Positions 1 through 64,000 of a stretch of DNA of 64,000 nt are shown one piece after another (the first letter of the stretch is position 1; every line of letters starts with the position of its first letter). The translations under genes and the position numbers were made by a program. Below the pieces are notes generated by a model. It was not told the origin of the DNA. It worked only from the letters and a program-made list of their open reading frames with translations, and made no database searches. Source of the DNA: a virus; IMG/VR virus record IMGVR_UViG_3300033048_000096; one strand, written 5' to 3'.

Positions 1-99
1 GGGTTGCAGAGGATGTACAGAGGTTGCAGGTGTTGCAGGTGTTGCAGAGGTTGCAGGGGATGCAGAGGTTGCAGAGGTTGCAGGGTATGCAGAGGATAG
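1..99. repeat. Degenerate 9-bp tandem repeat, consensus AGGTTGCAG, about 10.5 copies, truncated by the window edge
   Basis: Units read directly: gggttgcag, aggatgtacag, aggttgcag, gtgttgcag, gtgttgcag, aggttgcag, gggatgcag, aggttgcag, aggttgcag, ggtatgcag, aggatag. Confidence 0.9.
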
Positions 100-581
100 T
101 TATCTTCTTGTGTGTATTCTTTCTTTCCTATGTGTATTTTTCTTTTGTTAGTGATCGGATACCTATATATTTCTAACAAGAGAAGCTAGTTTTGATTTTA
201 TCTTTCTTGTCAGGAATAGGAATAGAACCTAGGATATATGAGTAGAATATCTTCTGATAGAGATGGTACGAGTTGCTTCAGAAATTATCAAATTAAATTA
301 TTGATTATTTCATTGGGGGTTTAGATTTGTCATTTTCCTAAGTAATTCCAATAAATACATGATATTGGTATTGATTTCTTTATGATATTCAGGTATATTA
401 TGAGGGTCGGTTGTATGTTTGTTGATTTTGGTCGCTCATTGTATGAAAGTGAGCTTGACAATTTTGGTTATGAGAATCATAAATAGAATTAAAATAATAA
501 GATTTGATATAGGTTTATAATTATATGGCTTATTGGATTTATTTGCTATGAATATTTGGGAATAATTATATGGAGGTTATA

Positions 582-1364
582 ATGGAAGAAAGGGTTATTG
601 AGGCGTATGATAGGTTGCCTGGGTGGGTATGTATGGGTATGCGTTCTGCTGAATCTGGATATAGATATAGCGGAGATAATTTGATGGGTTGGTCATTCAA
701 TGCTGTTATGGGTTCTTGGCATCCGGAAGAGCGCAAGCCTCATGAGCGAGGTGCTGTTGGTAATGTAATTGCTTCGGAGCCTTATTATTATATTTCTCGA
801 ATTAATTCGATGATAGATTTGATTGAGGGAGATAAGGTAACGAACCCTGAGTCATTGGAGCGTTTCTCTTCTTCGAAGGTTGGAGATTTATTTAAGTTCT
901 CTGTATCGATATCTTATGATGGTCCTCCGGATATCATTTCGGGTACGGGCTTGGATAATTTGGAGGCGTTCATTAACCTTATTGGTTCTGTGGCTAAATA
1001 TTATAACGTTCTTCGTCCATCTTTGCCTGGTGTATCATCTTTCTTTGAGGAAAGCATGTCTCTTTATTTATTCCCTCATGATATTGATGTTGATGTATTT
1101 GAGGATGCTTCGGGCGATTACTCTCTGAGTCTTAATTCTCATTCTCTTTGTTCATCTTTGCTCACTAAATATCCGGCCTTCTTCGTTCCGTCGGGTTCGG
1201 ATCAGGTTTTGGATTTCGAGGGGGAATATTTCCATGGCGTATTATCTTTGATGTCGGGAGATATAAAAGTATATTCTTTCTATGGCGTTGTTCCTGATTT
1301 AACGAAGAGGATTTCGGATCTTAAGGGGATAGGTACCTATGCCGGTAATAAGGCGCATGTTTAG
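582..1364 (+). CDS. Hypothetical protein
   Basis: Long ORF; GGAGG RBS before ATG at 582; followed by a terminator; no motif recognised. Confidence 0.7.
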   Translation: MEERVIEAYDRLPGWVCMGMRSAESGYRYSGDNLMGWSFNAVMGSWHPEERKPHERGAVGNVIASEPYYYISRINSMIDLIEGDKVTNPESLERFSSSKVGDLFKFSVSISYDGPPDIISGTGLDNLEAFINLIGSVAKYYNVLRPSLPGVSSFFEESMSLYLFPHDIDVDVFEDASGDYSLSLNSHSLCSSLLTKYPAFFVPSGSDQVLDFEGEYFHGVLSLMSGDIKVYSFYGVVPDLTKRISDLKGIGTYAGNKAHV

Positions 1365-1448
1365 GCTTACTGCTAACTGGCGATGAAGTTTATGAAGAAA
1401 AAGGTTGGCGACATTTAAGCGACAAGATCATTATAACCATGATATTCA

Positions 1449-1616
1449 TTATCGCTTAGCTTCTTCGGAGGCTTTTTTTTTGTTTTTATTTTTGATTGAC
1501 GCGGCGATTTCGAGGTATAGATCCATTGCCCTCCCCTCTATTTGCGTCGCCAATTCATGCTCACCATCGTCGTTAAGGGCCTCTGCGAGCCTGTGGAGGT
1601 GTTTCAGAGCCTTCAT
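1449..1616 (-). CDS. 55-aa protein carrying the shared leader motif (absent from ORF track)
   Basis: Manual translation MKALKHLHRLAEALNDDGEHELATQIEGRAMDLYLEIAASIKNKNKKKASEEAKR*; ATG overlaps the TGA of 1613..2464 (ATGA coupling). Confidence 0.65.
   Translation of the reverse strand: MKALKHLHRLAEALNDDGEHELATQIEGRAMDLYLEIAASIKNKNKKKASEEAKR
1459..1481 (+). terminator. Intrinsic terminator for 582..1364
   Basis: GCTTC-TTCG-GAGGC hairpin (cUUCGg tetraloop) followed by 9 T. Confidence 0.7.
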
Positions 1617-2464
1617 TGGGGTGTAGAGAACCTAACGACGTTGTCGGGCTGAGAAGGCGGCTGTGGGTCTTCTTTCGGCATTTCGAGTGTTTTGTGCGAG
1701 GTGTCAAAGCTTTTGACTAGATTTTGCGCTTCTATTTTTGCTGTATCAAGATTCATGTACATGCCATTCGCGACTCTCTCTACAAATCCTAACAAGAGAT
1801 AGAACTGATTATCTTTGTAGAATGGATCTTCCAGGTCTTCTAATTCTTCATTGGATGGTTCTTCGTAGTCACTATCATCAATCGGAGGCATATCCATGTC
1901 ATCAAACATATCATCAAAATCTCCGGGCTCCGCCATTTTTTTCAATATATTGGTAAAGTAATCGGCTTGGAGATGCATTCCTTTTTCGTCAAGCATATCA
2001 GCGAGCTTAGTTATGTCATTAATCATGCTAGCTTCGGGAGTTATAAAGTTTCCTGTATCAAACCTAGATGGATCTTCCATGCCTTGTTCGGCTCCCTGCA
2101 TGAGGACCTTTGATAATTGTTCGATTATGCTTTGTTGATCGAGTTCTGTTTTAACCTCTCTCTCTTGCATTTGATTAAGCTCAAGCATCATTTTCTTTAT
2201 ATCTTCTGGATATCCGCCATCCATATATTCATCAGCGACGATTAGATCATCGCCCTCCAAGCCTTCGAAAGCCTCAGTTTCTGTCAGGGTATAGGGATCG
2301 ATTCCTTCTTCAGCGAGCCATCCCTCCTCTTTTAGCAGGTCTTCGGGAGATGGTTCTTTACCTTCCTGGGCGTATTTCATGATAAAGTTGTCTAACCTAT
2401 CCGCCTTGTTAACCTTTCCTTCTTTATCAAGTCTTGTGGCTATCTTTATAAGTGCTTTAATCAT
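1613..2464 (-). CDS. Acidic protein with two copies of the shared leader motif
   Basis: LIKIATRLDKEGKVNKADRLDNFI (aa 5-28) and ITKLADMLDEKGMHLQADYFTNIL (aa 151-174), each followed by D/E-rich tracts. Confidence 0.8.
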   Translation of the reverse strand: MIKALIKIATRLDKEGKVNKADRLDNFIMKYAQEGKEPSPEDLLKEEGWLAEEGIDPYTLTETEAFEGLEGDDLIVADEYMDGGYPEDIKKMMLELNQMQEREVKTELDQQSIIEQLSKVLMQGAEQGMEDPSRFDTGNFITPEASMINDITKLADMLDEKGMHLQADYFTNILKKMAEPGDFDDMFDDMDMPPIDDSDYEEPSNEELEDLEDPFYKDNQFYLLLGFVERVANGMYMNLDTAKIEAQNLVKSFDTSHKTLEMPKEDPQPPSQPDNVVRFSTPQ

Positions 2465-2485
2465 CTCAAAATCCTCTAATTTTAT

Positions 2486-3652
2486 CTATTTTCTAACTGT
2501 ATATAAACCTACGTCTATAATTTTTAAATTACCATCTTTATCTTGCATAATGTTATTATTATGAACGTCTGACCAAGAGATTTCAAAATTTTTATATAGA
2601 GAATCTAACATTTTAAATAACCCGGATGTTTCGGGCTGTTCTTGCCAGAATTTGGAGTCAGCTTCATCACCCGGCCTATATTTATCGTGATAATACATTT
2701 TGTATCTATCTCTGGGGAATGAGTATTTATTAGAGTACTTTTTAATAACAAAACTAATGAGATCATAAAAGTATTCTTCTGCGGTATCAAAATATAAATT
2801 TTCATTTCCACTTTCTTTGTTATATATTTCTTCTACCTTGTTTATGCTGGCAAAATAATGTGACATCACTTTTGTTATTTTATTGAATCCATCATAATTT
2901 AGGCGTTCTATTGCCATAATTTCTTTCATTATATCATTTGCTGTGATATCCTTAAATGACTCTCTAAACATAGCAATTTTCGATATAATTTTGCTTATAT
3001 CTTTTGATAATCTAAACACATATTGATCATCCTTAAGAAGGTTTGTTTCCTTTCTTGCATTATAGAATTCCTGTTGACCACTTCCATTTAAAATTTCAAG
3101 CATTTCCGGAGATAATGGCTCAAGCCTTTCCATTATGACTATTTGATATTCGTTCCCTTCTTCGGTCCCTCCCTTTTTAAGTTCGTATATATCAGGTATA
3201 TGTTTGCTTAGCTCTGGGGGCATGGCATCTTTTGCTTTAAGTATTTCGATCCAATTTTCCACTTCTTGGTCATCAGGCATTTCGTGATCATTTATGACAA
3301 CCTTCGCGACAGCATCAGTTCCTTTATATATTCCCGCGAATACAATTCCGTAAGCACCTTGCCCGATATATGCATAATCGGATGAACCGAAAGCATGAGG
3401 TTCAAAACCATTTTCTCTCAATAGGTCTTCGGCCCTCTTTTCTTTTTTAGGTTTTCCGCTCTTTGGATCCACATCTTTGTCAGATATATTTTCGTCGAAG
3501 TATTCTTCTTCGGATATTTGCTTATCTCCAAATTCCTTTACGGCTTCTTCGTGCCAAGGCTCTTCGTACTCAGATAATTCATCGACAATTTGAGAGAATT
3601 TAATATAGCCATTTGTCCTTAGCCAATATGATAAGGATATTAGTTCATTCAT
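2486..3652 (-). CDS. Protein-kinase-like fold enzyme with divergent leader motif
   Basis: Gly loop IGQGAYGIVF, VAKVV lysine, hinge IMERL, catalytic loop SDVHNNNIM, IIDVG in place of DFG. Confidence 0.85.
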   Translation of the reverse strand: MNELISLSYWLRTNGYIKFSQIVDELSEYEEPWHEEAVKEFGDKQISEEEYFDENISDKDVDPKSGKPKKEKRAEDLLRENGFEPHAFGSSDYAYIGQGAYGIVFAGIYKGTDAVAKVVINDHEMPDDQEVENWIEILKAKDAMPPELSKHIPDIYELKKGGTEEGNEYQIVIMERLEPLSPEMLEILNGSGQQEFYNARKETNLLKDDQYVFRLSKDISKIISKIAMFRESFKDITANDIMKEIMAIERLNYDGFNKITKVMSHYFASINKVEEIYNKESGNENLYFDTAEEYFYDLISFVIKKYSNKYSFPRDRYKMYYHDKYRPGDEADSKFWQEQPETSGLFKMLDSLYKNFEISWSDVHNNNIMQDKDGNLKIIDVGLYTVRK

Positions 3653-4350
3653 TATTTAACTCTTTGATAATTCTTTATTCTTTTTCTTACATTTCGCCAG
3701 TCAATATTACCAAGAAACCACTCTACGTATTCTTCCTTGTCTAATCCGAAGTCATTTAAATAAGCATGCTCCCACATATCCAAAGCTAATACCGGAATTG
3801 CTCCTACGATTACATGTTGGTCATGCAGATCAATAGCATTTAAATATAGCTTTTTAGTTATCGTGCAGAAGTTTAAAACAATCCAACCCGATCGGGATAC
3901 ATTAGCTACCCGTTTTATTTCTGTCAGGAAATGGCTTCCACTATATAACTCCTTAAGAATTGCTTTCATTTGAGTGTCTTTATCTAATGAGAATGGTTTA
4001 CTATTTATTACATCCTCAATATACATATTATGAAGACGAACGGAATTAGTATTATAAGCATAATTTGCGCTTATCTCACGAAGCTTACCCATGTTTGGGG
4101 AATCTTTTTCGTTGTTTGATAGCATAGCCTTCTTCCACTCGCCCTCAAAATGCTTAGCAGCCTTCTCATAGCCCCCCAGAAGCTCAAGATGCCTCTCGAC
4201 CGACACTAGCTTAAGGCCGCACTTGTGAACGCCCTGCTTGGCCGTCTTAGATAAGCTATGAGCGATCCGATCTATCTCGTCAGCTTGCTTTGGCAATCCA
4301 AGCTTATCTATTTTGTCTGATATATCAAGTAAGTCGCTTATGTTAGACAT
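3652..4350 (-). CDS. Fe/Mn superoxide dismutase family protein with N-terminal leader motif
   Basis: Signature DMWEHAY, SGW, candidate His ligands in ERHLEL and NSVRLHNMY. Confidence 0.85.
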   Translation of the reverse strand: MSNISDLLDISDKIDKLGLPKQADEIDRIAHSLSKTAKQGVHKCGLKLVSVERHLELLGGYEKAAKHFEGEWKKAMLSNNEKDSPNMGKLREISANYAYNTNSVRLHNMYIEDVINSKPFSLDKDTQMKAILKELYSGSHFLTEIKRVANVSRSGWIVLNFCTITKKLYLNAIDLHDQHVIVGAIPVLALDMWEHAYLNDFGLDKEEYVEWFLGNIDWRNVRKRIKNYQRVK

Positions 4351-4393
4351 ATTTATTTATCCTCTTATGTATATTTATATGAAAATTAGCATA

Positions 4394-4753
4394 TTAATCT
4401 TTGAGAATTCTTCTCTTTTTCATCCATTTCTTTGCGGTCTTGAGAACTTTATTATGAAAATTAATATTAACGCCAGAAGACATCATTTCCGCAAATAGCT
4501 TTGGGCCATCAACCGAAGAAGCTTTCTTATAATCGCTTCTTAATTTTTTAAGCTTGTTCTCTTCTTCATGACATCTTTTTACAGATTCTTTATATAAGTC
4601 TTTAATTTGCTCAGAAATCGAAACCCATTCTCTTTGTGCCAACCGCTTATCATCGGCTGTTATCATTTTTGACCACCGATCATCAAGAATTAAAAAAATT
4701 CTCCTTGTTTCTGACCAACTTCTTGGGTACACTATAGATATGCGATTATGCAT
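4394..4753 (-). CDS. Hypothetical protein
   Basis: 119-aa ORF with GAGGTG RBS, fits operon packing. Confidence 0.65.
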   Translation of the reverse strand: MHNRISIVYPRSWSETRRIFLILDDRWSKMITADDKRLAQREWVSISEQIKDLYKESVKRCHEEENKLKKLRSDYKKASSVDGPKLFAEMMSSGVNINFHNKVLKTAKKWMKKRRILKD

Positions 4754-4818
4754 ACTTCACCTCTTTATTAATTTACTTAGTTGATATAGGTAATTAAACC
4801 CATTAAAGGAATATATTC

Positions 4819-5316
4819 ATGCTAGACCAGCACATAATAAGAGATTTTAGTCAAAACACTTATACCAAAGAAGAATTTTTAAATCAATTAAAAAATTATG
4901 ATGAGCAAGGATATAACCTGTACATAGGAACTGACTCTCAAATAGTTAAAAGAAAAATATCAATCGTTACCGCTATGTGCTTTCATAAGTCAGGAGATGA
5001 TGCGGGGGATGATGCAGGTGGTGTAAGCGGTAAGATATTTTATGTAAAGGAACGCATAGGCAGGAAACAATATCCTAACTTAAGAACGAGAATGCTTCTT
5101 GAAGCATATAGAAGCATCGAACTGGCCATGGAACTTGAAAGCCTTTTCTCGAAAAAACTCGAAGTCCATCTTGATGTTGGCAACACAATAAAGTCAAAAA
5201 CATCTGCTTATGAAAAAGAACTTCAAGCTTTAGTGCTTAGTCAAGGATATGGATGCGAAATAAAACCATATAGTTGGGCCAGCTCTTCTGTCGCAGATAA
5301 GGTTGTTAAAAGTTAA
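4819..5316 (+). CDS. RNase H-like YkuK (DUF458) family protein
   Basis: LYIGTDSQ, RMLLEAYRS, LEVHLDVG, IKPYSWASSSVADK motifs. Confidence 0.8.
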   Translation: MLDQHIIRDFSQNTYTKEEFLNQLKNYDEQGYNLYIGTDSQIVKRKISIVTAMCFHKSGDDAGDDAGGVSGKIFYVKERIGRKQYPNLRTRMLLEAYRSIELAMELESLFSKKLEVHLDVGNTIKSKTSAYEKELQALVLSQGYGCEIKPYSWASSSVADKVVKS

Positions 5317-6153
5317 ATGCAACCCACAATATATTTCGTCGCCGGAATGCCAAGAAGCGGAAGCACTTTGCTGATGAATCTTTTGGGGCAAAATCCTAAT
5401 CATCATGTGACTCCAACCAGCGGGCTGAACGGTCTAATAAGCGTAGTCAAAAACCAATGGATGAATATTGAACCATTCAAAGCCCAAGGGCTAAGCAATA
5501 TAGAGCCTAGAGTATCCTCCTCGATCAGAGGAATGATGTATGGGTTTTATGAAAAGGAACTTGGCGCAGGTAAAATAGTATTTGATAAAAACAGGGTTTG
5601 GCCACAACAAATAGAACTACTTGAAGATGCTCTTAATCGAAGAATCAAAGTAATATGCACAGTTAGAGATACCAAAGCTGTAGTCGCGTCATTTGAAAAA
5701 CTTTATAGAAAGTCACCGCTATCAAGGAAAATACCTATGGGCGCAGCTAACCTAGATGCTCAAACGATTAATGGAAGAGCTAATCTCTTGTTAGGAAATG
5801 GCGGAGTTATAGGAAGCGCAATAAATATGATAAGAGATGCTTACGTAAGAGGCTTTGAAGACCGCTTAATTATAATTCCATATCAAGACCTTGTGTCAAA
5901 ACCCCTGGTAGTTGTTAACGAAATACATGCGTCATTAAATATTCCTAAATTCAAATATGACCCCGATAATGTTACTCAAATAACAAAAGAAGACGATATC
6001 CTATATGGATGGGGAAATGACTTGCATACTATAAGACCCAAGATAGAAACGCCTAAAGAAAATCCATGGATTAATATATTGCCAAGAGATCTTTGTGAGC
6101 GTATAAATATTGAATTTGCAGATATTAATAACCTATCTAAACCTAAATTTTAA
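5317..6153 (+). CDS. Sulfotransferase family protein
   Basis: PAPS-binding loop GMPRSGSTLL, DKNR, VRD...VVASFE. Confidence 0.85.
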   Translation: MQPTIYFVAGMPRSGSTLLMNLLGQNPNHHVTPTSGLNGLISVVKNQWMNIEPFKAQGLSNIEPRVSSSIRGMMYGFYEKELGAGKIVFDKNRVWPQQIELLEDALNRRIKVICTVRDTKAVVASFEKLYRKSPLSRKIPMGAANLDAQTINGRANLLLGNGGVIGSAINMIRDAYVRGFEDRLIIIPYQDLVSKPLVVVNEIHASLNIPKFKYDPDNVTQITKEDDILYGWGNDLHTIRPKIETPKENPWINILPRDLCERINIEFADINNLSKPKF

Positions 6154-7805
6154 GTTCCGCTTTCTGAAACATTAAGCATGCAGTCCCAACTGATTGTAGT
6201 TGCGGCTGCCCCAGATACATTAACCTCAAGACTTTCTGTCGCATCATCTGCTGATATAGCCACGGCCCAAGTTGCAGCCCCTAGATCTTGATTTATTAAC
6301 GTAATAGTTACGCCAACTAATGTGGTGTTGCTCGCTCCATCTCTTTTTATCAACCCAGAAACTTCCCATGCCGAAGCAACAACACCTGCCGCGTCATAAG
6401 CGCTAACTATACCCTTAAACCCATAAGCTTTGTTGGCTCTTATTATCAAAGACGCAGCTAACGCTCTTAATGGAGTTATCGCAGTGTTGCTTGTTTGGGC
6501 ATTCAGATGATATATAGCCCACTGAGCGGCACCTTGAGAGGGATTCGTAGTTCTTCCTGACGACCAAGAAATCTGACCAGGAACGGAAGCGATTGATTGC
6601 CTGCCGCCAGCCATGGAATTTGTACCTATCGCGGTAGTGGATGTATTACTACCAAATGACTGAGACTCAGAACCGTATGCTTGAGTTGTATTGCCTATGC
6701 TAATGGAGTTGTCACCAGTAGTTATAGAACTTATGCCGAAGCTAATTGAGTTAGCTCCATTGGCCGATGTATTATTACCTCCAGCCATAGCTTGCGCTCC
6801 CGCAGCGCTTGTAGAGCAAGAAAGACCTAATGATAATGAATTAATTCCCGTAGAAGAACCATTGCTGTTTATCGCCATAGACCTATCTCCTACAGCAGAC
6901 CCGTTAAAGCCCATAACCACGGAGCCCGTTCCTGTAGCGACAGACGAATAACCGTGGGCGAAACTGTAGTTTCCGTAAGCACCGCCTTCAGTTGCGAAAG
7001 CCACGGACCCTATTCCGTCAGCATAACATCTTGTTCCACTATTAGCGATTCCATGAGAAAATGAATAATTTCCATTTGCGTAACTGTAATATCCCGATGA
7101 AATTGAGTAATCACCAGTAGCATTGCTGTATCCAGATGAGAATGATGCAACCCCAGATGATAAACTTTGGCACATGGCCGCTGAGCTAGCTCCCGTAGCT
7201 ATCGATCCACCGCCAGATGCGAAAGAACTTGATCCACTTGCTCGGTTATTCCTACCCCCAGGTATGCAGGAGTAATTTCCGGAAGCTACATTAGTTACTG
7301 AAGAACTAATTTGTTGCAAATCAATTGCACCGAGCCCTCTGGCGTTACCAGTCACCAGGGTTTGTATTGCTCCAACTCCACCTGCTCCGTCTCCAGAACC
7401 ACCTATCAGGATTAGTGGGAACCCATTATTTCCTGAAGCTAACAGAGCATCCTCCCCCTTTATTGTTGTGCCGTCAGACACTTCAATGTTCGTTGCGCCG
7501 GTTATATTTCCCAATATTAATGTGGCAGCCAGATCTCCGCCCCCCGGAACGAAGGATAACTTAGCTAGGCTAACAGAAGCGTCCAATATGTTTGCGCCAT
7601 CTAATTGCCCCGTTGTATGTGCGTCAAGATCTACCTTTTGAGAATGTCCGTCAAGATGCTGCCCGTCATGTATATGCCCAGCAACCAATGGATCCGTAGA
7701 GCTTAGAGTTGCCCCATCTGCAGTGCCGAACAATCCTCCAAACCATGAATTCGCAACATCTTCTGTCAGGATTGTTATATTAGTCTTATATCTAGTTAAA
7801 GGCAT
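6150..7805 (-). CDS. Virion fibre/adhesin-like protein with YadA-head-like Gly/Ser/Ala repeats
   Basis: About 14-aa periodic repeats (ATGDYSISSGYYSY, ANGNYSFSHG, ANGANSISFG); GGAG RBS before ATG 7805. Confidence 0.7.
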   Translation of the reverse strand: MPLTRYKTNITILTEDVANSWFGGLFGTADGATLSSTDPLVAGHIHDGQHLDGHSQKVDLDAHTTGQLDGANILDASVSLAKLSFVPGGGDLAATLILGNITGATNIEVSDGTTIKGEDALLASGNNGFPLILIGGSGDGAGGVGAIQTLVTGNARGLGAIDLQQISSSVTNVASGNYSCIPGGRNNRASGSSSFASGGGSIATGASSAAMCQSLSSGVASFSSGYSNATGDYSISSGYYSYANGNYSFSHGIANSGTRCYADGIGSVAFATEGGAYGNYSFAHGYSSVATGTGSVVMGFNGSAVGDRSMAINSNGSSTGINSLSLGLSCSTSAAGAQAMAGGNNTSANGANSISFGISSITTGDNSISIGNTTQAYGSESQSFGSNTSTTAIGTNSMAGGRQSIASVPGQISWSSGRTTNPSQGAAQWAIYHLNAQTSNTAITPLRALAASLIIRANKAYGFKGIVSAYDAAGVVASAWEVSGLIKRDGASNTTLVGVTITLINQDLGAATWAVAISADDATESLEVNVSGAAATTISWDCMLNVSESGT

Positions 7806-7821
7806 TTTATGGCTCCGAAAT

Positions 7822-7858
7822 AAAAAAGGCCATATCACGGCCGTTCATGATATGGCTT
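7822..7858 (-). terminator. Intrinsic terminator
   Basis: Inverted repeat GCCATATCA...TGATATGGC with T-tract on the minus strand. Confidence 0.65.
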
Positions 7859-7888
7859 AAAAATTAATATATTCTATAGCTATGAATG

Positions 7889-8182
7889 CTAGTTTAATGC
7901 TTGGATCTTTTTAGCAACTCTAAGCAAAATTAAATAACCTATTAGATCAAGCTCCACATCCTCATCCTCATTAACTTCTGACTCTGAATTAGTCGCATTC
8001 TGTATTCTAGATAACTTATCATCAATCCTAACTTTAATCTGCTCAATAGAGTTGCTCGATGAAAATATCCTCTTCGGTTCTATCGCTGAGTTTCCATACT
8101 TCTTATTTTTCTCTATAAGCAAGTCTTTAACTCCGTCGCACTCTTCCTTTATTAAGCTCTGAACTTTATCTAAACTAGTCAA
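7889..8182 (-). CDS. DUF1599 / nucleotide-modification-associated domain 1 protein
   Basis: KNKKYGNS...IKVRIDDKLSRI...DLIGYLILL pattern (MazG-like helical family). Confidence 0.7.
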   Translation of the reverse strand: MTSLDKVQSLIKEECDGVKDLLIEKNKKYGNSAIEPKRIFSSSNSIEQIKVRIDDKLSRIQNATNSESEVNEDEDVELDLIGYLILLRVAKKIQALN

Positions 8183-8597
8183 CCTTGGTTTCCTCCGATA
8201 TAAAAGAGCGGATTATCTTTACCAATTCAGGATTGATGGAACCTCCTCCGACAAATAAATTATCTTTTAACTCATCTATCTTGATCCACTTGAATTCATC
8301 ACTTTCTTTATTTATCTTAACAGTTCCGGAGAACTCATTGGTTATATAAAAGAATATTCTAAGCCTTGGGGTCGTTAGTTCTCCTACATATTTTATGTTA
8401 TCCGAATTTACATCTAAGTCCGCCTCTTCTTTTAACTCTCTGGCTCCAGCAACTTCAGGAGACTCGCCCTCCTCTATGCTTCCTCCGGGAAAATTCCAGA
8501 AGCCAGCACCCCTAGATGTTTTGCTTCTCCTTAGTATTAAGAATTTGTCTTGGTCTACAACTATTACGGTAGATACTCCTTTTAGATTGGTGAACAT
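8175..8597 (-). CDS. NUDIX hydrolase
   Basis: Nudix box GGSIEEGESPEVAGARELKEEADL; GAGGA RBS before ATG 8597. Confidence 0.9.
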   Translation of the reverse strand: MFTNLKGVSTVIVVDQDKFLILRRSKTSRGAGFWNFPGGSIEEGESPEVAGARELKEEADLDVNSDNIKYVGELTTPRLRIFFYITNEFSGTVKINKESDEFKWIKIDELKDNLFVGGGSINPELVKIIRSFISEETKVD

Positions 8598-8607
8598 AAT
8601 ATCTTCC

Positions 8608-8862
8608 TCATAATGATTCCACATTTATAACTATTAAATCCTTTTCTTTAAGAATTTTTCTTAACTTTCTTTCTATAAACTTCAAAGTAAATGTAAAACT
8701 TGACGGGCAACCAACGCATTGGCCATGAAACTCTAATATAACTTGGATGGGCGGACCATCTTCTACTCCGGCTAGTACTACGAAGCCTTGGTGACTAGAT
8801 AATATACCGTTAATATCATCTTCAATTATCGATTCTATTTTAGAGAAAGTCATTTGAGACAT
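8608..8862 (-). CDS. NifU/NfuA C-terminal domain protein
   Basis: LSSHQGFV...FHGQCVGCPSS...TLKFIERKL matches the NifU-C CxxC motif. Confidence 0.8.
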   Translation of the reverse strand: MSQMTFSKIESIIEDDINGILSSHQGFVVLAGVEDGPPIQVILEFHGQCVGCPSSFTFTLKFIERKLRKILKEKDLIVINVESL

Positions 8863-9412
8863 TTTCAGAAACCTTTTCTTGTGTAAATATTTCAAATAAT
8901 GATCTTGATTCCTGACGCAACTCATCTAAATTTAACTTTTTAGCCCAAGAATTAATTATCTTTACACCCTCTGACTCAAGTGTGTAGTTTACCGCCTCAA
9001 CCTCTATGACACTACGACCGTCTGACAAGGTGTAGTATGATACGTCACAGTCCTCGAAGTTCCATATCCAAGCTTCCTTAAACACAGAGAATTGCTTTAT
9101 ATATCCGCTTAAGCTTAAAAACTCAACTATGGATGAGTCATCATTGTTAGTTAAATTAAGATTTATTTCTTTTCTAACTACATTCCCCGCCCTCTTAACC
9201 TTAAGTGTAAGCTCTGTATTTCCTCCGCCCTTTCTATAACGAAGAAATGATCCATCCTTCTCTCCTGTGAAATAATCATCACAAGAGCATACATAAATAG
9301 GCTCTATCGTTTTTCCAATTAGACTTTCGACTCTAGAATGAAATGTCTTTTTCGATAACCTTCCGGCCCAATATTTATACTCTATTTCGATATTCTGTTC
9401 AATTTTATCCAT
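8840..9412 (-). CDS. CYTH (triphosphate tunnel metalloenzyme) domain protein
   Basis: ExExK motif EIEYK, LRYR, LTLK, RKEIN, IEVE. Confidence 0.8.
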   Translation of the reverse strand: MDKIEQNIEIEYKYWAGRLSKKTFHSRVESLIGKTIEPIYVCSCDDYFTGEKDGSFLRYRKGGGNTELTLKVKRAGNVVRKEINLNLTNNDDSSIVEFLSLSGYIKQFSVFKEAWIWNFEDCDVSYYTLSDGRSVIEVEAVNYTLESEGVKIINSWAKKLNLDELRQESRSLFEIFTQEKVSENVSNDFL

Positions 9413-9488
9413 TTATTTTCCTATGTGCTTAATAATTTTCATTTGCGAAATTCACTCAGATTCCTTCACACCCTCCAAAAAGGCAGTC

Positions 9489-11723
9489 TTATTTGTCTAT
9501 ATATTTGCATTTTGGGTAATTAAGACAGGAAACGAATACACCGAAACGCCCCTTTCGCTCCGCCAAATCTCCATCTTTACATTGCGGACATTTTTTGCCA
9601 GTTTTCTTAGGTTGGGCCTTTTTAGACTTAGGCTTGCTAGCAACAATATTCCCGTTAGCATCTAGGTTTAGAACTGTTTTGCATTTTGGGTAGCGATCAC
9701 AGCCCAAAAATGGACCGTACCGCCCCTTCCTTTTTATCATTTTCCCATCTTTGCAGTTAGGGCATTTATGTTTAGTAACTTCAGGCTTGGCTTTTTCAAT
9801 TATGTTTCCCGAAGAGTCCAGGTTCCCGGTCCACTTACACGTCGGGTAGGAACTACATCCCAGCCACTTACCCCATTTCCCATCACGCTCGGTTAGTTTA
9901 TTTCCGCAATCAGGGCAAGGATGACCGGTTTCAACTGTTGACTCCCTCGCGTTACCATCCTCATCAATGGACACTGCGTATCCGCATTTTGGCCAACTCT
10001 CACAGCCCATGAATACGCCCTTGGAGCTTATCTTTCTTATTAGCTTATGCTTTGACTTGCAATCTGGGCAATCGATATCTGTTTTGAATAAATCCTTTCG
10101 CTTATCTCTAGCGGCTATATCAATTGACTTAACTAATCCGTTATAAAATTTATCTAACACAAAATTCATTTTAGCTTTGCCATTTGATATATCATCAAGC
10201 TCTAGCTCCATATTTGCTGTAAAATTAGGACTAGTTAGATCAGCGAAATGGCGCTCAAGATACTCGCAAGCCATTATGCCGATATCAGTAGCCTTAAGAG
10301 CCTTCTTGCTTCTGACCGCATATTTTCTTTTTAACAAAGTCTCTATCGTGGCAGCGAATGTCGCCGGCCTACCAATTCCTTCTTTCTCCATTTTTTCGGT
10401 AAATGCAGGCTCAGTATATCTAGCTGGCGGCTTGGTAAAATGTTGTGAGGGAATCACCTTCTTTAAGGGAACGGTCTGACCAACCTTCATGGCAGGTAAG
10501 CTAACATTTTTAGTCGATGAACCATAAACCTTAAGGAATCCATCAAATTGCATGACGGAACCCGAGGCTCTAAATTCATAAGTTTTCTTACCCGCGTACT
10601 CAAGCTTTATAGATGCTTGATCAAACAAGGCGGAAGACATCTGCGATGCCATGAATCTATCCTTAATAAGATCTAGCAATCGAGTTTGATCAGGAGTTAG
10701 CGTCATAGGTGTAGGCTCATACGTAGGTCTTATGGCTTCATGAGCATCCTGCGAAGCAGCTTTGGGACCATACTTATTTATGGTTGGAGATAAATACTTT
10801 TTTCCATGTTGTTTCTCGATCATATCTCTTAATTCAATTATTTTACCGGGCTCCGTCCTCGTGGAATCTGTTCTGTGGTATGACGTTAATCCCATGGAAA
10901 ATATACTTTGCGCATTATCCATGACCCTTTTCGATGTCCATCCGAATCTCGTTCCGGCGTCCTTTTGCAATGTGGATGTTTTGTAAGGAGGCTGCGGAGC
11001 ACGCTTACGACTCTTCTTCTTGAATTCGGATACGACCAAGTCGCCGCTAATATCATTGACTATATCATTAGCTTGCTTTTTAGTTTTCGGAATATACTTC
11101 TTACCATTGCACCCGTAAAAGTCTGCATTAAATTTAAGCTTAGTATCCGCGTTAATAGTCCAGTACTCTTCCTTCACAAAGGCCCTTATGGCCTTTTCTC
11201 TATCTACTATGAACTTTAGCGCGGATGATTGCACTCGGCCCGCAGAGGTGCCCTTCAGGCCTTTAGACCACATCAGTGGGCTAACTTTGAACCCGACGAT
11301 CCTATCAGTCATTCTTCTGACTTTTTGGGCATCAAATGCTTTATCGTCAAATGGAACCGGAGACTTAATTCCCGCAATAACATCCTTCTTTGTTATCGTC
11401 TTAAATATAGACCTATATATTTTTTTGCCTTTTTTCGGAAGAACACTCTTTATGTTAAAAGCGATACAATGCCCCTCATTGTCTGCATCGGTAGCTATAT
11501 AAATCTCTTTGTGATTCTTTGACGCAGTTTTTATATTGGCGACGACACCTTTCTTGTCAGAATTTATCTTATAAGTGGGTTGCCAGGTAGATAGATCGAT
11601 CCCCATATCCTTTTTTTCGAGATCCATTATATGCCCTACCGAAGCAATCACTTCATATCCTGACCCTAAGATCTTCCTTATTTTACTGCACTTATTGGGA
11701 CTCTCAACAATTACTAATGCCAT
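9489..11723 (-). CDS. topA: DNA topoisomerase I (type IA) with C-terminal zinc ribbons
   Basis: TOPRIM VIVESPNK, IATDADNEG, SAGRVQS, active-site YHRTDS, AHEAIRPT, GIGRPAT, four C4 ribbons. Confidence 0.95.
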   Translation of the reverse strand: MALVIVESPNKCSKIRKILGSGYEVIASVGHIMDLEKKDMGIDLSTWQPTYKINSDKKGVVANIKTASKNHKEIYIATDADNEGHCIAFNIKSVLPKKGKKIYRSIFKTITKKDVIAGIKSPVPFDDKAFDAQKVRRMTDRIVGFKVSPLMWSKGLKGTSAGRVQSSALKFIVDREKAIRAFVKEEYWTINADTKLKFNADFYGCNGKKYIPKTKKQANDIVNDISGDLVVSEFKKKSRKRAPQPPYKTSTLQKDAGTRFGWTSKRVMDNAQSIFSMGLTSYHRTDSTRTEPGKIIELRDMIEKQHGKKYLSPTINKYGPKAASQDAHEAIRPTYEPTPMTLTPDQTRLLDLIKDRFMASQMSSALFDQASIKLEYAGKKTYEFRASGSVMQFDGFLKVYGSSTKNVSLPAMKVGQTVPLKKVIPSQHFTKPPARYTEPAFTEKMEKEGIGRPATFAATIETLLKRKYAVRSKKALKATDIGIMACEYLERHFADLTSPNFTANMELELDDISNGKAKMNFVLDKFYNGLVKSIDIAARDKRKDLFKTDIDCPDCKSKHKLIRKISSKGVFMGCESWPKCGYAVSIDEDGNARESTVETGHPCPDCGNKLTERDGKWGKWLGCSSYPTCKWTGNLDSSGNIIEKAKPEVTKHKCPNCKDGKMIKRKGRYGPFLGCDRYPKCKTVLNLDANGNIVASKPKSKKAQPKKTGKKCPQCKDGDLAERKGRFGVFVSCLNYPKCKYIDK

Positions 11724-11726
11724 AAG

Positions 11727-12566
11727 CTATTCGTCTCCTATGTTTTTTATTATTTTCTTCATTCGGTCAATCCATTCGTCTAAGTTTTTATTTGACTTCA
11801 TCTGATTGCACGGAAAACAGCATGCCTTTATGTTACTCAATTCATAACCTAAGTTGTTATCAACCCTATCTAATCCTATAGATAGAATTTTATCTCCACA
11901 GTAATGACATGGCTTCCCCCAGAAAGTTATGAACTCATCGATGGTTATTGAAAAACTCAAGTTTCTTTGGTCCGCGCCCTTCTTATATTCCTTATATCTA
12001 AATTCAGGAATATTTCTCATTAATGCTTGTCTGGCATTATTCTTTTTTCTTCTGGATTTTCTATTCTTGGTATCATATTTTAGGGTCTTAACTCTCGTGC
12101 ATTCAAGGCAGTAAACTCCTAACCCGGTATAGGTAGATCTATCTACTGTATATTCCAAACCCTGCTTTAAGATTCCGCAACTAAAGCATATAGAATCCTT
12201 AGCCTTAGCTCTTATCTCCTCATTAGTTAAGCTTGAGTTAACCTCCTTATACCCTCTCTTGGTAACCTTGCTTGTTTTTGTTCTGCAGCTATTGCATTGG
12301 TAAGTTAAATTATCTCTCGAATACTTATCTATGCTAAAGCATTTAGACTCTTTAATTATGTCACAAACCGAACACTTCTTATTAAAGATTAATATTTGAT
12401 CCCGGCTTATCTCTAAACCTTTCTTATAGGCTCTTTTATTTCTTGCCGCTGAATTTTTGCATTCCAAGCAGCTATGAGTGAGCGAATCTTTTGAGCATTT
12501 ATCTTTTCCGAATTCAGAAATATTTTTATTAGCTTTGCAGCTTGCACATTTTTTCAACACACTCAA
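11727..12566 (-). CDS. Zinc-finger HNH-type (homing) endonuclease
   Basis: Three N-terminal CxxC...CxxC repeats; C-terminal CHYCG...GLDRVDNNLGYELSNIKACCFPCNQMK. Confidence 0.75.
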   Translation of the reverse strand: MSVLKKCASCKANKNISEFGKDKCSKDSLTHSCLECKNSAARNKRAYKKGLEISRDQILIFNKKCSVCDIIKESKCFSIDKYSRDNLTYQCNSCRTKTSKVTKRGYKEVNSSLTNEEIRAKAKDSICFSCGILKQGLEYTVDRSTYTGLGVYCLECTRVKTLKYDTKNRKSRRKKNNARQALMRNIPEFRYKEYKKGADQRNLSFSITIDEFITFWGKPCHYCGDKILSIGLDRVDNNLGYELSNIKACCFPCNQMKSNKNLDEWIDRMKKIIKNIGDE

Positions 12567-12572
12567 ATCCCC

Positions 12573-12609
12573 AAAAAAAATACCACGCAGAGCCTGAGCC
12601 CTGCATGGT
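12573..12609 (-). terminator. Intrinsic terminator overlapping a promoter start region
   Basis: ACCATGCAG...CTGCGTGGT stem then 8 T on the minus strand. Confidence 0.6.
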
Positions 12610-12612
12610 TAT

Positions 12613-12641
12613 ATTATACCAAGCGCTTAATAATTCGACAA
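12613..12641 (-). promoter_or_regulatory. Sigma70-like promoter for the HNH-topA operon
   Basis: TTGTCG-17 nt-TATAAT with extended -10 TG. Confidence 0.65.
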
Positions 12642-12655
12642 TTAAATCTATTCAG

Positions 12656-12901
12656 TTATTGTAAGCTGTCTTGCAAGGACATTAATACGTCCTCCAGCAA
12701 CATTCTCTCGTCTTCGGGTATCTCTATCTCTATCTCTTGGGGCTCTTGATCGTCAGCACGAACTAAAATCCTCTTAACGCTTGATACCCAGTTCGCTTCG
12801 TCATTAATGAATTCATCTATTATATCCGCTGATACAGAATCACCGAGCTTATCAAAATGGTCAGCAAGCTTAGCCATCTTTAACATTAATTTTTTATTCA
12901 T
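12656..12901 (-). CDS. Small acidic protein with the shared leader motif
   Basis: MAKLADHFDKLGDSVSADIIDEFI aligns without gaps to the motif in the 1.4-4.4 kb genes; GAGG RBS. Confidence 0.8.
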   Translation of the reverse strand: MNKKLMLKMAKLADHFDKLGDSVSADIIDEFINDEANWVSSVKRILVRADDQEPQEIEIEIPEDERMLLEDVLMSLQDSLQ

Positions 12902-12936
12902 AGCCTACCTCATCAATTAATTAGTTTAATAATAGT

Positions 12937-13443
12937 TTAGTCGGTGCTTCCGAATCCACCGTCACCACGTGTAGTTTCGTTTAACTCGGAAACAATCTCA
13001 AACTTAGAACTTAATCTCTTGCGAAGAATCATTTGAAATAATACAGGCTTATTTAATAATACCTGTGAAGCTACTGCGCTCATAGTCGAAGGTCTTGTTC
13101 CGAATATTCTAACAATCCCATTTGGAAACGAAACACCCCTCTTCTCTTGTCCTAGATCTGGATGAGTTATCCTGACAGGAATGATGATCTCTCCTCTGTA
13201 GTGCTCATCGATTATTCCCACGGAGTTGGCTAGCTCTAGCGGTAACTTAGATATACTGCTTCTAGGCACGATCTCATAGTAATGCCCTTCCGGAGGCTCT
13301 ATGGATATACCTGTTTTAAAGAATATAACATCCCCAACAATCTTGTCTACACTTATTACGGCTATATCATATCCGGAGTCACTCTCATGTGCTCTGGCTG
13401 GAATTACTGCTTTATCACTTAACAATTTCACTTTAGTTAACAA
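12937..13443 (-). CDS. dut: dUTPase (trimeric)
   Basis: SGYD, PRSS, GIIDEHYRGE, RGDGGFGST motifs. Confidence 0.95.
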   Translation of the reverse strand: MLTKVKLLSDKAVIPARAHESDSGYDIAVISVDKIVGDVIFFKTGISIEPPEGHYYEIVPRSSISKLPLELANSVGIIDEHYRGEIIIPVRITHPDLGQEKRGVSFPNGIVRIFGTRPSTMSAVASQVLLNKPVLFQMILRKRLSSKFEIVSELNETTRGDGGFGSTD

Positions 13444-13445
13444 CT

Positions 13446-13871
13446 TTATATCTCCTTAAGATCGGATGCCCAATTTATATATTTCTTCAAAGCTTTAACC
13501 ATTGACTTTTCCCACTTTATATCATCTATAGGTATGCTAAGCCGCTTAGCTAAGCTCCTACCACGTCTCCAAGCCTCTGCCTCCTCGATCACTACAAATA
13601 CTTTGCTAGCTACAATATGCTTTTTATATTTTCTTTTTAAATCAAAATCATAAGAGCTTCCATTATCAAATATCAAGACATGACCGCACTCATGAAGCAA
13701 ATATATTATTTGGTTCTCATAACTACAAGATGCATTTATCTCAATTATCTTAGAGATGTGACAAACGCAGTTATCACCGTTCTTTACTAAATCTAGATGA
13801 TAACCTTTGTCGGCTAACCACATCTCTAGCGAATTTAGGTGCTTATCATGGCCCATACGGCTTAGCTCCAT
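13446..13871 (-). CDS. Zincin-like HExxH metallopeptidase domain protein
   Basis: LLHECGH plus downstream EEAEAW. Confidence 0.6.
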   Translation of the reverse strand: MELSRMGHDKHLNSLEMWLADKGYHLDLVKNGDNCVCHISKIIEINASCSYENQIIYLLHECGHVLIFDNGSSYDFDLKRKYKKHIVASKVFVVIEEAEAWRRGRSLAKRLSIPIDDIKWEKSMVKALKKYINWASDLKEI

Positions 13872-13924
13872 GCCCTATATATATAGTACCGCTCGGGTTA
13901 TATAGAGTCTATTGTTTTTTATTT

Positions 13925-14728
13925 TTATTTATGAGTTAAGATTATCGGATTACTTATAGCCCTTTTTCCTAATTCATATCTGAAGTTTATTATTTCTTTA
14001 CTAGCATCAAGAGAGTCGCCGGGGTATTCATTCGGAGAAAAAATTCTAACTATAGATCTTGACTCTACCAACTGCAGTATATCTTTGTCGAAAACTTCAT
14101 CCTCTAATATTTCCAGCGTTCTTTTGAAAATATTAAAAACATCTATCTTGCTAAATTCTTTATTTTTAATTCTATCTATTGGGGTGCATAAAACGACGTC
14201 AAGATAATCGTAATCCATATCTTCCGGAATAGGCATTATATTTCTAAAGCCACCATCACACCCAACGTGAGGACTTCCGTCTATAGGTATGATTGGTGGA
14301 ACCATTATACCAGCCATACAAGATGAAGCCTGTACCGCATCCCACAACTCTAAATTAGTTTCCATATCTTTACTTGGCATGTTTCTATACTCACCATCGG
14401 TAAATGAAACGACTCCCGCATGAAACGGAATTTTCATTTTATCAAGCTTTAAATATCTCTCAATCTTTTTTCTCATAGGATTCATAGAGTATAACCCATT
14501 GAATGGCCAATACCACTTGAGTGATAAGAATCCGCTAACGTCATTTATATTGTCCCACAATTCTCTTAAATTAACGAGATCATCCTGAGCAAACATAGCA
14601 CCATTTATTGCACCAACAGATACTCCGTATACAGCGTCATATTTATGCGTAAGCTTTAAATGTTCTATTATAGGCACCTGAATCGCACCTCTGAAAGCGC
14701 CACCACTTAGTATTAAAGCTCTTGACAT
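13925..14728 (-). CDS. Patatin-like phospholipase
   Basis: LSGGAFRG, GVSVG nucleophile, DGG. Confidence 0.9.
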   Translation of the reverse strand: MSRALILSGGAFRGAIQVPIIEHLKLTHKYDAVYGVSVGAINGAMFAQDDLVNLRELWDNINDVSGFLSLKWYWPFNGLYSMNPMRKKIERYLKLDKMKIPFHAGVVSFTDGEYRNMPSKDMETNLELWDAVQASSCMAGIMVPPIIPIDGSPHVGCDGGFRNIMPIPEDMDYDYLDVVLCTPIDRIKNKEFSKIDVFNIFKRTLEILEDEVFDKDILQLVESRSIVRIFSPNEYPGDSLDASKEIINFRYELGKRAISNPIILTHK

Positions 14729-14740
14729 AAATATTCTCCT

Positions 14741-15025
14741 TTATCTTCTTTGCTTTGTAAATGAACCTACCAACCCTTCGTTAGCCCTTATAGCATGCCC
14801 CTGAAGCCCCTCGTCTAAATCTGTTGAGGGTATCCACTCGACAATAAGAGCCGTTGTGCTGCCAGTTATAAATATAACTTCTTTAAATTCAATAACCATG
14901 GCTGATGAACTTACTGAGGAAGCAGTTTCTGGCAAATATTCTACGACAATAGACGTAGAACTACCTACACTACCCTCTTCTGCATATTCAACTATTTTTA
15001 CTGATGTACCAGTTCTGTTAGCCAT
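14741..15025 (-). CDS. Hypothetical protein, probably virion-associated
   Basis: Repeats KIVEY / IVVEY / MVIEF / LIVEW separated by Ser/Thr-rich spacers; in the structural operon. Confidence 0.55.
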   Translation of the reverse strand: MANRTGTSVKIVEYAEEGSVGSSTSIVVEYLPETASSVSSSAMVIEFKEVIFITGSTTALIVEWIPSTDLDEGLQGHAIRANEGLVGSFTKQRR

Positions 15026-15030
15026 TTAAG

Positions 15031-16305
15031 TTATGCCACGAATTTCTGACCATATTCAAAGGTCGCAGAGGCTAAGGCTGATCTAACCCAACTCTGGTCC
15101 GACGTTGATACTATCGAGGGATCAGTTGGTATAGGAATAACATATATAGAGTTTCCTGAACCTAGCGAGTTTCTGTCTCCATCGTAGTCTACGCCACCCA
15201 TTCGTAGAGTGGGCTGAACGCCATCGATCCCTGTTAGAGATGACTGGGCGTATAAGCCTAGTCCGACGAAAACTATTTCATTAACAGCGGCTGGTAAGTC
15301 AGCACTCAGATTACCCTTGTAGGTATCTTTTTCATTAGCAACTAATGCATCAACATATGTGGTCGGGACCGCAACTGTAGCTCTATCATCCACTTGTAAG
15401 TAGTTATCAACACTATCACCATCAGATCCGGTTAACTGGCTGTATGTACCATTTGCATTGGGAAAATGAGCAGTAATATAACCATTTCCTATTGCAGTGC
15501 TATGAGGAGCTAAACCATTTTTATAAGCTGCGTTTGGAGCGTTAACTAAAGCGTCAAATGTTCCGGTTGAAGTTACTTGGTTGTTATCACCCCAATCATT
15601 GCCAAGATTAATATCCCATCCTTGTATCGTTAATGTTCCTGACGTGGCCGTGCCATTAACCACGGAAATGACTGCGGTGGCGGAACTCGTAGCGTCAGTA
15701 ATGGTTTCTCCAGCAATAGGCAGCCCACCCACTCCTCCGTCATAATCCAAGGTTAAACTATTTACAGCTATATCATCCCAATACGCACTTGCTGCGCCAG
15801 TAGTTGCAAATTTAGACAAAAATCCCGTGCCCTCCAAAGTGTCGCCAGTAAATGATATTATCTCAACTGCATCCATGCTTACTCTTATCCATCCAGAAGC
15901 ATTATCCTGAAATATCTCCACCTCAATTAAATGATCTGTTGCTTGCTTCGGACCCTCAGTTGATGTAGCTATTAGAGTGCTATTTCCTCTGTAAAGATTA
16001 AATGCACCCAGATTAGCTGATGCAAGCCTAAACTCAATGACATTAGATGGATCCATTAGTTTAACTTCCCAATCAGAGCCTGAAGTAGCCATATAAAGTC
16101 CGACCTTAAAATGAAGATGCCTGAAGGTCCCGAAAGAAGGAGATTGCGAGGTGGCAGAAAATCCACCAGTAGGACTTCTCAATGAATAGCTGCCTCCATT
16201 GCCTCTGAATTTTCTAGGATTAGTTGATACCACAGTAAATGTTCCAGTCCATCCTGATTCTGAAAAGCTGCAAATTTCAAATGGGTCCGTATATACTCTA
16301 GCCAT
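15031..16305 (-). CDS. Putative virion structural protein (beta-rich; lectin or fibre-like)
   Basis: 424 aa, Gly/Thr/Ser/Asp-rich beta composition; co-transcribed with fibre-like genes. Confidence 0.55.
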   Translation of the reverse strand: MARVYTDPFEICSFSESGWTGTFTVVSTNPRKFRGNGGSYSLRSPTGGFSATSQSPSFGTFRHLHFKVGLYMATSGSDWEVKLMDPSNVIEFRLASANLGAFNLYRGNSTLIATSTEGPKQATDHLIEVEIFQDNASGWIRVSMDAVEIISFTGDTLEGTGFLSKFATTGAASAYWDDIAVNSLTLDYDGGVGGLPIAGETITDATSSATAVISVVNGTATSGTLTIQGWDINLGNDWGDNNQVTSTGTFDALVNAPNAAYKNGLAPHSTAIGNGYITAHFPNANGTYSQLTGSDGDSVDNYLQVDDRATVAVPTTYVDALVANEKDTYKGNLSADLPAAVNEIVFVGLGLYAQSSLTGIDGVQPTLRMGGVDYDGDRNSLGSGNSIYVIPIPTDPSIVSTSDQSWVRSALASATFEYGQKFVA

Positions 16306-16598
16306 TAAAATATCTCCATAGACGAAGGGGCTCTACCCTTCATTGTCGTAAATAAAATTGTAATCTCTTCTATTGTTTTGATTGTCCATCCACTAGGAAG
16401 CTGAATCTGGTTGTTAAACCCGACTATACAAAGACCGTTAATCTCGTCATAGGCGGAAATAATCATTCTCTCTCCAGGATTGTATGGTTCAACTGGACTT
16501 CCAGCTCCAGGGCACGTAATTGCATAGACCCACTTCGTAGGGTCTACGTCTGTAAAATCATCTTCAAGGCTAAAAATAGGCGCTAAATACCAAATCAT
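16305..16598 (-). CDS. Hypothetical protein
   Basis: GGAGG RBS; ATGA-coupled to 16595..18022. Confidence 0.6.
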   Translation of the reverse strand: MIWYLAPIFSLEDDFTDVDPTKWVYAITCPGAGSPVEPYNPGERMIISAYDEINGLCIVGFNNQIQLPSGWTIKTIEEITILFTTMKGRAPSSMEIF

Positions 16599-18022
16599 AC
16601 TTTCCTCCACACTCTTACATAAGCTGTTGCTGTAGTTCCAATATCAGCTTTTATAGATACTTTAGAATTAGGGCCAACCACTGGCAAAGCGATTGTCGGC
16701 AAATTGAATGGTGCGGTTAATGAACTTATATCATATTCTGCTTCATATATAGAAAGAGTAGCAATTCCAGAAGCAATTCCTTCGGAACCCTGAGGTCCTA
16801 GGTTAGAGCCATCTTCTAGCCACTCTATCTTTAAAGTTATTTTAGTCGCAGTACCTTTGTTTATAATTCTAGCATACCAAACTGCGTCTCTATAATCTCT
16901 GGTGTCAGTAGTTCCTGCCTCTGCGAAATAAGTATCTGCAGCTGATAGTGTTGTTGGTGTTCCCGAACTGCCTATAACATCAGTTCCTGCGGCATCACTT
17001 CTCATAATTGGAGTTCCTCCTATAAATTCTAATGATGTAGTTCCAATAATTAAAGTTCCAGTTGTCACTAAAACGAATCTAGTTCTACTATATATAGTTC
17101 CTTCTTTAATATAAATATCTAACCCTGCCTCAACATGGTCCTTAATTGCATCATTCATATCTCCGGATCTTGACCAAGCTCCAGCGGCAGCTTCATATAT
17201 TCCGTTTTCCGATCCTGTAGTTTGTTGCCATACCAAGATCCTATTTCCGGCCACAGGAGTTACCCCGTCAATATCTGTAAGCCCTGTTAATGCGTGATCA
17301 GCCGTGGTAGCTAATGTGCAAGGCCGTTTTGTTGGGCTATAATGAAGTAAGCTATAATCCGTAGAAGTATCATCAGTAAAGTATGGAGAGGAGGGCACCT
17401 CATTTAATACCCATATACCTCCTTGCCCTGCAGATACAGTTGGTGCGGATGCTGTCTCCAACATTCCCAAACTAGACACTCCTGTCATGTTTCCCGTATC
17501 ATCCATAATTACGGTGGAGGCTTGCAACGTAGAGCCGCCCGTGCCATCAGCTCGTATAACCGCATTATCAGTTCCGCCAGTTGATCCACCTACTCCACCT
17601 CCAGCTAAATCTGCTGGAACTGATGATACCAGCAATGATGTGGCGGACAGAGCCACTCCGGCTAAATATGCATTTGTGGCAGGTTTTGTCGTTGATATTG
17701 TATTTCCCGTGGTGCCAGTTGTGGTAAGCCAGTAAGATACTCCTCTCGTTAATCCTGACAGGCCGGTTGCTATGCCTCCCGAGTGGCATACTATGCAGTT
17801 TGTTGCATCTGTGATTTGAGTCACCACTCCTATTGAAGGCAACGTTCCTGCATCATCTGCGTCAGATATAGCCACCTTATCATCTACGGCAGATACCTGA
17901 TAGACCATATCCCCTACTGCAACTATTCCGGAATCATTTGTGTAAGCATGAAGATTATCTTCTACAGTTCTTTTTGTAGTTAAGCCATTTTCAATTCTTA
18001 GTACTTCGTCTTCTCCGGCCAT
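16595..18022 (-). CDS. Putative virion fibre/decoration protein
   Basis: N-terminal decoration-like domain; tail-fibre-like segment LTGLTDIDGVTPVAGNRILVWQQTTGSENGIY; GGAG RBS. Confidence 0.65.
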   Translation of the reverse strand: MAGEDEVLRIENGLTTKRTVEDNLHAYTNDSGIVAVGDMVYQVSAVDDKVAISDADDAGTLPSIGVVTQITDATNCIVCHSGGIATGLSGLTRGVSYWLTTTGTTGNTISTTKPATNAYLAGVALSATSLLVSSVPADLAGGGVGGSTGGTDNAVIRADGTGGSTLQASTVIMDDTGNMTGVSSLGMLETASAPTVSAGQGGIWVLNEVPSSPYFTDDTSTDYSLLHYSPTKRPCTLATTADHALTGLTDIDGVTPVAGNRILVWQQTTGSENGIYEAAAGAWSRSGDMNDAIKDHVEAGLDIYIKEGTIYSRTRFVLVTTGTLIIGTTSLEFIGGTPIMRSDAAGTDVIGSSGTPTTLSAADTYFAEAGTTDTRDYRDAVWYARIINKGTATKITLKIEWLEDGSNLGPQGSEGIASGIATLSIYEAEYDISSLTAPFNLPTIALPVVGPNSKVSIKADIGTTATAYVRVWRKV

Positions 18023-18083
18023 CATTACTCCATATTGAAAATCCAACTCATTTTCATCTTATTTTATAATATTAGTATTAAGA

Positions 18084-18398
18084 TTATAAAGTTTTACTTC
18101 CGAATTCCAAAAGATCATGCTCGTCTCTGTCTTTCAGGAATTTTATAAAATACTGAATTTTATTAGACTCTTCGGTTAAGTCATCTATGATAATTTGGTC
18201 CTCGGCTCTTCTGACTTCGATTTCAGCCTCTATCTCTTTGGCATAGTTCCAGACTTTGAGTTCGATCATTTTCTCTTTTATACGCTTATTCATTAGATTC
18301 TTGTAGGCATTATATTCGGCCAGCATAAGAGATTGGTGAGCCTCTATTTCGCTTAGCTTACTTTCAAGAATTTTAATATCTTTAACTCTAACTGACAT
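18084..18398 (-). CDS. Hypothetical coiled-coil protein
   Basis: GGAGG RBS; charged helical sequence. Confidence 0.65.
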   Translation of the reverse strand: MSVRVKDIKILESKLSEIEAHQSLMLAEYNAYKNLMNKRIKEKMIELKVWNYAKEIEAEIEVRRAEDQIIIDDLTEESNKIQYFIKFLKDRDEHDLLEFGSKTL

Positions 18399-18410
18399 TT
18401 AATAACCTCC

Positions 18411-18458
18411 AAAAAAAAACTCATATCAACCTTTTAATAAATAATTAGCTGATATGAG
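18411..18458 (-). terminator. Intrinsic terminator after 18489..20105
   Basis: CTCATATCA...TGATATGAG inverted repeat (21-nt loop) followed by 9 T on the minus strand. Confidence 0.55.
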
Positions 18459-18488
18459 AGTTAAGAATAGCTTAAGCTATATTAACCA

Positions 18489-20105
18489 TTAGGGATTAAT
18501 TGCTATAAACTCCGGAGACATAAGAATTGTCGTCGACGTTATAGCGAACCCTGCGCGATATATTGTTGAGCCTGACGCTGAAGGAGCGGTGGTTGTTAAG
18601 CCGCCAGCAGTTTCTGACAGGTAAACTTGGTCACCAGCAGCGGCAAAGCCGACTATAGTTCCTGTAGTAATCGTTCTTCCTGGTCCAGCTATTAATTGAA
18701 CCACTGCACCTGCGGCAGCAGTGTTATTAGCAATACCTACTATGAAGTTACCACCAGAAGCTGTCGTTGCATCCGCGGGAGCAACCTCAGTTCCACTCGC
18801 TAAGTAAAGCGGGTCACCAGCGGTAACTCCGCCAGCTAAAGCTACGAAATCGGTGTTCGCGATCGCATTAACATTTAGGAAACCATCCTTGGTTAGTTGA
18901 ACTTCTGTATCGGTTCCATTAAGATCACTGAAGAAGAACATTTCGGTATCAAGACCGTCAGCCTTCGTGTAAATGTATCCAGTATCTGTATCAGCAGTAG
19001 CTGGAGTGGTTCTTTCATCCATCCACAATCCACTTATTGATCTAGCTTGACCATCACCAGTAACTCCAAACACTGAAGTTCCTGAGTCATTTTCAACGGC
19101 GAACCCAGTAGCTAAGGTGTCAGTACCTAACCTAATTAGAGTACGTCCAGTAACATCTGTGTTATCCATTATGTAATTGCCAGTAGTGGAGGTCATTAGG
19201 GTATTTGTACCGTCATGAATGACTGAGTAATCTGAGCCAGTTCCGACATTTAAGCTTGCATTATCCGGAATTATTACTTTATTAGCGGTAGAACCAAGAA
19301 TTAATTGATTGTTCGCGGCATCAGTCTCTAGGAAGCGACCACCTGAATCAGCCAATTGGAAGTCGGCAGCTGTGCCGGTATCATCAATCGTAATGACCAT
19401 ATCACCGGATGTATCAATTAATGCAATGGTCTGACCAGCATCATAAGACGCTTGCAAAGTTGCTCCAGCAGCTGATGCGAAGTCTGCGAATACAAATCCG
19501 GTCACGGCACCTGATGCGCTCTCCCATATTCCGTCAGTACCTGATCTAAGAACAGATACAGTTACCTTCGTAATTAATGCGCCAACGTCACCAGCATTAG
19601 CTACAAGCTGATTGTCGGTGAAATCTTCTACCTGGTTGGTTACACCATTAGCAGTCGACCTAAGAGTTAGCAAGTTTGCGGCATGAGAAAGAACTTCGTA
19701 AAGTCCGTCATTTTCGCCACCATTAGCCGAGCCTGAAATTTGAACTAAATCTGCTAACGCAAATGTAGCCGCTCCAGCTGTCGTTACTGTGGGATCAGAA
19801 GTAGCGCCCACACCTGCCACGAAAACGCCCGTGCCGATCGTAGTGTCAGTAGTCGCTGTCGGTAGGTAATTAACAATTAACCCACCAGTTTGCGCGGCTG
19901 CAGTGGTATAACCAGCATTAACGTATGTGTGATTGTCTGAAACCAGAACCGTTTCGGCCTGATTAGTGAATTTAGTTCCCTTTACCGTTAAGTCTCCACC
20001 GACAATTAAATTGCCAGTACTAAGCTCAACAGTATCTCCTGCGGCAACCTTTTGGGGTACGCCTCCAGCTGGAAGAACTAAAATTTGGTCTGTAAATGTT
20101 GCCAT
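18489..20105 (-). CDS. Putative virion fibre/decoration protein
   Basis: Thr/Ala/Gly-rich; C-terminal domain GDPLYL...ADA...VGIA...VYLSETAG resembles DUF2190/capsid-cement-like domains. Confidence 0.65.
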   Translation of the reverse strand: MATFTDQILVLPAGGVPQKVAAGDTVELSTGNLIVGGDLTVKGTKFTNQAETVLVSDNHTYVNAGYTTAAAQTGGLIVNYLPTATTDTTIGTGVFVAGVGATSDPTVTTAGAATFALADLVQISGSANGGENDGLYEVLSHAANLLTLRSTANGVTNQVEDFTDNQLVANAGDVGALITKVTVSVLRSGTDGIWESASGAVTGFVFADFASAAGATLQASYDAGQTIALIDTSGDMVITIDDTGTAADFQLADSGGRFLETDAANNQLILGSTANKVIIPDNASLNVGTGSDYSVIHDGTNTLMTSTTGNYIMDNTDVTGRTLIRLGTDTLATGFAVENDSGTSVFGVTGDGQARSISGLWMDERTTPATADTDTGYIYTKADGLDTEMFFFSDLNGTDTEVQLTKDGFLNVNAIANTDFVALAGGVTAGDPLYLASGTEVAPADATTASGGNFIVGIANNTAAAGAVVQLIAGPGRTITTGTIVGFAAAGDQVYLSETAGGLTTTAPSASGSTIYRAGFAITSTTILMSPEFIAINP

Positions 20106-20218
20106 TTTATATTTCCTTTATTTTATTTTTGTTGTAATTCTTTTAACTGAGGCTTAATTGGACTATCAAGATGCTCTTCGATACATTTATAATTATTAGT
20201 TATTTTTTTAAATTATCT

Positions 20219-20950
20219 TTAATTAATTGCGATTAAATTAGGTTGGAACAATATATTTGGAATTATCGTTGCTCCATCAGCCCCCTGCAATATACCTAAC
20301 AAAAATACTACGCTTCCTAGTGTAGTTGGTGGAGTTATAGTTGCTAACCCTAAAGTTTCTGACAGGTAAACTGGCTGGCCGTTGCTTATGGCTGCTGGTG
20401 CGGCAGCAAATCTAGCTGGTATTAGCTTCCCAGGGACTGAATTTATCTCGGCAGTATCTCCAACCAAATAGCTCGCAGTAGATGACCCAACTGTTCTTGA
20501 CTCATTTGTTGTTCCAGTATTTGAGTCAGCCATTTGAACATTTCCGGAAGCATTAATATATAATATGTTACCTACGGATATAGCATCATCAGTAACCAAA
20601 GTTAATGGGGCGGTAGAACTTGCCTCAAGAAAGTCAAGCCTAGCACCTACGGTTGCGAAGCTTCCGCTAGGATTAACTCCAAGCTCTGTTATTAGGCCAG
20701 AAACAGACGCTTCAAGCACCGCAACTCTAGCTTCTAATGCGGTCAGATCGGCTCCGCTAGATGATTCTAAATCATCTAGTCTCTGAACTACAGTATCGTA
20801 AGTTCCGCTAGGATTAATTCCCAACTCTGATTCTATATTTAGTATAGCTTCTCTTAGGTTATTAACACTAAATGCATTAATTGCGGTTACACCGTCAATT
20901 ACTAAGGGTAACTGTGAAAATCCATCAATTGCATTAGGATAAATAGACAT
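20219..20950 (-). CDS. Putative virion decoration protein
   Basis: Internal duplication ELGINPSGTYDTVVQRLDDLE / ELGVNPSGSFATVGARLDFLE; C-terminal domain shared with 18489..20105. Confidence 0.65.
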   Translation of the reverse strand: MSIYPNAIDGFSQLPLVIDGVTAINAFSVNNLREAILNIESELGINPSGTYDTVVQRLDDLESSSGADLTALEARVAVLEASVSGLITELGVNPSGSFATVGARLDFLEASSTAPLTLVTDDAISVGNILYINASGNVQMADSNTGTTNESRTVGSSTASYLVGDTAEINSVPGKLIPARFAAAPAAISNGQPVYLSETLGLATITPPTTLGSVVFLLGILQGADGATIIPNILFQPNLIAIN

Positions 20951-20984
20951 AAACTTTAACTCTCCCCAGTTTTGTTCGAATTAT

Positions 20985-21128
20985 TTACTTTTTAACATTC
21001 TTGTTGTTAAGGTTAGAAATTCTTCTTATTGTGACCAAAGGCATAGAACGCCTTGCCGAGGTTTTTTTCGCTCTATTTATAATTTTACTTCTGTTCTTTG
21101 GTTTACTTTTATTGCATCCACAGGCCAT
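20985..21128 (-). CDS. 47-aa very basic protein with N-terminal CGC motif (absent from ORF track)
   Basis: Manual translation MACGCNKSKPKNRSKIINRAKKTSARRSMPLVTIRRISNLNNKNVKK*; GGAG RBS. Confidence 0.6.
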   Translation of the reverse strand: MACGCNKSKPKNRSKIINRAKKTSARRSMPLVTIRRISNLNNKNVKK

Positions 21129-21273
21129 AATTAACTCCAGCTCAAACCTAGCAAAAATATTAGCAGGTTACCTATCGAGCGGTTTTATTAATTTTTACGA
21201 GTATTAATATAGATGTGAATTATACATTTGCAAATATAGTTAAATTTAAAATAAAAAGTTTGGGAGCAAATTA

Positions 21274-22086
21274 ATGAATAAAGTTAAAACAATATTTACA
21301 CTTCTGGGATTCTCTTTTTTGACATGCATTGTGCCTGCAAATAATCATGGAAAAATAAACATTGAGAATATATCGTCTGCGCAAGAGATCTCTTCGGATA
21401 TCTCGTCAAATCTTGATTTTTATGACAAGCAGAATAACCTAACCAAATCAGTCGTCAAGCTTAGCTTCGAGATTAAAAGCCCCTGGGGAATCGTTGGACA
21501 TGGGTCGGCTACTGGATTTAGTGTGGCCTATGATAGAGAGAAAGATAAAAGCTATGTTATAACTAATGATCATTTTTGCCAATCACTTAACGAAGTCTTT
21601 CCCGTCCCAGGAAGATTTTACTACCAAACGTACGATATGATAATGGTTTCTAATCAAAAAAACACACTCAAGGGAGTATCTATACTGAAAACAGATCCGT
21701 CAAAAGACCTATGCCTAATGGTCGCTGATGGATATGTAAAGCCGGCCAAGATTGCTTCAAAAAAATACAAAGCTAGACAAATGGATCCCGTAAGCTTCAT
21801 TGGGGCACCAGCTGGTATATTCCCTATCAAGTTGGACACCTATCTAAGCAGCTTAGTCAGCAGAGATATACTTCCCAGTCACATGTCTGAGGGTAATGAA
21901 TTGTATCTCTTGTCAGAAGTCGCTATGGGAGGACATAGTGGGAGCCCAGTTTTTAATAAAAAAGGCGAAGTCATTGGGGTCTTATTCCTTAGTCTAGAAA
22001 ATAGTAATGGTAGAATGTACGGATCTATAGCTATACCACTAGGGGATCTTCATGAGTTCCTGGATAAGAACTCAATAAAGTATTAA
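21274..22086 (+). CDS. Trypsin-like (S1) serine protease with N-terminal hydrophobic signal
   Basis: Triad motifs TNDHFC, KDLCL, GGHSGSPV. Confidence 0.85.
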   Translation: MNKVKTIFTLLGFSFLTCIVPANNHGKINIENISSAQEISSDISSNLDFYDKQNNLTKSVVKLSFEIKSPWGIVGHGSATGFSVAYDREKDKSYVITNDHFCQSLNEVFPVPGRFYYQTYDMIMVSNQKNTLKGVSILKTDPSKDLCLMVADGYVKPAKIASKKYKARQMDPVSFIGAPAGIFPIKLDTYLSSLVSRDILPSHMSEGNELYLLSEVAMGGHSGSPVFNKKGEVIGVLFLSLENSNGRMYGSIAIPLGDLHEFLDKNSIKY

Positions 22087-22111
22087 AAAAAAGGCCTCAA
22101 GGGCCTTTGTT
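22085..22111. terminator. Bidirectional terminator between convergent genes
   Basis: A8-GGCC-TCAAG-GGCC-TTTGTT. Confidence 0.7.
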
Positions 22112-22116
22112 AAATA

Positions 22117-22407
22117 TTACTTTCTTTTAAAGCGACGCTTCTTATTTAATATTTTGGGTTTGGGTTTGTTTTCTTGTCCCATTATTTTCTCTTGGGTTAA
22201 GTCTGACAAATGCTTGAAGAACACGGGATCAATTTGATTTCCCGACATTATTGTGTTAACAACCTTGCTCGCAATATCCAAAGCTCTTAAGGCTTCTATT
22301 ATTTGCTCATCATCTTCCTCTCCGGAGTCAACTTTGCTTTTAATATCCCTAAGAATCATTACAGCCTCCGGGGATATCCCCGCGAAGCTTGCGTTATTCT
22401 TTTTCAT
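22117..22407 (-). CDS. Hypothetical protein
   Basis: ORF overlapping its neighbour in operon fashion. Confidence 0.6.
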   Translation of the reverse strand: MKKNNASFAGISPEAVMILRDIKSKVDSGEEDDEQIIEALRALDIASKVVNTIMSGNQIDPVFFKHLSDLTQEKIMGQENKPKPKILNKKRRFKRK

Positions 22408-22597
22408 TTAGAGATCTTGACTTTAAAAGGATTAAATTAGCTATTACCTTATCCAGTATGTCCGGGCTCATCTTAGCGGTTATTACCACCGAAGATGACT
22501 TGTCAGACTTAGCTCTGATCGATAAATCTACTGACCCTCGACCATCACCCTTAACCTCTATATAATCAAAAGAATTTCTGTCAACAATAATTTTCAT
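22394..22597 (-). CDS. Hypothetical protein
   Basis: 67-aa ORF coupled (TAATG) to PhoH. Confidence 0.6.
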   Translation of the reverse strand: MKIIVDRNSFDYIEVKGDGRGSVDLSIRAKSDKSSSVVITAKMSPDILDKVIANLILLKSRSLNEKE

Positions 22598-23901
22598 TAC
22601 ATTACCTTTGCCGCGAATGTCGCGAGCTTACTTCTCTCTCCTTTTAGTAGCCTTACGTGACCGGAGCTTTCAAACTCCCTGAATAATTCTACCACAGAAG
22701 ATAATCCTGATGTTTTTTGATCAACGGTAGGTGAGTCAATTTGCTCAAGATCGCCTAACAGTATAATTTTAGACCCCTCACCCATTCTTGTTAGAAGAGC
22801 TTTAGCTTCATGATGAGTTATATTTTGAGCTTCGTCAATTATAAATATAGTATTAGGTAAAGTCCGGCCTCTTATATAAGTTAGCGCCTCAACCTCTATG
22901 ATACCTTTATCAATCATCATATCAACATAACCCTTTCCTTTATTAGAATAAATTACATTTAAGTTGTCAAATATAGGTTGCAACCAAGGCAAAATCTTTT
23001 CTGATTTAGTTCCTGGCAAGAAGCCTATATCCTTGCTCGTGCTCTGAACGGGCCTGGTTATTATTAATTTGTTATAAGTCCCGGCGTGCAAATGATTCAT
23101 GGCTGATGCTATCGATAGCATCGTCTTCCCCGAACCAGCCATTCCGGTTATAGAAACCATATGTATCTCCGGATCCATTAATAATTCCATGGCGAAAAGC
23201 TGCTCTTTTGATCGCGGGATAATTCCCTCTATATCAAAATTCTTATCGCTAGCGAAATATAGCTTCCTAACAGTATTTTTGTTTTCAGCCACAGCTAGGG
23301 CACTCTGCTGGCCGCATCTCATTATAACACCTTGGTTGGGGTGCAAATCATAACCATCGACATTTATTATGCCATTCTTATAAAACATGTCAATTGATTT
23401 TCTGTCAGTCTCTATGGTTAATATTCCATCATAAAAATAATCGGACTTCGATGTTGAGTTTTTCTCATAATTTATAGCTTGTATATTCAGAGAATCACAT
23501 TTAACTCTAAGAGCAATATCTCTACTTACCACTACAGCGTCCTTGCCCAAATCAATCAATCTTGCAGCTACTGATATAATTCTATTATCAGTGGAGTCAA
23601 GCATCCCGGTAGGTAGTGACGACATGTCAGAAAATGAGGCCACATAAATAACCTGGTCATTATCTAATCTTATCCCGTCTGCTAGTGAGCCATCCTGCCT
23701 AAGTTGGTCTAAAAATCTATTTACATACCTACATGATGAGCCTGTTAGATCCATTCTGGTTTTTAAATTATCCAGTTCCTCTAAGACCTCCATTGGTATA
23801 TACACATCGTGACCAGCAAAGCTGTTTATTGATTCTCCGTGATGTGCTAGCACCGAAGTATCTATTACGTAAGTTCTTCTTGTTGAAGATGATGGTGACA
23901 T
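22597..23901 (-). CDS. phoH: PIN-PhoH (PhoH2-type) protein
   Basis: PIN VIDTSVL, EELDNLK, DNRII, SRDIALR; Walker A GMAGSGKT, IGFLPG, RGRT, IIDEAQN. Confidence 0.92.
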   Translation of the reverse strand: MSPSSSTRRTYVIDTSVLAHHGESINSFAGHDVYIPMEVLEELDNLKTRMDLTGSSCRYVNRFLDQLRQDGSLADGIRLDNDQVIYVASFSDMSSLPTGMLDSTDNRIISVAARLIDLGKDAVVVSRDIALRVKCDSLNIQAINYEKNSTSKSDYFYDGILTIETDRKSIDMFYKNGIINVDGYDLHPNQGVIMRCGQQSALAVAENKNTVRKLYFASDKNFDIEGIIPRSKEQLFAMELLMDPEIHMVSITGMAGSGKTMLSIASAMNHLHAGTYNKLIITRPVQSTSKDIGFLPGTKSEKILPWLQPIFDNLNVIYSNKGKGYVDMMIDKGIIEVEALTYIRGRTLPNTIFIIDEAQNITHHEAKALLTRMGEGSKIILLGDLEQIDSPTVDQKTSGLSSVVELFREFESSGHVRLLKGERSKLATFAAKVM

Positions 23902-23926
23902 TAATTTGATCTCCATTTAATTATAT

Positions 23927-24274
23927 TTAACCTTTAACTAGATCTATATTTTCTTCTATTATAGACCAACATTCAATTTCTATTTCGTAGTATAACTCCC
24001 CCGTGTCTTTATCTTTTCTCATCGTTAATTCTGGGCCAGCAAATTCTCCTACCAAATCGCCTTTAAACTCTACGCTTAAAGCACCTAAGGAGGAGTAACT
24101 AACTATATCTATATTGTTCTCATATAAATAATTTGTAAAAGTAGGATCATCTAACTCATTAATCTCTTGGATATCTACCCCTAAAAATATAAGCAAATTT
24201 TCTAACCACTCTTCTTTTGTTTCGTTCACAGCTTCTTGGTAGTTAAACCTATCAGCTAGGATCTTTAAAATCAT
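23927..24274 (-). CDS. Hypothetical acidic protein
   Basis: Open frame; start uncertain (track start 24343). Confidence 0.6.
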   Translation of the reverse strand: MILKILADRFNYQEAVNETKEEWLENLLIFLGVDIQEINELDDPTFTNYLYENNIDIVSYSSLGALSVEFKGDLVGEFAGPELTMRKDKDTGELYYEIEIECWSIIEENIDLVKG

Positions 24275-24344
24275 CTCTGTCTTTTCTCCATTTAAGAATT
24301 TCAGACCTACATCTAATTTACCATTGTTAGTAGAAAAAAACAAT

Positions 24345-24378
24345 AAAAAATAAGCGCTATTCTTTCGAGTAGCGCTTA
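24345..24378 (-). terminator. Intrinsic terminator after nrdJ
   Basis: TAAGCGCTACTC-GAAA-GAATAGCGCTTA then 6 T on the minus strand. Confidence 0.75.
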
Positions 24379-24409
24379 GTTAAAAGAATAATTCCTATGA
24401 TTGTCTTTA

Positions 24410-26202
24410 CTATTCGAACTCAACTACACAGCTATCACCATCACAAAATTTAGTCCCAGAGCCAGCGACTTCCGTCTCAAATTTATGTATTGGGGTTATT
24501 AAGGCTATCATCTCATTATACTCTTTCTCTGTAATAGGTTCATAAGGGGCTTGTACATATCCCGTCTCTTCGTATCTCAAGAAACTGACAGCCTTAAGTT
24601 TAGACTCATACATCTCAAGAGCCGTTTTGATATGCTTACCTTCTTCTGGGTGGAATGTTACTGTTATACTGACACTGTTATCCGCCCAATAATATTGCAT
24701 ATCCGCTGCCAATTGTAATTGCTCCCACATACTTACATCCCTTTTTCCTCTCTCAAAGAAAGGCTCTTTCACTGGGAATGAAGCAATTATAGTGTTCGGG
24801 CTAGATACGCACGGCTCAGTATGGTATCCAGCCTTACGCAATGTTGGAAGCATATCATTTTGCTTTGAGAATCTAATTCTTCTTATGTAATATTCATCTT
24901 CCGGGAAATGAATTCCTGGAGTGCTACCATTTAGAAGACTTACCGTACCGCTAGGCTTAATCGTGGTAGTTCTTTTACTTCTGGGGACACATAGCCAATC
25001 ACTATAAGTATGATCTAATTTTTGAATGAAATTATAAGAAGAATCACACCAATTCATAAACTCTCTGTAACCAAACTTATTGATCGCCTGACGAACACCA
25101 GAAATTCCGGTGCCTATTCTTCTGTTCTTTTGCATCTTCCCATTTGTCTCGGCCCAATGAGTTCTCGTTAGAGTTACCGTCTTACCATATAGATATGCTA
25201 TCTTAACTGTCTTCAGGTAGTCTTCTAAGCTCTCATGCTTCGCTGGGAATGTCTCGGGCACGTTACATAACTCTCGGCTCTCTAGCTGCATCTCAACGCA
25301 AGGATTGAATCCCTCCACGGAAAGATCATCATCTCTTGCGGGATCTTTCATCCTTCCGTAATTTCTGGCATTTTCCAACCAGATATATCCGGGCTCACCA
25401 TTCTTTATGGTTAGTTTTGCATATTTATCATAATTCATCCCAATCTCAGCGTTAAAGCTATTATTGCTTCCCCATCTATGATGTCGTAATGGGTGATTCT
25501 CTATCTCTACCTCAAGAAGCTTAGCCTCTTCGCTCCCAGAATCAAGTGACTTTAAACGCTCAATCAATTCGTTAAGCTTATCGGGATTTTTCATATTTAA
25601 GTAATCAATGTCATCTTTGTTTCCGAGAGATAAAGCTGCGCTTCTTCTTACGTTTCCAGCAACGACACATCTGCCAATTAAATTTTCTGTATCTACAATG
25701 TCAGTACCTGATATTAATAATCCTATTCTTTCTGTATAAAACGAAGTCAATGTTTCGTGCAGTTCCTTAAGTGGGCCCGAACCGCTGCTCGTTCCTCCGA
25801 AACCATTTATAGGCTCCCCATAAGCTCTAATTCCGGAATAATCAAATTCAGGTATTCCACCTCCGTAAAAAAATCCATCCAATAAGACCCTAACACTTTC
25901 TACCCAAGCCTCTCTTGTGTCAGCAATCACACATAACTGAGACTTACCCTCTCTTGTTGTGTATTCGTTTTCGTGCGCAAAATTAAGCCTACAATTTGAA
26001 ATAACAGAACCCGGCTCTTTTACCGTAAGAGATTTCGCTCCTTTTGTATCAAAACCCACTCCTACACCTAGCATTAACGCGTCCATTATCCACGCGAATA
26101 TTTCCGATCCTCTATTGTCCAAGTCTTTTGTTGATATAAAACCACAGTTAAATAATCCAGCCGCAGTTCTCTCCTCAACGAATTTTGTGCCCATCATCCA
26201 TA
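24410..26202 (-). CDS. nrdJ: Class II (B12-dependent) ribonucleotide reductase, exon 2
   Basis: FNCGF, GVGVGF, VVAGNVRRSA, NPCVE, ELCN, TIKPSGTVS, C-terminal CDGDSC. Confidence 0.92.
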
Positions 26203-27225
26203 CCAATGGGACTTTCTATATGCCTTTCGACATATAACGGACTATACCTTCTCGCGATTAAACCAACGAGGAACGATTATAGTCTCTGAACCTTAGAATC
26301 TAATTTTGCAATAGTATTATCATGCTTAAATATCTCAAGCACAACTCTATTAGCATAGCATTGACGTTTCTTCTCTATTCTATTCTTATACTCAGCTGTA
26401 TTTATACCGAAATATTCGATGTATAAATTTTTCTCAGGTAAATAGAAATCAAAAGTATAATCAGAATTTCCGTAAGGAACTTCTTTTTCAAATAAAATAT
26501 TACGTTCTCTTAGGTAGCGCCCGATCAAATACTCTTGTCTAGAAAGATATGTGATTCCATCATGCACATACACGCGGCCGTAGCCATGCTTGGTATGATG
26601 AAAATATTTAATTCCTTTTAGATTTACATATTTATAAATCTGAGACCATCTAGATATATTAAATCTATGCGTATATACTTCCCAGTGAGGATAGTCTGGT
26701 GACTTTCCATCAAATTCTTCCCTAAGTGGTAAAACCTGATATATGCGCACATGCTTTTCTACAAGCTTTATTAATTCATCATTAGACAGATGATTATGAA
26801 ATCGTTTATTGGTAATTCCAAAAACTTCTCTCATTGCGTTATTCCACGTTCCGTAATACTTCTGCGCCCTTGCTGTAAGAGCTTCGTCATCACTTGCTTT
26901 CGGCAATCTTCTTAGTTGTTTTCGTAAATTCAAAAGAGTGGCTTTAACTCGTCCAGCATTCCATTTGGCCGGAATTAAGATTTTGTTATCATTAAGCCAT
27001 TGTAGTAACTCTCCGGAGCGACCAACTTTTTTATACAACTTTCGTCGTGAAGTAATCACCCCTTGTTCTATCTCTTTTAAAATTTTATCACTAAGCATTA
27101 GTTCCTCTTGGCTGCTGATTGTCCAATCCTAAATCTTATCAAACCTTTCGACTTATGTCGTGTGGTGCTCTAGGCTCTAAGGAGTTTCCAGCAATTTACA
27201 TTCTTTAATGTGGGCTATGAAGTTA
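26203..27225 (-). mobile_element. Group I intron (1023 nt) in nrdJ
   Basis: P AAATTGCTGGAAA (27185-27197), Q AATCAGCAG (27112-27120), R TCAGAGACTA (26280-26289), S AAGGTATAGTCC (26239-26250); P1 with U-G at the 5' splice site; terminal G; splicing restores PPGRGL-WMMG. Confidence 0.92.
26277..27098 (-). CDS. Intron-encoded putative homing endonuclease (PD-(D/E)XK / Vsr-like)
   Basis: C-terminal SRQE...FEKEVPY...FDFYLPEKNLYIEYFG; N-terminal repeats of the YYGTWNNAM type. Confidence 0.75.
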   Translation of the reverse strand: MLSDKILKEIEQGVITSRRKLYKKVGRSGELLQWLNDNKILIPAKWNAGRVKATLLNLRKQLRRLPKASDDEALTARAQKYYGTWNNAMREVFGITNKRFHNHLSNDELIKLVEKHVRIYQVLPLREEFDGKSPDYPHWEVYTHRFNISRWSQIYKYVNLKGIKYFHHTKHGYGRVYVHDGITYLSRQEYLIGRYLRERNILFEKEVPYGNSDYTFDFYLPEKNLYIEYFGINTAEYKNRIEKKRQCYANRVVLEIFKHDNTIAKLDSKVQRL

Positions 27226-27553
27226 ACCCACGCCCAGGAGGAGTCCATTTCATTAGAAATAAACGCTCATAGGCATCTTTCGCTGTTCTTTGAGCTTTGG
27301 CGTCATTCCACTCAAGTCCCAAACCTAATACATGCTTTTTTTGGATATAAAACATGCCCTCAACAACCCTGCGGCATGTCTGCCACCATTCTTCTGTACC
27401 TATAGCTCCCGGCTCATACTCATCAAGTCGCCTAGCGTAAGTTCTTTTATAGGTTATATATCCTATGCCGCCGTATCCCCACGGTACTTCTCTATCCTTG
27501 TAAGGTTCGAGGAATTGCTCACTCATCTTGAATCGCCTAACTTTCTCCACCAT
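27226..27553 (-). CDS. nrdJ: Class II ribonucleotide reductase, exon 1
   Basis: YKRTYAR, EEWWQTCRRVVEG, KWTPPGRG; joined CDS is 2121 nt, 706 aa. Confidence 0.9.
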
Positions 27554-27682
27554 AAACCTCTCCCTATTGTTTAACGTAAAACATAACTCTTTGAATTTAT
27601 TGAAAATGAAGAGTTATCAATTCCAATAACGTATCGAAACGTAATTTAGCGAAATCTATTAGTAGCGCTTTTTAAAAATTAA

Positions 27683-27710
27683 ATTATAACTTGACAAAAA
27701 TTTCATGCAA
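27683..27710 (-). promoter_or_regulatory. Candidate sigma70-like promoter for nrdJ
   Basis: TTGCAT-16 nt-TATAAT. Confidence 0.45.
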
Positions 27711-27777
27711 ATCAAATGATTTAATTACATAACCGGTTTTCGTGAAATATATATATATTAACTTTATATTATTTCAT

Positions 27778-28335
27778 CTATAAGATATCATCATCATCTT
27801 TTTTTGCTGGATTGAATTGCTCAATATATTCGCCATTTTTCCAAGTTCTGACAAAGTAATTTTCTTCTGACAAGGTAAAGGCCGCTAGCACATCTTTCCT
27901 TGTCGAAAAGGACGCCGCAGATATATGTCTCGTCCCTGTCCCTTCAGGGATCTCAAGGTTTGGGCAATCCACAATCAGATAAACTTTGTCTGCCAACATC
28001 TGTCCGTCCTGGTTTATGATTATAGCTCCATCATCTCCGGATTCAAATATCTTAATTAACTCATCCTTGAATTGTGAGAAGTTAACATTTATATATCTAT
28101 CCAGCTTGTCAGATGTTAGCTTTCTCATTCCATCAACAACGGAGGTGTTTGCTGAACCAAACATTCCGATCACAACCAATATTCCTATCTTCTGCTTAGA
28201 ATTATAATACCTCTTGGATATGTCACATAAATATGAAAATATCTTTTTCTCGGATTTGTCCCTAGATAAATTAAGTTGAAAAGAGAAATCTATATGAGGT
28301 CCCTTATTGGCTTGCGTCTCATTTTTTTCTTGCAT
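27778..28335 (-). CDS. Diadenylate cyclase (DAC / DisA_N) domain protein
   Basis: DGAIII and GTGTRHISAA catalytic motifs, then LSEE. Confidence 0.8.
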   Translation of the reverse strand: MQEKNETQANKGPHIDFSFQLNLSRDKSEKKIFSYLCDISKRYYNSKQKIGILVVIGMFGSANTSVVDGMRKLTSDKLDRYINVNFSQFKDELIKIFESGDDGAIIINQDGQMLADKVYLIVDCPNLEIPEGTGTRHISAASFSTRKDVLAAFTLSEENYFVRTWKNGEYIEQFNPAKKDDDDIL

Positions 28336-28414
28336 AAAAATTCCCCTACATATATATGATACCTGGGGCATTTCTTTTCAACTATATAATTTTATAACTT
28401 TCTATATCGCAAAA

Positions 28415-29824
28415 TCATGAACCCCAATTGTCAGCATGATGGCTAAAACCTTCTTCGTCATATGTATAATGCATAGTTTCTCCCGCATCATCAACGGTCT
28501 TCATATCAACAACGCCACCCCATAACTCCTGAATGTACTCACATACCTTCTCTAAGTGCTTTGGGTCTAAGGTGCCAATATTTGTGCTCTCGTGCACTAA
28601 CTCAAGGTTCGTAGAGTTAGCCTTCTCCACGTAGATTAAAGGAGCCATGTAATTATAAATTTTACTTATTTGGCTCTCAACAACATCAATGGCCTTAGTG
28701 CTCTCAACTTTAATGTACTGCTCTTTATTTCTATCATAAAAACTTTTATATGTAAACATTTTTAATTCGTCAACTATCTCTTGCGTGAGGTATTCTCTTA
28801 GGAATGAAATATCATCCTCATCCTCGCACACCTTTAATATCTTTTGAAATCCTGTTATCTCTGATTCTCCCGCTTCATATTTAATATCCCACCTCTTCTT
28901 TATGTCATTAAGAATGGTGAACCCAAGGAAATATGGATTTATATTAAGCTTACTACTGCCAGGCTGAACGACAGATTGATGAATTTTTACGAAATCTATA
29001 TATTCAGAAGAATTAAGCATATCGTCATTCAATAGATACATTAGCTCTGCATGCATATAACTGGCGAATCCTTCATTTATTATTTTGGTACAATATTGAG
29101 GGTAAAAGTAATAAGCCTCCTCTCTTATAATCTCTAATATGTCTTTCTGCCAAGATTCGAGATCGGCATAATTTGATAAAAACCACAACAAATCATATTC
29201 CTTCTGGGGCGGGAAGCTTTTATTAACCACAACCTCCGCGTAACCAGAGTTATCTTTACCATATAAATGGTCAAACTCTTTAACTTCTTTCTTTACCAAA
29301 ACCCTCTTCTTTTTCGGATAAGGCTTTCGATTAGAACCTTTGTGCCAATTAATATTCTTATCCATAGAGAAGGCTATATCCATTATTCTCTCTACCTTCT
29401 CAAGTCCGTATTCTGTTATATACCCCTCAACTCTCTCTGCGCGCTCGGCCGCATGATATACCATTTTGCGATCAGTTTTCTTAAATAAATGATTATTCTT
29501 GAAAAAGTGAACGTGACCGATAACATGAGCTATAACCATAGTGTTTGCTATATCGGAATTTGAATCAAGTAAGAATGCATAGCCAGGATCAGAATTTAAT
29601 ACAAGCTCATATACTTTGGAAGAACCCATCTCACCCTGTATTTTTTGATACTCATAGCTTTGACCATAAGACCAGTGCCTAGCTCTTGTTGGTAAACCAT
29701 AACTCATTACCTCAAGCAGAACTTCCTCCGGGACCACTTCCCAGTTTATAGGGAAAAAGTCAAGACCCATTTCCCGAGCCTTCTCCTCAAACCAAGCCGC
29801 TCTTTCTTCGAGTATTTTTTTCAT
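28415..29824 (-). CDS. spoVR: SpoVR / YcgB family protein
   Basis: GLPTRARHWSYG, YELVLNSDP, AHVIGHVHFFKNN, TKIINEGFASYMH, NPYFLG. Confidence 0.92.
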   Translation of the reverse strand: MKKILEERAAWFEEKAREMGLDFFPINWEVVPEEVLLEVMSYGLPTRARHWSYGQSYEYQKIQGEMGSSKVYELVLNSDPGYAFLLDSNSDIANTMVIAHVIGHVHFFKNNHLFKKTDRKMVYHAAERAERVEGYITEYGLEKVERIMDIAFSMDKNINWHKGSNRKPYPKKKRVLVKKEVKEFDHLYGKDNSGYAEVVVNKSFPPQKEYDLLWFLSNYADLESWQKDILEIIREEAYYFYPQYCTKIINEGFASYMHAELMYLLNDDMLNSSEYIDFVKIHQSVVQPGSSKLNINPYFLGFTILNDIKKRWDIKYEAGESEITGFQKILKVCEDEDDISFLREYLTQEIVDELKMFTYKSFYDRNKEQYIKVESTKAIDVVESQISKIYNYMAPLIYVEKANSTNLELVHESTNIGTLDPKHLEKVCEYIQELWGGVVDMKTVDDAGETMHYTYDEEGFSHHADNWGS

Positions 29825-30150
29825 TGCGCTTCCCTCCTCCTGTAAAGTTTTAGCTTAAGATAACTATCAAATTTATCTTCAACTCTAAATATATTTAGAT
29901 TAAATAAAAGTTTATCCTTCATATCATCCGATACCATCTCAAGCACGCGATCAAACGAAAGCCTCTTAACTGGCTTTGAGAACCAACTGCACCCACCATC
30001 ACTTATATATAAATATATATTCTGATCAGGAACTTTAAAGGTGGTGCCATCATTTAAATTATCTAAATACTCAACCTTATCACATACTTCATGATATAGA
30101 TTCGAAAAATAATACTGACTCATATCACTCTCTACACTATCTATAGCCAT
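29821..30150 (-). CDS. Hypothetical protein
   Basis: Open frame coupled to spoVR; start uncertain. Confidence 0.55.
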   Translation of the reverse strand: MAIDSVESDMSQYYFSNLYHEVCDKVEYLDNLNDGTTFKVPDQNIYLYISDGGCSWFSKPVKRLSFDRVLEMVSDDMKDKLLFNLNIFRVEDKFDSYLKLKLYRRREAQ

Positions 30151-31681
30151 CTTTCCTCCACAATCTTTGACCCGCATCATATATTTTTACCCACCCTAAT
30201 TCTTTCGCGTGTTCATTTTCTGACAAACATCTATCATCCATGTTCTCTAGGCACTTTGCTCTATCGTATGTTTTGTTTAGATCGGTCCATTTCCAGCCAA
30301 GAATTTCCATATCTTTAACGAACCCCAATTCTTTTAAATATTTTCCCGAATCATATCTCAAGTTCACCCAATATTTTATCTTATTTATTTCACTTCCCTC
30401 TTCTGCGTACAACAATAGCTTGCTAAATCCACCAATAACATTATTATACAGTTTTGACGAAAAAGAATCAATGCTAAGTTCTGAGGATCTTATAGTATAT
30501 GACAGTAAAGATATAAGTATACCGTTATAATATAAACCAATATTGCGGAGGCCAATACTTGACCCCAAGTGGTTTCTTGTCAGGAATTGTCTCGCATCAC
30601 TGCTACTGACCTCCCCGATGATAGTTTCCTTAGAAGAAATATTAAAGTTATTATCGCTTATAATAGATAAAATGACTTCAATTTTGTTATAAATCTCATC
30701 AGCCCTAAATTGAAAAATTTGCAAACCGAAATCCTCATAACTCTTTCTCATATTATAGTGATAAAAATTATCTTTATTAACCAACTCAGAATGCCAATAT
30801 AATCCATCAACGTTTGCGTAAGTGTGATTATTGATTCTAAAGTCTGGGCGATAACTTAAAATCTTCTTATTATAAAACTCAGACCCTGAGCGCAACTCAA
30901 ACTCTCTCTCTAACCATGATTTTTGCTCTTTATAATTATCTATAAATCTATACAACTCTTCGCTTGTTTTAAAACTCCTAGTTCTAATTAAGTATGTTAA
31001 GCTAGAATATGGCACGCAATAATGAGCGGCTATATCCTTTATACTTTTCTCGTCAATCAATATGGAAAACCCATTATCAACTCTTGAGCGAAATGCCTTC
31101 TCTCTTATCTCAGCTCTTTGGAATTGATTCGTCACCCCATATCTTTTTATATTTGTCTCCGCAATTTTATTTTTAATCTCAGGTACGCCACCTATCCAGT
31201 CGTATCCATATTTATTCCTGACAGAAGCGTTAAGCTTATCTATGCCGGCTTTCGTCTTCAGGGGATGTTTGGCTCCATATTTAGCTAAGCAGGTATTCTC
31301 ATACTTTTTCTTAAAAGTATCCACTTGCATAACGTTAGGCTTCCCATACTTAGATCTTACTGTGTCAATTCTTTTTTCATTGGCAGCCCTAATCGAATCA
31401 TTTAAACTTCGATATAAACCAAACTCCTTGATATACTTTTTTACAGTAATTACCGAAGAGTTAGCCATCTTAGATATTTCGGAGATGGAAAGCTTATCTA
31501 CCTCGTATCTTTCTCTTAACCAATTGACATCTTTAATTATTTTTTCAGGCTTTTTTATACCAAACTTATTCATCCATTTTGATATCGTCGTAAATGTACA
31601 TTTCGACTCAAGCGCTATTTCGGACATAGATAGGCCTGCGGAAACTTTACCCTCAAGCCATATCTTATCCTTATAATTCAT
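30137..31681 (-). CDS. Free-standing putative homing endonuclease (HTH + KYG repeats + Vsr-like nuclease + C-terminal domain)
   Basis: Repeated KYG/RYG units, RPDF...NVDGLYWHSE, FRADE, KIYDAGQ. Confidence 0.7.
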   Translation of the reverse strand: MNYKDKIWLEGKVSAGLSMSEIALESKCTFTTISKWMNKFGIKKPEKIIKDVNWLRERYEVDKLSISEISKMANSSVITVKKYIKEFGLYRSLNDSIRAANEKRIDTVRSKYGKPNVMQVDTFKKKYENTCLAKYGAKHPLKTKAGIDKLNASVRNKYGYDWIGGVPEIKNKIAETNIKRYGVTNQFQRAEIREKAFRSRVDNGFSILIDEKSIKDIAAHYCVPYSSLTYLIRTRSFKTSEELYRFIDNYKEQKSWLEREFELRSGSEFYNKKILSYRPDFRINNHTYANVDGLYWHSELVNKDNFYHYNMRKSYEDFGLQIFQFRADEIYNKIEVILSIISDNNFNISSKETIIGEVSSSDARQFLTRNHLGSSIGLRNIGLYYNGILISLLSYTIRSSELSIDSFSSKLYNNVIGGFSKLLLYAEEGSEINKIKYWVNLRYDSGKYLKELGFVKDMEILGWKWTDLNKTYDRAKCLENMDDRCLSENEHAKELGWVKIYDAGQRLWRKDGYR

Positions 31682-31682
31682 T

Positions 31683-32864
31683 TTATTCTGAACTTTCCTT
31701 CATTCTTCCGTCCACATTGAAAAACTTCTTGAGACCCTTGAAGACGTCACCCTTTGACTTGAACTGCATTGACATAAATCTAGTCCTGCTTATGTTCTTA
31801 TTTAAAAAGTTTGATAATAAATTCTCAGCGCTGAACCATGGACTTGAGGTTCTATCATTCAACATCACCTCGCCATAACCCATGGCACGAACCATCGGTA
31901 ACATCTTGTTTATATACTCTAAGCAAATCTTATTGTCGTTGGGGTAGTTATCGCCATCGCTAAACTCAAACACATAATTATTCCACTCCTCTGGTGGATG
32001 ATTAGTTTTAATGTGATCGTGAGCTAACATGAACGCTGAACTGCAGCTAGTGCCACCGCTAGCGCTAATGGTGAAAAATTCCTCTTCGTCAACTATAAAT
32101 GCTTTTGAATCATGAGCTATAAATACTAACTCAACCTTCTTATATCGTCTCTTTAAAAATTGTACCATCCAGAAGTAAAAAGATTTTGCTATAAAAGTTT
32201 TATCCTTACTCATGGATCCACTTCTGTCCATCATTAAATATACTGCAGCATTAGAATGATACTCAAACTCAGTCTCCCAAGTCTTATACCTTAGATCTTC
32301 GTTTTTGAAGATTCCAATTTTCGGGTCACCTCTCGCCGCATTTCTCTTTAAATTTTGAATTAAAGAACGCTTGAGATCTATATTTGAATATATACCTTTC
32401 TTGGATATAGATGACATCTCATCATTTTCAACCTCAATCTGGGTGCTATCCTTAGGATCCATCCATGGGAGATCCAATTCCTCCATCAAAATGTTAACCA
32501 ATTCGTCAACCGTTATTTCGGCCTCAAATATCCTCTCACCATCCTCATTGCTCGGCCTCCCAGGCTTCCCCTTGCCCTTCCCCCTCTTTATGCGGTGTGT
32601 ATCACCCGCCTTGCTGTCCAAGCCCTGTCCGGTGTCCTGAGGCTTGTTTATCTTGCCATATTTAAAACGGTATTTATCCAGAAACTTAATCGGAACCTTT
32701 ATCTTTTTATCACCGTTTGAACGAATGATATTATATTCCGTTATTATATCTTTACCATTCTTTCTTATCGCCTTCTCGACAAGCTCCTTATGTCTGTCAG
32801 AATCCCGCTTACCCCTTTTCTTGAGCTTCCATATATCTGATAGATTTTCGTATTTCTTTGTCAC
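31683..32864 (-). CDS. yeaH: YeaH/YhbH (DUF444) vWA-domain protein
   Basis: DSDRHKE, DLRYK, MIDAS MMDRSGSM, SGGT, SDGDN. Confidence 0.9.
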   Translation of the reverse strand: MTKKYENLSDIWKLKKRGKRDSDRHKELVEKAIRKNGKDIITEYNIIRSNGDKKIKVPIKFLDKYRFKYGKINKPQDTGQGLDSKAGDTHRIKRGKGKGKPGRPSNEDGERIFEAEITVDELVNILMEELDLPWMDPKDSTQIEVENDEMSSISKKGIYSNIDLKRSLIQNLKRNAARGDPKIGIFKNEDLRYKTWETEFEYHSNAAVYLMMDRSGSMSKDKTFIAKSFYFWMVQFLKRRYKKVELVFIAHDSKAFIVDEEEFFTISASGGTSCSSAFMLAHDHIKTNHPPEEWNNYVFEFSDGDNYPNDNKICLEYINKMLPMVRAMGYGEVMLNDRTSSPWFSAENLLSNFLNKNISRTRFMSMQFKSKGDVFKGLKKFFNVDGRMKESSE

Positions 32865-32879
32865 CTGAATAACCTCCAG

Positions 32880-34787
32880 TTACTTTCTTGCCATTAATGA
32901 GTTCACGTATCTAAGAAGCTGATTAGCACTGTCAGCATTATATCCATACTTGTCACATAGTGTGTCGATTACTACATTAATTTTTCTAAGCTCCTTCTCG
33001 TCCGGATTTCTAGCGCTAACAGTTAGTCGTATGATATCCTGTCTCTCAGAAAATAGCTGCTTCTCTAAAGCCTCCTTCAGCGCAGGATGTTCTTGGTACT
33101 TAGAACCATTTCTAAGCATTTTTCTAAGAATTTCTTGCCTGAATGATTTCTTGCCAGACTCAGATATACCTATCTTCTCTTCGAGTCCACGCATTAAGCG
33201 TTCATTTGGCTCCGAAGTCTCACCCCACTCATCCGTTAGTAACCCGCTATCTAAAAATGCTTCAACATTCTCCATGTAATTCGCTAATAGATTTCCTATC
33301 TCATCCTCGAAGTTAACGAAAAATGCCTTCTGAACATCGTTCTTCGCTAGCTTCTCGTACTCCTCTAAAACATAAAGCAATACGGTCTCTAATCTTTCGG
33401 ACTCCTTCTTGTCAATCTTAGGATTGCTCTTCATACCATCCCGAAGCGAACGAACAATATCTAGGGGAGTGATTGAATTCAAATTATCTTCCGCTAGCTT
33501 GGAGGATATACGGTTAATTACGTAACGAGGAGATACGCCACGCATACCCTCATTATCAAACTCGCTCTTAAACTTAGGCACCTCAGAAGTTGTAAAGCCA
33601 TTAACCTCTTCCCCGTTATACATTTTCATCTTCTTTAATATTGATAGGCCAGCATTATCAGACTCTTTAAGCCTAGAAAGAACCGCAAACATAGCTGCGC
33701 ACTTAAGAGTGTGGGGAGCAATATGCTTCTTTCCGAAACTAGCCTGATTTATTAACTTTTCATAAATTTTAATTTCATTATCTACTGACAAGTTATACGG
33801 AACCTTAACGACAATGGTTCTGTCATGCAGAGCTTCCATCTCGTCTTTCCCTAGGAATCGCCTAAACTCCGTTTCATTAGAATGAGCTAACACAAACTCA
33901 TCAGCCCATATCAAAGGGAACCTTGCGGTCTTTATGTTTTTCTCTTGAGCCAATGTTAATAATACATACAAAAACTTCTGATCAACCTTAAGCATCTCAA
34001 CGAATTCCATCATGCCTCTGTTGGCTACGTTAAGCTCCCCATCAAAACGATAAGCCCTCGGATCAGACTCCGCGCCATATTTTCCGATAGTGCTCAAGTC
34101 AATCGATCCCACCAATTCGGAAATATCCTGGCTCTTCTTATCAGAAGGCACGAAGGTTCCTATGCTTGTACGAGTCTTTTCAGAGAAAAATATTCTTTTC
34201 ACAGGTAAATCCATGAAATTGCCGGAGTGATTCTCTTTTAATATAACCTCCATCAATGGGCTCAAATAACCCTGAATCTTGATCCCGTACTTATCGAGAA
34301 ACTGACTCCTTAGCTCATCCGGAATTGCACACAAGGGATCTTCATGCATAGGAGACTCACTCAACGCATATACAGCGCCCTCGTCAGTCTCGGAGAATGA
34401 TTCCAACCCTCTCTTTAGCAAAATAGCTAACTGAGATTTTCCGGATGACGTGGGGCCGTACATTAGGAGAATTCTTCTGCCAACCTCACTACCCGCAGCT
34501 GCTGCCCTTAGGTAAGACATTAACTCTTCAATTGGCTCATCTACTCCGAATAGATCGTCTTTGAAGAAATTATATTTTACTATATTACCTTTCTGATCTC
34601 TTTCTACGCCGTGACTTTCAACCATCTTTAAGGCTCTTGCGTGAGCGCCCATATGTAATTCGGGGCTGCTAATAATAAGCTCAACGTAATCCCTTAATGT
34701 TCCTGACCACACATTTTTAGAACTGTTCTCCAAGTGAGAGTCCAATATATCTAATAAGTTACCAACTTTCTTTTTCTTCTCAGCCAT
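32880..34787 (-). CDS. prkA: PrkA / YeaG AAA+ serine protein kinase
   Basis: ILLMYGPTSSGKS, SPMHEDPL, QDISELVG, DPRAYRFDGELNVANRG, EALHDR, GVSPRY. Confidence 0.92.
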   Translation of the reverse strand: MAEKKKKVGNLLDILDSHLENSSKNVWSGTLRDYVELIISSPELHMGAHARALKMVESHGVERDQKGNIVKYNFFKDDLFGVDEPIEELMSYLRAAAAGSEVGRRILLMYGPTSSGKSQLAILLKRGLESFSETDEGAVYALSESPMHEDPLCAIPDELRSQFLDKYGIKIQGYLSPLMEVILKENHSGNFMDLPVKRIFFSEKTRTSIGTFVPSDKKSQDISELVGSIDLSTIGKYGAESDPRAYRFDGELNVANRGMMEFVEMLKVDQKFLYVLLTLAQEKNIKTARFPLIWADEFVLAHSNETEFRRFLGKDEMEALHDRTIVVKVPYNLSVDNEIKIYEKLINQASFGKKHIAPHTLKCAAMFAVLSRLKESDNAGLSILKKMKMYNGEEVNGFTTSEVPKFKSEFDNEGMRGVSPRYVINRISSKLAEDNLNSITPLDIVRSLRDGMKSNPKIDKKESERLETVLLYVLEEYEKLAKNDVQKAFFVNFEDEIGNLLANYMENVEAFLDSGLLTDEWGETSEPNERLMRGLEEKIGISESGKKSFRQEILRKMLRNGSKYQEHPALKEALEKQLFSERQDIIRLTVSARNPDEKELRKINVVIDTLCDKYGYNADSANQLLRYVNSLMARK

Positions 34788-35090
34788 TTAAATTACTCCT
34801 TTATTCTTGTATGGGTTTGGTTTGTCGCCGTAGATATCTCTTATAGCTTTTCTATCTCCGACTCTCACTTTATCGACAGTTTTTCTAACTTCCTCTTCCG
34901 ATTCAATTAATATCTGATCCTTACTCTTCTCAATGACACTATTAATGTCTACTATCTTATGATATAATACGCCATTTTGACAATTTTTACACTTTTTATT
35001 TTTAGTTTTATCTTTAATGAACTCATGGATCGACATAAACGCAATATCCATGTTATCGCATTTGTCACATTCGAAGTTATATTTCGGCAT
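34788..35090 (-). CDS. FmdB-like zinc-ribbon protein
   Basis: MPKYNFECDKC...CKNC. Confidence 0.7.
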   Translation of the reverse strand: MPKYNFECDKCDNMDIAFMSIHEFIKDKTKNKKCKNCQNGVLYHKIVDINSVIEKSKDQILIESEEEVRKTVDKVRVGDRKAIRDIYGDKPNPYKNKGVI

Positions 35091-35271
35091 TATATTCCTC
35101 ATTTTCTATGTAAATTAACTTTCCATCTTCGATTGAAATATTTCCCGACAAAGATAAGTCTCTTAACAATTTCTTCTTGAACTTAGAATCAGTTATTACT
35201 ATGGTTATTTCAAGATCTTTATTTTCCTCATCAAAGCTTATGCTTTTTATTTTACCTACATTATTTTTCAT
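35077..35271 (-). CDS. Hypothetical protein
   Basis: Short ORF packed in the operon. Confidence 0.5.
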   Translation of the reverse strand: MKNNVGKIKSISFDEENKDLEITIVITDSKFKKKLLRDLSLSGNISIEDGKLIYIENEEYNAEI

Positions 35272-35545
35272 TTTCGAAAAAATATTCCAACGACTCAATT
35301 ATTAATGGATTAGTCTGATTCAATAAATATAATATCTCATATCTATCAATCTTCTCATATGGACCCAGAGAATCTATATCTATTGATATTTTAGGGATGA
35401 CATCTATCGGTCGTTCTCTTCCAAGTAAATTGCTTATCGGTAATAATTCTACGGATTTCCTCGTCACACGGTATACGATATATTTATACTCATTAATTAG
35501 AATTATATCTAATTTATTTAATTTATCATTATTTATTTTGACCAA
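35261..35545 (-). CDS. Hypothetical protein
   Basis: TTG start after GGAG chosen to limit overlap with dnaB. Confidence 0.5.
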   Translation of the reverse strand: MVKINNDKLNKLDIILINEYKYIVYRVTRKSVELLPISNLLGRERPIDVIPKISIDIDSLGPYEKIDRYEILYLLNQTNPLIIESLEYFFENEK

Positions 35546-36902
35546 GACTATTCTCCCTTCCCGGATCGTTAGTCCAGTTATCAGGGCGGTCAGAAACTTT
35601 TGACTTCTCAAACTCCTTAAGCAATTTAAACTCACCCTTCTCTCCATCCCGATTTTTAGTTACATGAAGAATCATGTCATCAAGCAGATGCTCACCATCT
35701 CTCTGCTCAATCAGGACCACTATGTTCGCGTTATCACCTATCATCTTCGATCTTCCGATTTCTTCCGAATCTTGAACTTGAGATTTGGAATTACGAACTC
35801 TACCTTTTCTTTGGGCTGCAGTTAAAACCGCTATATTCTTACTTCTGCAAAACTCATGAAGATTCGCCGCGACATGCCCAACTTCAAGCCAATCTTGACC
35901 GAAGTCTGTGTTTGGCTTCATGATTCCTAAATAATCAACAACCACAAGATCCGGCTCAAACTCTGAGACTAAACTATCAAACCTTGCCTCTATGTCTAAA
36001 GTTCTAGAGCCTCTGGGCATATCTACTATGTAGAAATTCTTTTCATAATTTTTCTGAAATGCCAACGAATTACTCCACCGCCTTTTCTCCTCATCAGTTA
36101 GGTAGCCCCGCATTAATGCTTTTTGCCTTATGTCAGCCGCGTTTGCATCCATTCTTTGTTCTAGCTGCTTCTTAGTCATTTCTAGAGTGAAATAAACCAC
36201 ATTCTTACCATTAGTAAATCCCTGCTTGCTCTTATCCCATGGCTTATTTGAACCTAACCATGAATTAATTGCGTAATTCATCATTAATAATGATTTGCCA
36301 CTAGAGGTTGCTCCAGATATAACCATCATCTCGGATTTTTTAATTCCGAAGGTATACTCATCTAATTTTTTAAATCCTGACAGAACACCTGCTACTGCGT
36401 TTGGATTAGCTTCCGTGAACTTATAGTCGTCAAATCTGCTCACAACTGATTTGCTGAAATATCCCTCGGAAAATACTGACTTCCTCCTTAACCTCTCTAT
36501 TTTTGCCGCTATATTAATTATGTTTGAATTAAACTCATCTACGTCAACATCGGAATTCATACCCGATATTGATTCGGATAATCTTATTGCTAATTCTGAA
36601 TTAAATCGGTCTCTTATTTTATCTATATAAAATAAAATTTCAGTCTCTTCACATTTAGTATTTTCAAGCAATGATACCAACTGAAGGTTCTCCATATCTT
36701 CGGATAGATATTCTTTAAGTATTTTAAATGATGGCGGAGTCTTGTATCTTGAGAAATATTTTTCAATCGAATTAAAAGTTTCCCGATATTCATACTTGAA
36801 AGCTTCTTTTAGAATTTTAAAATCAATATCCCTAGTTACCTTATTATACTCAGATGGTCCCTTCATCGCCCAAGCTAATATTTTCTCATCCTCTATTGAC
36901 AT
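35529..36902 (-). CDS. dnaB: DnaB-like replicative helicase
   Basis: GATSSGKS, FTLEM, VVDYLGIM, AAQ, KNRDG. Confidence 0.9.
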   Translation of the reverse strand: MSIEDEKILAWAMKGPSEYNKVTRDIDFKILKEAFKYEYRETFNSIEKYFSRYKTPPSFKILKEYLSEDMENLQLVSLLENTKCEETEILFYIDKIRDRFNSELAIRLSESISGMNSDVDVDEFNSNIINIAAKIERLRRKSVFSEGYFSKSVVSRFDDYKFTEANPNAVAGVLSGFKKLDEYTFGIKKSEMMVISGATSSGKSLLMMNYAINSWLGSNKPWDKSKQGFTNGKNVVYFTLEMTKKQLEQRMDANAADIRQKALMRGYLTDEEKRRWSNSLAFQKNYEKNFYIVDMPRGSRTLDIEARFDSLVSEFEPDLVVVDYLGIMKPNTDFGQDWLEVGHVAANLHEFCRSKNIAVLTAAQRKGRVRNSKSQVQDSEEIGRSKMIGDNANIVVLIEQRDGEHLLDDMILHVTKNRDGEKGEFKLLKEFEKSKVSDRPDNWTNDPGRENSLGQNK

Positions 36903-37577
36903 TCACTCTCCTTCTTTTAATTTTCTAAAATCCTTTCCCTTAACATACAATATATTCACATACCTTGAAAATAAAGAATCAACAGCCCTTGAGAAATCGC
37001 CAGCGAGAACATTCTTTAGGTCAGGGGTGTTTGAACAAATTATCGTTGGCATTTTATTTTGAAACCTATGCCTCAAAACTCTCTCCATCGTCTGACCAAA
37101 TAACTGCTCAGCCTTCTCGGATGGGTAGATCCAACGACTATCATATTCGTCAAGTATTAAAAAATCTATATTTATAATCTTATCAAAGAATTCTGTATTG
37201 TTCCTCGTTACCTCATTAATAACATCAGCCATGTTCGCGTACTTTGCGCTGTAACCGCTCACGAGAGCTATCTTGAGTATGCAGCAGGCAGCATACGTCT
37301 TTCCCGTCCCGAGGTTCCCCACGAAGGCTACAGAGCTACCATCCTCATACATAGAGTCAATGTCATGCAGCTTTTTGGTTATAAAATCTTTAAAGTTGCC
37401 ATCACCTTTGAAATCCCCAAAAGGTAACATCCAATAATCAAACGGAATATCAGCTATGGAGTAAGTCTTTAGCCTTGACGCTTGAGCTTTGCAGGTGCTA
37501 CACCCTAACCCTGAACACTCCCCACAATCAATTCTTATTTTTCTTAATATAAGATCCATCTTTTTTTGCGGAATCAT
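36903..37577 (-). CDS. DnaC/IstB-like AAA+ helicase loader
   Basis: N-terminal CxxC...CxxC, GNLGTGKT, LILDE, TIICSN; adjacent to dnaB. Confidence 0.85.
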   Translation of the reverse strand: MIPQKKMDLILRKIRIDCGECSGLGCSTCKAQASRLKTYSIADIPFDYWMLPFGDFKGDGNFKDFITKKLHDIDSMYEDGSSVAFVGNLGTGKTYAACCILKIALVSGYSAKYANMADVINEVTRNNTEFFDKIINIDFLILDEYDSRWIYPSEKAEQLFGQTMERVLRHRFQNKMPTIICSNTPDLKNVLAGDFSRAVDSLFSRYVNILYVKGKDFRKLKEGE

Positions 37578-38001
37578 ATTCTGTCTCTCCTTCTGACTTT
37601 ATATTTTTCAAACTAGACATCGTAATGGATAAATTAACCTCAGGCTCTGTCTCTTCGCCTATTAACATATCAGACGGAATCATGGAGCCGTAATAACTTT
37701 CTTGATCAATACGATTACGAAGGCTTATATCATGCAAATAGCTTTCGCTCTTCGCCTCAGGGATATTCCCGACATTATTATAGTACCGAGGATTACTGAT
37801 CTTATCTATAGAAGTTATTGATTCTTTTAAGTCCAAAATAACCGCGGCCTCAATCTTGTCACGCTGAATTACTATCGTTCCGCAGTTACCTACTAAAACC
37901 ACTCTAAGTGTGTTTTTAAACTCAACCATTCCTGAGAATGTCTTTCCGGATACTAAATGTAACTCCACAATCTTACCCACTAGGTCGTAATGATCGTTCA
38001 T
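37528..38001 (-). CDS. Protein with putative N-terminal Sm/LSm (Hfq-like) fold
   Basis: LVGKIVELHLVSGKTFSGMV...VVL...TIVIQRDKIEAA resembles Sm1/Sm2. Confidence 0.45.
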   Translation of the reverse strand: MNDHYDLVGKIVELHLVSGKTFSGMVEFKNTLRVVLVGNCGTIVIQRDKIEAAVILDLKESITSIDKISNPRYYNNVGNIPEAKSESYLHDISLRNRIDQESYYGSMIPSDMLIGEETEPEVNLSITMSSLKNIKSEGETEYDSAKKDGSYIKKNKN

Positions 38002-38630
38002 ATTAATCCTATCTCTGAGGCCTTTGATAAAACTCTCTTCTCTATGCTCTCATTATTTAAGGAATACATCTTTGCGTACTGCTCTATCATCCTTATATCA
38101 CCCTCTATGTTTAGTTGGTGAGAATCGAATATCTCGGAAGCCTCTTCTTTGCACCAGGCTATCAACTTATCTATCTTACTCTTGGATGTCTTGGTCTTTA
38201 AATATTTCTCATACATTCTCTCAAAGTCGTTTATAATGGACGCAACCAAAAATATTCTAGTCCCATTGACAGACTGAGAGCCTCTTCTGAATTTATAATC
38301 AAACATCCAGTTTATATAATTATAGATTTTTAAATTAATCTCCCGTCTTATTATATTTTTCTTTGACTTATCGAAATCCTTGTAGTCTTCGGGAGCTAAG
38401 GTCCTAAACAGCTTGGCGAAATCAGCAGCTTCCTTACCCATAGTTGGACCCTTCCTCGCTCTTATTAATCTAAATCTAACTCCGTTACTATCCTCATATT
38501 TCTGACAGAAGTGGGCCAGCATCGTTATATGCGTCCATGTACCTATATCCGCATCAAGCCATTTCTTTGAGCTATTGTAAAATTGTTCTTCGTTCATGTC
38601 TTTCACCTTAATGTTGCGGGAAAACCCCAT
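37998..38630 (-). CDS. Hypothetical protein (replication operon)
   Basis: 210-aa ORF, ATGA-coupled to the next gene. Confidence 0.7.
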   Translation of the reverse strand: MGFSRNIKVKDMNEEQFYNSSKKWLDADIGTWTHITMLAHFCQKYEDSNGVRFRLIRARKGPTMGKEAADFAKLFRTLAPEDYKDFDKSKKNIIRREINLKIYNYINWMFDYKFRRGSQSVNGTRIFLVASIINDFERMYEKYLKTKTSKSKIDKLIAWCKEEASEIFDSHQLNIEGDIRMIEQYAKMYSLNNESIEKRVLSKASEIGLI

Positions 38631-38684
38631 ATCTACCTTTGTACCCTAACAATTAGAATAGAACAACTATTTATTCAAAAATAT

Positions 38685-40124
38685 TTACTTAACTCTTCTT
38701 AGAGAAAATTCAGATTCGCTAGCTATCGTTTTGAATCGCACCTGACTATGCTCCCTTAAATATTTGCATTGATCATAGAAATCAACCACACAAGCGAAAC
38801 TCTTTCCTGGGTGAGAGCGGATAACTCTACCTATTCTTTGCAAAACTTTTCCTGTGGATTTTCCGCCACCTAAGTTTATTAACGCAGTTAGGGAAGGAAT
38901 GTCAATGCCGATATCAAATATGGTCGAAGCTACAACAACATGTATATTTCCCTCCTTAATATCATTTATACCAGCTTCCCGCTCCCCAGAGGAAGACACT
39001 CCTGTCAGAAATAAATGATTTACTCCAGCGTCACTTAACTTTTTAGATATGATTTCTCCGTGATTTATATTTCTTATCAAGATTAACGTTTTAAGCCCTT
39101 TCTTTTCGAAATTCTTACAAGTGCTAACTGCCATGTCATTTCTTTCGTCATTATTAACTATGTAATTAGAGTAAACTTCCTGATATGTCTTGCCAACACC
39201 TCTCATCGTAGGGACATCTTTAAATATTATAGTCGGCCTAACCAAGAACCCTCGCTTAATTAAATAACTAGCGTCGATATCTATTATTTTCTTACCAGCA
39301 ACCGCCTCAAGCAAAATATCATCACCGTTTTCCCTCCATGGTGTTCCGGAGAATAAAAATCTATGCCTAGATGACTGCGCCTCTCTCGCTAATAACTGGA
39401 ATGTATCCGAGCCAGAATATTGAGCCTCATCCAATATAAGCAAATTCGAATTTCTAACCGCATCTCTTATTTGCTCCTTCTTAAGCAGCTTCTTTCTTGA
39501 GACTTTAATATCTTCAGCCGATGATTTACTTAACTTCTTGCCAAACGCAGAACCCGCACTCCAAATCGTCATTACATTGATCTTCTTTATGTCACAGTTT
39601 CCATCCCCAATTATGCCCGCGTCAATGCCGAACGATTCCCTTAGGGTATCCACCATTTGATACAACAAATCAATGCTAACTACGTAAATTATTGACGGAA
39701 CATTATAATGAGCAATCAATGAGGCGATTATAAAACTTTTCCCGCCACCTGTGCTAACTCTTATAATCCCGGACCCCTTACTTATGCACCTATTTATAAC
39801 TCTATCCTGATAATCTCTGGCAACAAACTTTGAGCCGATCGCTGGCAATATAGGTGTGCCGTACTGAATCTCAAGCCTCTGGTCAATAACTTTATATATA
39901 ACTTTATGTACCTTAAGAATATCAATAACTTCCTCTAGCATTCCTACGGGGAAGTAATTATTCTTCGTCAATAATCTATATCTGCCATCCCATTTGTTAC
40001 TCAACTTCATGAACTTAAATCCCTGAATATCATAACTTAACTTAAGATCTATAGCTTTCTTAACTAATGGGTCTATTAAATTATCTAACTTGCACTTAGT
40101 ATTTCCAATAAAAATCTTAACCAT
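38685..40124 (-). CDS. Superfamily 2 helicase (UvsW / XPB-like)
   Basis: RDYQ, STGGGKS, ILDEAQ, SGTP, GIDIP, QRIGRVIR. Confidence 0.9.
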   Translation of the reverse strand: MVKIFIGNTKCKLDNLIDPLVKKAIDLKLSYDIQGFKFMKLSNKWDGRYRLLTKNNYFPVGMLEEVIDILKVHKVIYKVIDQRLEIQYGTPILPAIGSKFVARDYQDRVINRCISKGSGIIRVSTGGGKSFIIASLIAHYNVPSIIYVVSIDLLYQMVDTLRESFGIDAGIIGDGNCDIKKINVMTIWSAGSAFGKKLSKSSAEDIKVSRKKLLKKEQIRDAVRNSNLLILDEAQYSGSDTFQLLAREAQSSRHRFLFSGTPWRENGDDILLEAVAGKKIIDIDASYLIKRGFLVRPTIIFKDVPTMRGVGKTYQEVYSNYIVNNDERNDMAVSTCKNFEKKGLKTLILIRNINHGEIISKKLSDAGVNHLFLTGVSSSGEREAGINDIKEGNIHVVVASTIFDIGIDIPSLTALINLGGGKSTGKVLQRIGRVIRSHPGKSFACVVDFYDQCKYLREHSQVRFKTIASESEFSLRRVK

Positions 40125-40165
40125 AATATATACACCAAACCCCGAGCCAATGCTGCGGGGCACAG

Positions 40166-40177
40166 TATATTATACCA
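40166..40177 (-). promoter_or_regulatory. Extended -10 promoter element TGGTATAATATA
   Basis: Same GGTATAATATA core as 12610-12620 and 50416-50426, all intergenic. Confidence 0.55.
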
Positions 40178-40223
40178 AATAACTTAATTTAAAAAGGCTA
40201 ATTATGTCATTAATAGAAGTCGC

Positions 40224-41627
40224 TTACCTCTTTCTCCTTTTATCAATTAGTGAAGACCTTCTCGAACCACCTTGCAATCTTCCAAACCCCGACTTCTTCT
40301 TCTTAATCTTACGATCAATTTGACTCCTCACACTAGCTATCTTATCCTCTTCTAAATCAAGGGTCATGGCGGAACCTCTACTGCCCTCCTTCGCTGCCGC
40401 AATAGCTGATTGAGCCTTACTCTCTTTCTTGAGATTATCTATGCGATCCTGGGGTAATCCTAAGCCAGCAAACCAACTATAAATCTTAATCGTATCACCC
40501 ATACCTTCCTGAGAATATATTCCTTGGAAAATATTAGCCCCATTCGTCTGATCTGATATGACCGAGAAACAATAATCAATATTTAAAGATGGCATCGAGT
40601 TTAAGGCATGCTCGGAACCAAGGATTATAACCCCACCTGTCCTCGTCTGAGATAGATCAAATCCGTCAGCTAACATGTTGCCACTCAAACTGTCGATAGC
40701 CGCCTCTGCTAATGCGGTCTCCTCCATGTAATCATCAACCTCAACTACGCCGTAAACGGAACAGTCGCCACAAGAAATTATCTTGCCAAAATCACTAGGG
40801 TCCAAAGAAGTGAACCTAGAAGCCTGTGACGTTAAAGTGTTGAATAAATTAATCGGCTCAACAATTGCAGCATTAGCCTGCTTCCAAAACTCAGACTGAC
40901 TAAGCTTACTGTATATCTGCTCTATTCTCGCGTTATCAACAACAACTAAACTAGCTATCATATCATCGGCTGTCATTCGAGCTAATCTAGCTAAAGTTTC
41001 AATAGAATTCTTTTTTGATTGAGCATCCTCAGTAGCCTTGGGGAGAACGTATATAACGCCTACAGGCATCGATGTCCCGTATAGAATCGGAACCATCGTG
41101 TCCACAGATGATGAACCAGAGCCGCCACCACCAGATATAGCAAGAAATAACATGTCATTTCCGTCAGCTACGTCAGAAACAAAACTTCCTAGCTTGTCCT
41201 CGTTGTCTTCGAATATCTCACGACCTAGATCGAGGTCCTTTCCTGTACCACCTAAGCTGCCCTCAAGTAAAAGTTTCTGATGAGGTAACACATCTATAAA
41301 CTTAAGGTCCTGGACAGAAGTGTTTATTACCCCAACATCATATCCCAGTCTGTGGAACTCCTCAGCGATTCTAGATCCAGCTTGACCAACTCCTATAACT
41401 CCTATGTTTATACTAACTTCTCTTTCTGATACTAACTCAGGCATTGACACTCCTCCGCTTGACTTTGCCGCCAGCTTAGCTTTTAACTCCTCTAGCTTAT
41501 TATTATCCATTTTTTTGGTCCCTTTTTCTTCGCCAAATGCGCTCATTAATGCTTTATTTTCATCCCTAATCTTCTCATCATCTTTCTTAACTTTTTGTAT
41601 CTCGCTTTTCTTTATCTCCACGCTCAT
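40224..41627 (-). CDS. Tubulin/FtsZ-superfamily GTPase (PhuZ/TubZ/CetZ-like)
   Basis: IGVGQAGSRIA, INTSVQD, GGTGKD, signature SGGGGSGSS, VVDN, LDPSDF; AAGGAGG RBS. Confidence 0.88.
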   Translation of the reverse strand: MSVEIKKSEIQKVKKDDEKIRDENKALMSAFGEEKGTKKMDNNKLEELKAKLAAKSSGGVSMPELVSEREVSINIGVIGVGQAGSRIAEEFHRLGYDVGVINTSVQDLKFIDVLPHQKLLLEGSLGGTGKDLDLGREIFEDNEDKLGSFVSDVADGNDMLFLAISGGGGSGSSSVDTMVPILYGTSMPVGVIYVLPKATEDAQSKKNSIETLARLARMTADDMIASLVVVDNARIEQIYSKLSQSEFWKQANAAIVEPINLFNTLTSQASRFTSLDPSDFGKIISCGDCSVYGVVEVDDYMEETALAEAAIDSLSGNMLADGFDLSQTRTGGVIILGSEHALNSMPSLNIDYCFSVISDQTNGANIFQGIYSQEGMGDTIKIYSWFAGLGLPQDRIDNLKKESKAQSAIAAAKEGSRGSAMTLDLEEDKIASVRSQIDRKIKKKKSGFGRLQGGSRRSSLIDKRRKR

Positions 41628-43055
41628 TTAAACCTCCTTAAAATATAATCTTTGACCTGCATCGTATATCTTATGCAACTTCTCCGTGTTTATTAGTGAT
41701 TTATCGAAGGTAGACTTCAGATCAGTCCATCTCCAACTTAAAATATCTTTTTCTGCCACAAAACCATTGTTAATTAGAAAATCACCGATCTCATAACGAA
41801 GATCTATCCACGAACTAATCGTAGATATTTCATTATTTTTCTCCAAAAACGAAAGCAGCTTGGAAAAGCCTCCCGCAATTATTACTCCAAGCGCAGAACA
41901 AAATCTTTCAATTTTTAAATGTTTTTTCTTAATTTTATAAGAAATAACACTAACTAGCTCGGAATCATAATATAATCCCATAGCCTCACTTGTGCCTCCT
42001 ATACGTAAACTATTCTCATTTAAAAAAGATAAAGATTTATCCCTACTCACATTTGCGATTTTAACTTCTGATACCTCAATGATTGTGGAGTTACTCATAC
42101 CAATAATAGACTTAATTATCGACGGCTTATTATAAATCTCATCAGACCTAAACTGAAAGATTCGTGAACCAAGCCGTTCATATTTTTTTCTCATATTGAA
42201 ATGGTAATTATTCTCAAGCTTCAATTCTGAGTGCCAATATAATCCGTCAACATTTATGTATGTATTTTCATTTAACTTAAAATCTGGCCTGTATTTTAAC
42301 CCAACCAATCCCTTGTTCCACCTCTTCAGCCCAAATGTATTGCTGAAATACATCTCCAAAGAACTTATTCCATTTTTTGAATCAATATCTAATTCCCTTA
42401 ACCTGCTCTTATCAAGATCCAATAAGTTATCCCACCGATATATTGTGGTGGTAGATACACTTAGCTCTTCTGCCAGCTTTGTAATTGGAATGTTAGATAT
42501 AGTTCTTATATTATTTGATTGTAATATTTTGTCCCTGTGATTAAGCATTAAGCCAGGGTTCTTCACTCCGTATCTATTTTTTAATGTAGAATTAGCTTTC
42601 TCTCTTATTTCATTTGATAACGATGGATGATCAACCCCATACCTCTCACTTAAGGTGATCCTAGCCTTACCCTTAATCTCTTCGCTCTGAAATACATTCT
42701 CTACGCCATACCTCCTTAGGTTCGTAGCTTTCAAGCATTCCTTTATTAAGTTAGAATGCATTGGGGGACTGACTCCATATTTATAACTCAAAGTGTCTTT
42801 GATCTTTTCCTTAACATCTTCGCTCTTAAATGGATTATCAACTCCGTACTTCTCTAGACAAGTCTTCTTTCTTGTTCGTAAAGCAGCCTCATTCTTTTTA
42901 TCTATTGACTTTTTTATTCCAGCCTTATTTAATGCTCTCCTAATTCTTCTCGGAGATACTTTGAACCTCTCAGAGGTGTCCTTTAATGAATTATTTTCAT
43001 TTATGTAAAAAACTACAATACCGCTAAATAACTTATCTGGTATGCTCATTGTCAT
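41628..43055 (-). CDS. Free-standing putative homing endonuclease, paralogue of 30137..31681
   Basis: KYGV/RYGV repeats, RPDF...NVDGLYWHSE, FRSDE, KIYDAGQ. Confidence 0.7.
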   Translation of the reverse strand: MTMSIPDKLFSGIVVFYINENNSLKDTSERFKVSPRRIRRALNKAGIKKSIDKKNEAALRTRKKTCLEKYGVDNPFKSEDVKEKIKDTLSYKYGVSPPMHSNLIKECLKATNLRRYGVENVFQSEEIKGKARITLSERYGVDHPSLSNEIREKANSTLKNRYGVKNPGLMLNHRDKILQSNNIRTISNIPITKLAEELSVSTTTIYRWDNLLDLDKSRLRELDIDSKNGISSLEMYFSNTFGLKRWNKGLVGLKYRPDFKLNENTYINVDGLYWHSELKLENNYHFNMRKKYERLGSRIFQFRSDEIYNKPSIIKSIIGMSNSTIIEVSEVKIANVSRDKSLSFLNENSLRIGGTSEAMGLYYDSELVSVISYKIKKKHLKIERFCSALGVIIAGGFSKLLSFLEKNNEISTISSWIDLRYEIGDFLINNGFVAEKDILSWRWTDLKSTFDKSLINTEKLHKIYDAGQRLYFKEV

Positions 43056-44055
43056 AAACTCTCTTCATCTGTTTATATATGCTATCAACCGTCATGTTTG
43101 CGTGCGGAATTAATGAGCCATCCTCACTAAAACTAGATACCTCACAAAGATATTTCGTCTCGTGAGAATTCATGGGCGGAGCATCTGTCGTTACTACAAG
43201 GCACCCAGAAGCGTTCGCCTCAAACAAACTAAGCCCCAAGCCTTCCTTTGATGACGGAGCTACTACACAATCGGTAATTTTATATAAATTAGCTATATCA
43301 TTCCTCGATAGTAGGTTACCATATGTAATAATATTAGTATGCCTATCAATGGTTTTTTTGCTATTTGCGTCATCTATATTTCCGGTAATTAAAAGCTTAA
43401 CATCACTCACTTTATTATTTAATAGCTCAAAAGCTTTAATCACGAGACTCGTGTTTTTAGTGGTGTGGGACGGATTAAGGCTAGCTTGGTGATAAAATGA
43501 AAACACCTTTGATTTAGTTGCTCGATTATCCTCAAAAAATAACTCTCTATCTACGAAATCCCATGAATTCTTATAGACAAGCAAATCATTTTTATAAAAA
43601 ATATCATAAGACTGATCCGTAATCGCCCAAATCTCATCAAATATTTTATATGAACCGTTTTTTATCTTGCTTGGTGATACCCACTCTATCATTGGTATAT
43701 CAATTATCTTTACTCCTGTCTTTATCTTGACTTCATTAATCCACCTGGAAGATTCCATCATTGTCTCCATGGATATAATCAAATCAGCATCATAATCCCT
43801 TGCAGCATCAACGATCTGTGACCCAGAACTTAAGCCGGATTTGAATTGATAAAATAGCTTTCTGTGATCCACGATTCCTTCGAGATACGTTCTGACATAT
43901 CTTCGCTCCCTCTTTATGAACTTTGACTTAGGAATAAACATCACTTGATGCCCATCTTTAATTAGCTTTTTATAAAGACTTAAGCCTAGGTACCATAATC
44001 CTGACTCATGCGCATATGTTTTAATCAGGATTTTCTTCGGTGCTCCTAAGTTCAT
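43033..44055 (-). CDS. Glycosyltransferase, GT4/GT-B
   Basis: PSSKEGLGLSLFEANASG (E-x7-E). Confidence 0.85.
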   Translation of the reverse strand: MNLGAPKKILIKTYAHESGLWYLGLSLYKKLIKDGHQVMFIPKSKFIKRERRYVRTYLEGIVDHRKLFYQFKSGLSSGSQIVDAARDYDADLIISMETMMESSRWINEVKIKTGVKIIDIPMIEWVSPSKIKNGSYKIFDEIWAITDQSYDIFYKNDLLVYKNSWDFVDRELFFEDNRATKSKVFSFYHQASLNPSHTTKNTSLVIKAFELLNNKVSDVKLLITGNIDDANSKKTIDRHTNIITYGNLLSRNDIANLYKITDCVVAPSSKEGLGLSLFEANASGCLVVTTDAPPMNSHETKYLCEVSSFSEDGSLIPHANMTVDSIYKQMKRVYDNEHTR

Positions 44056-44749
44056 TTAATATCTCCCGTCCTCTTGCTTCTTGTTTGATTTCATTTAAAT
44101 TCTTAATATGATTCTTTTGTATATTGGCACGCTGCGTAAGAGAATCTCCCCCGGGAATTATTCGGTAAAAATATAAAATATCATCAATGTAAGTTATTGG
44201 AAATTTTTGAGAAATCTTAACCCACATATCATAGTCTTCGCAGATCCAATACTTCTCATTAAACCCACCTACGCTCAAGAAGGCTTCGCGGCTAATTGTT
44301 ACACTACCTGAAGCTACTAAGTTTTGCTTCATTAATGACTCATAGGTTATGGATACCGGTTTCTTGTAGAATTGACGTTTTAGTCTTCCATTAACTAAAA
44401 TTCTGTAGTTCCCGCAAGTCATTCCTATATCAGGCGTTTTTATAAATTCCCTGACAGAAAGCGCTACTTTGTTTGGTTTCATTACGTCGTCGTCATCTAA
44501 GAAACTTATTAAGTCGCCAGATGTATTATTAATCCCAAAATTCCTAGCACCTCCAGGGCCTAAATTTTTAGGAGTTTTAAGCATGTTAATATTAGGGTAC
44601 ATATCAATAAGATAATCAAGACTCTTGTCAGAACAATCATCGATAACTGTAAGGTTTACTTTGTTGTAAGTTTGAGCCAAGCAACTCTCTATCGCTTTTT
44701 CGATGTTCTTGTCAGGATTATGCGCTGGCATTATAATATCTACACTCAT
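44021..44749 (-). CDS. Glycosyltransferase family 2
   Basis: IIMPAHN, IDDCS, GGARNFG, FLDDDD, EDYD. Confidence 0.9.
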   Translation of the reverse strand: MSVDIIMPAHNPDKNIEKAIESCLAQTYNKVNLTVIDDCSDKSLDYLIDMYPNINMLKTPKNLGPGGARNFGINNTSGDLISFLDDDDVMKPNKVALSVREFIKTPDIGMTCGNYRILVNGRLKRQFYKKPVSITYESLMKQNLVASGSVTISREAFLSVGGFNEKYWICEDYDMWVKISQKFPITYIDDILYFYRIIPGGDSLTQRANIQKNHIKNLNEIKQEARGREILNELRSTEENPD

Positions 44750-44750
44750 T

Positions 44751-45710
44751 TTATACGCAATATTCATAAAGATAACCTCCAGTGACTCCGCTAAAATTAG
44801 CTATAAACTTTTTCCAGGAAAACTCAATAGCCCCTTTTGATAAAGATCTGTAAAGAGCGTCATCTTCCATAATTTCCCTAATGGCAGCGCAATAATCAGG
44901 AACAGTACGATTAGTTATTATTCCAGTCCTATAGTTCTCCCCATTTAAATGAATCTTGGGATGAGTGACAGATGGTATTCCTGCGCAAAATTGCTCCGCG
45001 AGGCCCAAACCCATAGTTTCACTTAGTGAGGTAGAGAAGTAAAGATGACAACTCTTTGCAGATTTAATATGTGACATGTAATCATAAGGCTTTGGGTATC
45101 CTATGAATTCAAATTCATACTCCGGCATAGCTTTTTGAACCTCTAGCGCAAATTTAATGTCCTTAACTGATTGCTTAGAATTTCCCTTCCATAAAATCTT
45201 CCCATTATCCTCTTCTATTGGTGCCCATAAATCCCTGTCCGGGCCGATCATTAATACACCCATCTTATCTAAAGGTATTTTATGCTCTCTGGCAATCTTA
45301 AATTTTAAATGCTCATTGGCTGTTAATATATGATCGTATCTAACTTTTGATAAATAACTACTCTCCAAATCGAAACTAACTGTATCAATAACATTCGGAC
45401 CAATTAGCACTTTAATGTACTCCTGCTTGTTCGCTAAATTTACCGCGTACTCAAATAATAGACCCATCCCACTCCAATGGTGTAGAACGAAAGATCTTTT
45501 AATGGCGCTTCTAAGCTCAGATAAATTAGTTAAAGGAATAGTCCCAGGAAAGTTTGAATTCATCTTTGTGAATACATTTACCTTCACTCCACATTTTTTT
45601 AAGTTTTTTACGAAATTAACTAGACACATACCAGGACCATTAACATATCGTCCGGCATTTCCATAATTAAACGCAATTACTGTAATTTCATCTTCTACAA
45701 TCTCATCCAT
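44751..45710 (-). CDS. Glycosyltransferase, GT-B like
   Basis: SLSETMGLGLAEQFCAGIP. Confidence 0.7.
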   Translation of the reverse strand: MDEIVEDEITVIAFNYGNAGRYVNGPGMCLVNFVKNLKKCGVKVNVFTKMNSNFPGTIPLTNLSELRSAIKRSFVLHHWSGMGLLFEYAVNLANKQEYIKVLIGPNVIDTVSFDLESSYLSKVRYDHILTANEHLKFKIAREHKIPLDKMGVLMIGPDRDLWAPIEEDNGKILWKGNSKQSVKDIKFALEVQKAMPEYEFEFIGYPKPYDYMSHIKSAKSCHLYFSTSLSETMGLGLAEQFCAGIPSVTHPKIHLNGENYRTGIITNRTVPDYCAAIREIMEDDALYRSLSKGAIEFSWKKFIANFSGVTGGYLYEYCV

Positions 45711-45726
45711 TTAAGTCTCCGAAAAA

Positions 45727-46044
45727 TCAACTATGCTTAATAAATACATCTTCCAAAGATTCTTTCCCGCCAAAACCTATAACCCTATCAATCTCCTTGC
45801 CCCCTCGAAATACTATCAAACAAGGGATGCTTGATACGTTATTAGCTTTGGCAACCTCAGGACTGTCAGATACATTAATCTTCGCAACCTTAATCGTGCC
45901 TTCATATTTGCTAGATAAATCATCAAGCAATGGTGACAAAGCTTTACATGGTCCGCACCACTCTGCCCAAAAATCTACAATCGTTATATCACTCGATGAT
46001 ATAGCTTCAGCTATATTATCTGAATTTAAAATCGTTACTGACAT
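45727..46044 (-). CDS. trxA: Thioredoxin
   Basis: DFWAEWCGPCK, SIP cis-Pro motif. Confidence 0.95.
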   Translation of the reverse strand: MSVTILNSDNIAEAISSSDITIVDFWAEWCGPCKALSPLLDDLSSKYEGTIKVAKINVSDSPEVAKANNVSSIPCLIVFRGGKEIDRVIGFGGKESLEDVFIKHS

Positions 46045-46055
46045 ATAACACCCCC

Positions 46056-46268
46056 TCAGTTAATACTGTAAACACTCATTGACATATCTTCGAGTATCAT
46101 TGATATCACCTCAGCCCGTTCGGTAACTCCCATGGACTCAAAATTATCAAACAATTCTTTTGCGAAATCAATCGCAACTGCGTTTCTTATTTCATCGTCC
46201 GTTGATAAATCCTCATACGCTTCCATTATGTTTATTGACTCTTCAAAATCTTCTTTACTCAGAAACAT
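46056..46268 (-). CDS. Hypothetical acidic protein
   Basis: Open frame; start uncertain (track start 46310). Confidence 0.55.
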   Translation of the reverse strand: MFLSKEDFEESINIMEAYEDLSTDDEIRNAVAIDFAKELFDNFESMGVTERAEVISMILEDMSMSVYSIN

Positions 46269-46419
46269 CTTTGTCATCTCCGTCATCTTGCTCTGATGAA
46301 CTTTCGTCATCTCTAACTAAGTCATCCACGGTATACCTAACCTTATTATCACCAGACGCATTCTTAATGTTATCACCTGACACAAAGACTTTTATTTCAC
46401 CATTTTTCTTTAATGACAT
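46255..46419 (-). CDS. 54-aa hypothetical protein (absent from ORF track)
   Basis: MSLKKNGEIKVFVSGDNIKNASGDNKVRYTVDDLVRDDESSSEQDDGDDKDVSE*; fills the gap after gmd, AGGAG upstream. Confidence 0.5.
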   Translation of the reverse strand: MSLKKNGEIKVFVSGDNIKNASGDNKVRYTVDDLVRDDESSSEQDDGDDKDVSE

Positions 46420-46422
46420 TAT

Positions 46423-47415
46423 TCACTGCTCCTTTTTAACTTCTAAATCTTCTAGATCATTCAAATACATTTCTTTTAATAGATCTTTCCACGTATACTT
46501 CGGAACCCAACCAAGCTGGGATTTGGCCTTCTCCGGATTACCTCTTAAATATGGCACCTCAGATGGCCGCATAAACCTAGAATCTTTTTCATACACATCT
46601 TCAAATTTTAGATCCGCTAGCTCACAAACGTACTCAAACATTTCCTTGATCGTCGCGCCCGTTCCTGTTGCTATTAAAAAATCATCAGGCTCATCTCTCT
46701 GAAGCATCAAGTGCATGGCTCTGCAATAATCCTTCGCGTGACCCTCATCCCTAAAAGAACTTAAGTCTCCCATCTTTAAAGAATCTGATATGCCTAGCTT
46801 CACGGACGCTATACCTCTGGTTATCTTTCTGGTCGCAAAATCATGACCACGAACCTTCGAAGAGTGATTATGAAGAATTCCGTTGCATGCATATAAATTA
46901 TAGGCCTCCCTGTAGTTTATAACCGCCCAGTAAGCCGCTAACTTAGCAACTCCATATGGAGACCTAGGGTGAAAGCGGGAACGCTCTGTGTAGCCTTCTG
47001 GGGGGCAAGAGACTCCGCCAAATAATTCACTCGTATTAGCTTGGTAATATCTCGTTGATGGTGATATTTTTCTTATTAACTCAAGCTGAGTTATAACTGC
47101 CTCTGCATTTACCTTAAATGTATAGGCCGGCTCAGCAAATGATTGCCCCACATGACTCATCGCTGCTAAGTTGTAAAACTCATGAGGCCTGTGCTTAAGG
47201 ATAATCCCCGATATTAATGTTGCGTCAGTTATGTCTCCATAAACTAATTTAAAGCTCTTATGTTCTAACAGGTGAACTATATTACCTATGCAGGGATCCA
47301 CGCTCTTTCTTCTGGTGATACCTATAACCATGTACCCTTTTCCCAGCAGTAGCTCAGCTAAATGACTGCCGTCTTGGCCAGCTACCCCAGTGATTACCGC
47401 TTTTTTACTGTACAT
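46423..47415 (-). CDS. gmd: GDP-mannose 4,6-dehydratase
   Basis: ITGVAGQDGSHLAE, NLAAMSHV, TSELFG, PRSPYGVAK, NGILHNH, TRKI, RPSEV. Confidence 0.95.
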   Translation of the reverse strand: MYSKKAVITGVAGQDGSHLAELLLGKGYMVIGITRRKSVDPCIGNIVHLLEHKSFKLVYGDITDATLISGIILKHRPHEFYNLAAMSHVGQSFAEPAYTFKVNAEAVITQLELIRKISPSTRYYQANTSELFGGVSCPPEGYTERSRFHPRSPYGVAKLAAYWAVINYREAYNLYACNGILHNHSSKVRGHDFATRKITRGIASVKLGISDSLKMGDLSSFRDEGHAKDYCRAMHLMLQRDEPDDFLIATGTGATIKEMFEYVCELADLKFEDVYEKDSRFMRPSEVPYLRGNPEKAKSQLGWVPKYTWKDLLKEMYLNDLEDLEVKKEQ

Positions 47416-47860
47416 TCTCGTCCTCCTCTAACAACTTTAAAATATCTTCCTCAGATCTGATGCTTCTAAAGTTATCATGAATGAACTGTTTGAGACCCAG
47501 CAAATTATCATACGAGCTAATCTTGTTTATATTAAATATAACAAAAGTACGCTCCCTTTCAGTAAATATACTATAATCAAAGAATAAATTTTTATCAATA
47601 ACAAAGGCATAGTCTCTGTTAAAAAACAAACTCTCAAGAATTTTTCTCCTAATTTTATTCAGAAACAAAATTCTGGTTAGCATAGATACGTCACTTAACA
47701 ATTCTGAGTTTATATCCAAAAACTCATGCAAACCTATTTTGCAAGCCTCAGTCATACTAACCTTATCTTCTGTGGCCCTTTCAAAAGACTTAAACTTTAT
47801 ATCATAAAATATTTTTCCTGACATTAATACAGATTTTCCATTTCTTTTTATATGATTCAT
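47405..47860 (-). CDS. Hypothetical protein
   Basis: ORF packed in the operon. Confidence 0.6.
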   Translation of the reverse strand: MNHIKRNGKSVLMSGKIFYDIKFKSFERATEDKVSMTEACKIGLHEFLDINSELLSDVSMLTRILFLNKIRRKILESLFFNRDYAFVIDKNLFFDYSIFTERERTFVIFNINKISSYDNLLGLKQFIHDNFRSIRSEEDILKLLEEDENVQ

Positions 47861-48216
47861 TCAGCACCCTCATCAAACTCAACACCAGATGATTCAAGCA
47901 GAAATTGCCCGACTTCAAGATTAAACTTCCAATAAGGCCATTTTGATATTTCCTTCAGCCTATGCATGTTGAACAATATGAAATCCTTTTCTACTTTTGC
48001 GAACAAATCAGATTCCATTATTTTACTAAATATTTCTTCCTTATTTATGTTTTCAAGATCATTGACTATAGCTATCCACTGATATCCAGCTCTAAGTAAC
48101 TTTTGACTATTCGAACCTTTATATTGGTGATATGGATCTTTCATCATTTTACTCTTAAGGCGCTCAACTTTTGATATCACATCTTCATGCTTATTCGTTG
48201 CTCTCTTGACTGCCAC
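47857..48216 (-). CDS. Hypothetical protein
   Basis: ORF, ATGA coupling. Confidence 0.6.
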   Translation of the reverse strand: MAVKRATNKHEDVISKVERLKSKMMKDPYHQYKGSNSQKLLRAGYQWIAIVNDLENINKEEIFSKIMESDLFAKVEKDFILFNMHRLKEISKWPYWKFNLEVGQFLLESSGVEFDEGAE

Positions 48217-48219
48217 CTT

Positions 48220-48720
48220 CTATAAACCATCACATTCTTCGGCTAATCCCACTAAATCATCAATTGTAATTTTCTCAGACTCAAATGTGCCTTCCCGAAC
48301 TTTATTGATGGAAAACAAAACATTATTTTTTTCATCTTCCGAAAACAAATGAGAGCTCATTACTTTGCCGAATCCGTCTTCGGAGCTTATGTTCTCAATA
48401 TAGTTACTTTTTACCTCATTAACCACTTTAGCTTTTTGCTCCGGGGACAACAAATCTTCCGATAATAACTTTCTAATCGGTTCTATATTTTTGCTGAATC
48501 TTATCTTGTCAAAGTGAATGCTAACTTCATTGCCATTATATCTTGACAGCACATAATTCATCTCATCTCTACTCATATCAGAGTCAGATAATAGCTTTGC
48601 AACTAACTCTTTGTTTATTCCGGAATTTAACTTCTTTTTATGCACCACTGCAGATGCGGAAGCTCTTATGCGCCTAAGCCTCTCACTCTTCTTTGTTTCT
48701 TCTAGCAAAGTGTCTTTCAT
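48220..48720 (-). CDS. Hypothetical protein
   Basis: GAGG RBS; charged helical sequence. Confidence 0.65.
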   Translation of the reverse strand: MKDTLLEETKKSERLRRIRASASAVVHKKKLNSGINKELVAKLLSDSDMSRDEMNYVLSRYNGNEVSIHFDKIRFSKNIEPIRKLLSEDLLSPEQKAKVVNEVKSNYIENISSEDGFGKVMSSHLFSEDEKNNVLFSINKVREGTFESEKITIDDLVGLAEECDGL

Positions 48721-48739
48721 AATAACTACCTCAATTAAT

Positions 48740-49447
48740 TTAAATCAATTCAAGAATCTTGATAAGCCGTTGGGCGGAGCTTCGCAGCCAACCCCTGACT
48801 AGCTCTATAATACCGCTAGGCTTAGAAATTTTCACTACTTCTTTCTTTAATTTTTCTAAAATAATCAAGTCAATATTGTCAAGCATCATTTGAACATAAG
48901 TCTTTCTTCCTAAGGGATGTAAGGGATTCCCTAAAGCGTATCCTTTTAAAGCTACCAATCTATCACCCAACCTATCTCTCTCCCTAATCAACTCTTCAAG
49001 TTCACGTGACTCAAGTCTGGAAATAATTGATTTAAAAATAAATAACCGAAAAGGCTCATCAATAAATTCATTATAGGGTCTGGGTTTTATTCCTAAATTA
49101 TCTGAGAATACAAATTTTGAACTATCTTCATGCTTCGGCTCACGCGGAATAACATCAGTTAATATTTTATGTTTGCCATCAGATCCTTCAATTCTTTTAA
49201 GATTAAACTTTTTATTACTAGCCTGACTATTTGACGCTTTAGATGCTTTAGATGCTTTACTTAACTCTATTAACTCCAAGCGAAGTTTTACATCATTTAC
49301 ATTTACTTTAGTATCTGATGAAAGCCTTAACCTCTCTAATCTTTCGCTAGGGTTGTTAGCGATACCAGCTATCTTTGCTTGAAACTCATTCTCTTCGTTA
49401 GTTAAATTCTCATCATTATCTTCGTTCATAATTACTTCGAAAAACAT
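48740..49447 (-). CDS. Hypothetical protein
   Basis: 235-aa ORF containing a 9-bp triplication (KAS x3). Confidence 0.65.
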   Translation of the reverse strand: MFFEVIMNEDNDENLTNEENEFQAKIAGIANNPSERLERLRLSSDTKVNVNDVKLRLELIELSKASKASKASNSQASNKKFNLKRIEGSDGKHKILTDVIPREPKHEDSSKFVFSDNLGIKPRPYNEFIDEPFRLFIFKSIISRLESRELEELIRERDRLGDRLVALKGYALGNPLHPLGRKTYVQMMLDNIDLIILEKLKKEVVKISKPSGIIELVRGWLRSSAQRLIKILELI

Positions 49448-50383
49448 TTATTGTTTAAGATACCATTCGACAGTCTTTTTCAGCCCTTCATCAAATGGCG
49501 TAACAACTCTGTACCCTAAGACCTCGGCCGCCTTTGTTATGTCAGCTTGCGAACATTTAACATCACCAGCACGAGTGTTAGTGTATATAGCTTCCTTAAC
49601 CCCCATTAGCTCATGAAGCTTATTCACAGTCGTAGTCGTTCCGCAGCCAATATTAAAAGAGTCCCCTTTTAAAACTCCACTATAGTTTGCTGCTAATAAA
49701 TTGGCCGACACAACATTATCAATGTGGCAAAAGTCACGAAATTGGTTACCATCACCATGTATGGTTGGCCTCTCTCCGTTCCTTAAGGCGTTAGCAAACG
49801 AAGATATAACAGATGAATACGGTGAGTCTCCCATTTGGTTAGCCCCAAATACATTGAAATATCTTAAGTTTACTGTCTCTATATCATACAGTTTAGAGAA
49901 CATCTTACAATACTCTTCCCCAACCTTTTTCTGCAAGGCGTATGGCGACTTGGGACTTAATGGAGTTGTCTCGGGAGTTGGTAATACCGCAGAGCCCCCA
50001 TAGATGGATGATGAGGATGAAAATATAAATCTCTTAGTTTTATGCTTGACCGCTAGATCAAGCAAGTTAACCGTTCCATGTATATTTGTTTCGTCAGAAT
50101 CAGTAGGGTTTTCTACGGAGAATGGGATGCCTGACATTGCGGCCAAGTGAAATACAACCTCTGGCTTGAAAATTCTAAACACATCATACATTCCAGATGA
50201 CTGTATATCTCTTTTGTCAAAATAACATTTTGGGTTATTAAAATGATGCCGTATATTATCTCTCCTACCTCGTCTATAGTTATCTATAATAAATACTTCA
50301 TAGCCAGAAGACAAAAGATTTTCAACTAGATGACTCCCTATAAATCCTGCACCACCAGTCACTAACGCTCTTTTGAAACTCAT
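49448..50383 (-). CDS. NAD-dependent nucleotide-sugar epimerase/dehydratase
   Basis: VTGGAGFIGSH, SSSSIYG, YALQK, LRYFNVFG, RDF. Confidence 0.92.
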   Translation of the reverse strand: MSFKRALVTGGAGFIGSHLVENLLSSGYEVFIIDNYRRGRRDNIRHHFNNPKCYFDKRDIQSSGMYDVFRIFKPEVVFHLAAMSGIPFSVENPTDSDETNIHGTVNLLDLAVKHKTKRFIFSSSSSIYGGSAVLPTPETTPLSPKSPYALQKKVGEEYCKMFSKLYDIETVNLRYFNVFGANQMGDSPYSSVISSFANALRNGERPTIHGDGNQFRDFCHIDNVVSANLLAANYSGVLKGDSFNIGCGTTTTVNKLHELMGVKEAIYTNTRAGDVKCSQADITKAAEVLGYRVVTPFDEGLKKTVEWYLKQ

Positions 50384-50415
50384 GTAATACTCCTCGCTTA
50401 ATTAATATTCGCTAG

Positions 50416-50426
50416 TATATTATACC
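50416..50426 (-). promoter_or_regulatory. Promoter -10 element GGTATAATATA
   Basis: Third intergenic copy of the motif, upstream of the epimerase. Confidence 0.5.
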
Positions 50427-50434
50427 GTATGCAT

Positions 50435-51238
50435 TTATTTTGGCGAATTATTATCTCGAATTTTTTTATTTTCTTTTATTGCTGCCTCTAAAATCTCTGA
50501 CGGAGAATTCTTTTCCTTCATATACTTAAGTAGTGCCTCGGTATCTTTTAAAAAGCAATTCCCGCCCCAACCGTACCTTCCATCCGGACCCGGGACTGAC
50601 AAGTGATTGGGAGAAATCCATTTGTTACCTACCATCATCTCCGTTACCAAATTATAATCTATTGACAATTCGCTGCATAATGATGAGAACTCATTCGCGA
50701 TGCCAACTTTTATCGCGTAAAAGTTATTGCAAAATAACTTCATAGTCTCTGACTCGACAGATGAACAAAAAGAATGCCTTGCATCAGGATAAAGCCCCTC
50801 GTATAAGTTTGCCAAAGAATCACGCATTCTTTGCGGAACATTATTAGTGAACCCCATAACTATATGAGATTGATTATTGAAGTCCTCTAAGGCGGTCCTT
50901 TCTGTTAGGAATTCTGGATTATGACATATGAACAATCCTAGCTCTGCCGACAATTTCTTACAAGTCTCAGGCTCGACAGTGCTCTTAACTACGACCAAAC
51001 CTTTATAATCATTTTTTGACAACTTAATACATGTCTCGTTTATTGACGTCAAATCATAACCATGATTTTCTACATATAAGGTTGGTAAACATAAAAATAC
51101 AATATCCGAATATAATATATCCTCAAATTTTCCTATGCTCTTATACTTATCAAAACCTGATATATCTTGACCCTTAGCGTAAAAGCTACTGTAAAGAGCC
51201 CCTCCAACAAAACCCATGCCCACAACACCTACTCTCAT
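50435..51238 (-). CDS. UDP-glucose/GDP-mannose dehydrogenase family (short form lacking the C-terminal domain)
   Basis: GMGFVG, CLPT, KSTV, NPEFL, K...N.F, GGNCFLKD. Confidence 0.88.
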   Translation of the reverse strand: MRVGVVGMGFVGGALYSSFYAKGQDISGFDKYKSIGKFEDILYSDIVFLCLPTLYVENHGYDLTSINETCIKLSKNDYKGLVVVKSTVEPETCKKLSAELGLFICHNPEFLTERTALEDFNNQSHIVMGFTNNVPQRMRDSLANLYEGLYPDARHSFCSSVESETMKLFCNNFYAIKVGIANEFSSLCSELSIDYNLVTEMMVGNKWISPNHLSVPGPDGRYGWGGNCFLKDTEALLKYMKEKNSPSEILEAAIKENKKIRDNNSPK

Positions 51239-51248
51239 TGCAAAACTC

Positions 51249-52187
51249 CTATTTAACTGTGTAGAACCGCTCAAACTCTTTCATTATTGCTTTTACGCAT
51301 TCTTTTTTAATATGCCTATTATCCCCGGCATAAGGGTCCCGATGCAGTTCTTTAACAATCTCGTAAGATGGCCAGTAAAATAACTGCCTATTGTTACTGC
51401 CATTATTCTCTCGGTAAAACTCATCTACTGCGGCTCTCAATATCGACTTCGATACACAATTTGCCGTTATACATGATTCCGGCCTAAATGTGGCTACCAA
51501 TGGTACCGGAGATATCGTGAATATTATCTTTGACTTAGGATTATACTTTTTTATCGTATCATATATGTATTGTATATTGCTCTTGTTTTCCGCAAATGTT
51601 GACACCTTAAATGCGTGTATATTTGGGTCGAATTGTGACTCAGGAATTGCTCTCCAAAAAACACCTCCAGTCTGCTTGTTATACCAGACCTCACTCAACC
51701 CCAATGTTATTATGAATATTTTAGCTATACCAAAAGCTTTTAATGTTTCATTTCTTATCTTCTTATTTCTTGTTATTATATTTTTACTACTGTCATGCCA
51801 CGTCTCTTCCGCGAATACCTTCCCATCATAAACCCACTCAAAAAGTTGCCTGACGGCGAATGTATTATTCACTCCCGCTCTGAAGTCAATAATACCTCTT
51901 CCCTGATCAGAGGCTATCGTATATCCCTTAGCTGACAAGTATCCAGTTATGTGTTCCGCGAAGCAACTTCCGAATGCAATTACAGGCGTTTTTTTAGTTA
52001 GAAAAGGCTTTGCGGGAACCCAGCCCTTTAGAATGTATTTGCTCGCTGCATCCGCATCTTTTAAGTTTACTTTGTTTGGATTAAAATTACAATGCTTTCC
52101 TCTGTACCAACTCTTATCGGCGCTTCCTTTTATGTTATCTTTCTCGTAATAAATCTTTCCGCCTTTACGCTTTATATCATTCGGCAT
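51249..52187 (-). CDS. GSCFA-domain protein (SGNH-like)
   Basis: FGSCFA, ITLGLSEVW, TISPVPL, SKSILR, YWPSYEI, DNRH. Confidence 0.85.
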   Translation of the reverse strand: MPNDIKRKGGKIYYEKDNIKGSADKSWYRGKHCNFNPNKVNLKDADAASKYILKGWVPAKPFLTKKTPVIAFGSCFAEHITGYLSAKGYTIASDQGRGIIDFRAGVNNTFAVRQLFEWVYDGKVFAEETWHDSSKNIITRNKKIRNETLKAFGIAKIFIITLGLSEVWYNKQTGGVFWRAIPESQFDPNIHAFKVSTFAENKSNIQYIYDTIKKYNPKSKIIFTISPVPLVATFRPESCITANCVSKSILRAAVDEFYRENNGSNNRQLFYWPSYEIVKELHRDPYAGDNRHIKKECVKAIMKEFERFYTVK

Positions 52188-52980
52188 CTTTCAATCTCCT
52201 CTTCATCAAACCCCTGAATCTATGTTTAAGCTCTGATTCGGATACCTCATCTTTCTTAAATGCAAACCTATTTCCCCACATCATTAAACTTAATGACTCA
52301 GCTTCGCTAAATTTTTTATTCTTCTTTAATGGTTCAAAATTTTCCAATAGCCACTCAAACATTTCTTTCTTTTTCCAGTCAAAAAATCCTGCATTGGACC
52401 AAAAAAATAAATGTCCACCAGGCTTTAGTGTTCTATAAAATTCTGGAAAAAACTTATCATACTGTCCCCAGCCTGCAATCCTTGATGCTACAATTAAATC
52501 TACTGACTCATCCTTAATGTATCTTAATGGCTCAGGAAACATATATAATTCACTCTTGCCTTCTTCTGTCCTAACTCTCTTAACATCTATATTCAATAGA
52601 TAATCTGCTTCATACATTTCTGAGGCAGCAAACAGAACACCCTCAAGTGAATCAGCCCCTATATAAGTTATATCGCTCGAATGTTTTTTTACCGTATGAG
52701 ATGCGTGGGCCAGAGCGCATCCAAAATCAAGTAACACTCCATCTCTCATGTTTAATTTCTTTAACACATGATCATACTGATAAATTACACCACCCCTAGG
52801 CTCCCCTTTATTTCTATCATATTTTTTAAAATACGTAGGCCACTCAAATTTAAAAGTTTCAAGGTTAAAAGTTTCGCAAGTCTCTTTGGTTACATTAATT
52901 ATGTTATTATGAACATTAGGGCATTTATCGCATAAAATACCACTTAATGGATTATTCTTACACTCCGGGCAAATTATCAT
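52177..52980 (-). CDS. Class I SAM-dependent methyltransferase
   Basis: LLDFGCA, YIGAD, SVDLI, RTLKPGG. Confidence 0.75.
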   Translation of the reverse strand: MIICPECKNNPLSGILCDKCPNVHNNIINVTKETCETFNLETFKFEWPTYFKKYDRNKGEPRGGVIYQYDHVLKKLNMRDGVLLDFGCALAHASHTVKKHSSDITYIGADSLEGVLFAASEMYEADYLLNIDVKRVRTEEGKSELYMFPEPLRYIKDESVDLIVASRIAGWGQYDKFFPEFYRTLKPGGHLFFWSNAGFFDWKKKEMFEWLLENFEPLKKNKKFSEAESLSLMMWGNRFAFKKDEVSESELKHRFRGLMKRRLKDAE

Positions 52981-52984
52981 TCAA

Positions 52985-53749
52985 TCACCTTATACTTCCG
53001 AATATTTCATCTGATAGCTTATTTAGCTTAGGGTTATCTTTGAAAATCTTATTATACTTCTTGTTGTCAGAAAAAGCTTTCCACCTTTCCAGAACCCGCA
53101 TGTCTGTCGCTGCGCCTTTCTTGCTTAGCTTATCAAAGCTGCTCCCTCCGCCATATCTGGGTACCACTAACTTATTTTTATCTGTAAATTCTAGCTCGAA
53201 GTTTTCTGACAGAGAACGTCTGTATTCTTCATTCGAAAACCATTCGTTGTAATTAATCATTATCGTCCCCTCTGGTAGGATCGATGTTTTCCCCATAAAT
53301 TCATTCGCATGCTGCAGCCATAAGTTTACAGCCTTCTTACCTATCCACCTTTCACGATTACTATTTGCATTCCTAGCCATTTTAAGTCTGCTCGCAAATA
53401 AATTATGAGGATCTCTTAGTATTAATACATTTAAAGTTCTTTCGCTAATTCCCCGAGGGTAATTCGTGTGCTGACTTATTTTCTTGTCTATCGTTCTTAG
53501 ATATTCTTCCTCAAAGTTAACAAGCAAACACTCCTTCTTTATGAATTTGCCTAACCTATCAGCCTTAGCGTCACCTTCCGAAATATTTCTATATACAGCC
53601 TGCTTTTTCATATCTCTTAATCTTGAAAAATCATTAATAAAACAAACGGGACCTTCGAAGTGCCCCAGCACCCATTCCATCACAGCATGATGTCCGCTTC
53701 TCTGCATAGCAAAAACTCTTATTTCGTAATCATTAATAATATCAGACAT
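52985..53749 (-). CDS. Sulfotransferase-like protein
   Basis: MQRSGHHAV, LRDPHNLFASR, INYNEW. Confidence 0.65.
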   Translation of the reverse strand: MSDIINDYEIRVFAMQRSGHHAVMEWVLGHFEGPVCFINDFSRLRDMKKQAVYRNISEGDAKADRLGKFIKKECLLVNFEEEYLRTIDKKISQHTNYPRGISERTLNVLILRDPHNLFASRLKMARNANSNRERWIGKKAVNLWLQHANEFMGKTSILPEGTIMINYNEWFSNEEYRRSLSENFELEFTDKNKLVVPRYGGGSSFDKLSKKGAATDMRVLERWKAFSDNKKYNKIFKDNPKLNKLSDEIFGSIR

Positions 53750-54929
53750 CTTCCAAACCTTTATAAATCCTTTCGGCCGCTTTCATCCAGGAATTATTTA
53801 AAATTAACTTTTCCCTACTAGAGTTGTTTTTATAAGTAGTTAGATCTAGCTTTAGCTGATTATATATATTGATGTAATCACTGTCAAATATCGTATAATC
53901 CATGTAGGACCTCAATAAATCCTCTTTTATAAATGACCCATTAAATCTACCAACTGCCACATTTTTATACTCTCCTAATGATTCCTTACCTTTTCCTTGC
54001 GAACCCCATATTATAAATTTATCTTTTCCTCTCGGTATATAAAGCTTGCATCCCGCCATCAAAGCTTCTATTCCTGTCAAGCCGCAACTCTCGACATGGG
54101 TTACTCCAAATACATGAGAGTGACTTAAGCATTCTGCGATCTGAAATATATTACATCCCTCGCCATTCTCAATTCCTCTGTCATTATCATAATCAGATTC
54201 CCACCATCTTAATGCTAAATCGTGAGTCCATGAATCGCTATCAAAGTTGTAAAACTCAAACCCCGCCTTTAGTCTGCATAAGTTTATATTCTTATTTGGG
54301 TATTGCTCCTTAAGCTTTAATATAGCCTTTAGATATAGTCCTGTAACATCCGTTCTAAAATCTTGTATAGCTGCGTGATCGATTACTATATTAAATGACT
54401 CATTATCAACCTTAGACTTGAATAACTTGTGGTCAGCGCACCATCCCATGTATACAGGCTTTATCGCTTTATTGTTAGAGCCACTTTTGATAGCTTGAGC
54501 GTGACGTAATGATGGAATCTTCTTTGCTATAAATAAAAAATCTTCGTTGTATTTCTGAACACCATAATGGTCATGAATTGAACATAGTTTTACATCAGGG
54601 TATCTTTCTCTGATATCATTTATTTTTTCTATCTGAAGCTTGGCGAAACCTCTCTGTATGGTGGTTAAGCAATAATCAATTTCATCACCGCGTTCCTTGA
54701 GATGCTTTATTATCATCGCAAGCTTTGCTCGACGCCTCTTCTTAGTGCCAAACTCTTTCTTCTTAAGCTCCTCAACCCACTCAGGGTTGTCTAAGAGATC
54801 GGATGTTTTGTTAATATCATAATATTTTTTTAAATATTTCGCCAGAAAAAACGAACATACATTTGCGTGCGTATTTACGTTCTTGTGGCTCGATGGTGTC
54901 GGGTATATCAACATCTTTTTCTTATCCAT
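53742..54929 (-). CDS. Glycosyltransferase-like (GT-B)
   Basis: HVESCGLTGIEALMAGC. Confidence 0.6.
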   Translation of the reverse strand: MDKKKMLIYPTPSSHKNVNTHANVCSFFLAKYLKKYYDINKTSDLLDNPEWVEELKKKEFGTKKRRRAKLAMIIKHLKERGDEIDYCLTTIQRGFAKLQIEKINDIRERYPDVKLCSIHDHYGVQKYNEDFLFIAKKIPSLRHAQAIKSGSNNKAIKPVYMGWCADHKLFKSKVDNESFNIVIDHAAIQDFRTDVTGLYLKAILKLKEQYPNKNINLCRLKAGFEFYNFDSDSWTHDLALRWWESDYDNDRGIENGEGCNIFQIAECLSHSHVFGVTHVESCGLTGIEALMAGCKLYIPRGKDKFIIWGSQGKGKESLGEYKNVAVGRFNGSFIKEDLLRSYMDYTIFDSDYINIYNQLKLDLTTYKNNSSREKLILNNSWMKAAERIYKGLEDV

Positions 54930-55480
54930 TATTTTGCTCCTGTAAGGAAATCATACTCAAAATATTCTATATCATCTTTATACTTAATTCTAACTACTTC
55001 TTCTAACTTCTTATCATACAATTCAGAATAATGAATATGCTTCGATTTGTTTTTATGAGGCAATACTTTTTTTATTCCCAACTCTTTGCATATATGAATC
55101 CAATCGTTTTCGTAATTCTCAAATCTACCAACGAAGTCTATATTATATTTTGATCCACTTTTTATCCAAAGAACTTGAGACTGAGTCGGACTTTCGTTGG
55201 GCTCAAAATTTCTGACAAAGGAGTTAAACGATGGCATCTGCACTTTTAATATCTGCTTCCTGCCGTGATAGATCGAAACGAGCCGATCCCAAGGGTTCCG
55301 GCAAAACATGAATTTAAAATAATCACGAGTCTTGTCAGGATATAAACTCTCGTACTCTACTATCGTTCGATGATCAGCGCTGCCAGGAATGGGCGTGACA
55401 TCCCATAATGCACTCTCAATGCTTTTACCGCCGCATTTATTTGGGTGTAAAAATATACATTTCAATTCGTCAGATATCAT
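54929..55480 (-). CDS. Sulfotransferase family 2 (carbohydrate sulfotransferase-like)
   Basis: FLHPNKCGGKSI, RNPWDRLVSIY, FVGRFEN. Confidence 0.85.
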   Translation of the reverse strand: MISDELKCIFLHPNKCGGKSIESALWDVTPIPGSADHRTIVEYESLYPDKTRDYFKFMFCRNPWDRLVSIYHGRKQILKVQMPSFNSFVRNFEPNESPTQSQVLWIKSGSKYNIDFVGRFENYENDWIHICKELGIKKVLPHKNKSKHIHYSELYDKKLEEVVRIKYKDDIEYFEYDFLTGAK

Positions 55481-56169
55481 TTAAAGTATCTCCTTATAGG
55501 GGCCTCAGTAAAATGATTCTTAAGCTCCAAGTAATTACTTATCGAATCCTCAACTAATCTTTTATCTAACTTCGTCTCACCTCTTCCACTCTGAAACTCT
55601 ACAGAAACTGACGGCAAGCCTAAAAAGTCAAATATTCTGCCAGTTTCATTCTGCTTATTATTACATAACTCATTATAAAAGATTTTAATACTATCTGTAC
55701 CAATTAAGGATCTTCTCACCTCTTTATGCTTCGTGGCCCACTCATCTTCAAAATTATTTAAATCGTCAATTGATATATGTATTGGCTCAGTTAAGCTTCT
55801 AGCTTCAGAAGCATTACTTAAATATATTCCGTCCGCTTTCTTTTCGTAACAACCATAACGCTTAGCCATCTTCTTTGATAATAAAATCTCAAGCTTATTT
55901 CTTCTAACCAGATATATAATCTTAAGACCACTTCTAAGTGATATAGTCTCATGAAGACCAGTTTTTATCTTCAAAAGAAATCCGTTAGCAATTATGTTTT
56001 TAGACGAATCAAATTCGAACCCAGAATCATAAGCCCACTCTTCGCCATTTTTATTTATATCATAAGTTTGAGAATCTGAATTGCAATTAACATTTGGATG
56101 CGAATTCAAAAGATTCATTAACATGTGACTTCCACTTCTCTGCTGAGATAAAATTACAAAATTAGTCAT
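55477..56169 (-). CDS. Stf0-like sulfotransferase
   Basis: QQRSGSHML...LNSHP, IIYLVRRN...LS. Confidence 0.75.
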   Translation of the reverse strand: MTNFVILSQQRSGSHMLMNLLNSHPNVNCNSDSQTYDINKNGEEWAYDSGFEFDSSKNIIANGFLLKIKTGLHETISLRSGLKIIYLVRRNKLEILLSKKMAKRYGCYEKKADGIYLSNASEARSLTEPIHISIDDLNNFEDEWATKHKEVRRSLIGTDSIKIFYNELCNNKQNETGRIFDFLGLPSVSVEFQSGRGETKLDKRLVEDSISNYLELKNHFTEAPIRRYFK

Positions 56170-56770
56170 CCTTAGTGCTCGTTATTACATAGAATGATCC
56201 GAATGCTTTCTTCGCTTCAAATCCAAATGATTTTATTTCCTCTATTAACCGATCTCTGTCTTCCATTTCGTCACGCCTTATTCCGAAAGTCCTTGAGTCT
56301 ATTATGACATGCTTAAATTTATGAAATGATCTTATTATATCTTCTTTGTTATCCTTGTTAAATGTGGATACAAAATTGAACGTTAGTAAAATATCTGAAT
56401 CAGGAATATCTTCTGGATACCTACCTTTTATTATTCTTACACTCTCTGACTCTTTATACTTTTTCGAAAACATCTTTTTCAGCATTTTGGCCCCACCAAC
56501 TCGATCATCTCTTATCTCAACTCCGCTGCAAGAATAACCGAAAGCCCCCAAAACCAACGGCAACTGAGCAAACCCAGTCCCAGGCTCGCATATTGTTGTG
56601 CTCTTTTCGAAGTTATTCAAAATATACTCTATTATACCCATCTCGTCTGGTGACATCATTGTTCCGCTAATTACTTTTTTTCTGTAATAATTGTCTTCGC
56701 GATTATCTTGTAATACTTTTCTTATAAATTTCAAACCAAATATATTCACTTCAATTAACTTGTCATTCAT
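56162..56770 (-). CDS. Methyltransferase-like protein
   Basis: ICEPGTGFAQL, GVEI. Confidence 0.5.
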   Translation of the reverse strand: MNDKLIEVNIFGLKFIRKVLQDNREDNYYRKKVISGTMMSPDEMGIIEYILNNFEKSTTICEPGTGFAQLPLVLGAFGYSCSGVEIRDDRVGGAKMLKKMFSKKYKESESVRIIKGRYPEDIPDSDILLTFNFVSTFNKDNKEDIIRSFHKFKHVIIDSRTFGIRRDEMEDRDRLIEEIKSFGFEAKKAFGSFYVITSTKDD

Positions 56771-57885
56771 TCCGAAACCTTCCTGTTGTCAAACTTTTTT
56801 ATAATATTATATGCTTGGCTAGCTGTTATACATTTGAAATCAACCCCGGCTTTGTCAGATAATAACATTAACCTTTCAAATGCAGATATAACATTCGGGT
56901 GCGAAAATGGAAATATAATCTCATCCCGATTTATATATTCTTCTGACATTGAATGAGCATATGTCTTTATGAAAATAGCATCACCGATCTTCGGGGATTT
57001 AAATAAAAGATTTTCAATAAATCTATTCGTTTCGGAAAGTTGCTCATTAACCGCTGGTGAATAAAAATCCAAAGAACTTAATGGGTGAGTTAGATCCGAA
57101 TTCCAAATGAAAAATCTATTCTTAACTAACAGATCAGTATTTACACTGACCGGCTTAGCTTCGGATGTCGTGTAATCATAATTTCTCCATATATGTGGAG
57201 TCTTACAACTAAAGGGTTTCTTTATGAATGGATCGCATTTTTTACGCCCAGCGGGGAACGTGAAGTCACCCTTACAGCCATTTCTACGCAGTATGTCTAG
57301 CTCAGCATCAATCCTGCACACACCCCTGTCAGAAGCGTTAAGGCCCCACTTGCCGTGGACGAAAAACCACTGAGAAAAACTTTTACCCGAATGCTTTCTG
57401 AGAAACTCTAAACATAATTTTACATACAGATCAAATCTTTTCTCATCCATCCTCATTGTGCTGTTGTTAATTAAATATTTCTTGACATCCTTGGCATACT
57501 TACCCTCATCAGTTGTTGTAAAGTTTTCATGATGAATGTGAAGCTCTAAATCTAGCTCGGTCTTCGATAATATTCTTTCTATATATGATCCTACTTTGTG
57601 TAACTCTGGGGTTTTATAAAAGCCTAAATCATCACCCTCTACATGACTAAAACTATCGTGACTCTTGTCACCGTTAAATCCAACACCAAAGTTAGGCCTA
57701 AGAAATAATGTCATATTTCTAGAATGTGGATACTTCTTTGATTGAAATATGAATTGATTTATAACGTCACTACTAACGCAAGCACTACCGTCCATTGACA
57801 TGGGCTCAAAATGATCAACATGAATATAATAAATCTTTCTTATATTATTAGACCTTAAATATTTTGCCATAGTTCTTATATTCAC
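56767..57885 (-). CDS. Uncharacterised His-rich putative metalloenzyme (deacetylase-like barrel?)
   Basis: HVDHFEP, ELHIHHE, FVHGKW, DFTFP, IKTYAH. Confidence 0.45.
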   Translation of the reverse strand: MNIRTMAKYLRSNNIRKIYYIHVDHFEPMSMDGSACVSSDVINQFIFQSKKYPHSRNMTLFLRPNFGVGFNGDKSHDSFSHVEGDDLGFYKTPELHKVGSYIERILSKTELDLELHIHHENFTTTDEGKYAKDVKKYLINNSTMRMDEKRFDLYVKLCLEFLRKHSGKSFSQWFFVHGKWGLNASDRGVCRIDAELDILRRNGCKGDFTFPAGRKKCDPFIKKPFSCKTPHIWRNYDYTTSEAKPVSVNTDLLVKNRFFIWNSDLTHPLSSLDFYSPAVNEQLSETNRFIENLLFKSPKIGDAIFIKTYAHSMSEEYINRDEIIFPFSHPNVISAFERLMLLSDKAGVDFKCITASQAYNIIKKFDNRKVSE

Positions 57886-58923
57886 TTAAAATACCTCATT
57901 CAATTGTTTTATCAACTTGTTGTTTCCGAACTTAATTGAATGCTCAATCTTTTTTACCTTCAAATGCATTAACTTCGCTATCCACTCGGATTCATTATAA
58001 ATATCACTGCACACAAACTCGGATGGGTATTGCTCATACCAACCGCAATTCTTAGAAACCAATATATTTGAACCAGACATTATTGCCTCTTTTATTACGT
58101 TAGGAGACGCGTCGTAATATGACGTACATATAACAACCTTGCTATTCTGAATTATCTTAATAACTTCATTCTGGGGAATTAATGACTTTATCGTTATATT
58201 TCTTAATCCCGAAAATGAATTTGAATTTCCACCAATAACAATCTTTCTTGAGTTATAAAAAGATTTATTTCTTAATATCTTTTTAGCTAGAGCAGAATTC
58301 TTAACAGACCGATTAAAATTAGAACATATAAACGCAACATCATACTTCCTGTCTTTAAATGGGATTACATTTTTAATCCTCCTATTAAACGCCAAAGAAG
58401 TATCTATAGGTTTATGAATCTTTCCTAAACTTCCGTAATTCTTTATTAACATGCTTCTTGCTTGGGGACTATTTGGTATAACTAAGTCGGATGCCTTTAT
58501 ACAATTATACTCAGCCTGATGAATTATTCCTCGCCTAGATGACAAATGCCTTATTGATGATATCTTATTTTTTGACAACTCTGTCATCTGAGGAGAACCC
58601 GTAACCAGATAAATTATCTTTACATTAGGAAAAATGGACTTTGAATGTATCGGGGCTGCGTAATTTTTACCCATTATAACATCCGGACGGCCTCCTAAAT
58701 GCCTCATCACTACCTTTCTGATTATATTTGGATTGCCTTCTGACGGATCAAATCGCCAAATGCCGCCAATCTTGTCAGGATCGACATTCACCCTCTGACT
58801 CTCGAAGAAAATTCCAGCAACATCATGACCATGATTCCTTAAGTACTTGATTAGGGCAAGTGCATTGGTCGCCGCACCACCGTAGTATGGCCACTGCGTA
58901 CTGGTTATTATTATTTTACTCAC
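57886..58923 (-). CDS. Glycosyltransferase, GT4/GT-B
   Basis: YYGGAAT, SYYDASPNVIKEAIMSG. Confidence 0.8.
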   Translation of the reverse strand: MSKIIITSTQWPYYGGAATNALALIKYLRNHGHDVAGIFFESQRVNVDPDKIGGIWRFDPSEGNPNIIRKVVMRHLGGRPDVIMGKNYAAPIHSKSIFPNVKIIYLVTGSPQMTELSKNKISSIRHLSSRRGIIHQAEYNCIKASDLVIPNSPQARSMLIKNYGSLGKIHKPIDTSLAFNRRIKNVIPFKDRKYDVAFICSNFNRSVKNSALAKKILRNKSFYNSRKIVIGGNSNSFSGLRNITIKSLIPQNEVIKIIQNSKVVICTSYYDASPNVIKEAIMSGSNILVSKNCGWYEQYPSEFVCSDIYNESEWIAKLMHLKVKKIEHSIKFGNNKLIKQLNEVF

Positions 58924-58940
58924 TCTAATACTCCATTATA

Positions 58941-59822
58941 TCAAACATTAAGTAGGCCCAAAAATGGAACGAAAGCTTTGGCTCTTTTGTTCCATGACCA
59001 ACTCTTAACAATCCGTCCCCTCAAATATTTACCATCAGAGTCAATTTTTATAGGATTTTTTGAGTTATAAATTATCGCATCTCTAAGCTGAGCTTTATTG
59101 CTAACTATATGTATATCCCTATTACCACCAACTAACTCAGGGACATTACCTACCTTGGTTGATATTATAGATCTTCCGCATGATGCAGCCTCCAGTATTG
59201 GGTTTGGTGTTCCCTCCGAAGAGCTGAAGCAAATTACCGTCCCTACCGAGTTGTAAAAACTAACCATCTGCTTTCGGCTAAGACCAGAGCCCGCCTTTGC
59301 TGTTTTTAGAATATACTTCGGACCTAACTTCTTAAAGGTTGAACTAATAACATTAAATCTCTTAACATCTCTGCTATGATTCCCGACCCACCCAAATACA
59401 TTCTTGTGCCTACCGGGGGAGTTTTTACTAACAAATAGATCACTATTAACTCCAAATGATGTATTAAAAACCTTGCCCTTGTAGATCGGCCTAAACTCAT
59501 TATATAATATCTCACTGGAGGTACTTATTGCGTCATACTTATTCAGTAGGCTTGACATTGTTTTTGCGTTTCCCCTACCTATATGACTTGATATAGTTGT
59601 CACCAGTCTATACTTTCGGTTCGAGCTTATAGAACCCTTAATGTATCCGTGAATTGGCCAGTTTAATGAGTAAACTATGTCAAAGTTATTAAAGTTAATG
59701 CTAGGGGTATCATTAAAATGTTTTATAATTACCTCATGAGACTTTAATTGTTTTTTTAAATTTTTTGCACGATTGAATAACGCCCAACTGTAACTATCAA
59801 CTATGCATAATATTTTTGACAC
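58941..59822 (-). CDS. Glycosyltransferase, GT4/GT-B
   Basis: SSEGTPNPILEAASCG, TKVG. Confidence 0.88.
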   Translation of the reverse strand: MSKILCIVDSYSWALFNRAKNLKKQLKSHEVIIKHFNDTPSINFNNFDIVYSLNWPIHGYIKGSISSNRKYRLVTTISSHIGRGNAKTMSSLLNKYDAISTSSEILYNEFRPIYKGKVFNTSFGVNSDLFVSKNSPGRHKNVFGWVGNHSRDVKRFNVISSTFKKLGPKYILKTAKAGSGLSRKQMVSFYNSVGTVICFSSSEGTPNPILEAASCGRSIISTKVGNVPELVGGNRDIHIVSNKAQLRDAIIYNSKNPIKIDSDGKYLRGRIVKSWSWNKRAKAFVPFLGLLNV

Positions 59823-60745
59823 TATAAGCTACCCAATACATGTTCCCACCGACTAAGATAATCATCTATATGAAAATGCTTGATTGCAGCCTCTCTAGCT
59901 GCTTTTCCGAAATCCTCTGCTCTTTTCGGCTCCTTAAGTAACCTTCGCATAATTCTAATTAACTCTCCGGAGTCATTACTTAAAAATCCACTTTTGCCAT
60001 TAACTATGTATCTTCCTATATCAAAATTATTTGTAGACACTATTGGGCATCCGCACATCATAGCTTCAGCCCTTGTTCTTGGCATCGCAGAAGATTGAGT
60101 TGTATTAAAATATAAACTATACTTGTTGTAACTGGCTATCAAATCATCTAAGCTTTTAGCCTGCCTGTCGGTCCTGTACATATCTAGGTTTCCATGACCA
60201 ATGACATCAAGATTCTTCATCTTTCTCCTGACAGAAAGCCATAAGGGGTATCCCATTATCTTTGCCCGGCCCTTAAAGACATTAGCTACGGTTAGGACCC
60301 GGCCATTCTTCTCTAACCCTGTTGGTCTGAATTCATTCGGGTCATATCCATGAACGATGTACTTATGAGATTTGCCAGGGTACATATCTTTGCATGCATT
60401 CATTACGTCAACCGAATTCCATATAACATGTTTACATTCTTTCGGCAATCTAAATCCATTAGTAGTTTGCATTATAGCTATAGGAACTGCACCATTTTTT
60501 ATAAAACTAATATATCTTCTTGAATCAATCGGAGACCTTATTATCACCACATCAAATTTGATTTTGTTAGCTATCATATCAGTTGTTAGTGTAATATTAT
60601 CATGAAGAGGTCTGTGTAGAGCGTTCCATTTTGACTTACTCTTTCTAATGCCAGAGATATGAAAGTCGTGATCTAACTTGGAAAACTCATACTGCATTCC
60701 TTGGTGTACATACCAGTCCATTATTTTTAAACGCTTTTTACTCAT
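59822..60745 (-). CDS. Glycosyltransferase, GT4/GT-B
   Basis: SAMPRTRAEAMMCGCPIV. Confidence 0.82.
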   Translation of the reverse strand: MSKKRLKIMDWYVHQGMQYEFSKLDHDFHISGIRKSKSKWNALHRPLHDNITLTTDMIANKIKFDVVIIRSPIDSRRYISFIKNGAVPIAIMQTTNGFRLPKECKHVIWNSVDVMNACKDMYPGKSHKYIVHGYDPNEFRPTGLEKNGRVLTVANVFKGRAKIMGYPLWLSVRRKMKNLDVIGHGNLDMYRTDRQAKSLDDLIASYNKYSLYFNTTQSSAMPRTRAEAMMCGCPIVSTNNFDIGRYIVNGKSGFLSNDSGELIRIMRRLLKEPKRAEDFGKAAREAAIKHFHIDDYLSRWEHVLGSL

Positions 60746-61843
60746 CTATCTGCCTCTTGAAAGTTCTTTTGTTATAATCTTTGATATCTCTTGAACGCTC
60801 ATTGATTCTGCGATTACTTTTGCTCTCTCGCCCTTCGCAGAGTATGACTTGTGATTAGCATACACATCTACGAATAATTTAATCAAGTGCCCAGAACTTG
60901 GATGCGCCCAATTTTGATAACTACCATATAACGAAGACCACTCCATTCCAGATACCGGACCCATCGTATGCTTTATTATATTCGCGGATGTATTATCTAA
61001 ATATTCTGTCACTCCGCCATACTTAGTTACTATAATTTGCTTGCCCATTCTCATAGCATCATGAATAGGCATCCCCCAACCTTCTCCATGATGAGAGCTT
61101 ACGTAACAATCCCCAGTGTTATGTAGAGCCTTAATCTGTCTTGATGGTATCACATCCTTAGCTAAAAATACTGGAGGGTAATACCTTAAGTTTAACTTTC
61201 TTTTTAAATCTAAAATATCTAACTTTATTAAATCCTTCGTGTATCCCGTTATGTTTAATGAATTTACCTTCAATATTAATATCACATTATCGCTCTCACT
61301 AAATGCCTTATAATAAGAGCTTAGTAAAGTTCGCCACCCTTTTCTGTTCTGCCATTGAAAAATTGAGTAAAACTTATAAACATTATCGCCAACAACGTAT
61401 TCGTCTGAAAAATCTGAAGGTACATCTATAAAATCTTCGGTCTCCCAATCGTTGCATGGAGTTGGAACTATTTTTATGGGACCTTTGAACCTGGCTCTAA
61501 CGCAGGCATCTTTGACGAGATTGCACGGCACCCAAAGCTCATTTACTTTATGCAAACTTCTGCTCCAATTTTTAGGCAGCCTGTCAGCTTCCCAATAGAA
61601 ATAACCAATCTTATACGCATTGCTCTTGTGGCGATTATAAGGGGGGCAATGAATGTAAAAATCAATATTCGTGCGCCCTTTGTAATTATTAAGCTGATTT
61701 AAGAATGAAAACTTATCAGCCTTATTAGAAAAGTTAAATTTCGTATTAACTGATGACAAAGAAAATGCCTTCGCGAAATTAGTTACGGCATTACCATATC
61801 CAGTATGATTACTTAGCGGACCAAAAAATCTGACTGCGGACAT
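60746..61843 (-). CDS. Glycosyltransferase, GT4/GT-B
   Basis: TGYG, RKG, HGEGWGMPIHDAM; AGGAG RBS. Confidence 0.88.
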   Translation of the reverse strand: MSAVRFFGPLSNHTGYGNAVTNFAKAFSLSSVNTKFNFSNKADKFSFLNQLNNYKGRTNIDFYIHCPPYNRHKSNAYKIGYFYWEADRLPKNWSRSLHKVNELWVPCNLVKDACVRARFKGPIKIVPTPCNDWETEDFIDVPSDFSDEYVVGDNVYKFYSIFQWQNRKGWRTLLSSYYKAFSESDNVILILKVNSLNITGYTKDLIKLDILDLKRKLNLRYYPPVFLAKDVIPSRQIKALHNTGDCYVSSHHGEGWGMPIHDAMRMGKQIIVTKYGGVTEYLDNTSANIIKHTMGPVSGMEWSSLYGSYQNWAHPSSGHLIKLFVDVYANHKSYSAKGERAKVIAESMSVQEISKIITKELSRGR

Positions 61844-61853
61844 CATCCAACTC

Positions 61854-63422
61854 CTATATATATTCTCCGCGTAACAAAAATGATTTCTCGTTACTACTCT
61901 TCTTATAAAAACCATCTATTGATAAAAGACTATTCATAAATTCCAAATGAACTCTATCTATGTCGTGATTTTTCTCGACATATCTTCTGGCACTTTCTAT
62001 AACTTCTAGATTACTTATATTATCCTCTATTATCAATCTATCCAAACAAGGATCTTCTGTAATCCTAAACCCCGTAATTCCATCCTCAAGCATATCAGGT
62101 ATAGCCCCTACCATATTTGAAAAAACAGGAACCCCAGATGCCATTGACTCAATTATCGAAATAGGAGTTCCCTCTATCTTTGACGCTAATACGAAACCAT
62201 CAAAGATATTATATATACCAGATACATCTTTTTTATATCCAAGCATTTTCACGTTCGTTAACTTTAGTCTATTTATCTCTTTTGATATAGAAATCTTCTC
62301 GGGACCATCACCAACTATCACAAACTCATAATCTGGCATCTCAAATGCTAAAGATATAATATAGCCTATCCGCTTTTCTTTAGATAATCTAGCAACCACT
62401 CCTATTACGGGCTTATACAAATCTATACCTAATGATTCTTTTAATTTGTCATTGTTCCTACTACTAAACTTATCCAAATTAATGCCGACAGGAATCACAT
62501 CCCTATTAGACTCTTTGACTCCAGAAATATCTTTAGATAAACTTCTAGATACAGTAATTATCTTATCAACGAATCTCCTCTCCTTTACGGAAGATAAAGA
62601 ACCCACCCAAATGAAATCGCTATGATAAATCTCAACCAGCTTGCCAGAAATTTCATCGTTAACCTTCATCCTTAATAGTAATGAATATATATCTAAACGA
62701 TTATAATAAACTATATAATCATACTCACTTGATTTTATTATTCCCCTGAGCTGAGACGTGGATTTCACATCCCTATGGAAAACTTCTTTATTTGTTATGT
62801 TGTTTTTAAGATTATTCCGCTTCATATATAATATAGATATATCTTGGTTTGTTAACTTATTTATTATGTTCTGTATGTATATCTCCGCTCCACCATATAT
62901 ATGATAAGGAACTATGAATGCAATTTTTTTGTTACCAGAAATAATCTCCGTATCGATACTCTGAGATTTACTAACTGGCTTCGCCCTTCCGGTCTTTACC
63001 TTTAGGCTAACTCTTCTTCTACTTTTCGATGGCAATTCTTTGACAACAGAATCGCTTAATAAATCAATATAAACTCTGCCCATCTCCACACTTCCGTAGA
63101 CATTTCTGTCTCTATAGAATTTAATCTTCCCTTGTCCGAAATTTCGATTAACCTCAAAACTTAAGCTATATTCCGACCACGTGCTGTTATTGAAATTAAG
63201 CTCTTCCTTTAAGAATATTTCATTTTGATCGCTAGATATTTCAATGTTTATTTTGCCGCTACCAGTTCTTTTCTTCCCAACAATCTTTATTGTATACTTG
63301 CCAGAACGTATATTGATCGCGTGGTCAAATTTTGCAGACTTTAATATGATAATTGAACTAGGCTTAATATCTATGCCCTTACCGCTCCATTTGTTATTCT
63401 TTAAAGAATCGAATATCCTCAT
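61854..63422 (-). CDS. Glycosyltransferase, GT4/GT-B, with N-terminal beta domain
   Basis: YGGAE, RLSKEK, EGTPISIIESMASG. Confidence 0.88.
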   Translation of the reverse strand: MRIFDSLKNNKWSGKGIDIKPSSIIILKSAKFDHAINIRSGKYTIKIVGKKRTGSGKINIEISSDQNEIFLKEELNFNNSTWSEYSLSFEVNRNFGQGKIKFYRDRNVYGSVEMGRVYIDLLSDSVVKELPSKSRRRVSLKVKTGRAKPVSKSQSIDTEIISGNKKIAFIVPYHIYGGAEIYIQNIINKLTNQDISILYMKRNNLKNNITNKEVFHRDVKSTSQLRGIIKSSEYDYIVYYNRLDIYSLLLRMKVNDEISGKLVEIYHSDFIWVGSLSSVKERRFVDKIITVSRSLSKDISGVKESNRDVIPVGINLDKFSSRNNDKLKESLGIDLYKPVIGVVARLSKEKRIGYIISLAFEMPDYEFVIVGDGPEKISISKEINRLKLTNVKMLGYKKDVSGIYNIFDGFVLASKIEGTPISIIESMASGVPVFSNMVGAIPDMLEDGITGFRITEDPCLDRLIIEDNISNLEVIESARRYVEKNHDIDRVHLEFMNSLLSIDGFYKKSSNEKSFLLRGEYI

Positions 63423-64000
63423 CTCAATTCCAGTATTTTCTTTGCCGCATTTTCCCAAGTAAATTCATTTATTATTCTTAGCGTCTCTTCAGAGAACTCA
63501 TCCTGAAGCTTTTCCTTACTAGAGAAAGCTTTCAGCATTAATTCTGACAAGGAATCTATGATCGGCAAATTTGTTTTCGCACCTTTCGTGGGTATCCAAT
63601 ATTGATATTTATCACCAGCATCTATCTCCCTCACGTCAGCCAGTAATGAATTCTTGTCATTTAAAAAATCTAACTGACCAGTGCATCTGGGAGCTATGAC
63701 TAGTAAATTATCCGCAGCCAAGCCTTCCAGAAGAGGCATTCCAAATCCCTCGGAGGATGACGCACTAACCAAAGCGTCGCATGAATTATATAATGGTATC
63801 ATGCTATCTAATCTATCCTGAACTATCTCTACACGTGGTAAACCGCCCACCTTCCTGTAATGCTTTTTTTGCATAGCTATTATTTGAGTCTTTACGTCAA
63901 CCTCAAATCTATATAGTTTTCTCCCAGGTGTATCAAGCTTCGTTTTTAATACTAAACATACGTCATCCTGCCCGGAAAATGCTCGGTAATATGCGTCAAG
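63419..64000 (-). CDS. Glycosyltransferase, GT4/GT-B (partial; 5' end beyond the window)
   Basis: Frame open to 64000 (LDAYYRAFSGQDDVCLVLK...); SEGFGMPLLEGL. Confidence 0.85.
   Translation of the reverse strand, partial: LDAYYRAFSGQDDVCLVLKTKLDTPGRKLYRFEVDVKTQIIAMQKKHYRKVGGLPRVEIVQDRLDSMIPLYNSCDALVSASSSEGFGMPLLEGLAADNLLVIAPRCTGQLDFLNDKNSLLADVREIDAGDKYQYWIPTKGAKTNLPIIDSLSELMLKAFSSKEKLQDEFSEETLRIINEFTWENAAKKILELR

Follow-up and report, generated by a model that had tools for sequence, protein, structure and literature searches.

A conserved helical hairpin on unrelated proteins of uncultured marine jumbo phages, a candidate docking tag

Genes and hairpin copies at the locus

The window analysed here is the whole 64,000-nucleotide stretch of IMG/VR virus record IMGVR_UViG_3300033048_000096, in which an earlier note had aligned six segments of five open reading frames and read them as one portable helical leader. 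All five reading frames are present on the minus strand and hold the six quoted segments (Table 1), and the four consecutive genes that the note had placed in one operon (SOD-like, kinase, 283-aa and 55-aa) are indeed tightly packed, with overlaps of 1 nt and 4 nt and a single gap of 21 nt. The second copy in the 283-aa protein ends in KKMA and is followed by an acidic tract. Orthologs of the 81-aa protein occur in three relatives (L001, G003 and G004), and in G002, G003 and G004 a tagged acidic protein is encoded after the tagged SOD gene.

Table 1. Coordinates of the carrier genes and of their hairpin (tag) segments in the window.
Feature	Position	Strand	Basis
283-aa very acidic protein with two tags, arranged tag-linker-tag-linker (hub-like)	1613..2464	-	independent HMM E 1e-23
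Tag copy 1 of the 283-aa protein, aa 1-32, initiator Met 15 residues before Gly	2369..2464	-	motif comparison
Tag copy 2 of the 283-aa protein, aa 147-178, internal	1931..2026	-	motif comparison
Fe/Mn superoxide-dismutase-like (SOD-like) protein, 232 aa, tag on residues 1-38	3652..4350	-	Pfam Sod_Fe_C 2e-17
Tag of the SOD-like protein, aa 1-38, predicted helices 2-16 and 20-38	4237..4350	-	AlphaFold2 mean pLDDT 90
81-aa protein: tag, acidic linker and conserved C-terminal helix	12656..12901	-	independent HMM E 2e-9
Tag of the 81-aa protein, aa 5-36	12794..12889	-	motif comparison
Atypical protein kinase, 388 aa	2486..3652	-	Pkinase 5.5e-6, below Pfam cut-off
Kinase N-terminus, aa 1-27, probable divergent tag variant	3572-3652	-	profile-profile match
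Putative 55-aa ORF, quoted segment aa 7-30	1449..1616	-	unsupported as tag copy

Leave-one-protein-out HMMs, scanned against all 838 six-frame ORFs of the window, returned the left-out 283-aa protein (E 1e-5), 81-aa protein (E 3e-4) and SOD-like protein (E 0.02-0.04) at rank 1 each, and the left-out kinase and 55-aa ORF at ranks 73 and 91 with E values of 70-90 (69 for the 55-aa ORF). An independent HMM, made of 257 metagenomic copies of which none came from the window, matched only the 283-aa, 81-aa and SOD-like proteins there (E 1e-23, 2e-9 and 4e-6), placing the kinase 10th (E 10) and the 55-aa ORF 27th; the best E value in a residue-shuffled database was 0.78. That the similarity is a chance resemblance among amphipathic helices has next to no probability given these E values, the shuffled control and the 2,697 library clusters that the profile matches (see below); this reading is refuted for the four core segments and fits only the 55-aa ORF segment, which scores like background.

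The six-segment motif thus stands for both copies in the 283-aa protein and for the SOD-like and 81-aa proteins, but not for the 55-aa ORF, which has no homologs in the relatives and whose segment is unsupported as a tag copy. The N-terminus of the kinase is kept across seven kinase homologs, and a profile of these seven N-termini matches the motif profile in the register first proposed (hhalign probability 73%, P 3e-5). This makes the segment a probable divergent copy, one without the conserved Asp residues. The Gly described as invariant is so across the six window segments, but one relative's copy has Lys there, and its invariance in the logo is a product of anchoring on Gly.

The C-terminal domain, four metal ligands and predicted fold of the SOD-like carrier all point to an Fe/Mn superoxide dismutase: the presumed ligands H54, H107, D191 and H195 are invariant in 53 homologs, and residues 40-232 of the model align with 8bhx_A over 184 residues (Z 20.4, rmsd 2.2 Å). 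Residues 1-39 of the model have no counterpart in solved SODs, and the tag, which is present on all aligned phage homologs and missing from SOD homologs P0050, P0053 and P0054, accounts for the difference of the phage SOD from cellular SODs.

Fold and distribution of the hairpin

Counted from the central Gly, the consensus reads M-15 I K x L-11 I K L-8 A-7 N/D x L-4 D-3 x K G0 L x K E A+5 D+6 x L+8 D+9 x I I K K x A+16, with the initiator Met at -15 in 61% of N-terminal copies and with the polar positions D-3, A+5, D+6, D+9, K+3 and E+4 conserved over unrelated carriers. The module is an alpha-helical hairpin of ~32 residues, usually followed by a flexible acidic linker, and AlphaFold bears out the helix-Gly-turn-helix proposed earlier, the SOD tag being modelled as two helices at pLDDT 79-92. 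N-terminal and internal copies finish in a K-x-A junction, with Ala at +16 in 52% of them versus 15% of C-terminal copies (Fisher p 2e-4); the K-x-A pattern could also be merely the end of an amphipathic helix, which speaks against reading it as a cleavage site. Two other identities for the hairpin were rejected: an EF-hand in the D-x-x-G loop, since the positions that would bind calcium lack conservation and Pfam EF-hand matches are both rare and marginal, and a SAP/HeH-type DNA-binding element, since the module is acidic and its modelled turn tight.

A natural 67-aa protein, P0097, consists of two copies 34 residues apart and is predicted from its single sequence to form four helices (AlphaFold pLDDT 84, pTM 0.65). 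The structures that match it best are up-down four-helix bundles, single-chain ROP among them (Z 7.7-8.9, rmsd 1.7-1.8 Å, 66-67 residues), all with Z < 13 and thus in the generic range for helical proteins; that the bundle is a single-sequence prediction with generic PDB matches counts against reading it as pairing. The likeness to ROP/Rom, in which two hairpins form an antiparallel four-helix bundle, is of the same generic kind (1yo7_B, Z 7.7, rmsd 1.8 Å, 67 residues), whereas in sequence ROP is unrelated to the module and in function it is an RNA-binding plasmid regulator, not a tag. TPRs are similar in that they are helix-turn-helix units of ~34 residues, matching the spacing of the tandem copies, and by eye module positions -11, -8, -7, -4, 0, +5 and +12 correspond to TPR positions 4, 7, 8, 11, 15, 20 and 27. 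However, the module has Asp and not an aromatic residue at position 24, its copies are mostly solitary, and the tandem model is a closed bundle and not a superhelix. The first Foldseek matches to that model include designed TPRs (E 0.6-3), VIA-align ranks four-helix bundles first, and no Pfam TPR profile matched the window carriers or the small two-copy proteins at E<=0.1-1.

The earlier note had suggested scanning metagenomic proteins for further N-terminal matches on diverse domains, and the outcome went beyond what that test asked. Among 1.84 billion proteins searched, 2,697 protein clusters (50% identity), all of them metagenomic, carry the module at E<=1e-3, and 85 of these do so at E<=1e-10. 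A copy starts within 12 residues of the N-terminus in 122 of the 150 best matches; two copies are found in 98 of these 150 and three in 16, and the commonest architecture is an N-terminal plus an internal copy (54/150), as in the 283-aa protein. The claimed N-terminal placement therefore holds as a strong bias, but internal copies and copies at the extreme C-terminus are common too, and these misfit a simple cleavable N-terminal leader, a point against capsid loading. Hardly any of the payloads matches a Pfam or PHROGs family, the few domains identified being mutually unrelated, and many carriers are tiny, with little besides the tag.

Related jumbo phages, which an alignment-based scan of IMG/VR revealed, hold 3-22 copies per genome and have MCPs 82-83% identical to each other. 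Together, the 2,697 clusters and the up to 22 copies per genome strongly support the earlier idea of a modular, portable label on unrelated proteins. Most tagged genes with a strong consensus are not in the head module but form arrays close to genes of anti-restriction type; such a placement also suits early cytoplasmic proteins and in this respect goes against capsid loading. In G008, 12 tagged genes stand in a row. Upstream of 17 tagged G008 genes nothing is conserved except ribosome-binding sites, so that no shared promoter was found.

The module is absent from Pfam, PHROGs and the PDB and is thus uncatalogued: no Pfam or PHROGs entry covers the tag in the window carriers or in 150 library proteins, and a profile search of the PDB matched no chain (best E 0.72). 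ESM Atlas gave no usable match to the module, a literature search with motif strings found no paper, and among 50,697 phage records tblastn found no match, even at E 10, to either of two tag proteins of consensus type. GTDB species genomes gave 77 matches to a single strict pattern, none of them confirmed. No close relatives of the window were found among deposited phages by DNA or by the 283-aa protein, nor did the SOD-like or the 283-aa protein, as a single query, find relatives in IMG/VR.

Head-module copies and known targeting systems

In G003 and G004 the gene order is TerL, portal, protease polyprotein and then MCP, the clade MCP matching phrog_2522 and the clade protease phrog_18299. 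Two proteins of this region in the relatives align in register with the motif profile: an 867-aa protein encoded between protease and MCP, through its C-terminus (hhalign 66%, P 5.5e-5), and the product of a 137-aa gene adjoining the portal (75%, P 2.6e-5). Both copies are weak, reaching significance solely in profile-profile comparison or when 20 proteins are searched, and this weakness counts against capsid loading. The pattern h-x-[KR]-x-A occurs 13 times in the protease polyprotein versus 3.9 expected by shuffle, ~3 times as often, and is found as IVRYA-S at MCP residues 20-25, so that the K-x-A junction of the tags resembles a conserved site near the MCP N-terminus. A search of G002, G003 and G004 for Peptidase_S77 and gp23-type capsid proteins gave no match, and the control genomes were without a match as well.

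T4 propeptides are cut at Glu-ending sites. In T4 the otherwise unrelated proteins IPI-III and Alt share a short N-terminal label, the capsid targeting sequence (CTS), which has an affinity for the core of the prohead, is cleaved off by the head protease and is able to bring foreign proteins into the head (PMC9026906). According to the same review the T4 propeptides span 10-19 residues and have no defined fold, LIE-9 is cited for their site, and those internal proteins that remain on the DNA are basic. The proposed reading of the module, a terminal tag followed by a junction and a variable payload, is similar. However, the module is a folded hairpin of 32 residues with a possible K-x-A junction, is also found at C-termini, internally and in two or three copies per protein, and is not a T4-type capsid targeting sequence if that means a 10-19-residue leader like those of the T4 internal proteins; compared by eye, it does not look like a T4 leader either. 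The tag and linkers are acidic, unlike the basic T4 internal proteins, which is a further observation against capsid loading.

Bacterial microcompartments use encapsulation peptides, and encapsulins cargo-loading peptides: in both cases a short amphipathic helix at the N- or C-terminus, joined by a poorly conserved linker to unrelated enzymes, directs these into a protein shell, and encapsulin shells have the HK97 fold and take up oxidative-stress enzymes among their cargo. These tags belong to cellular compartments and are single helices or short linear peptides, in contrast to the conserved hairpin here. The C-terminal helix-turn-helix of P22 scaffolding protein docks on the procapsid interior and has served as a tag that brings foreign cargo into capsids; this coat-binding domain is basic, C-terminal and confined to one protein, whereas thousands of proteins bear the acidic module, most of them at the N-terminus.

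A probable docking label and its possible destinations

Most likely, the hairpin is a docking label on unrelated proteins, and the polar positions conserved across these carriers would indicate a common partner. As the destination we favour the capsid, into which tagged proteins would possibly be loaded. The observations in its favour are indirect: the divergent copies in two head-module proteins of the relatives, and the likeness of the K-x-A junction to the site near the MCP N-terminus. Genes of this uncultured marine jumbo phage clade would acquire the tag at their very start, less often at the end or between domains, and the tag would bring the unrelated proteins to one common binding site. 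Each hairpin would have a free hydrophobic face that a second hairpin covers when the two join in a ROP-like four-helix bundle. Divergent hairpins would serve as these partners, carried by head-assembly proteins whose genes lie between those for portal, protease and MCP, and the prohead would thus take up the SOD-like enzyme, the two-tag acidic protein, the 81-aa protein and probably the kinase; the head protease would then remove the tag at the h-x-K-x-A junction. Taken whole, with portable docking tag, pairing with head proteins, prohead loading and clipping, this explanation is plausible at somewhat under even chances.

A tag-to-tag module that builds a cytoplasmic assembly, either a scaffold-and-client network or a condensate with no virion role, is the rival we take most seriously while considering it unlikely. 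Multi-tag acidic proteins such as the 283-aa protein would then be hubs and single-tag enzymes clients, consistent with the two or three copies separated by acidic disordered linkers in 114/150 best matches, with the modelled four-helix bundle of tandem copies, with arrays of tagged genes distant from head genes and adjoining anti-restriction-type genes, and with the tagged acidic protein after the tagged SOD gene in three relatives. However, such an assembly leaves unexplained both the divergent head-module copies and the dependence of the Ala junction on a downstream payload, and none of its kind is known from phages.

Two further readings appear improbable. Were the hairpin an address for a non-capsid intracellular structure, such as phage tubulin filaments or a replication compartment, one would look to the clade tubulin (window 40224-41627; 60-73% identical in G002, G003, G004 and G008) and to a basic surface that the acidic tag and linkers could bind, but the tie to tubulin is co-occurrence in one clade and nothing more. 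Import into a phiKZ-type nucleus is made less probable by the five relatives, in which no multisubunit RNA polymerase beta-type domain was found (divergent forms could escape), so that there is no sign of a nucleus-forming phage of that type. The same low standing applies to a ROP-like extension that oligomerises or stabilises each carrier for itself, with no shared partner; it agrees with the bundle model of paired hairpins and with Fe/Mn SODs being oligomers anyway, but it would neither preserve the same polar surface residues over thousands of unrelated carriers nor fix the initiator Met at -15, and many carriers are scarcely more than the tag.

Returning to capsid loading, its boldest form, in which the hairpin is the universal cargo-loading tag of the clade, paired with variant hairpins on head-core proteins and clipped at h-x-K-x-A, is tentative and rather doubtful. 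If true, sequence alone could suffice to list the injected proteome, among its members a superoxide dismutase, a kinase, an ArdC-like protein and a CCA/poly(A)-type nucleotidyltransferase, along with small acidic proteins by the hundred.

The hairpin itself is abundant (2,697 clusters), sharply conserved and uncatalogued, and much of the unannotated proteome of a cosmopolitan uncultured giant phage group bears it, thousands of unrelated ORFs being grouped in this way by a presumed shared destination. If that destination is the capsid, one could predict from sequence which proteins are packaged and injected by phages not amenable to cultivation, and foreign proteins could be loaded into large capsids by means of this compact, folded label.

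Carriers of the tag in the window

We recovered the five minus-strand ORFs that the earlier note had described, with the six segments that it had aligned as copies of one tag at the residues it had quoted. The similarity of these segments was upheld for four of the six. Leave-one-protein-out HMMs, scanned against the window's full set of 838 six-frame ORFs, ranked the left-out 283-aa, 81-aa and SOD-like proteins first (E 1e-5, 3e-4 and 0.02-0.04, respectively) and placed the kinase 73rd and the 55-aa ORF 91st (E 70-90). An independent HMM, built from 257 copies that all came from metagenomic proteins, matched in the window solely the 283-aa, 81-aa and SOD-like proteins (E 1e-23, 2e-9 and 4e-6), with the kinase 10th and the 55-aa ORF 27th. 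Because both kinds of HMM agreed and the best E in a shuffled-database control was 0.78, we regard four segments in three proteins as solid. The 55-aa ORF was rejected as a tag carrier on account of its ranks (91st and 27th) and the absence of homologs in relatives.

The N-terminus of the kinase-like protein is conserved in seven homologous kinases of relatives, which have in common a helix-turn-helix followed by an acidic linker, and a profile of these N-termini aligned with the motif profile in the exact register that had been proposed (hhalign probability 73%, P 3e-5). The conserved Asp residues are missing from this hairpin, which is probably a divergent variant of the tag. On a 21-kb IMG/VR contig, three tandem atypical-kinase paralogs follow the tagged SOD gene, and each bears the variant N-terminal hairpin.

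The window comes from an uncultured jumbo phage and encodes PrkA, DUF444, SpoVR, PIN-PhoH, class II ribonucleotide reductase (an ORF matching the C-terminal part of that family), DnaB, topoisomerase IA, glycosyltransferases and tubulin. No record similar to the window was found among deposited phages, and its tubulin had no match in PHROGs or deposited phages. A Gly/Ser/Ala-rich repetitive protein of 562 aa, also encoded here, had no family match and is conserved in relatives only over its first ~90 residues (50-55% identity); it may be a fibre whose distal part can be swapped.

Coordinates of features in the window and in DNA pieces of its relatives
Feature	Sequence	Position	Strand
55-aa ORF	window	1449-1616	minus
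Very acidic protein, 283 aa	window	1613-2464	minus
Kinase-like protein, 388 aa	window	2486-3652	minus
SOD-like protein, 232 aa	window	3652-4350	minus
Repetitive protein, 562 aa	window	6150-7838	minus
81-aa protein	window	12656-12901	minus
Reductase ORF	window	24410-26206	
Phage tubulin	window	40224-41627	minus
Three tandem kinase paralogs	L001	10699-13691	
GroEL gene	L082 (G004)	4367-5953	
PurZ-type gene	L082 (G004)	11764-12804	
Endonuclease VII/HNH-type gene	L107 (G003)	5839-6708	
Capsid gene	L107 (G003)	6867-7880	
GIY-YIG-type homing endonuclease	L107 (G003)	11798-12556	
Protease polyprotein, 1165 aa	L107 (G003)	14011-17508	
Twelve small tagged genes	L163 and L162 (G008)	L163:903-4743, L162:15000-20000	

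The tag in metagenomes and related genomes

Searching 1.84 billion representative proteins with profile A3 (18 segments, 40 columns) revealed 2,697 matching clusters at E<=1e-3, 85 of them at E<=1e-10. Among the best 150 of the 2,697, a copy started within the first 12 residues in 122, while 98 carried two copies and 16 carried three, the second frequently lying at the very C-terminal end. The consensus of this wider set, MIKELIKLANHLDKKGLTKEADYLDxIIKKMA, is sharper than that of the window. In a logo of 266 copies numbered from the central Gly (0), N-terminal copies were dominated by L-11 (0.92), A-7 (0.93), L-4 (0.91), A+5 (0.96) and D+9 (0.97), had the initiator Met at -15 in 61% and at -16 in 19%, and residues beyond +16 were acidic and apparently disordered. 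Almost no carriers were recognised by Pfam and PHROGs, which cover nothing of the tag itself; the module matched no PDB sequence and no deposited phage, and one strict pattern gave no confirmed match in GTDB species genomes. The module appears to be undescribed.

In IMG/VR the module occurs on large contigs, and whole-record scans counted 22 copies in G008 (223 kb, 67% complete), 15 in G006 (317 kb), 12 in G007 (233 kb), 7 in G009 (159 kb) and 4 in G010 (132 kb). Seventeen of the 22 copies in G008 start at or just after the start Met and two lie at the protein's very end, and twelve small tagged genes are consecutive and co-directional at 53-62 kb. Recognisable payloads there are a nucleotidyltransferase of poly(A)/CCA type with a C-terminal tag, an ArdC-N-like domain protein and a weak acetyltransferase-like protein. 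An anti-restriction-type gene (phrog_7245, 2e-60) adjoins this array. These cluster counts, the N-terminal bias and the up to 22 copies per genome give good support to the earlier note's reading of the segment as a portable docking tag.

Related IMG/VR genomes were reached through relatives of the SOD-like protein, and an iterated local HMM over the three that we fetched whole converged on 15 distinct segments, with 3-5 carriers per genome. These carriers comprise the SOD-like protein, the 81-aa ortholog, an acidic protein whose gene immediately follows that of the SOD, an HExxH protein, a 350-aa protein and a 590-/621-aa protein, whose Gly-rich stretch weakly matches tail-lysin and tape-measure families and which, by our reading of its sequence, may hold a peptidoglycan-binding-like segment. 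The window tubulin shares 60-73% identity with its counterparts in G002, G003, G004 and G008, and the window PrkA 69-72% with the PrkA of these four genomes. The G003 MCP shares 82-83% identity with the MCPs of G006, G007, G009 and G010; on these identities the related genomes and the window are one clade. G003 (332 kb) is classed as a provirus in IMG/VR, yet it is a 99%-complete jumbo-phage genome, and its head genes are collinear with those of G004, which has direct terminal repeats. G004 also encodes a PurZ-type family match (phrog_1211, 1e-66), followed by a DHH phosphoesterase and with a GroEL gene nearby; the PurZ-type gene hints at 2-aminoadenine DNA in this relative.

Structure of the tag and its SOD-like carrier

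About 49 proteins are full-length relatives of the SOD-like protein, at 41-73% identity and on contigs up to 422 kb, and every aligned relative carries the N-terminal extension; the SOD homologs P0050, P0053 and P0054 are without it. An AlphaFold2 model from a 53-sequence alignment (mean pLDDT 90) placed two helices, at residues 2-16 and 20-38, before the SOD fold. Over residues 40-232 the model superposed on Fe/Mn SODs of known structure (Z 20.4, rmsd 2.2 A over 184 residues), in which residues 1-39 have no counterpart, and the four putative metal ligands are invariant across the family.

Read from the logo, the hydrophobic faces of both helices (positions -15, -14, -11, -10, -8, -7 and -4, and +5, +8, +11, +12 and +15/16) seem to exceed what a lone hairpin needs. 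P0097, a natural 67-aa protein, holds two copies exactly 34 residues apart and was modelled from its single sequence as four helices (pLDDT 84, pTM 0.65). It was best matched by up-down four-helix bundles (Z 7.7-8.9, rmsd 1.7-1.8 A), among them single-chain ROP, and Foldseek returned designed TPRs at E about 1. As all of these matches are generic, they make pairing between hairpins plausible and nothing beyond that.

Head genes and the destination of the tag

In G003 the head module runs from TerL through the portal, a 137-aa gene, a 605-aa gene, the 1165-aa protease-containing polyprotein, a 201-aa gene, a 231-aa gene, a homing endonuclease, a 125-aa gene, an 867-aa gene and a 220-aa gene to the MCP. 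The homing endonuclease is of GIY-YIG type and thus falls inside the module, after the protease and before the 867-aa gene; the capsid gene is immediately followed by a gene of endonuclease VII/HNH type. Head-protein profiles built from G003/G004 ortholog pairs were compared with the motif profile. The entire 137-aa protein aligned with it (hhalign 75%, P 2.6e-5), the C-terminus of the 867-aa protein also matched (66%, P 5.5e-5; independent HMM E 3e-5 within the 20-protein module), and the match of the 201-aa protein was weak (P 0.008).

Ala occupies +16 in 52% of N-terminal or internal copies versus 15% of the C-terminal copies that reach this position (Fisher p 2e-4), so the junction residue goes with the presence of a payload downstream of it. 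The pattern h-x-[KR]-x-A occurs 13 times in the protease polyprotein against a shuffle expectation of 3.9 (~3x enriched), and MCP residues 20-25 (IVRYA-S) fit it and, to our reading, resemble the tag ends IMKYA-Q, LKKMA-E and LSKTA-K of the window. This pattern is a candidate cut rule of the head protease.

Where the tag leads its carriers was weighed on these observations. A cytoplasmic network or assembly held together by tag-tag contacts, ranked second and ahead of the other destinations, would fit equally well the acidic tag, the C-terminal and multiple copies, and the location of most strong copies in arrays of genes that lie beyond the head module and close to anti-restriction-type genes; the arrays, the acidity and the copy arrangement were each counted against loading into the capsid. 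A search of five relatives for an RNA polymerase beta-type domain found none, and there is thus no sign of a phiKZ-type nucleus. We nevertheless rank first, as a tentative choice, that the tag loads proteins into the capsid. The head-module matches and the junction evidence, taken by analogy, favour a logic like that of the capsid targeting sequence of T4 internal proteins, in which the tag would dock to the head core and then be clipped (PMC9026906, section 2.6).
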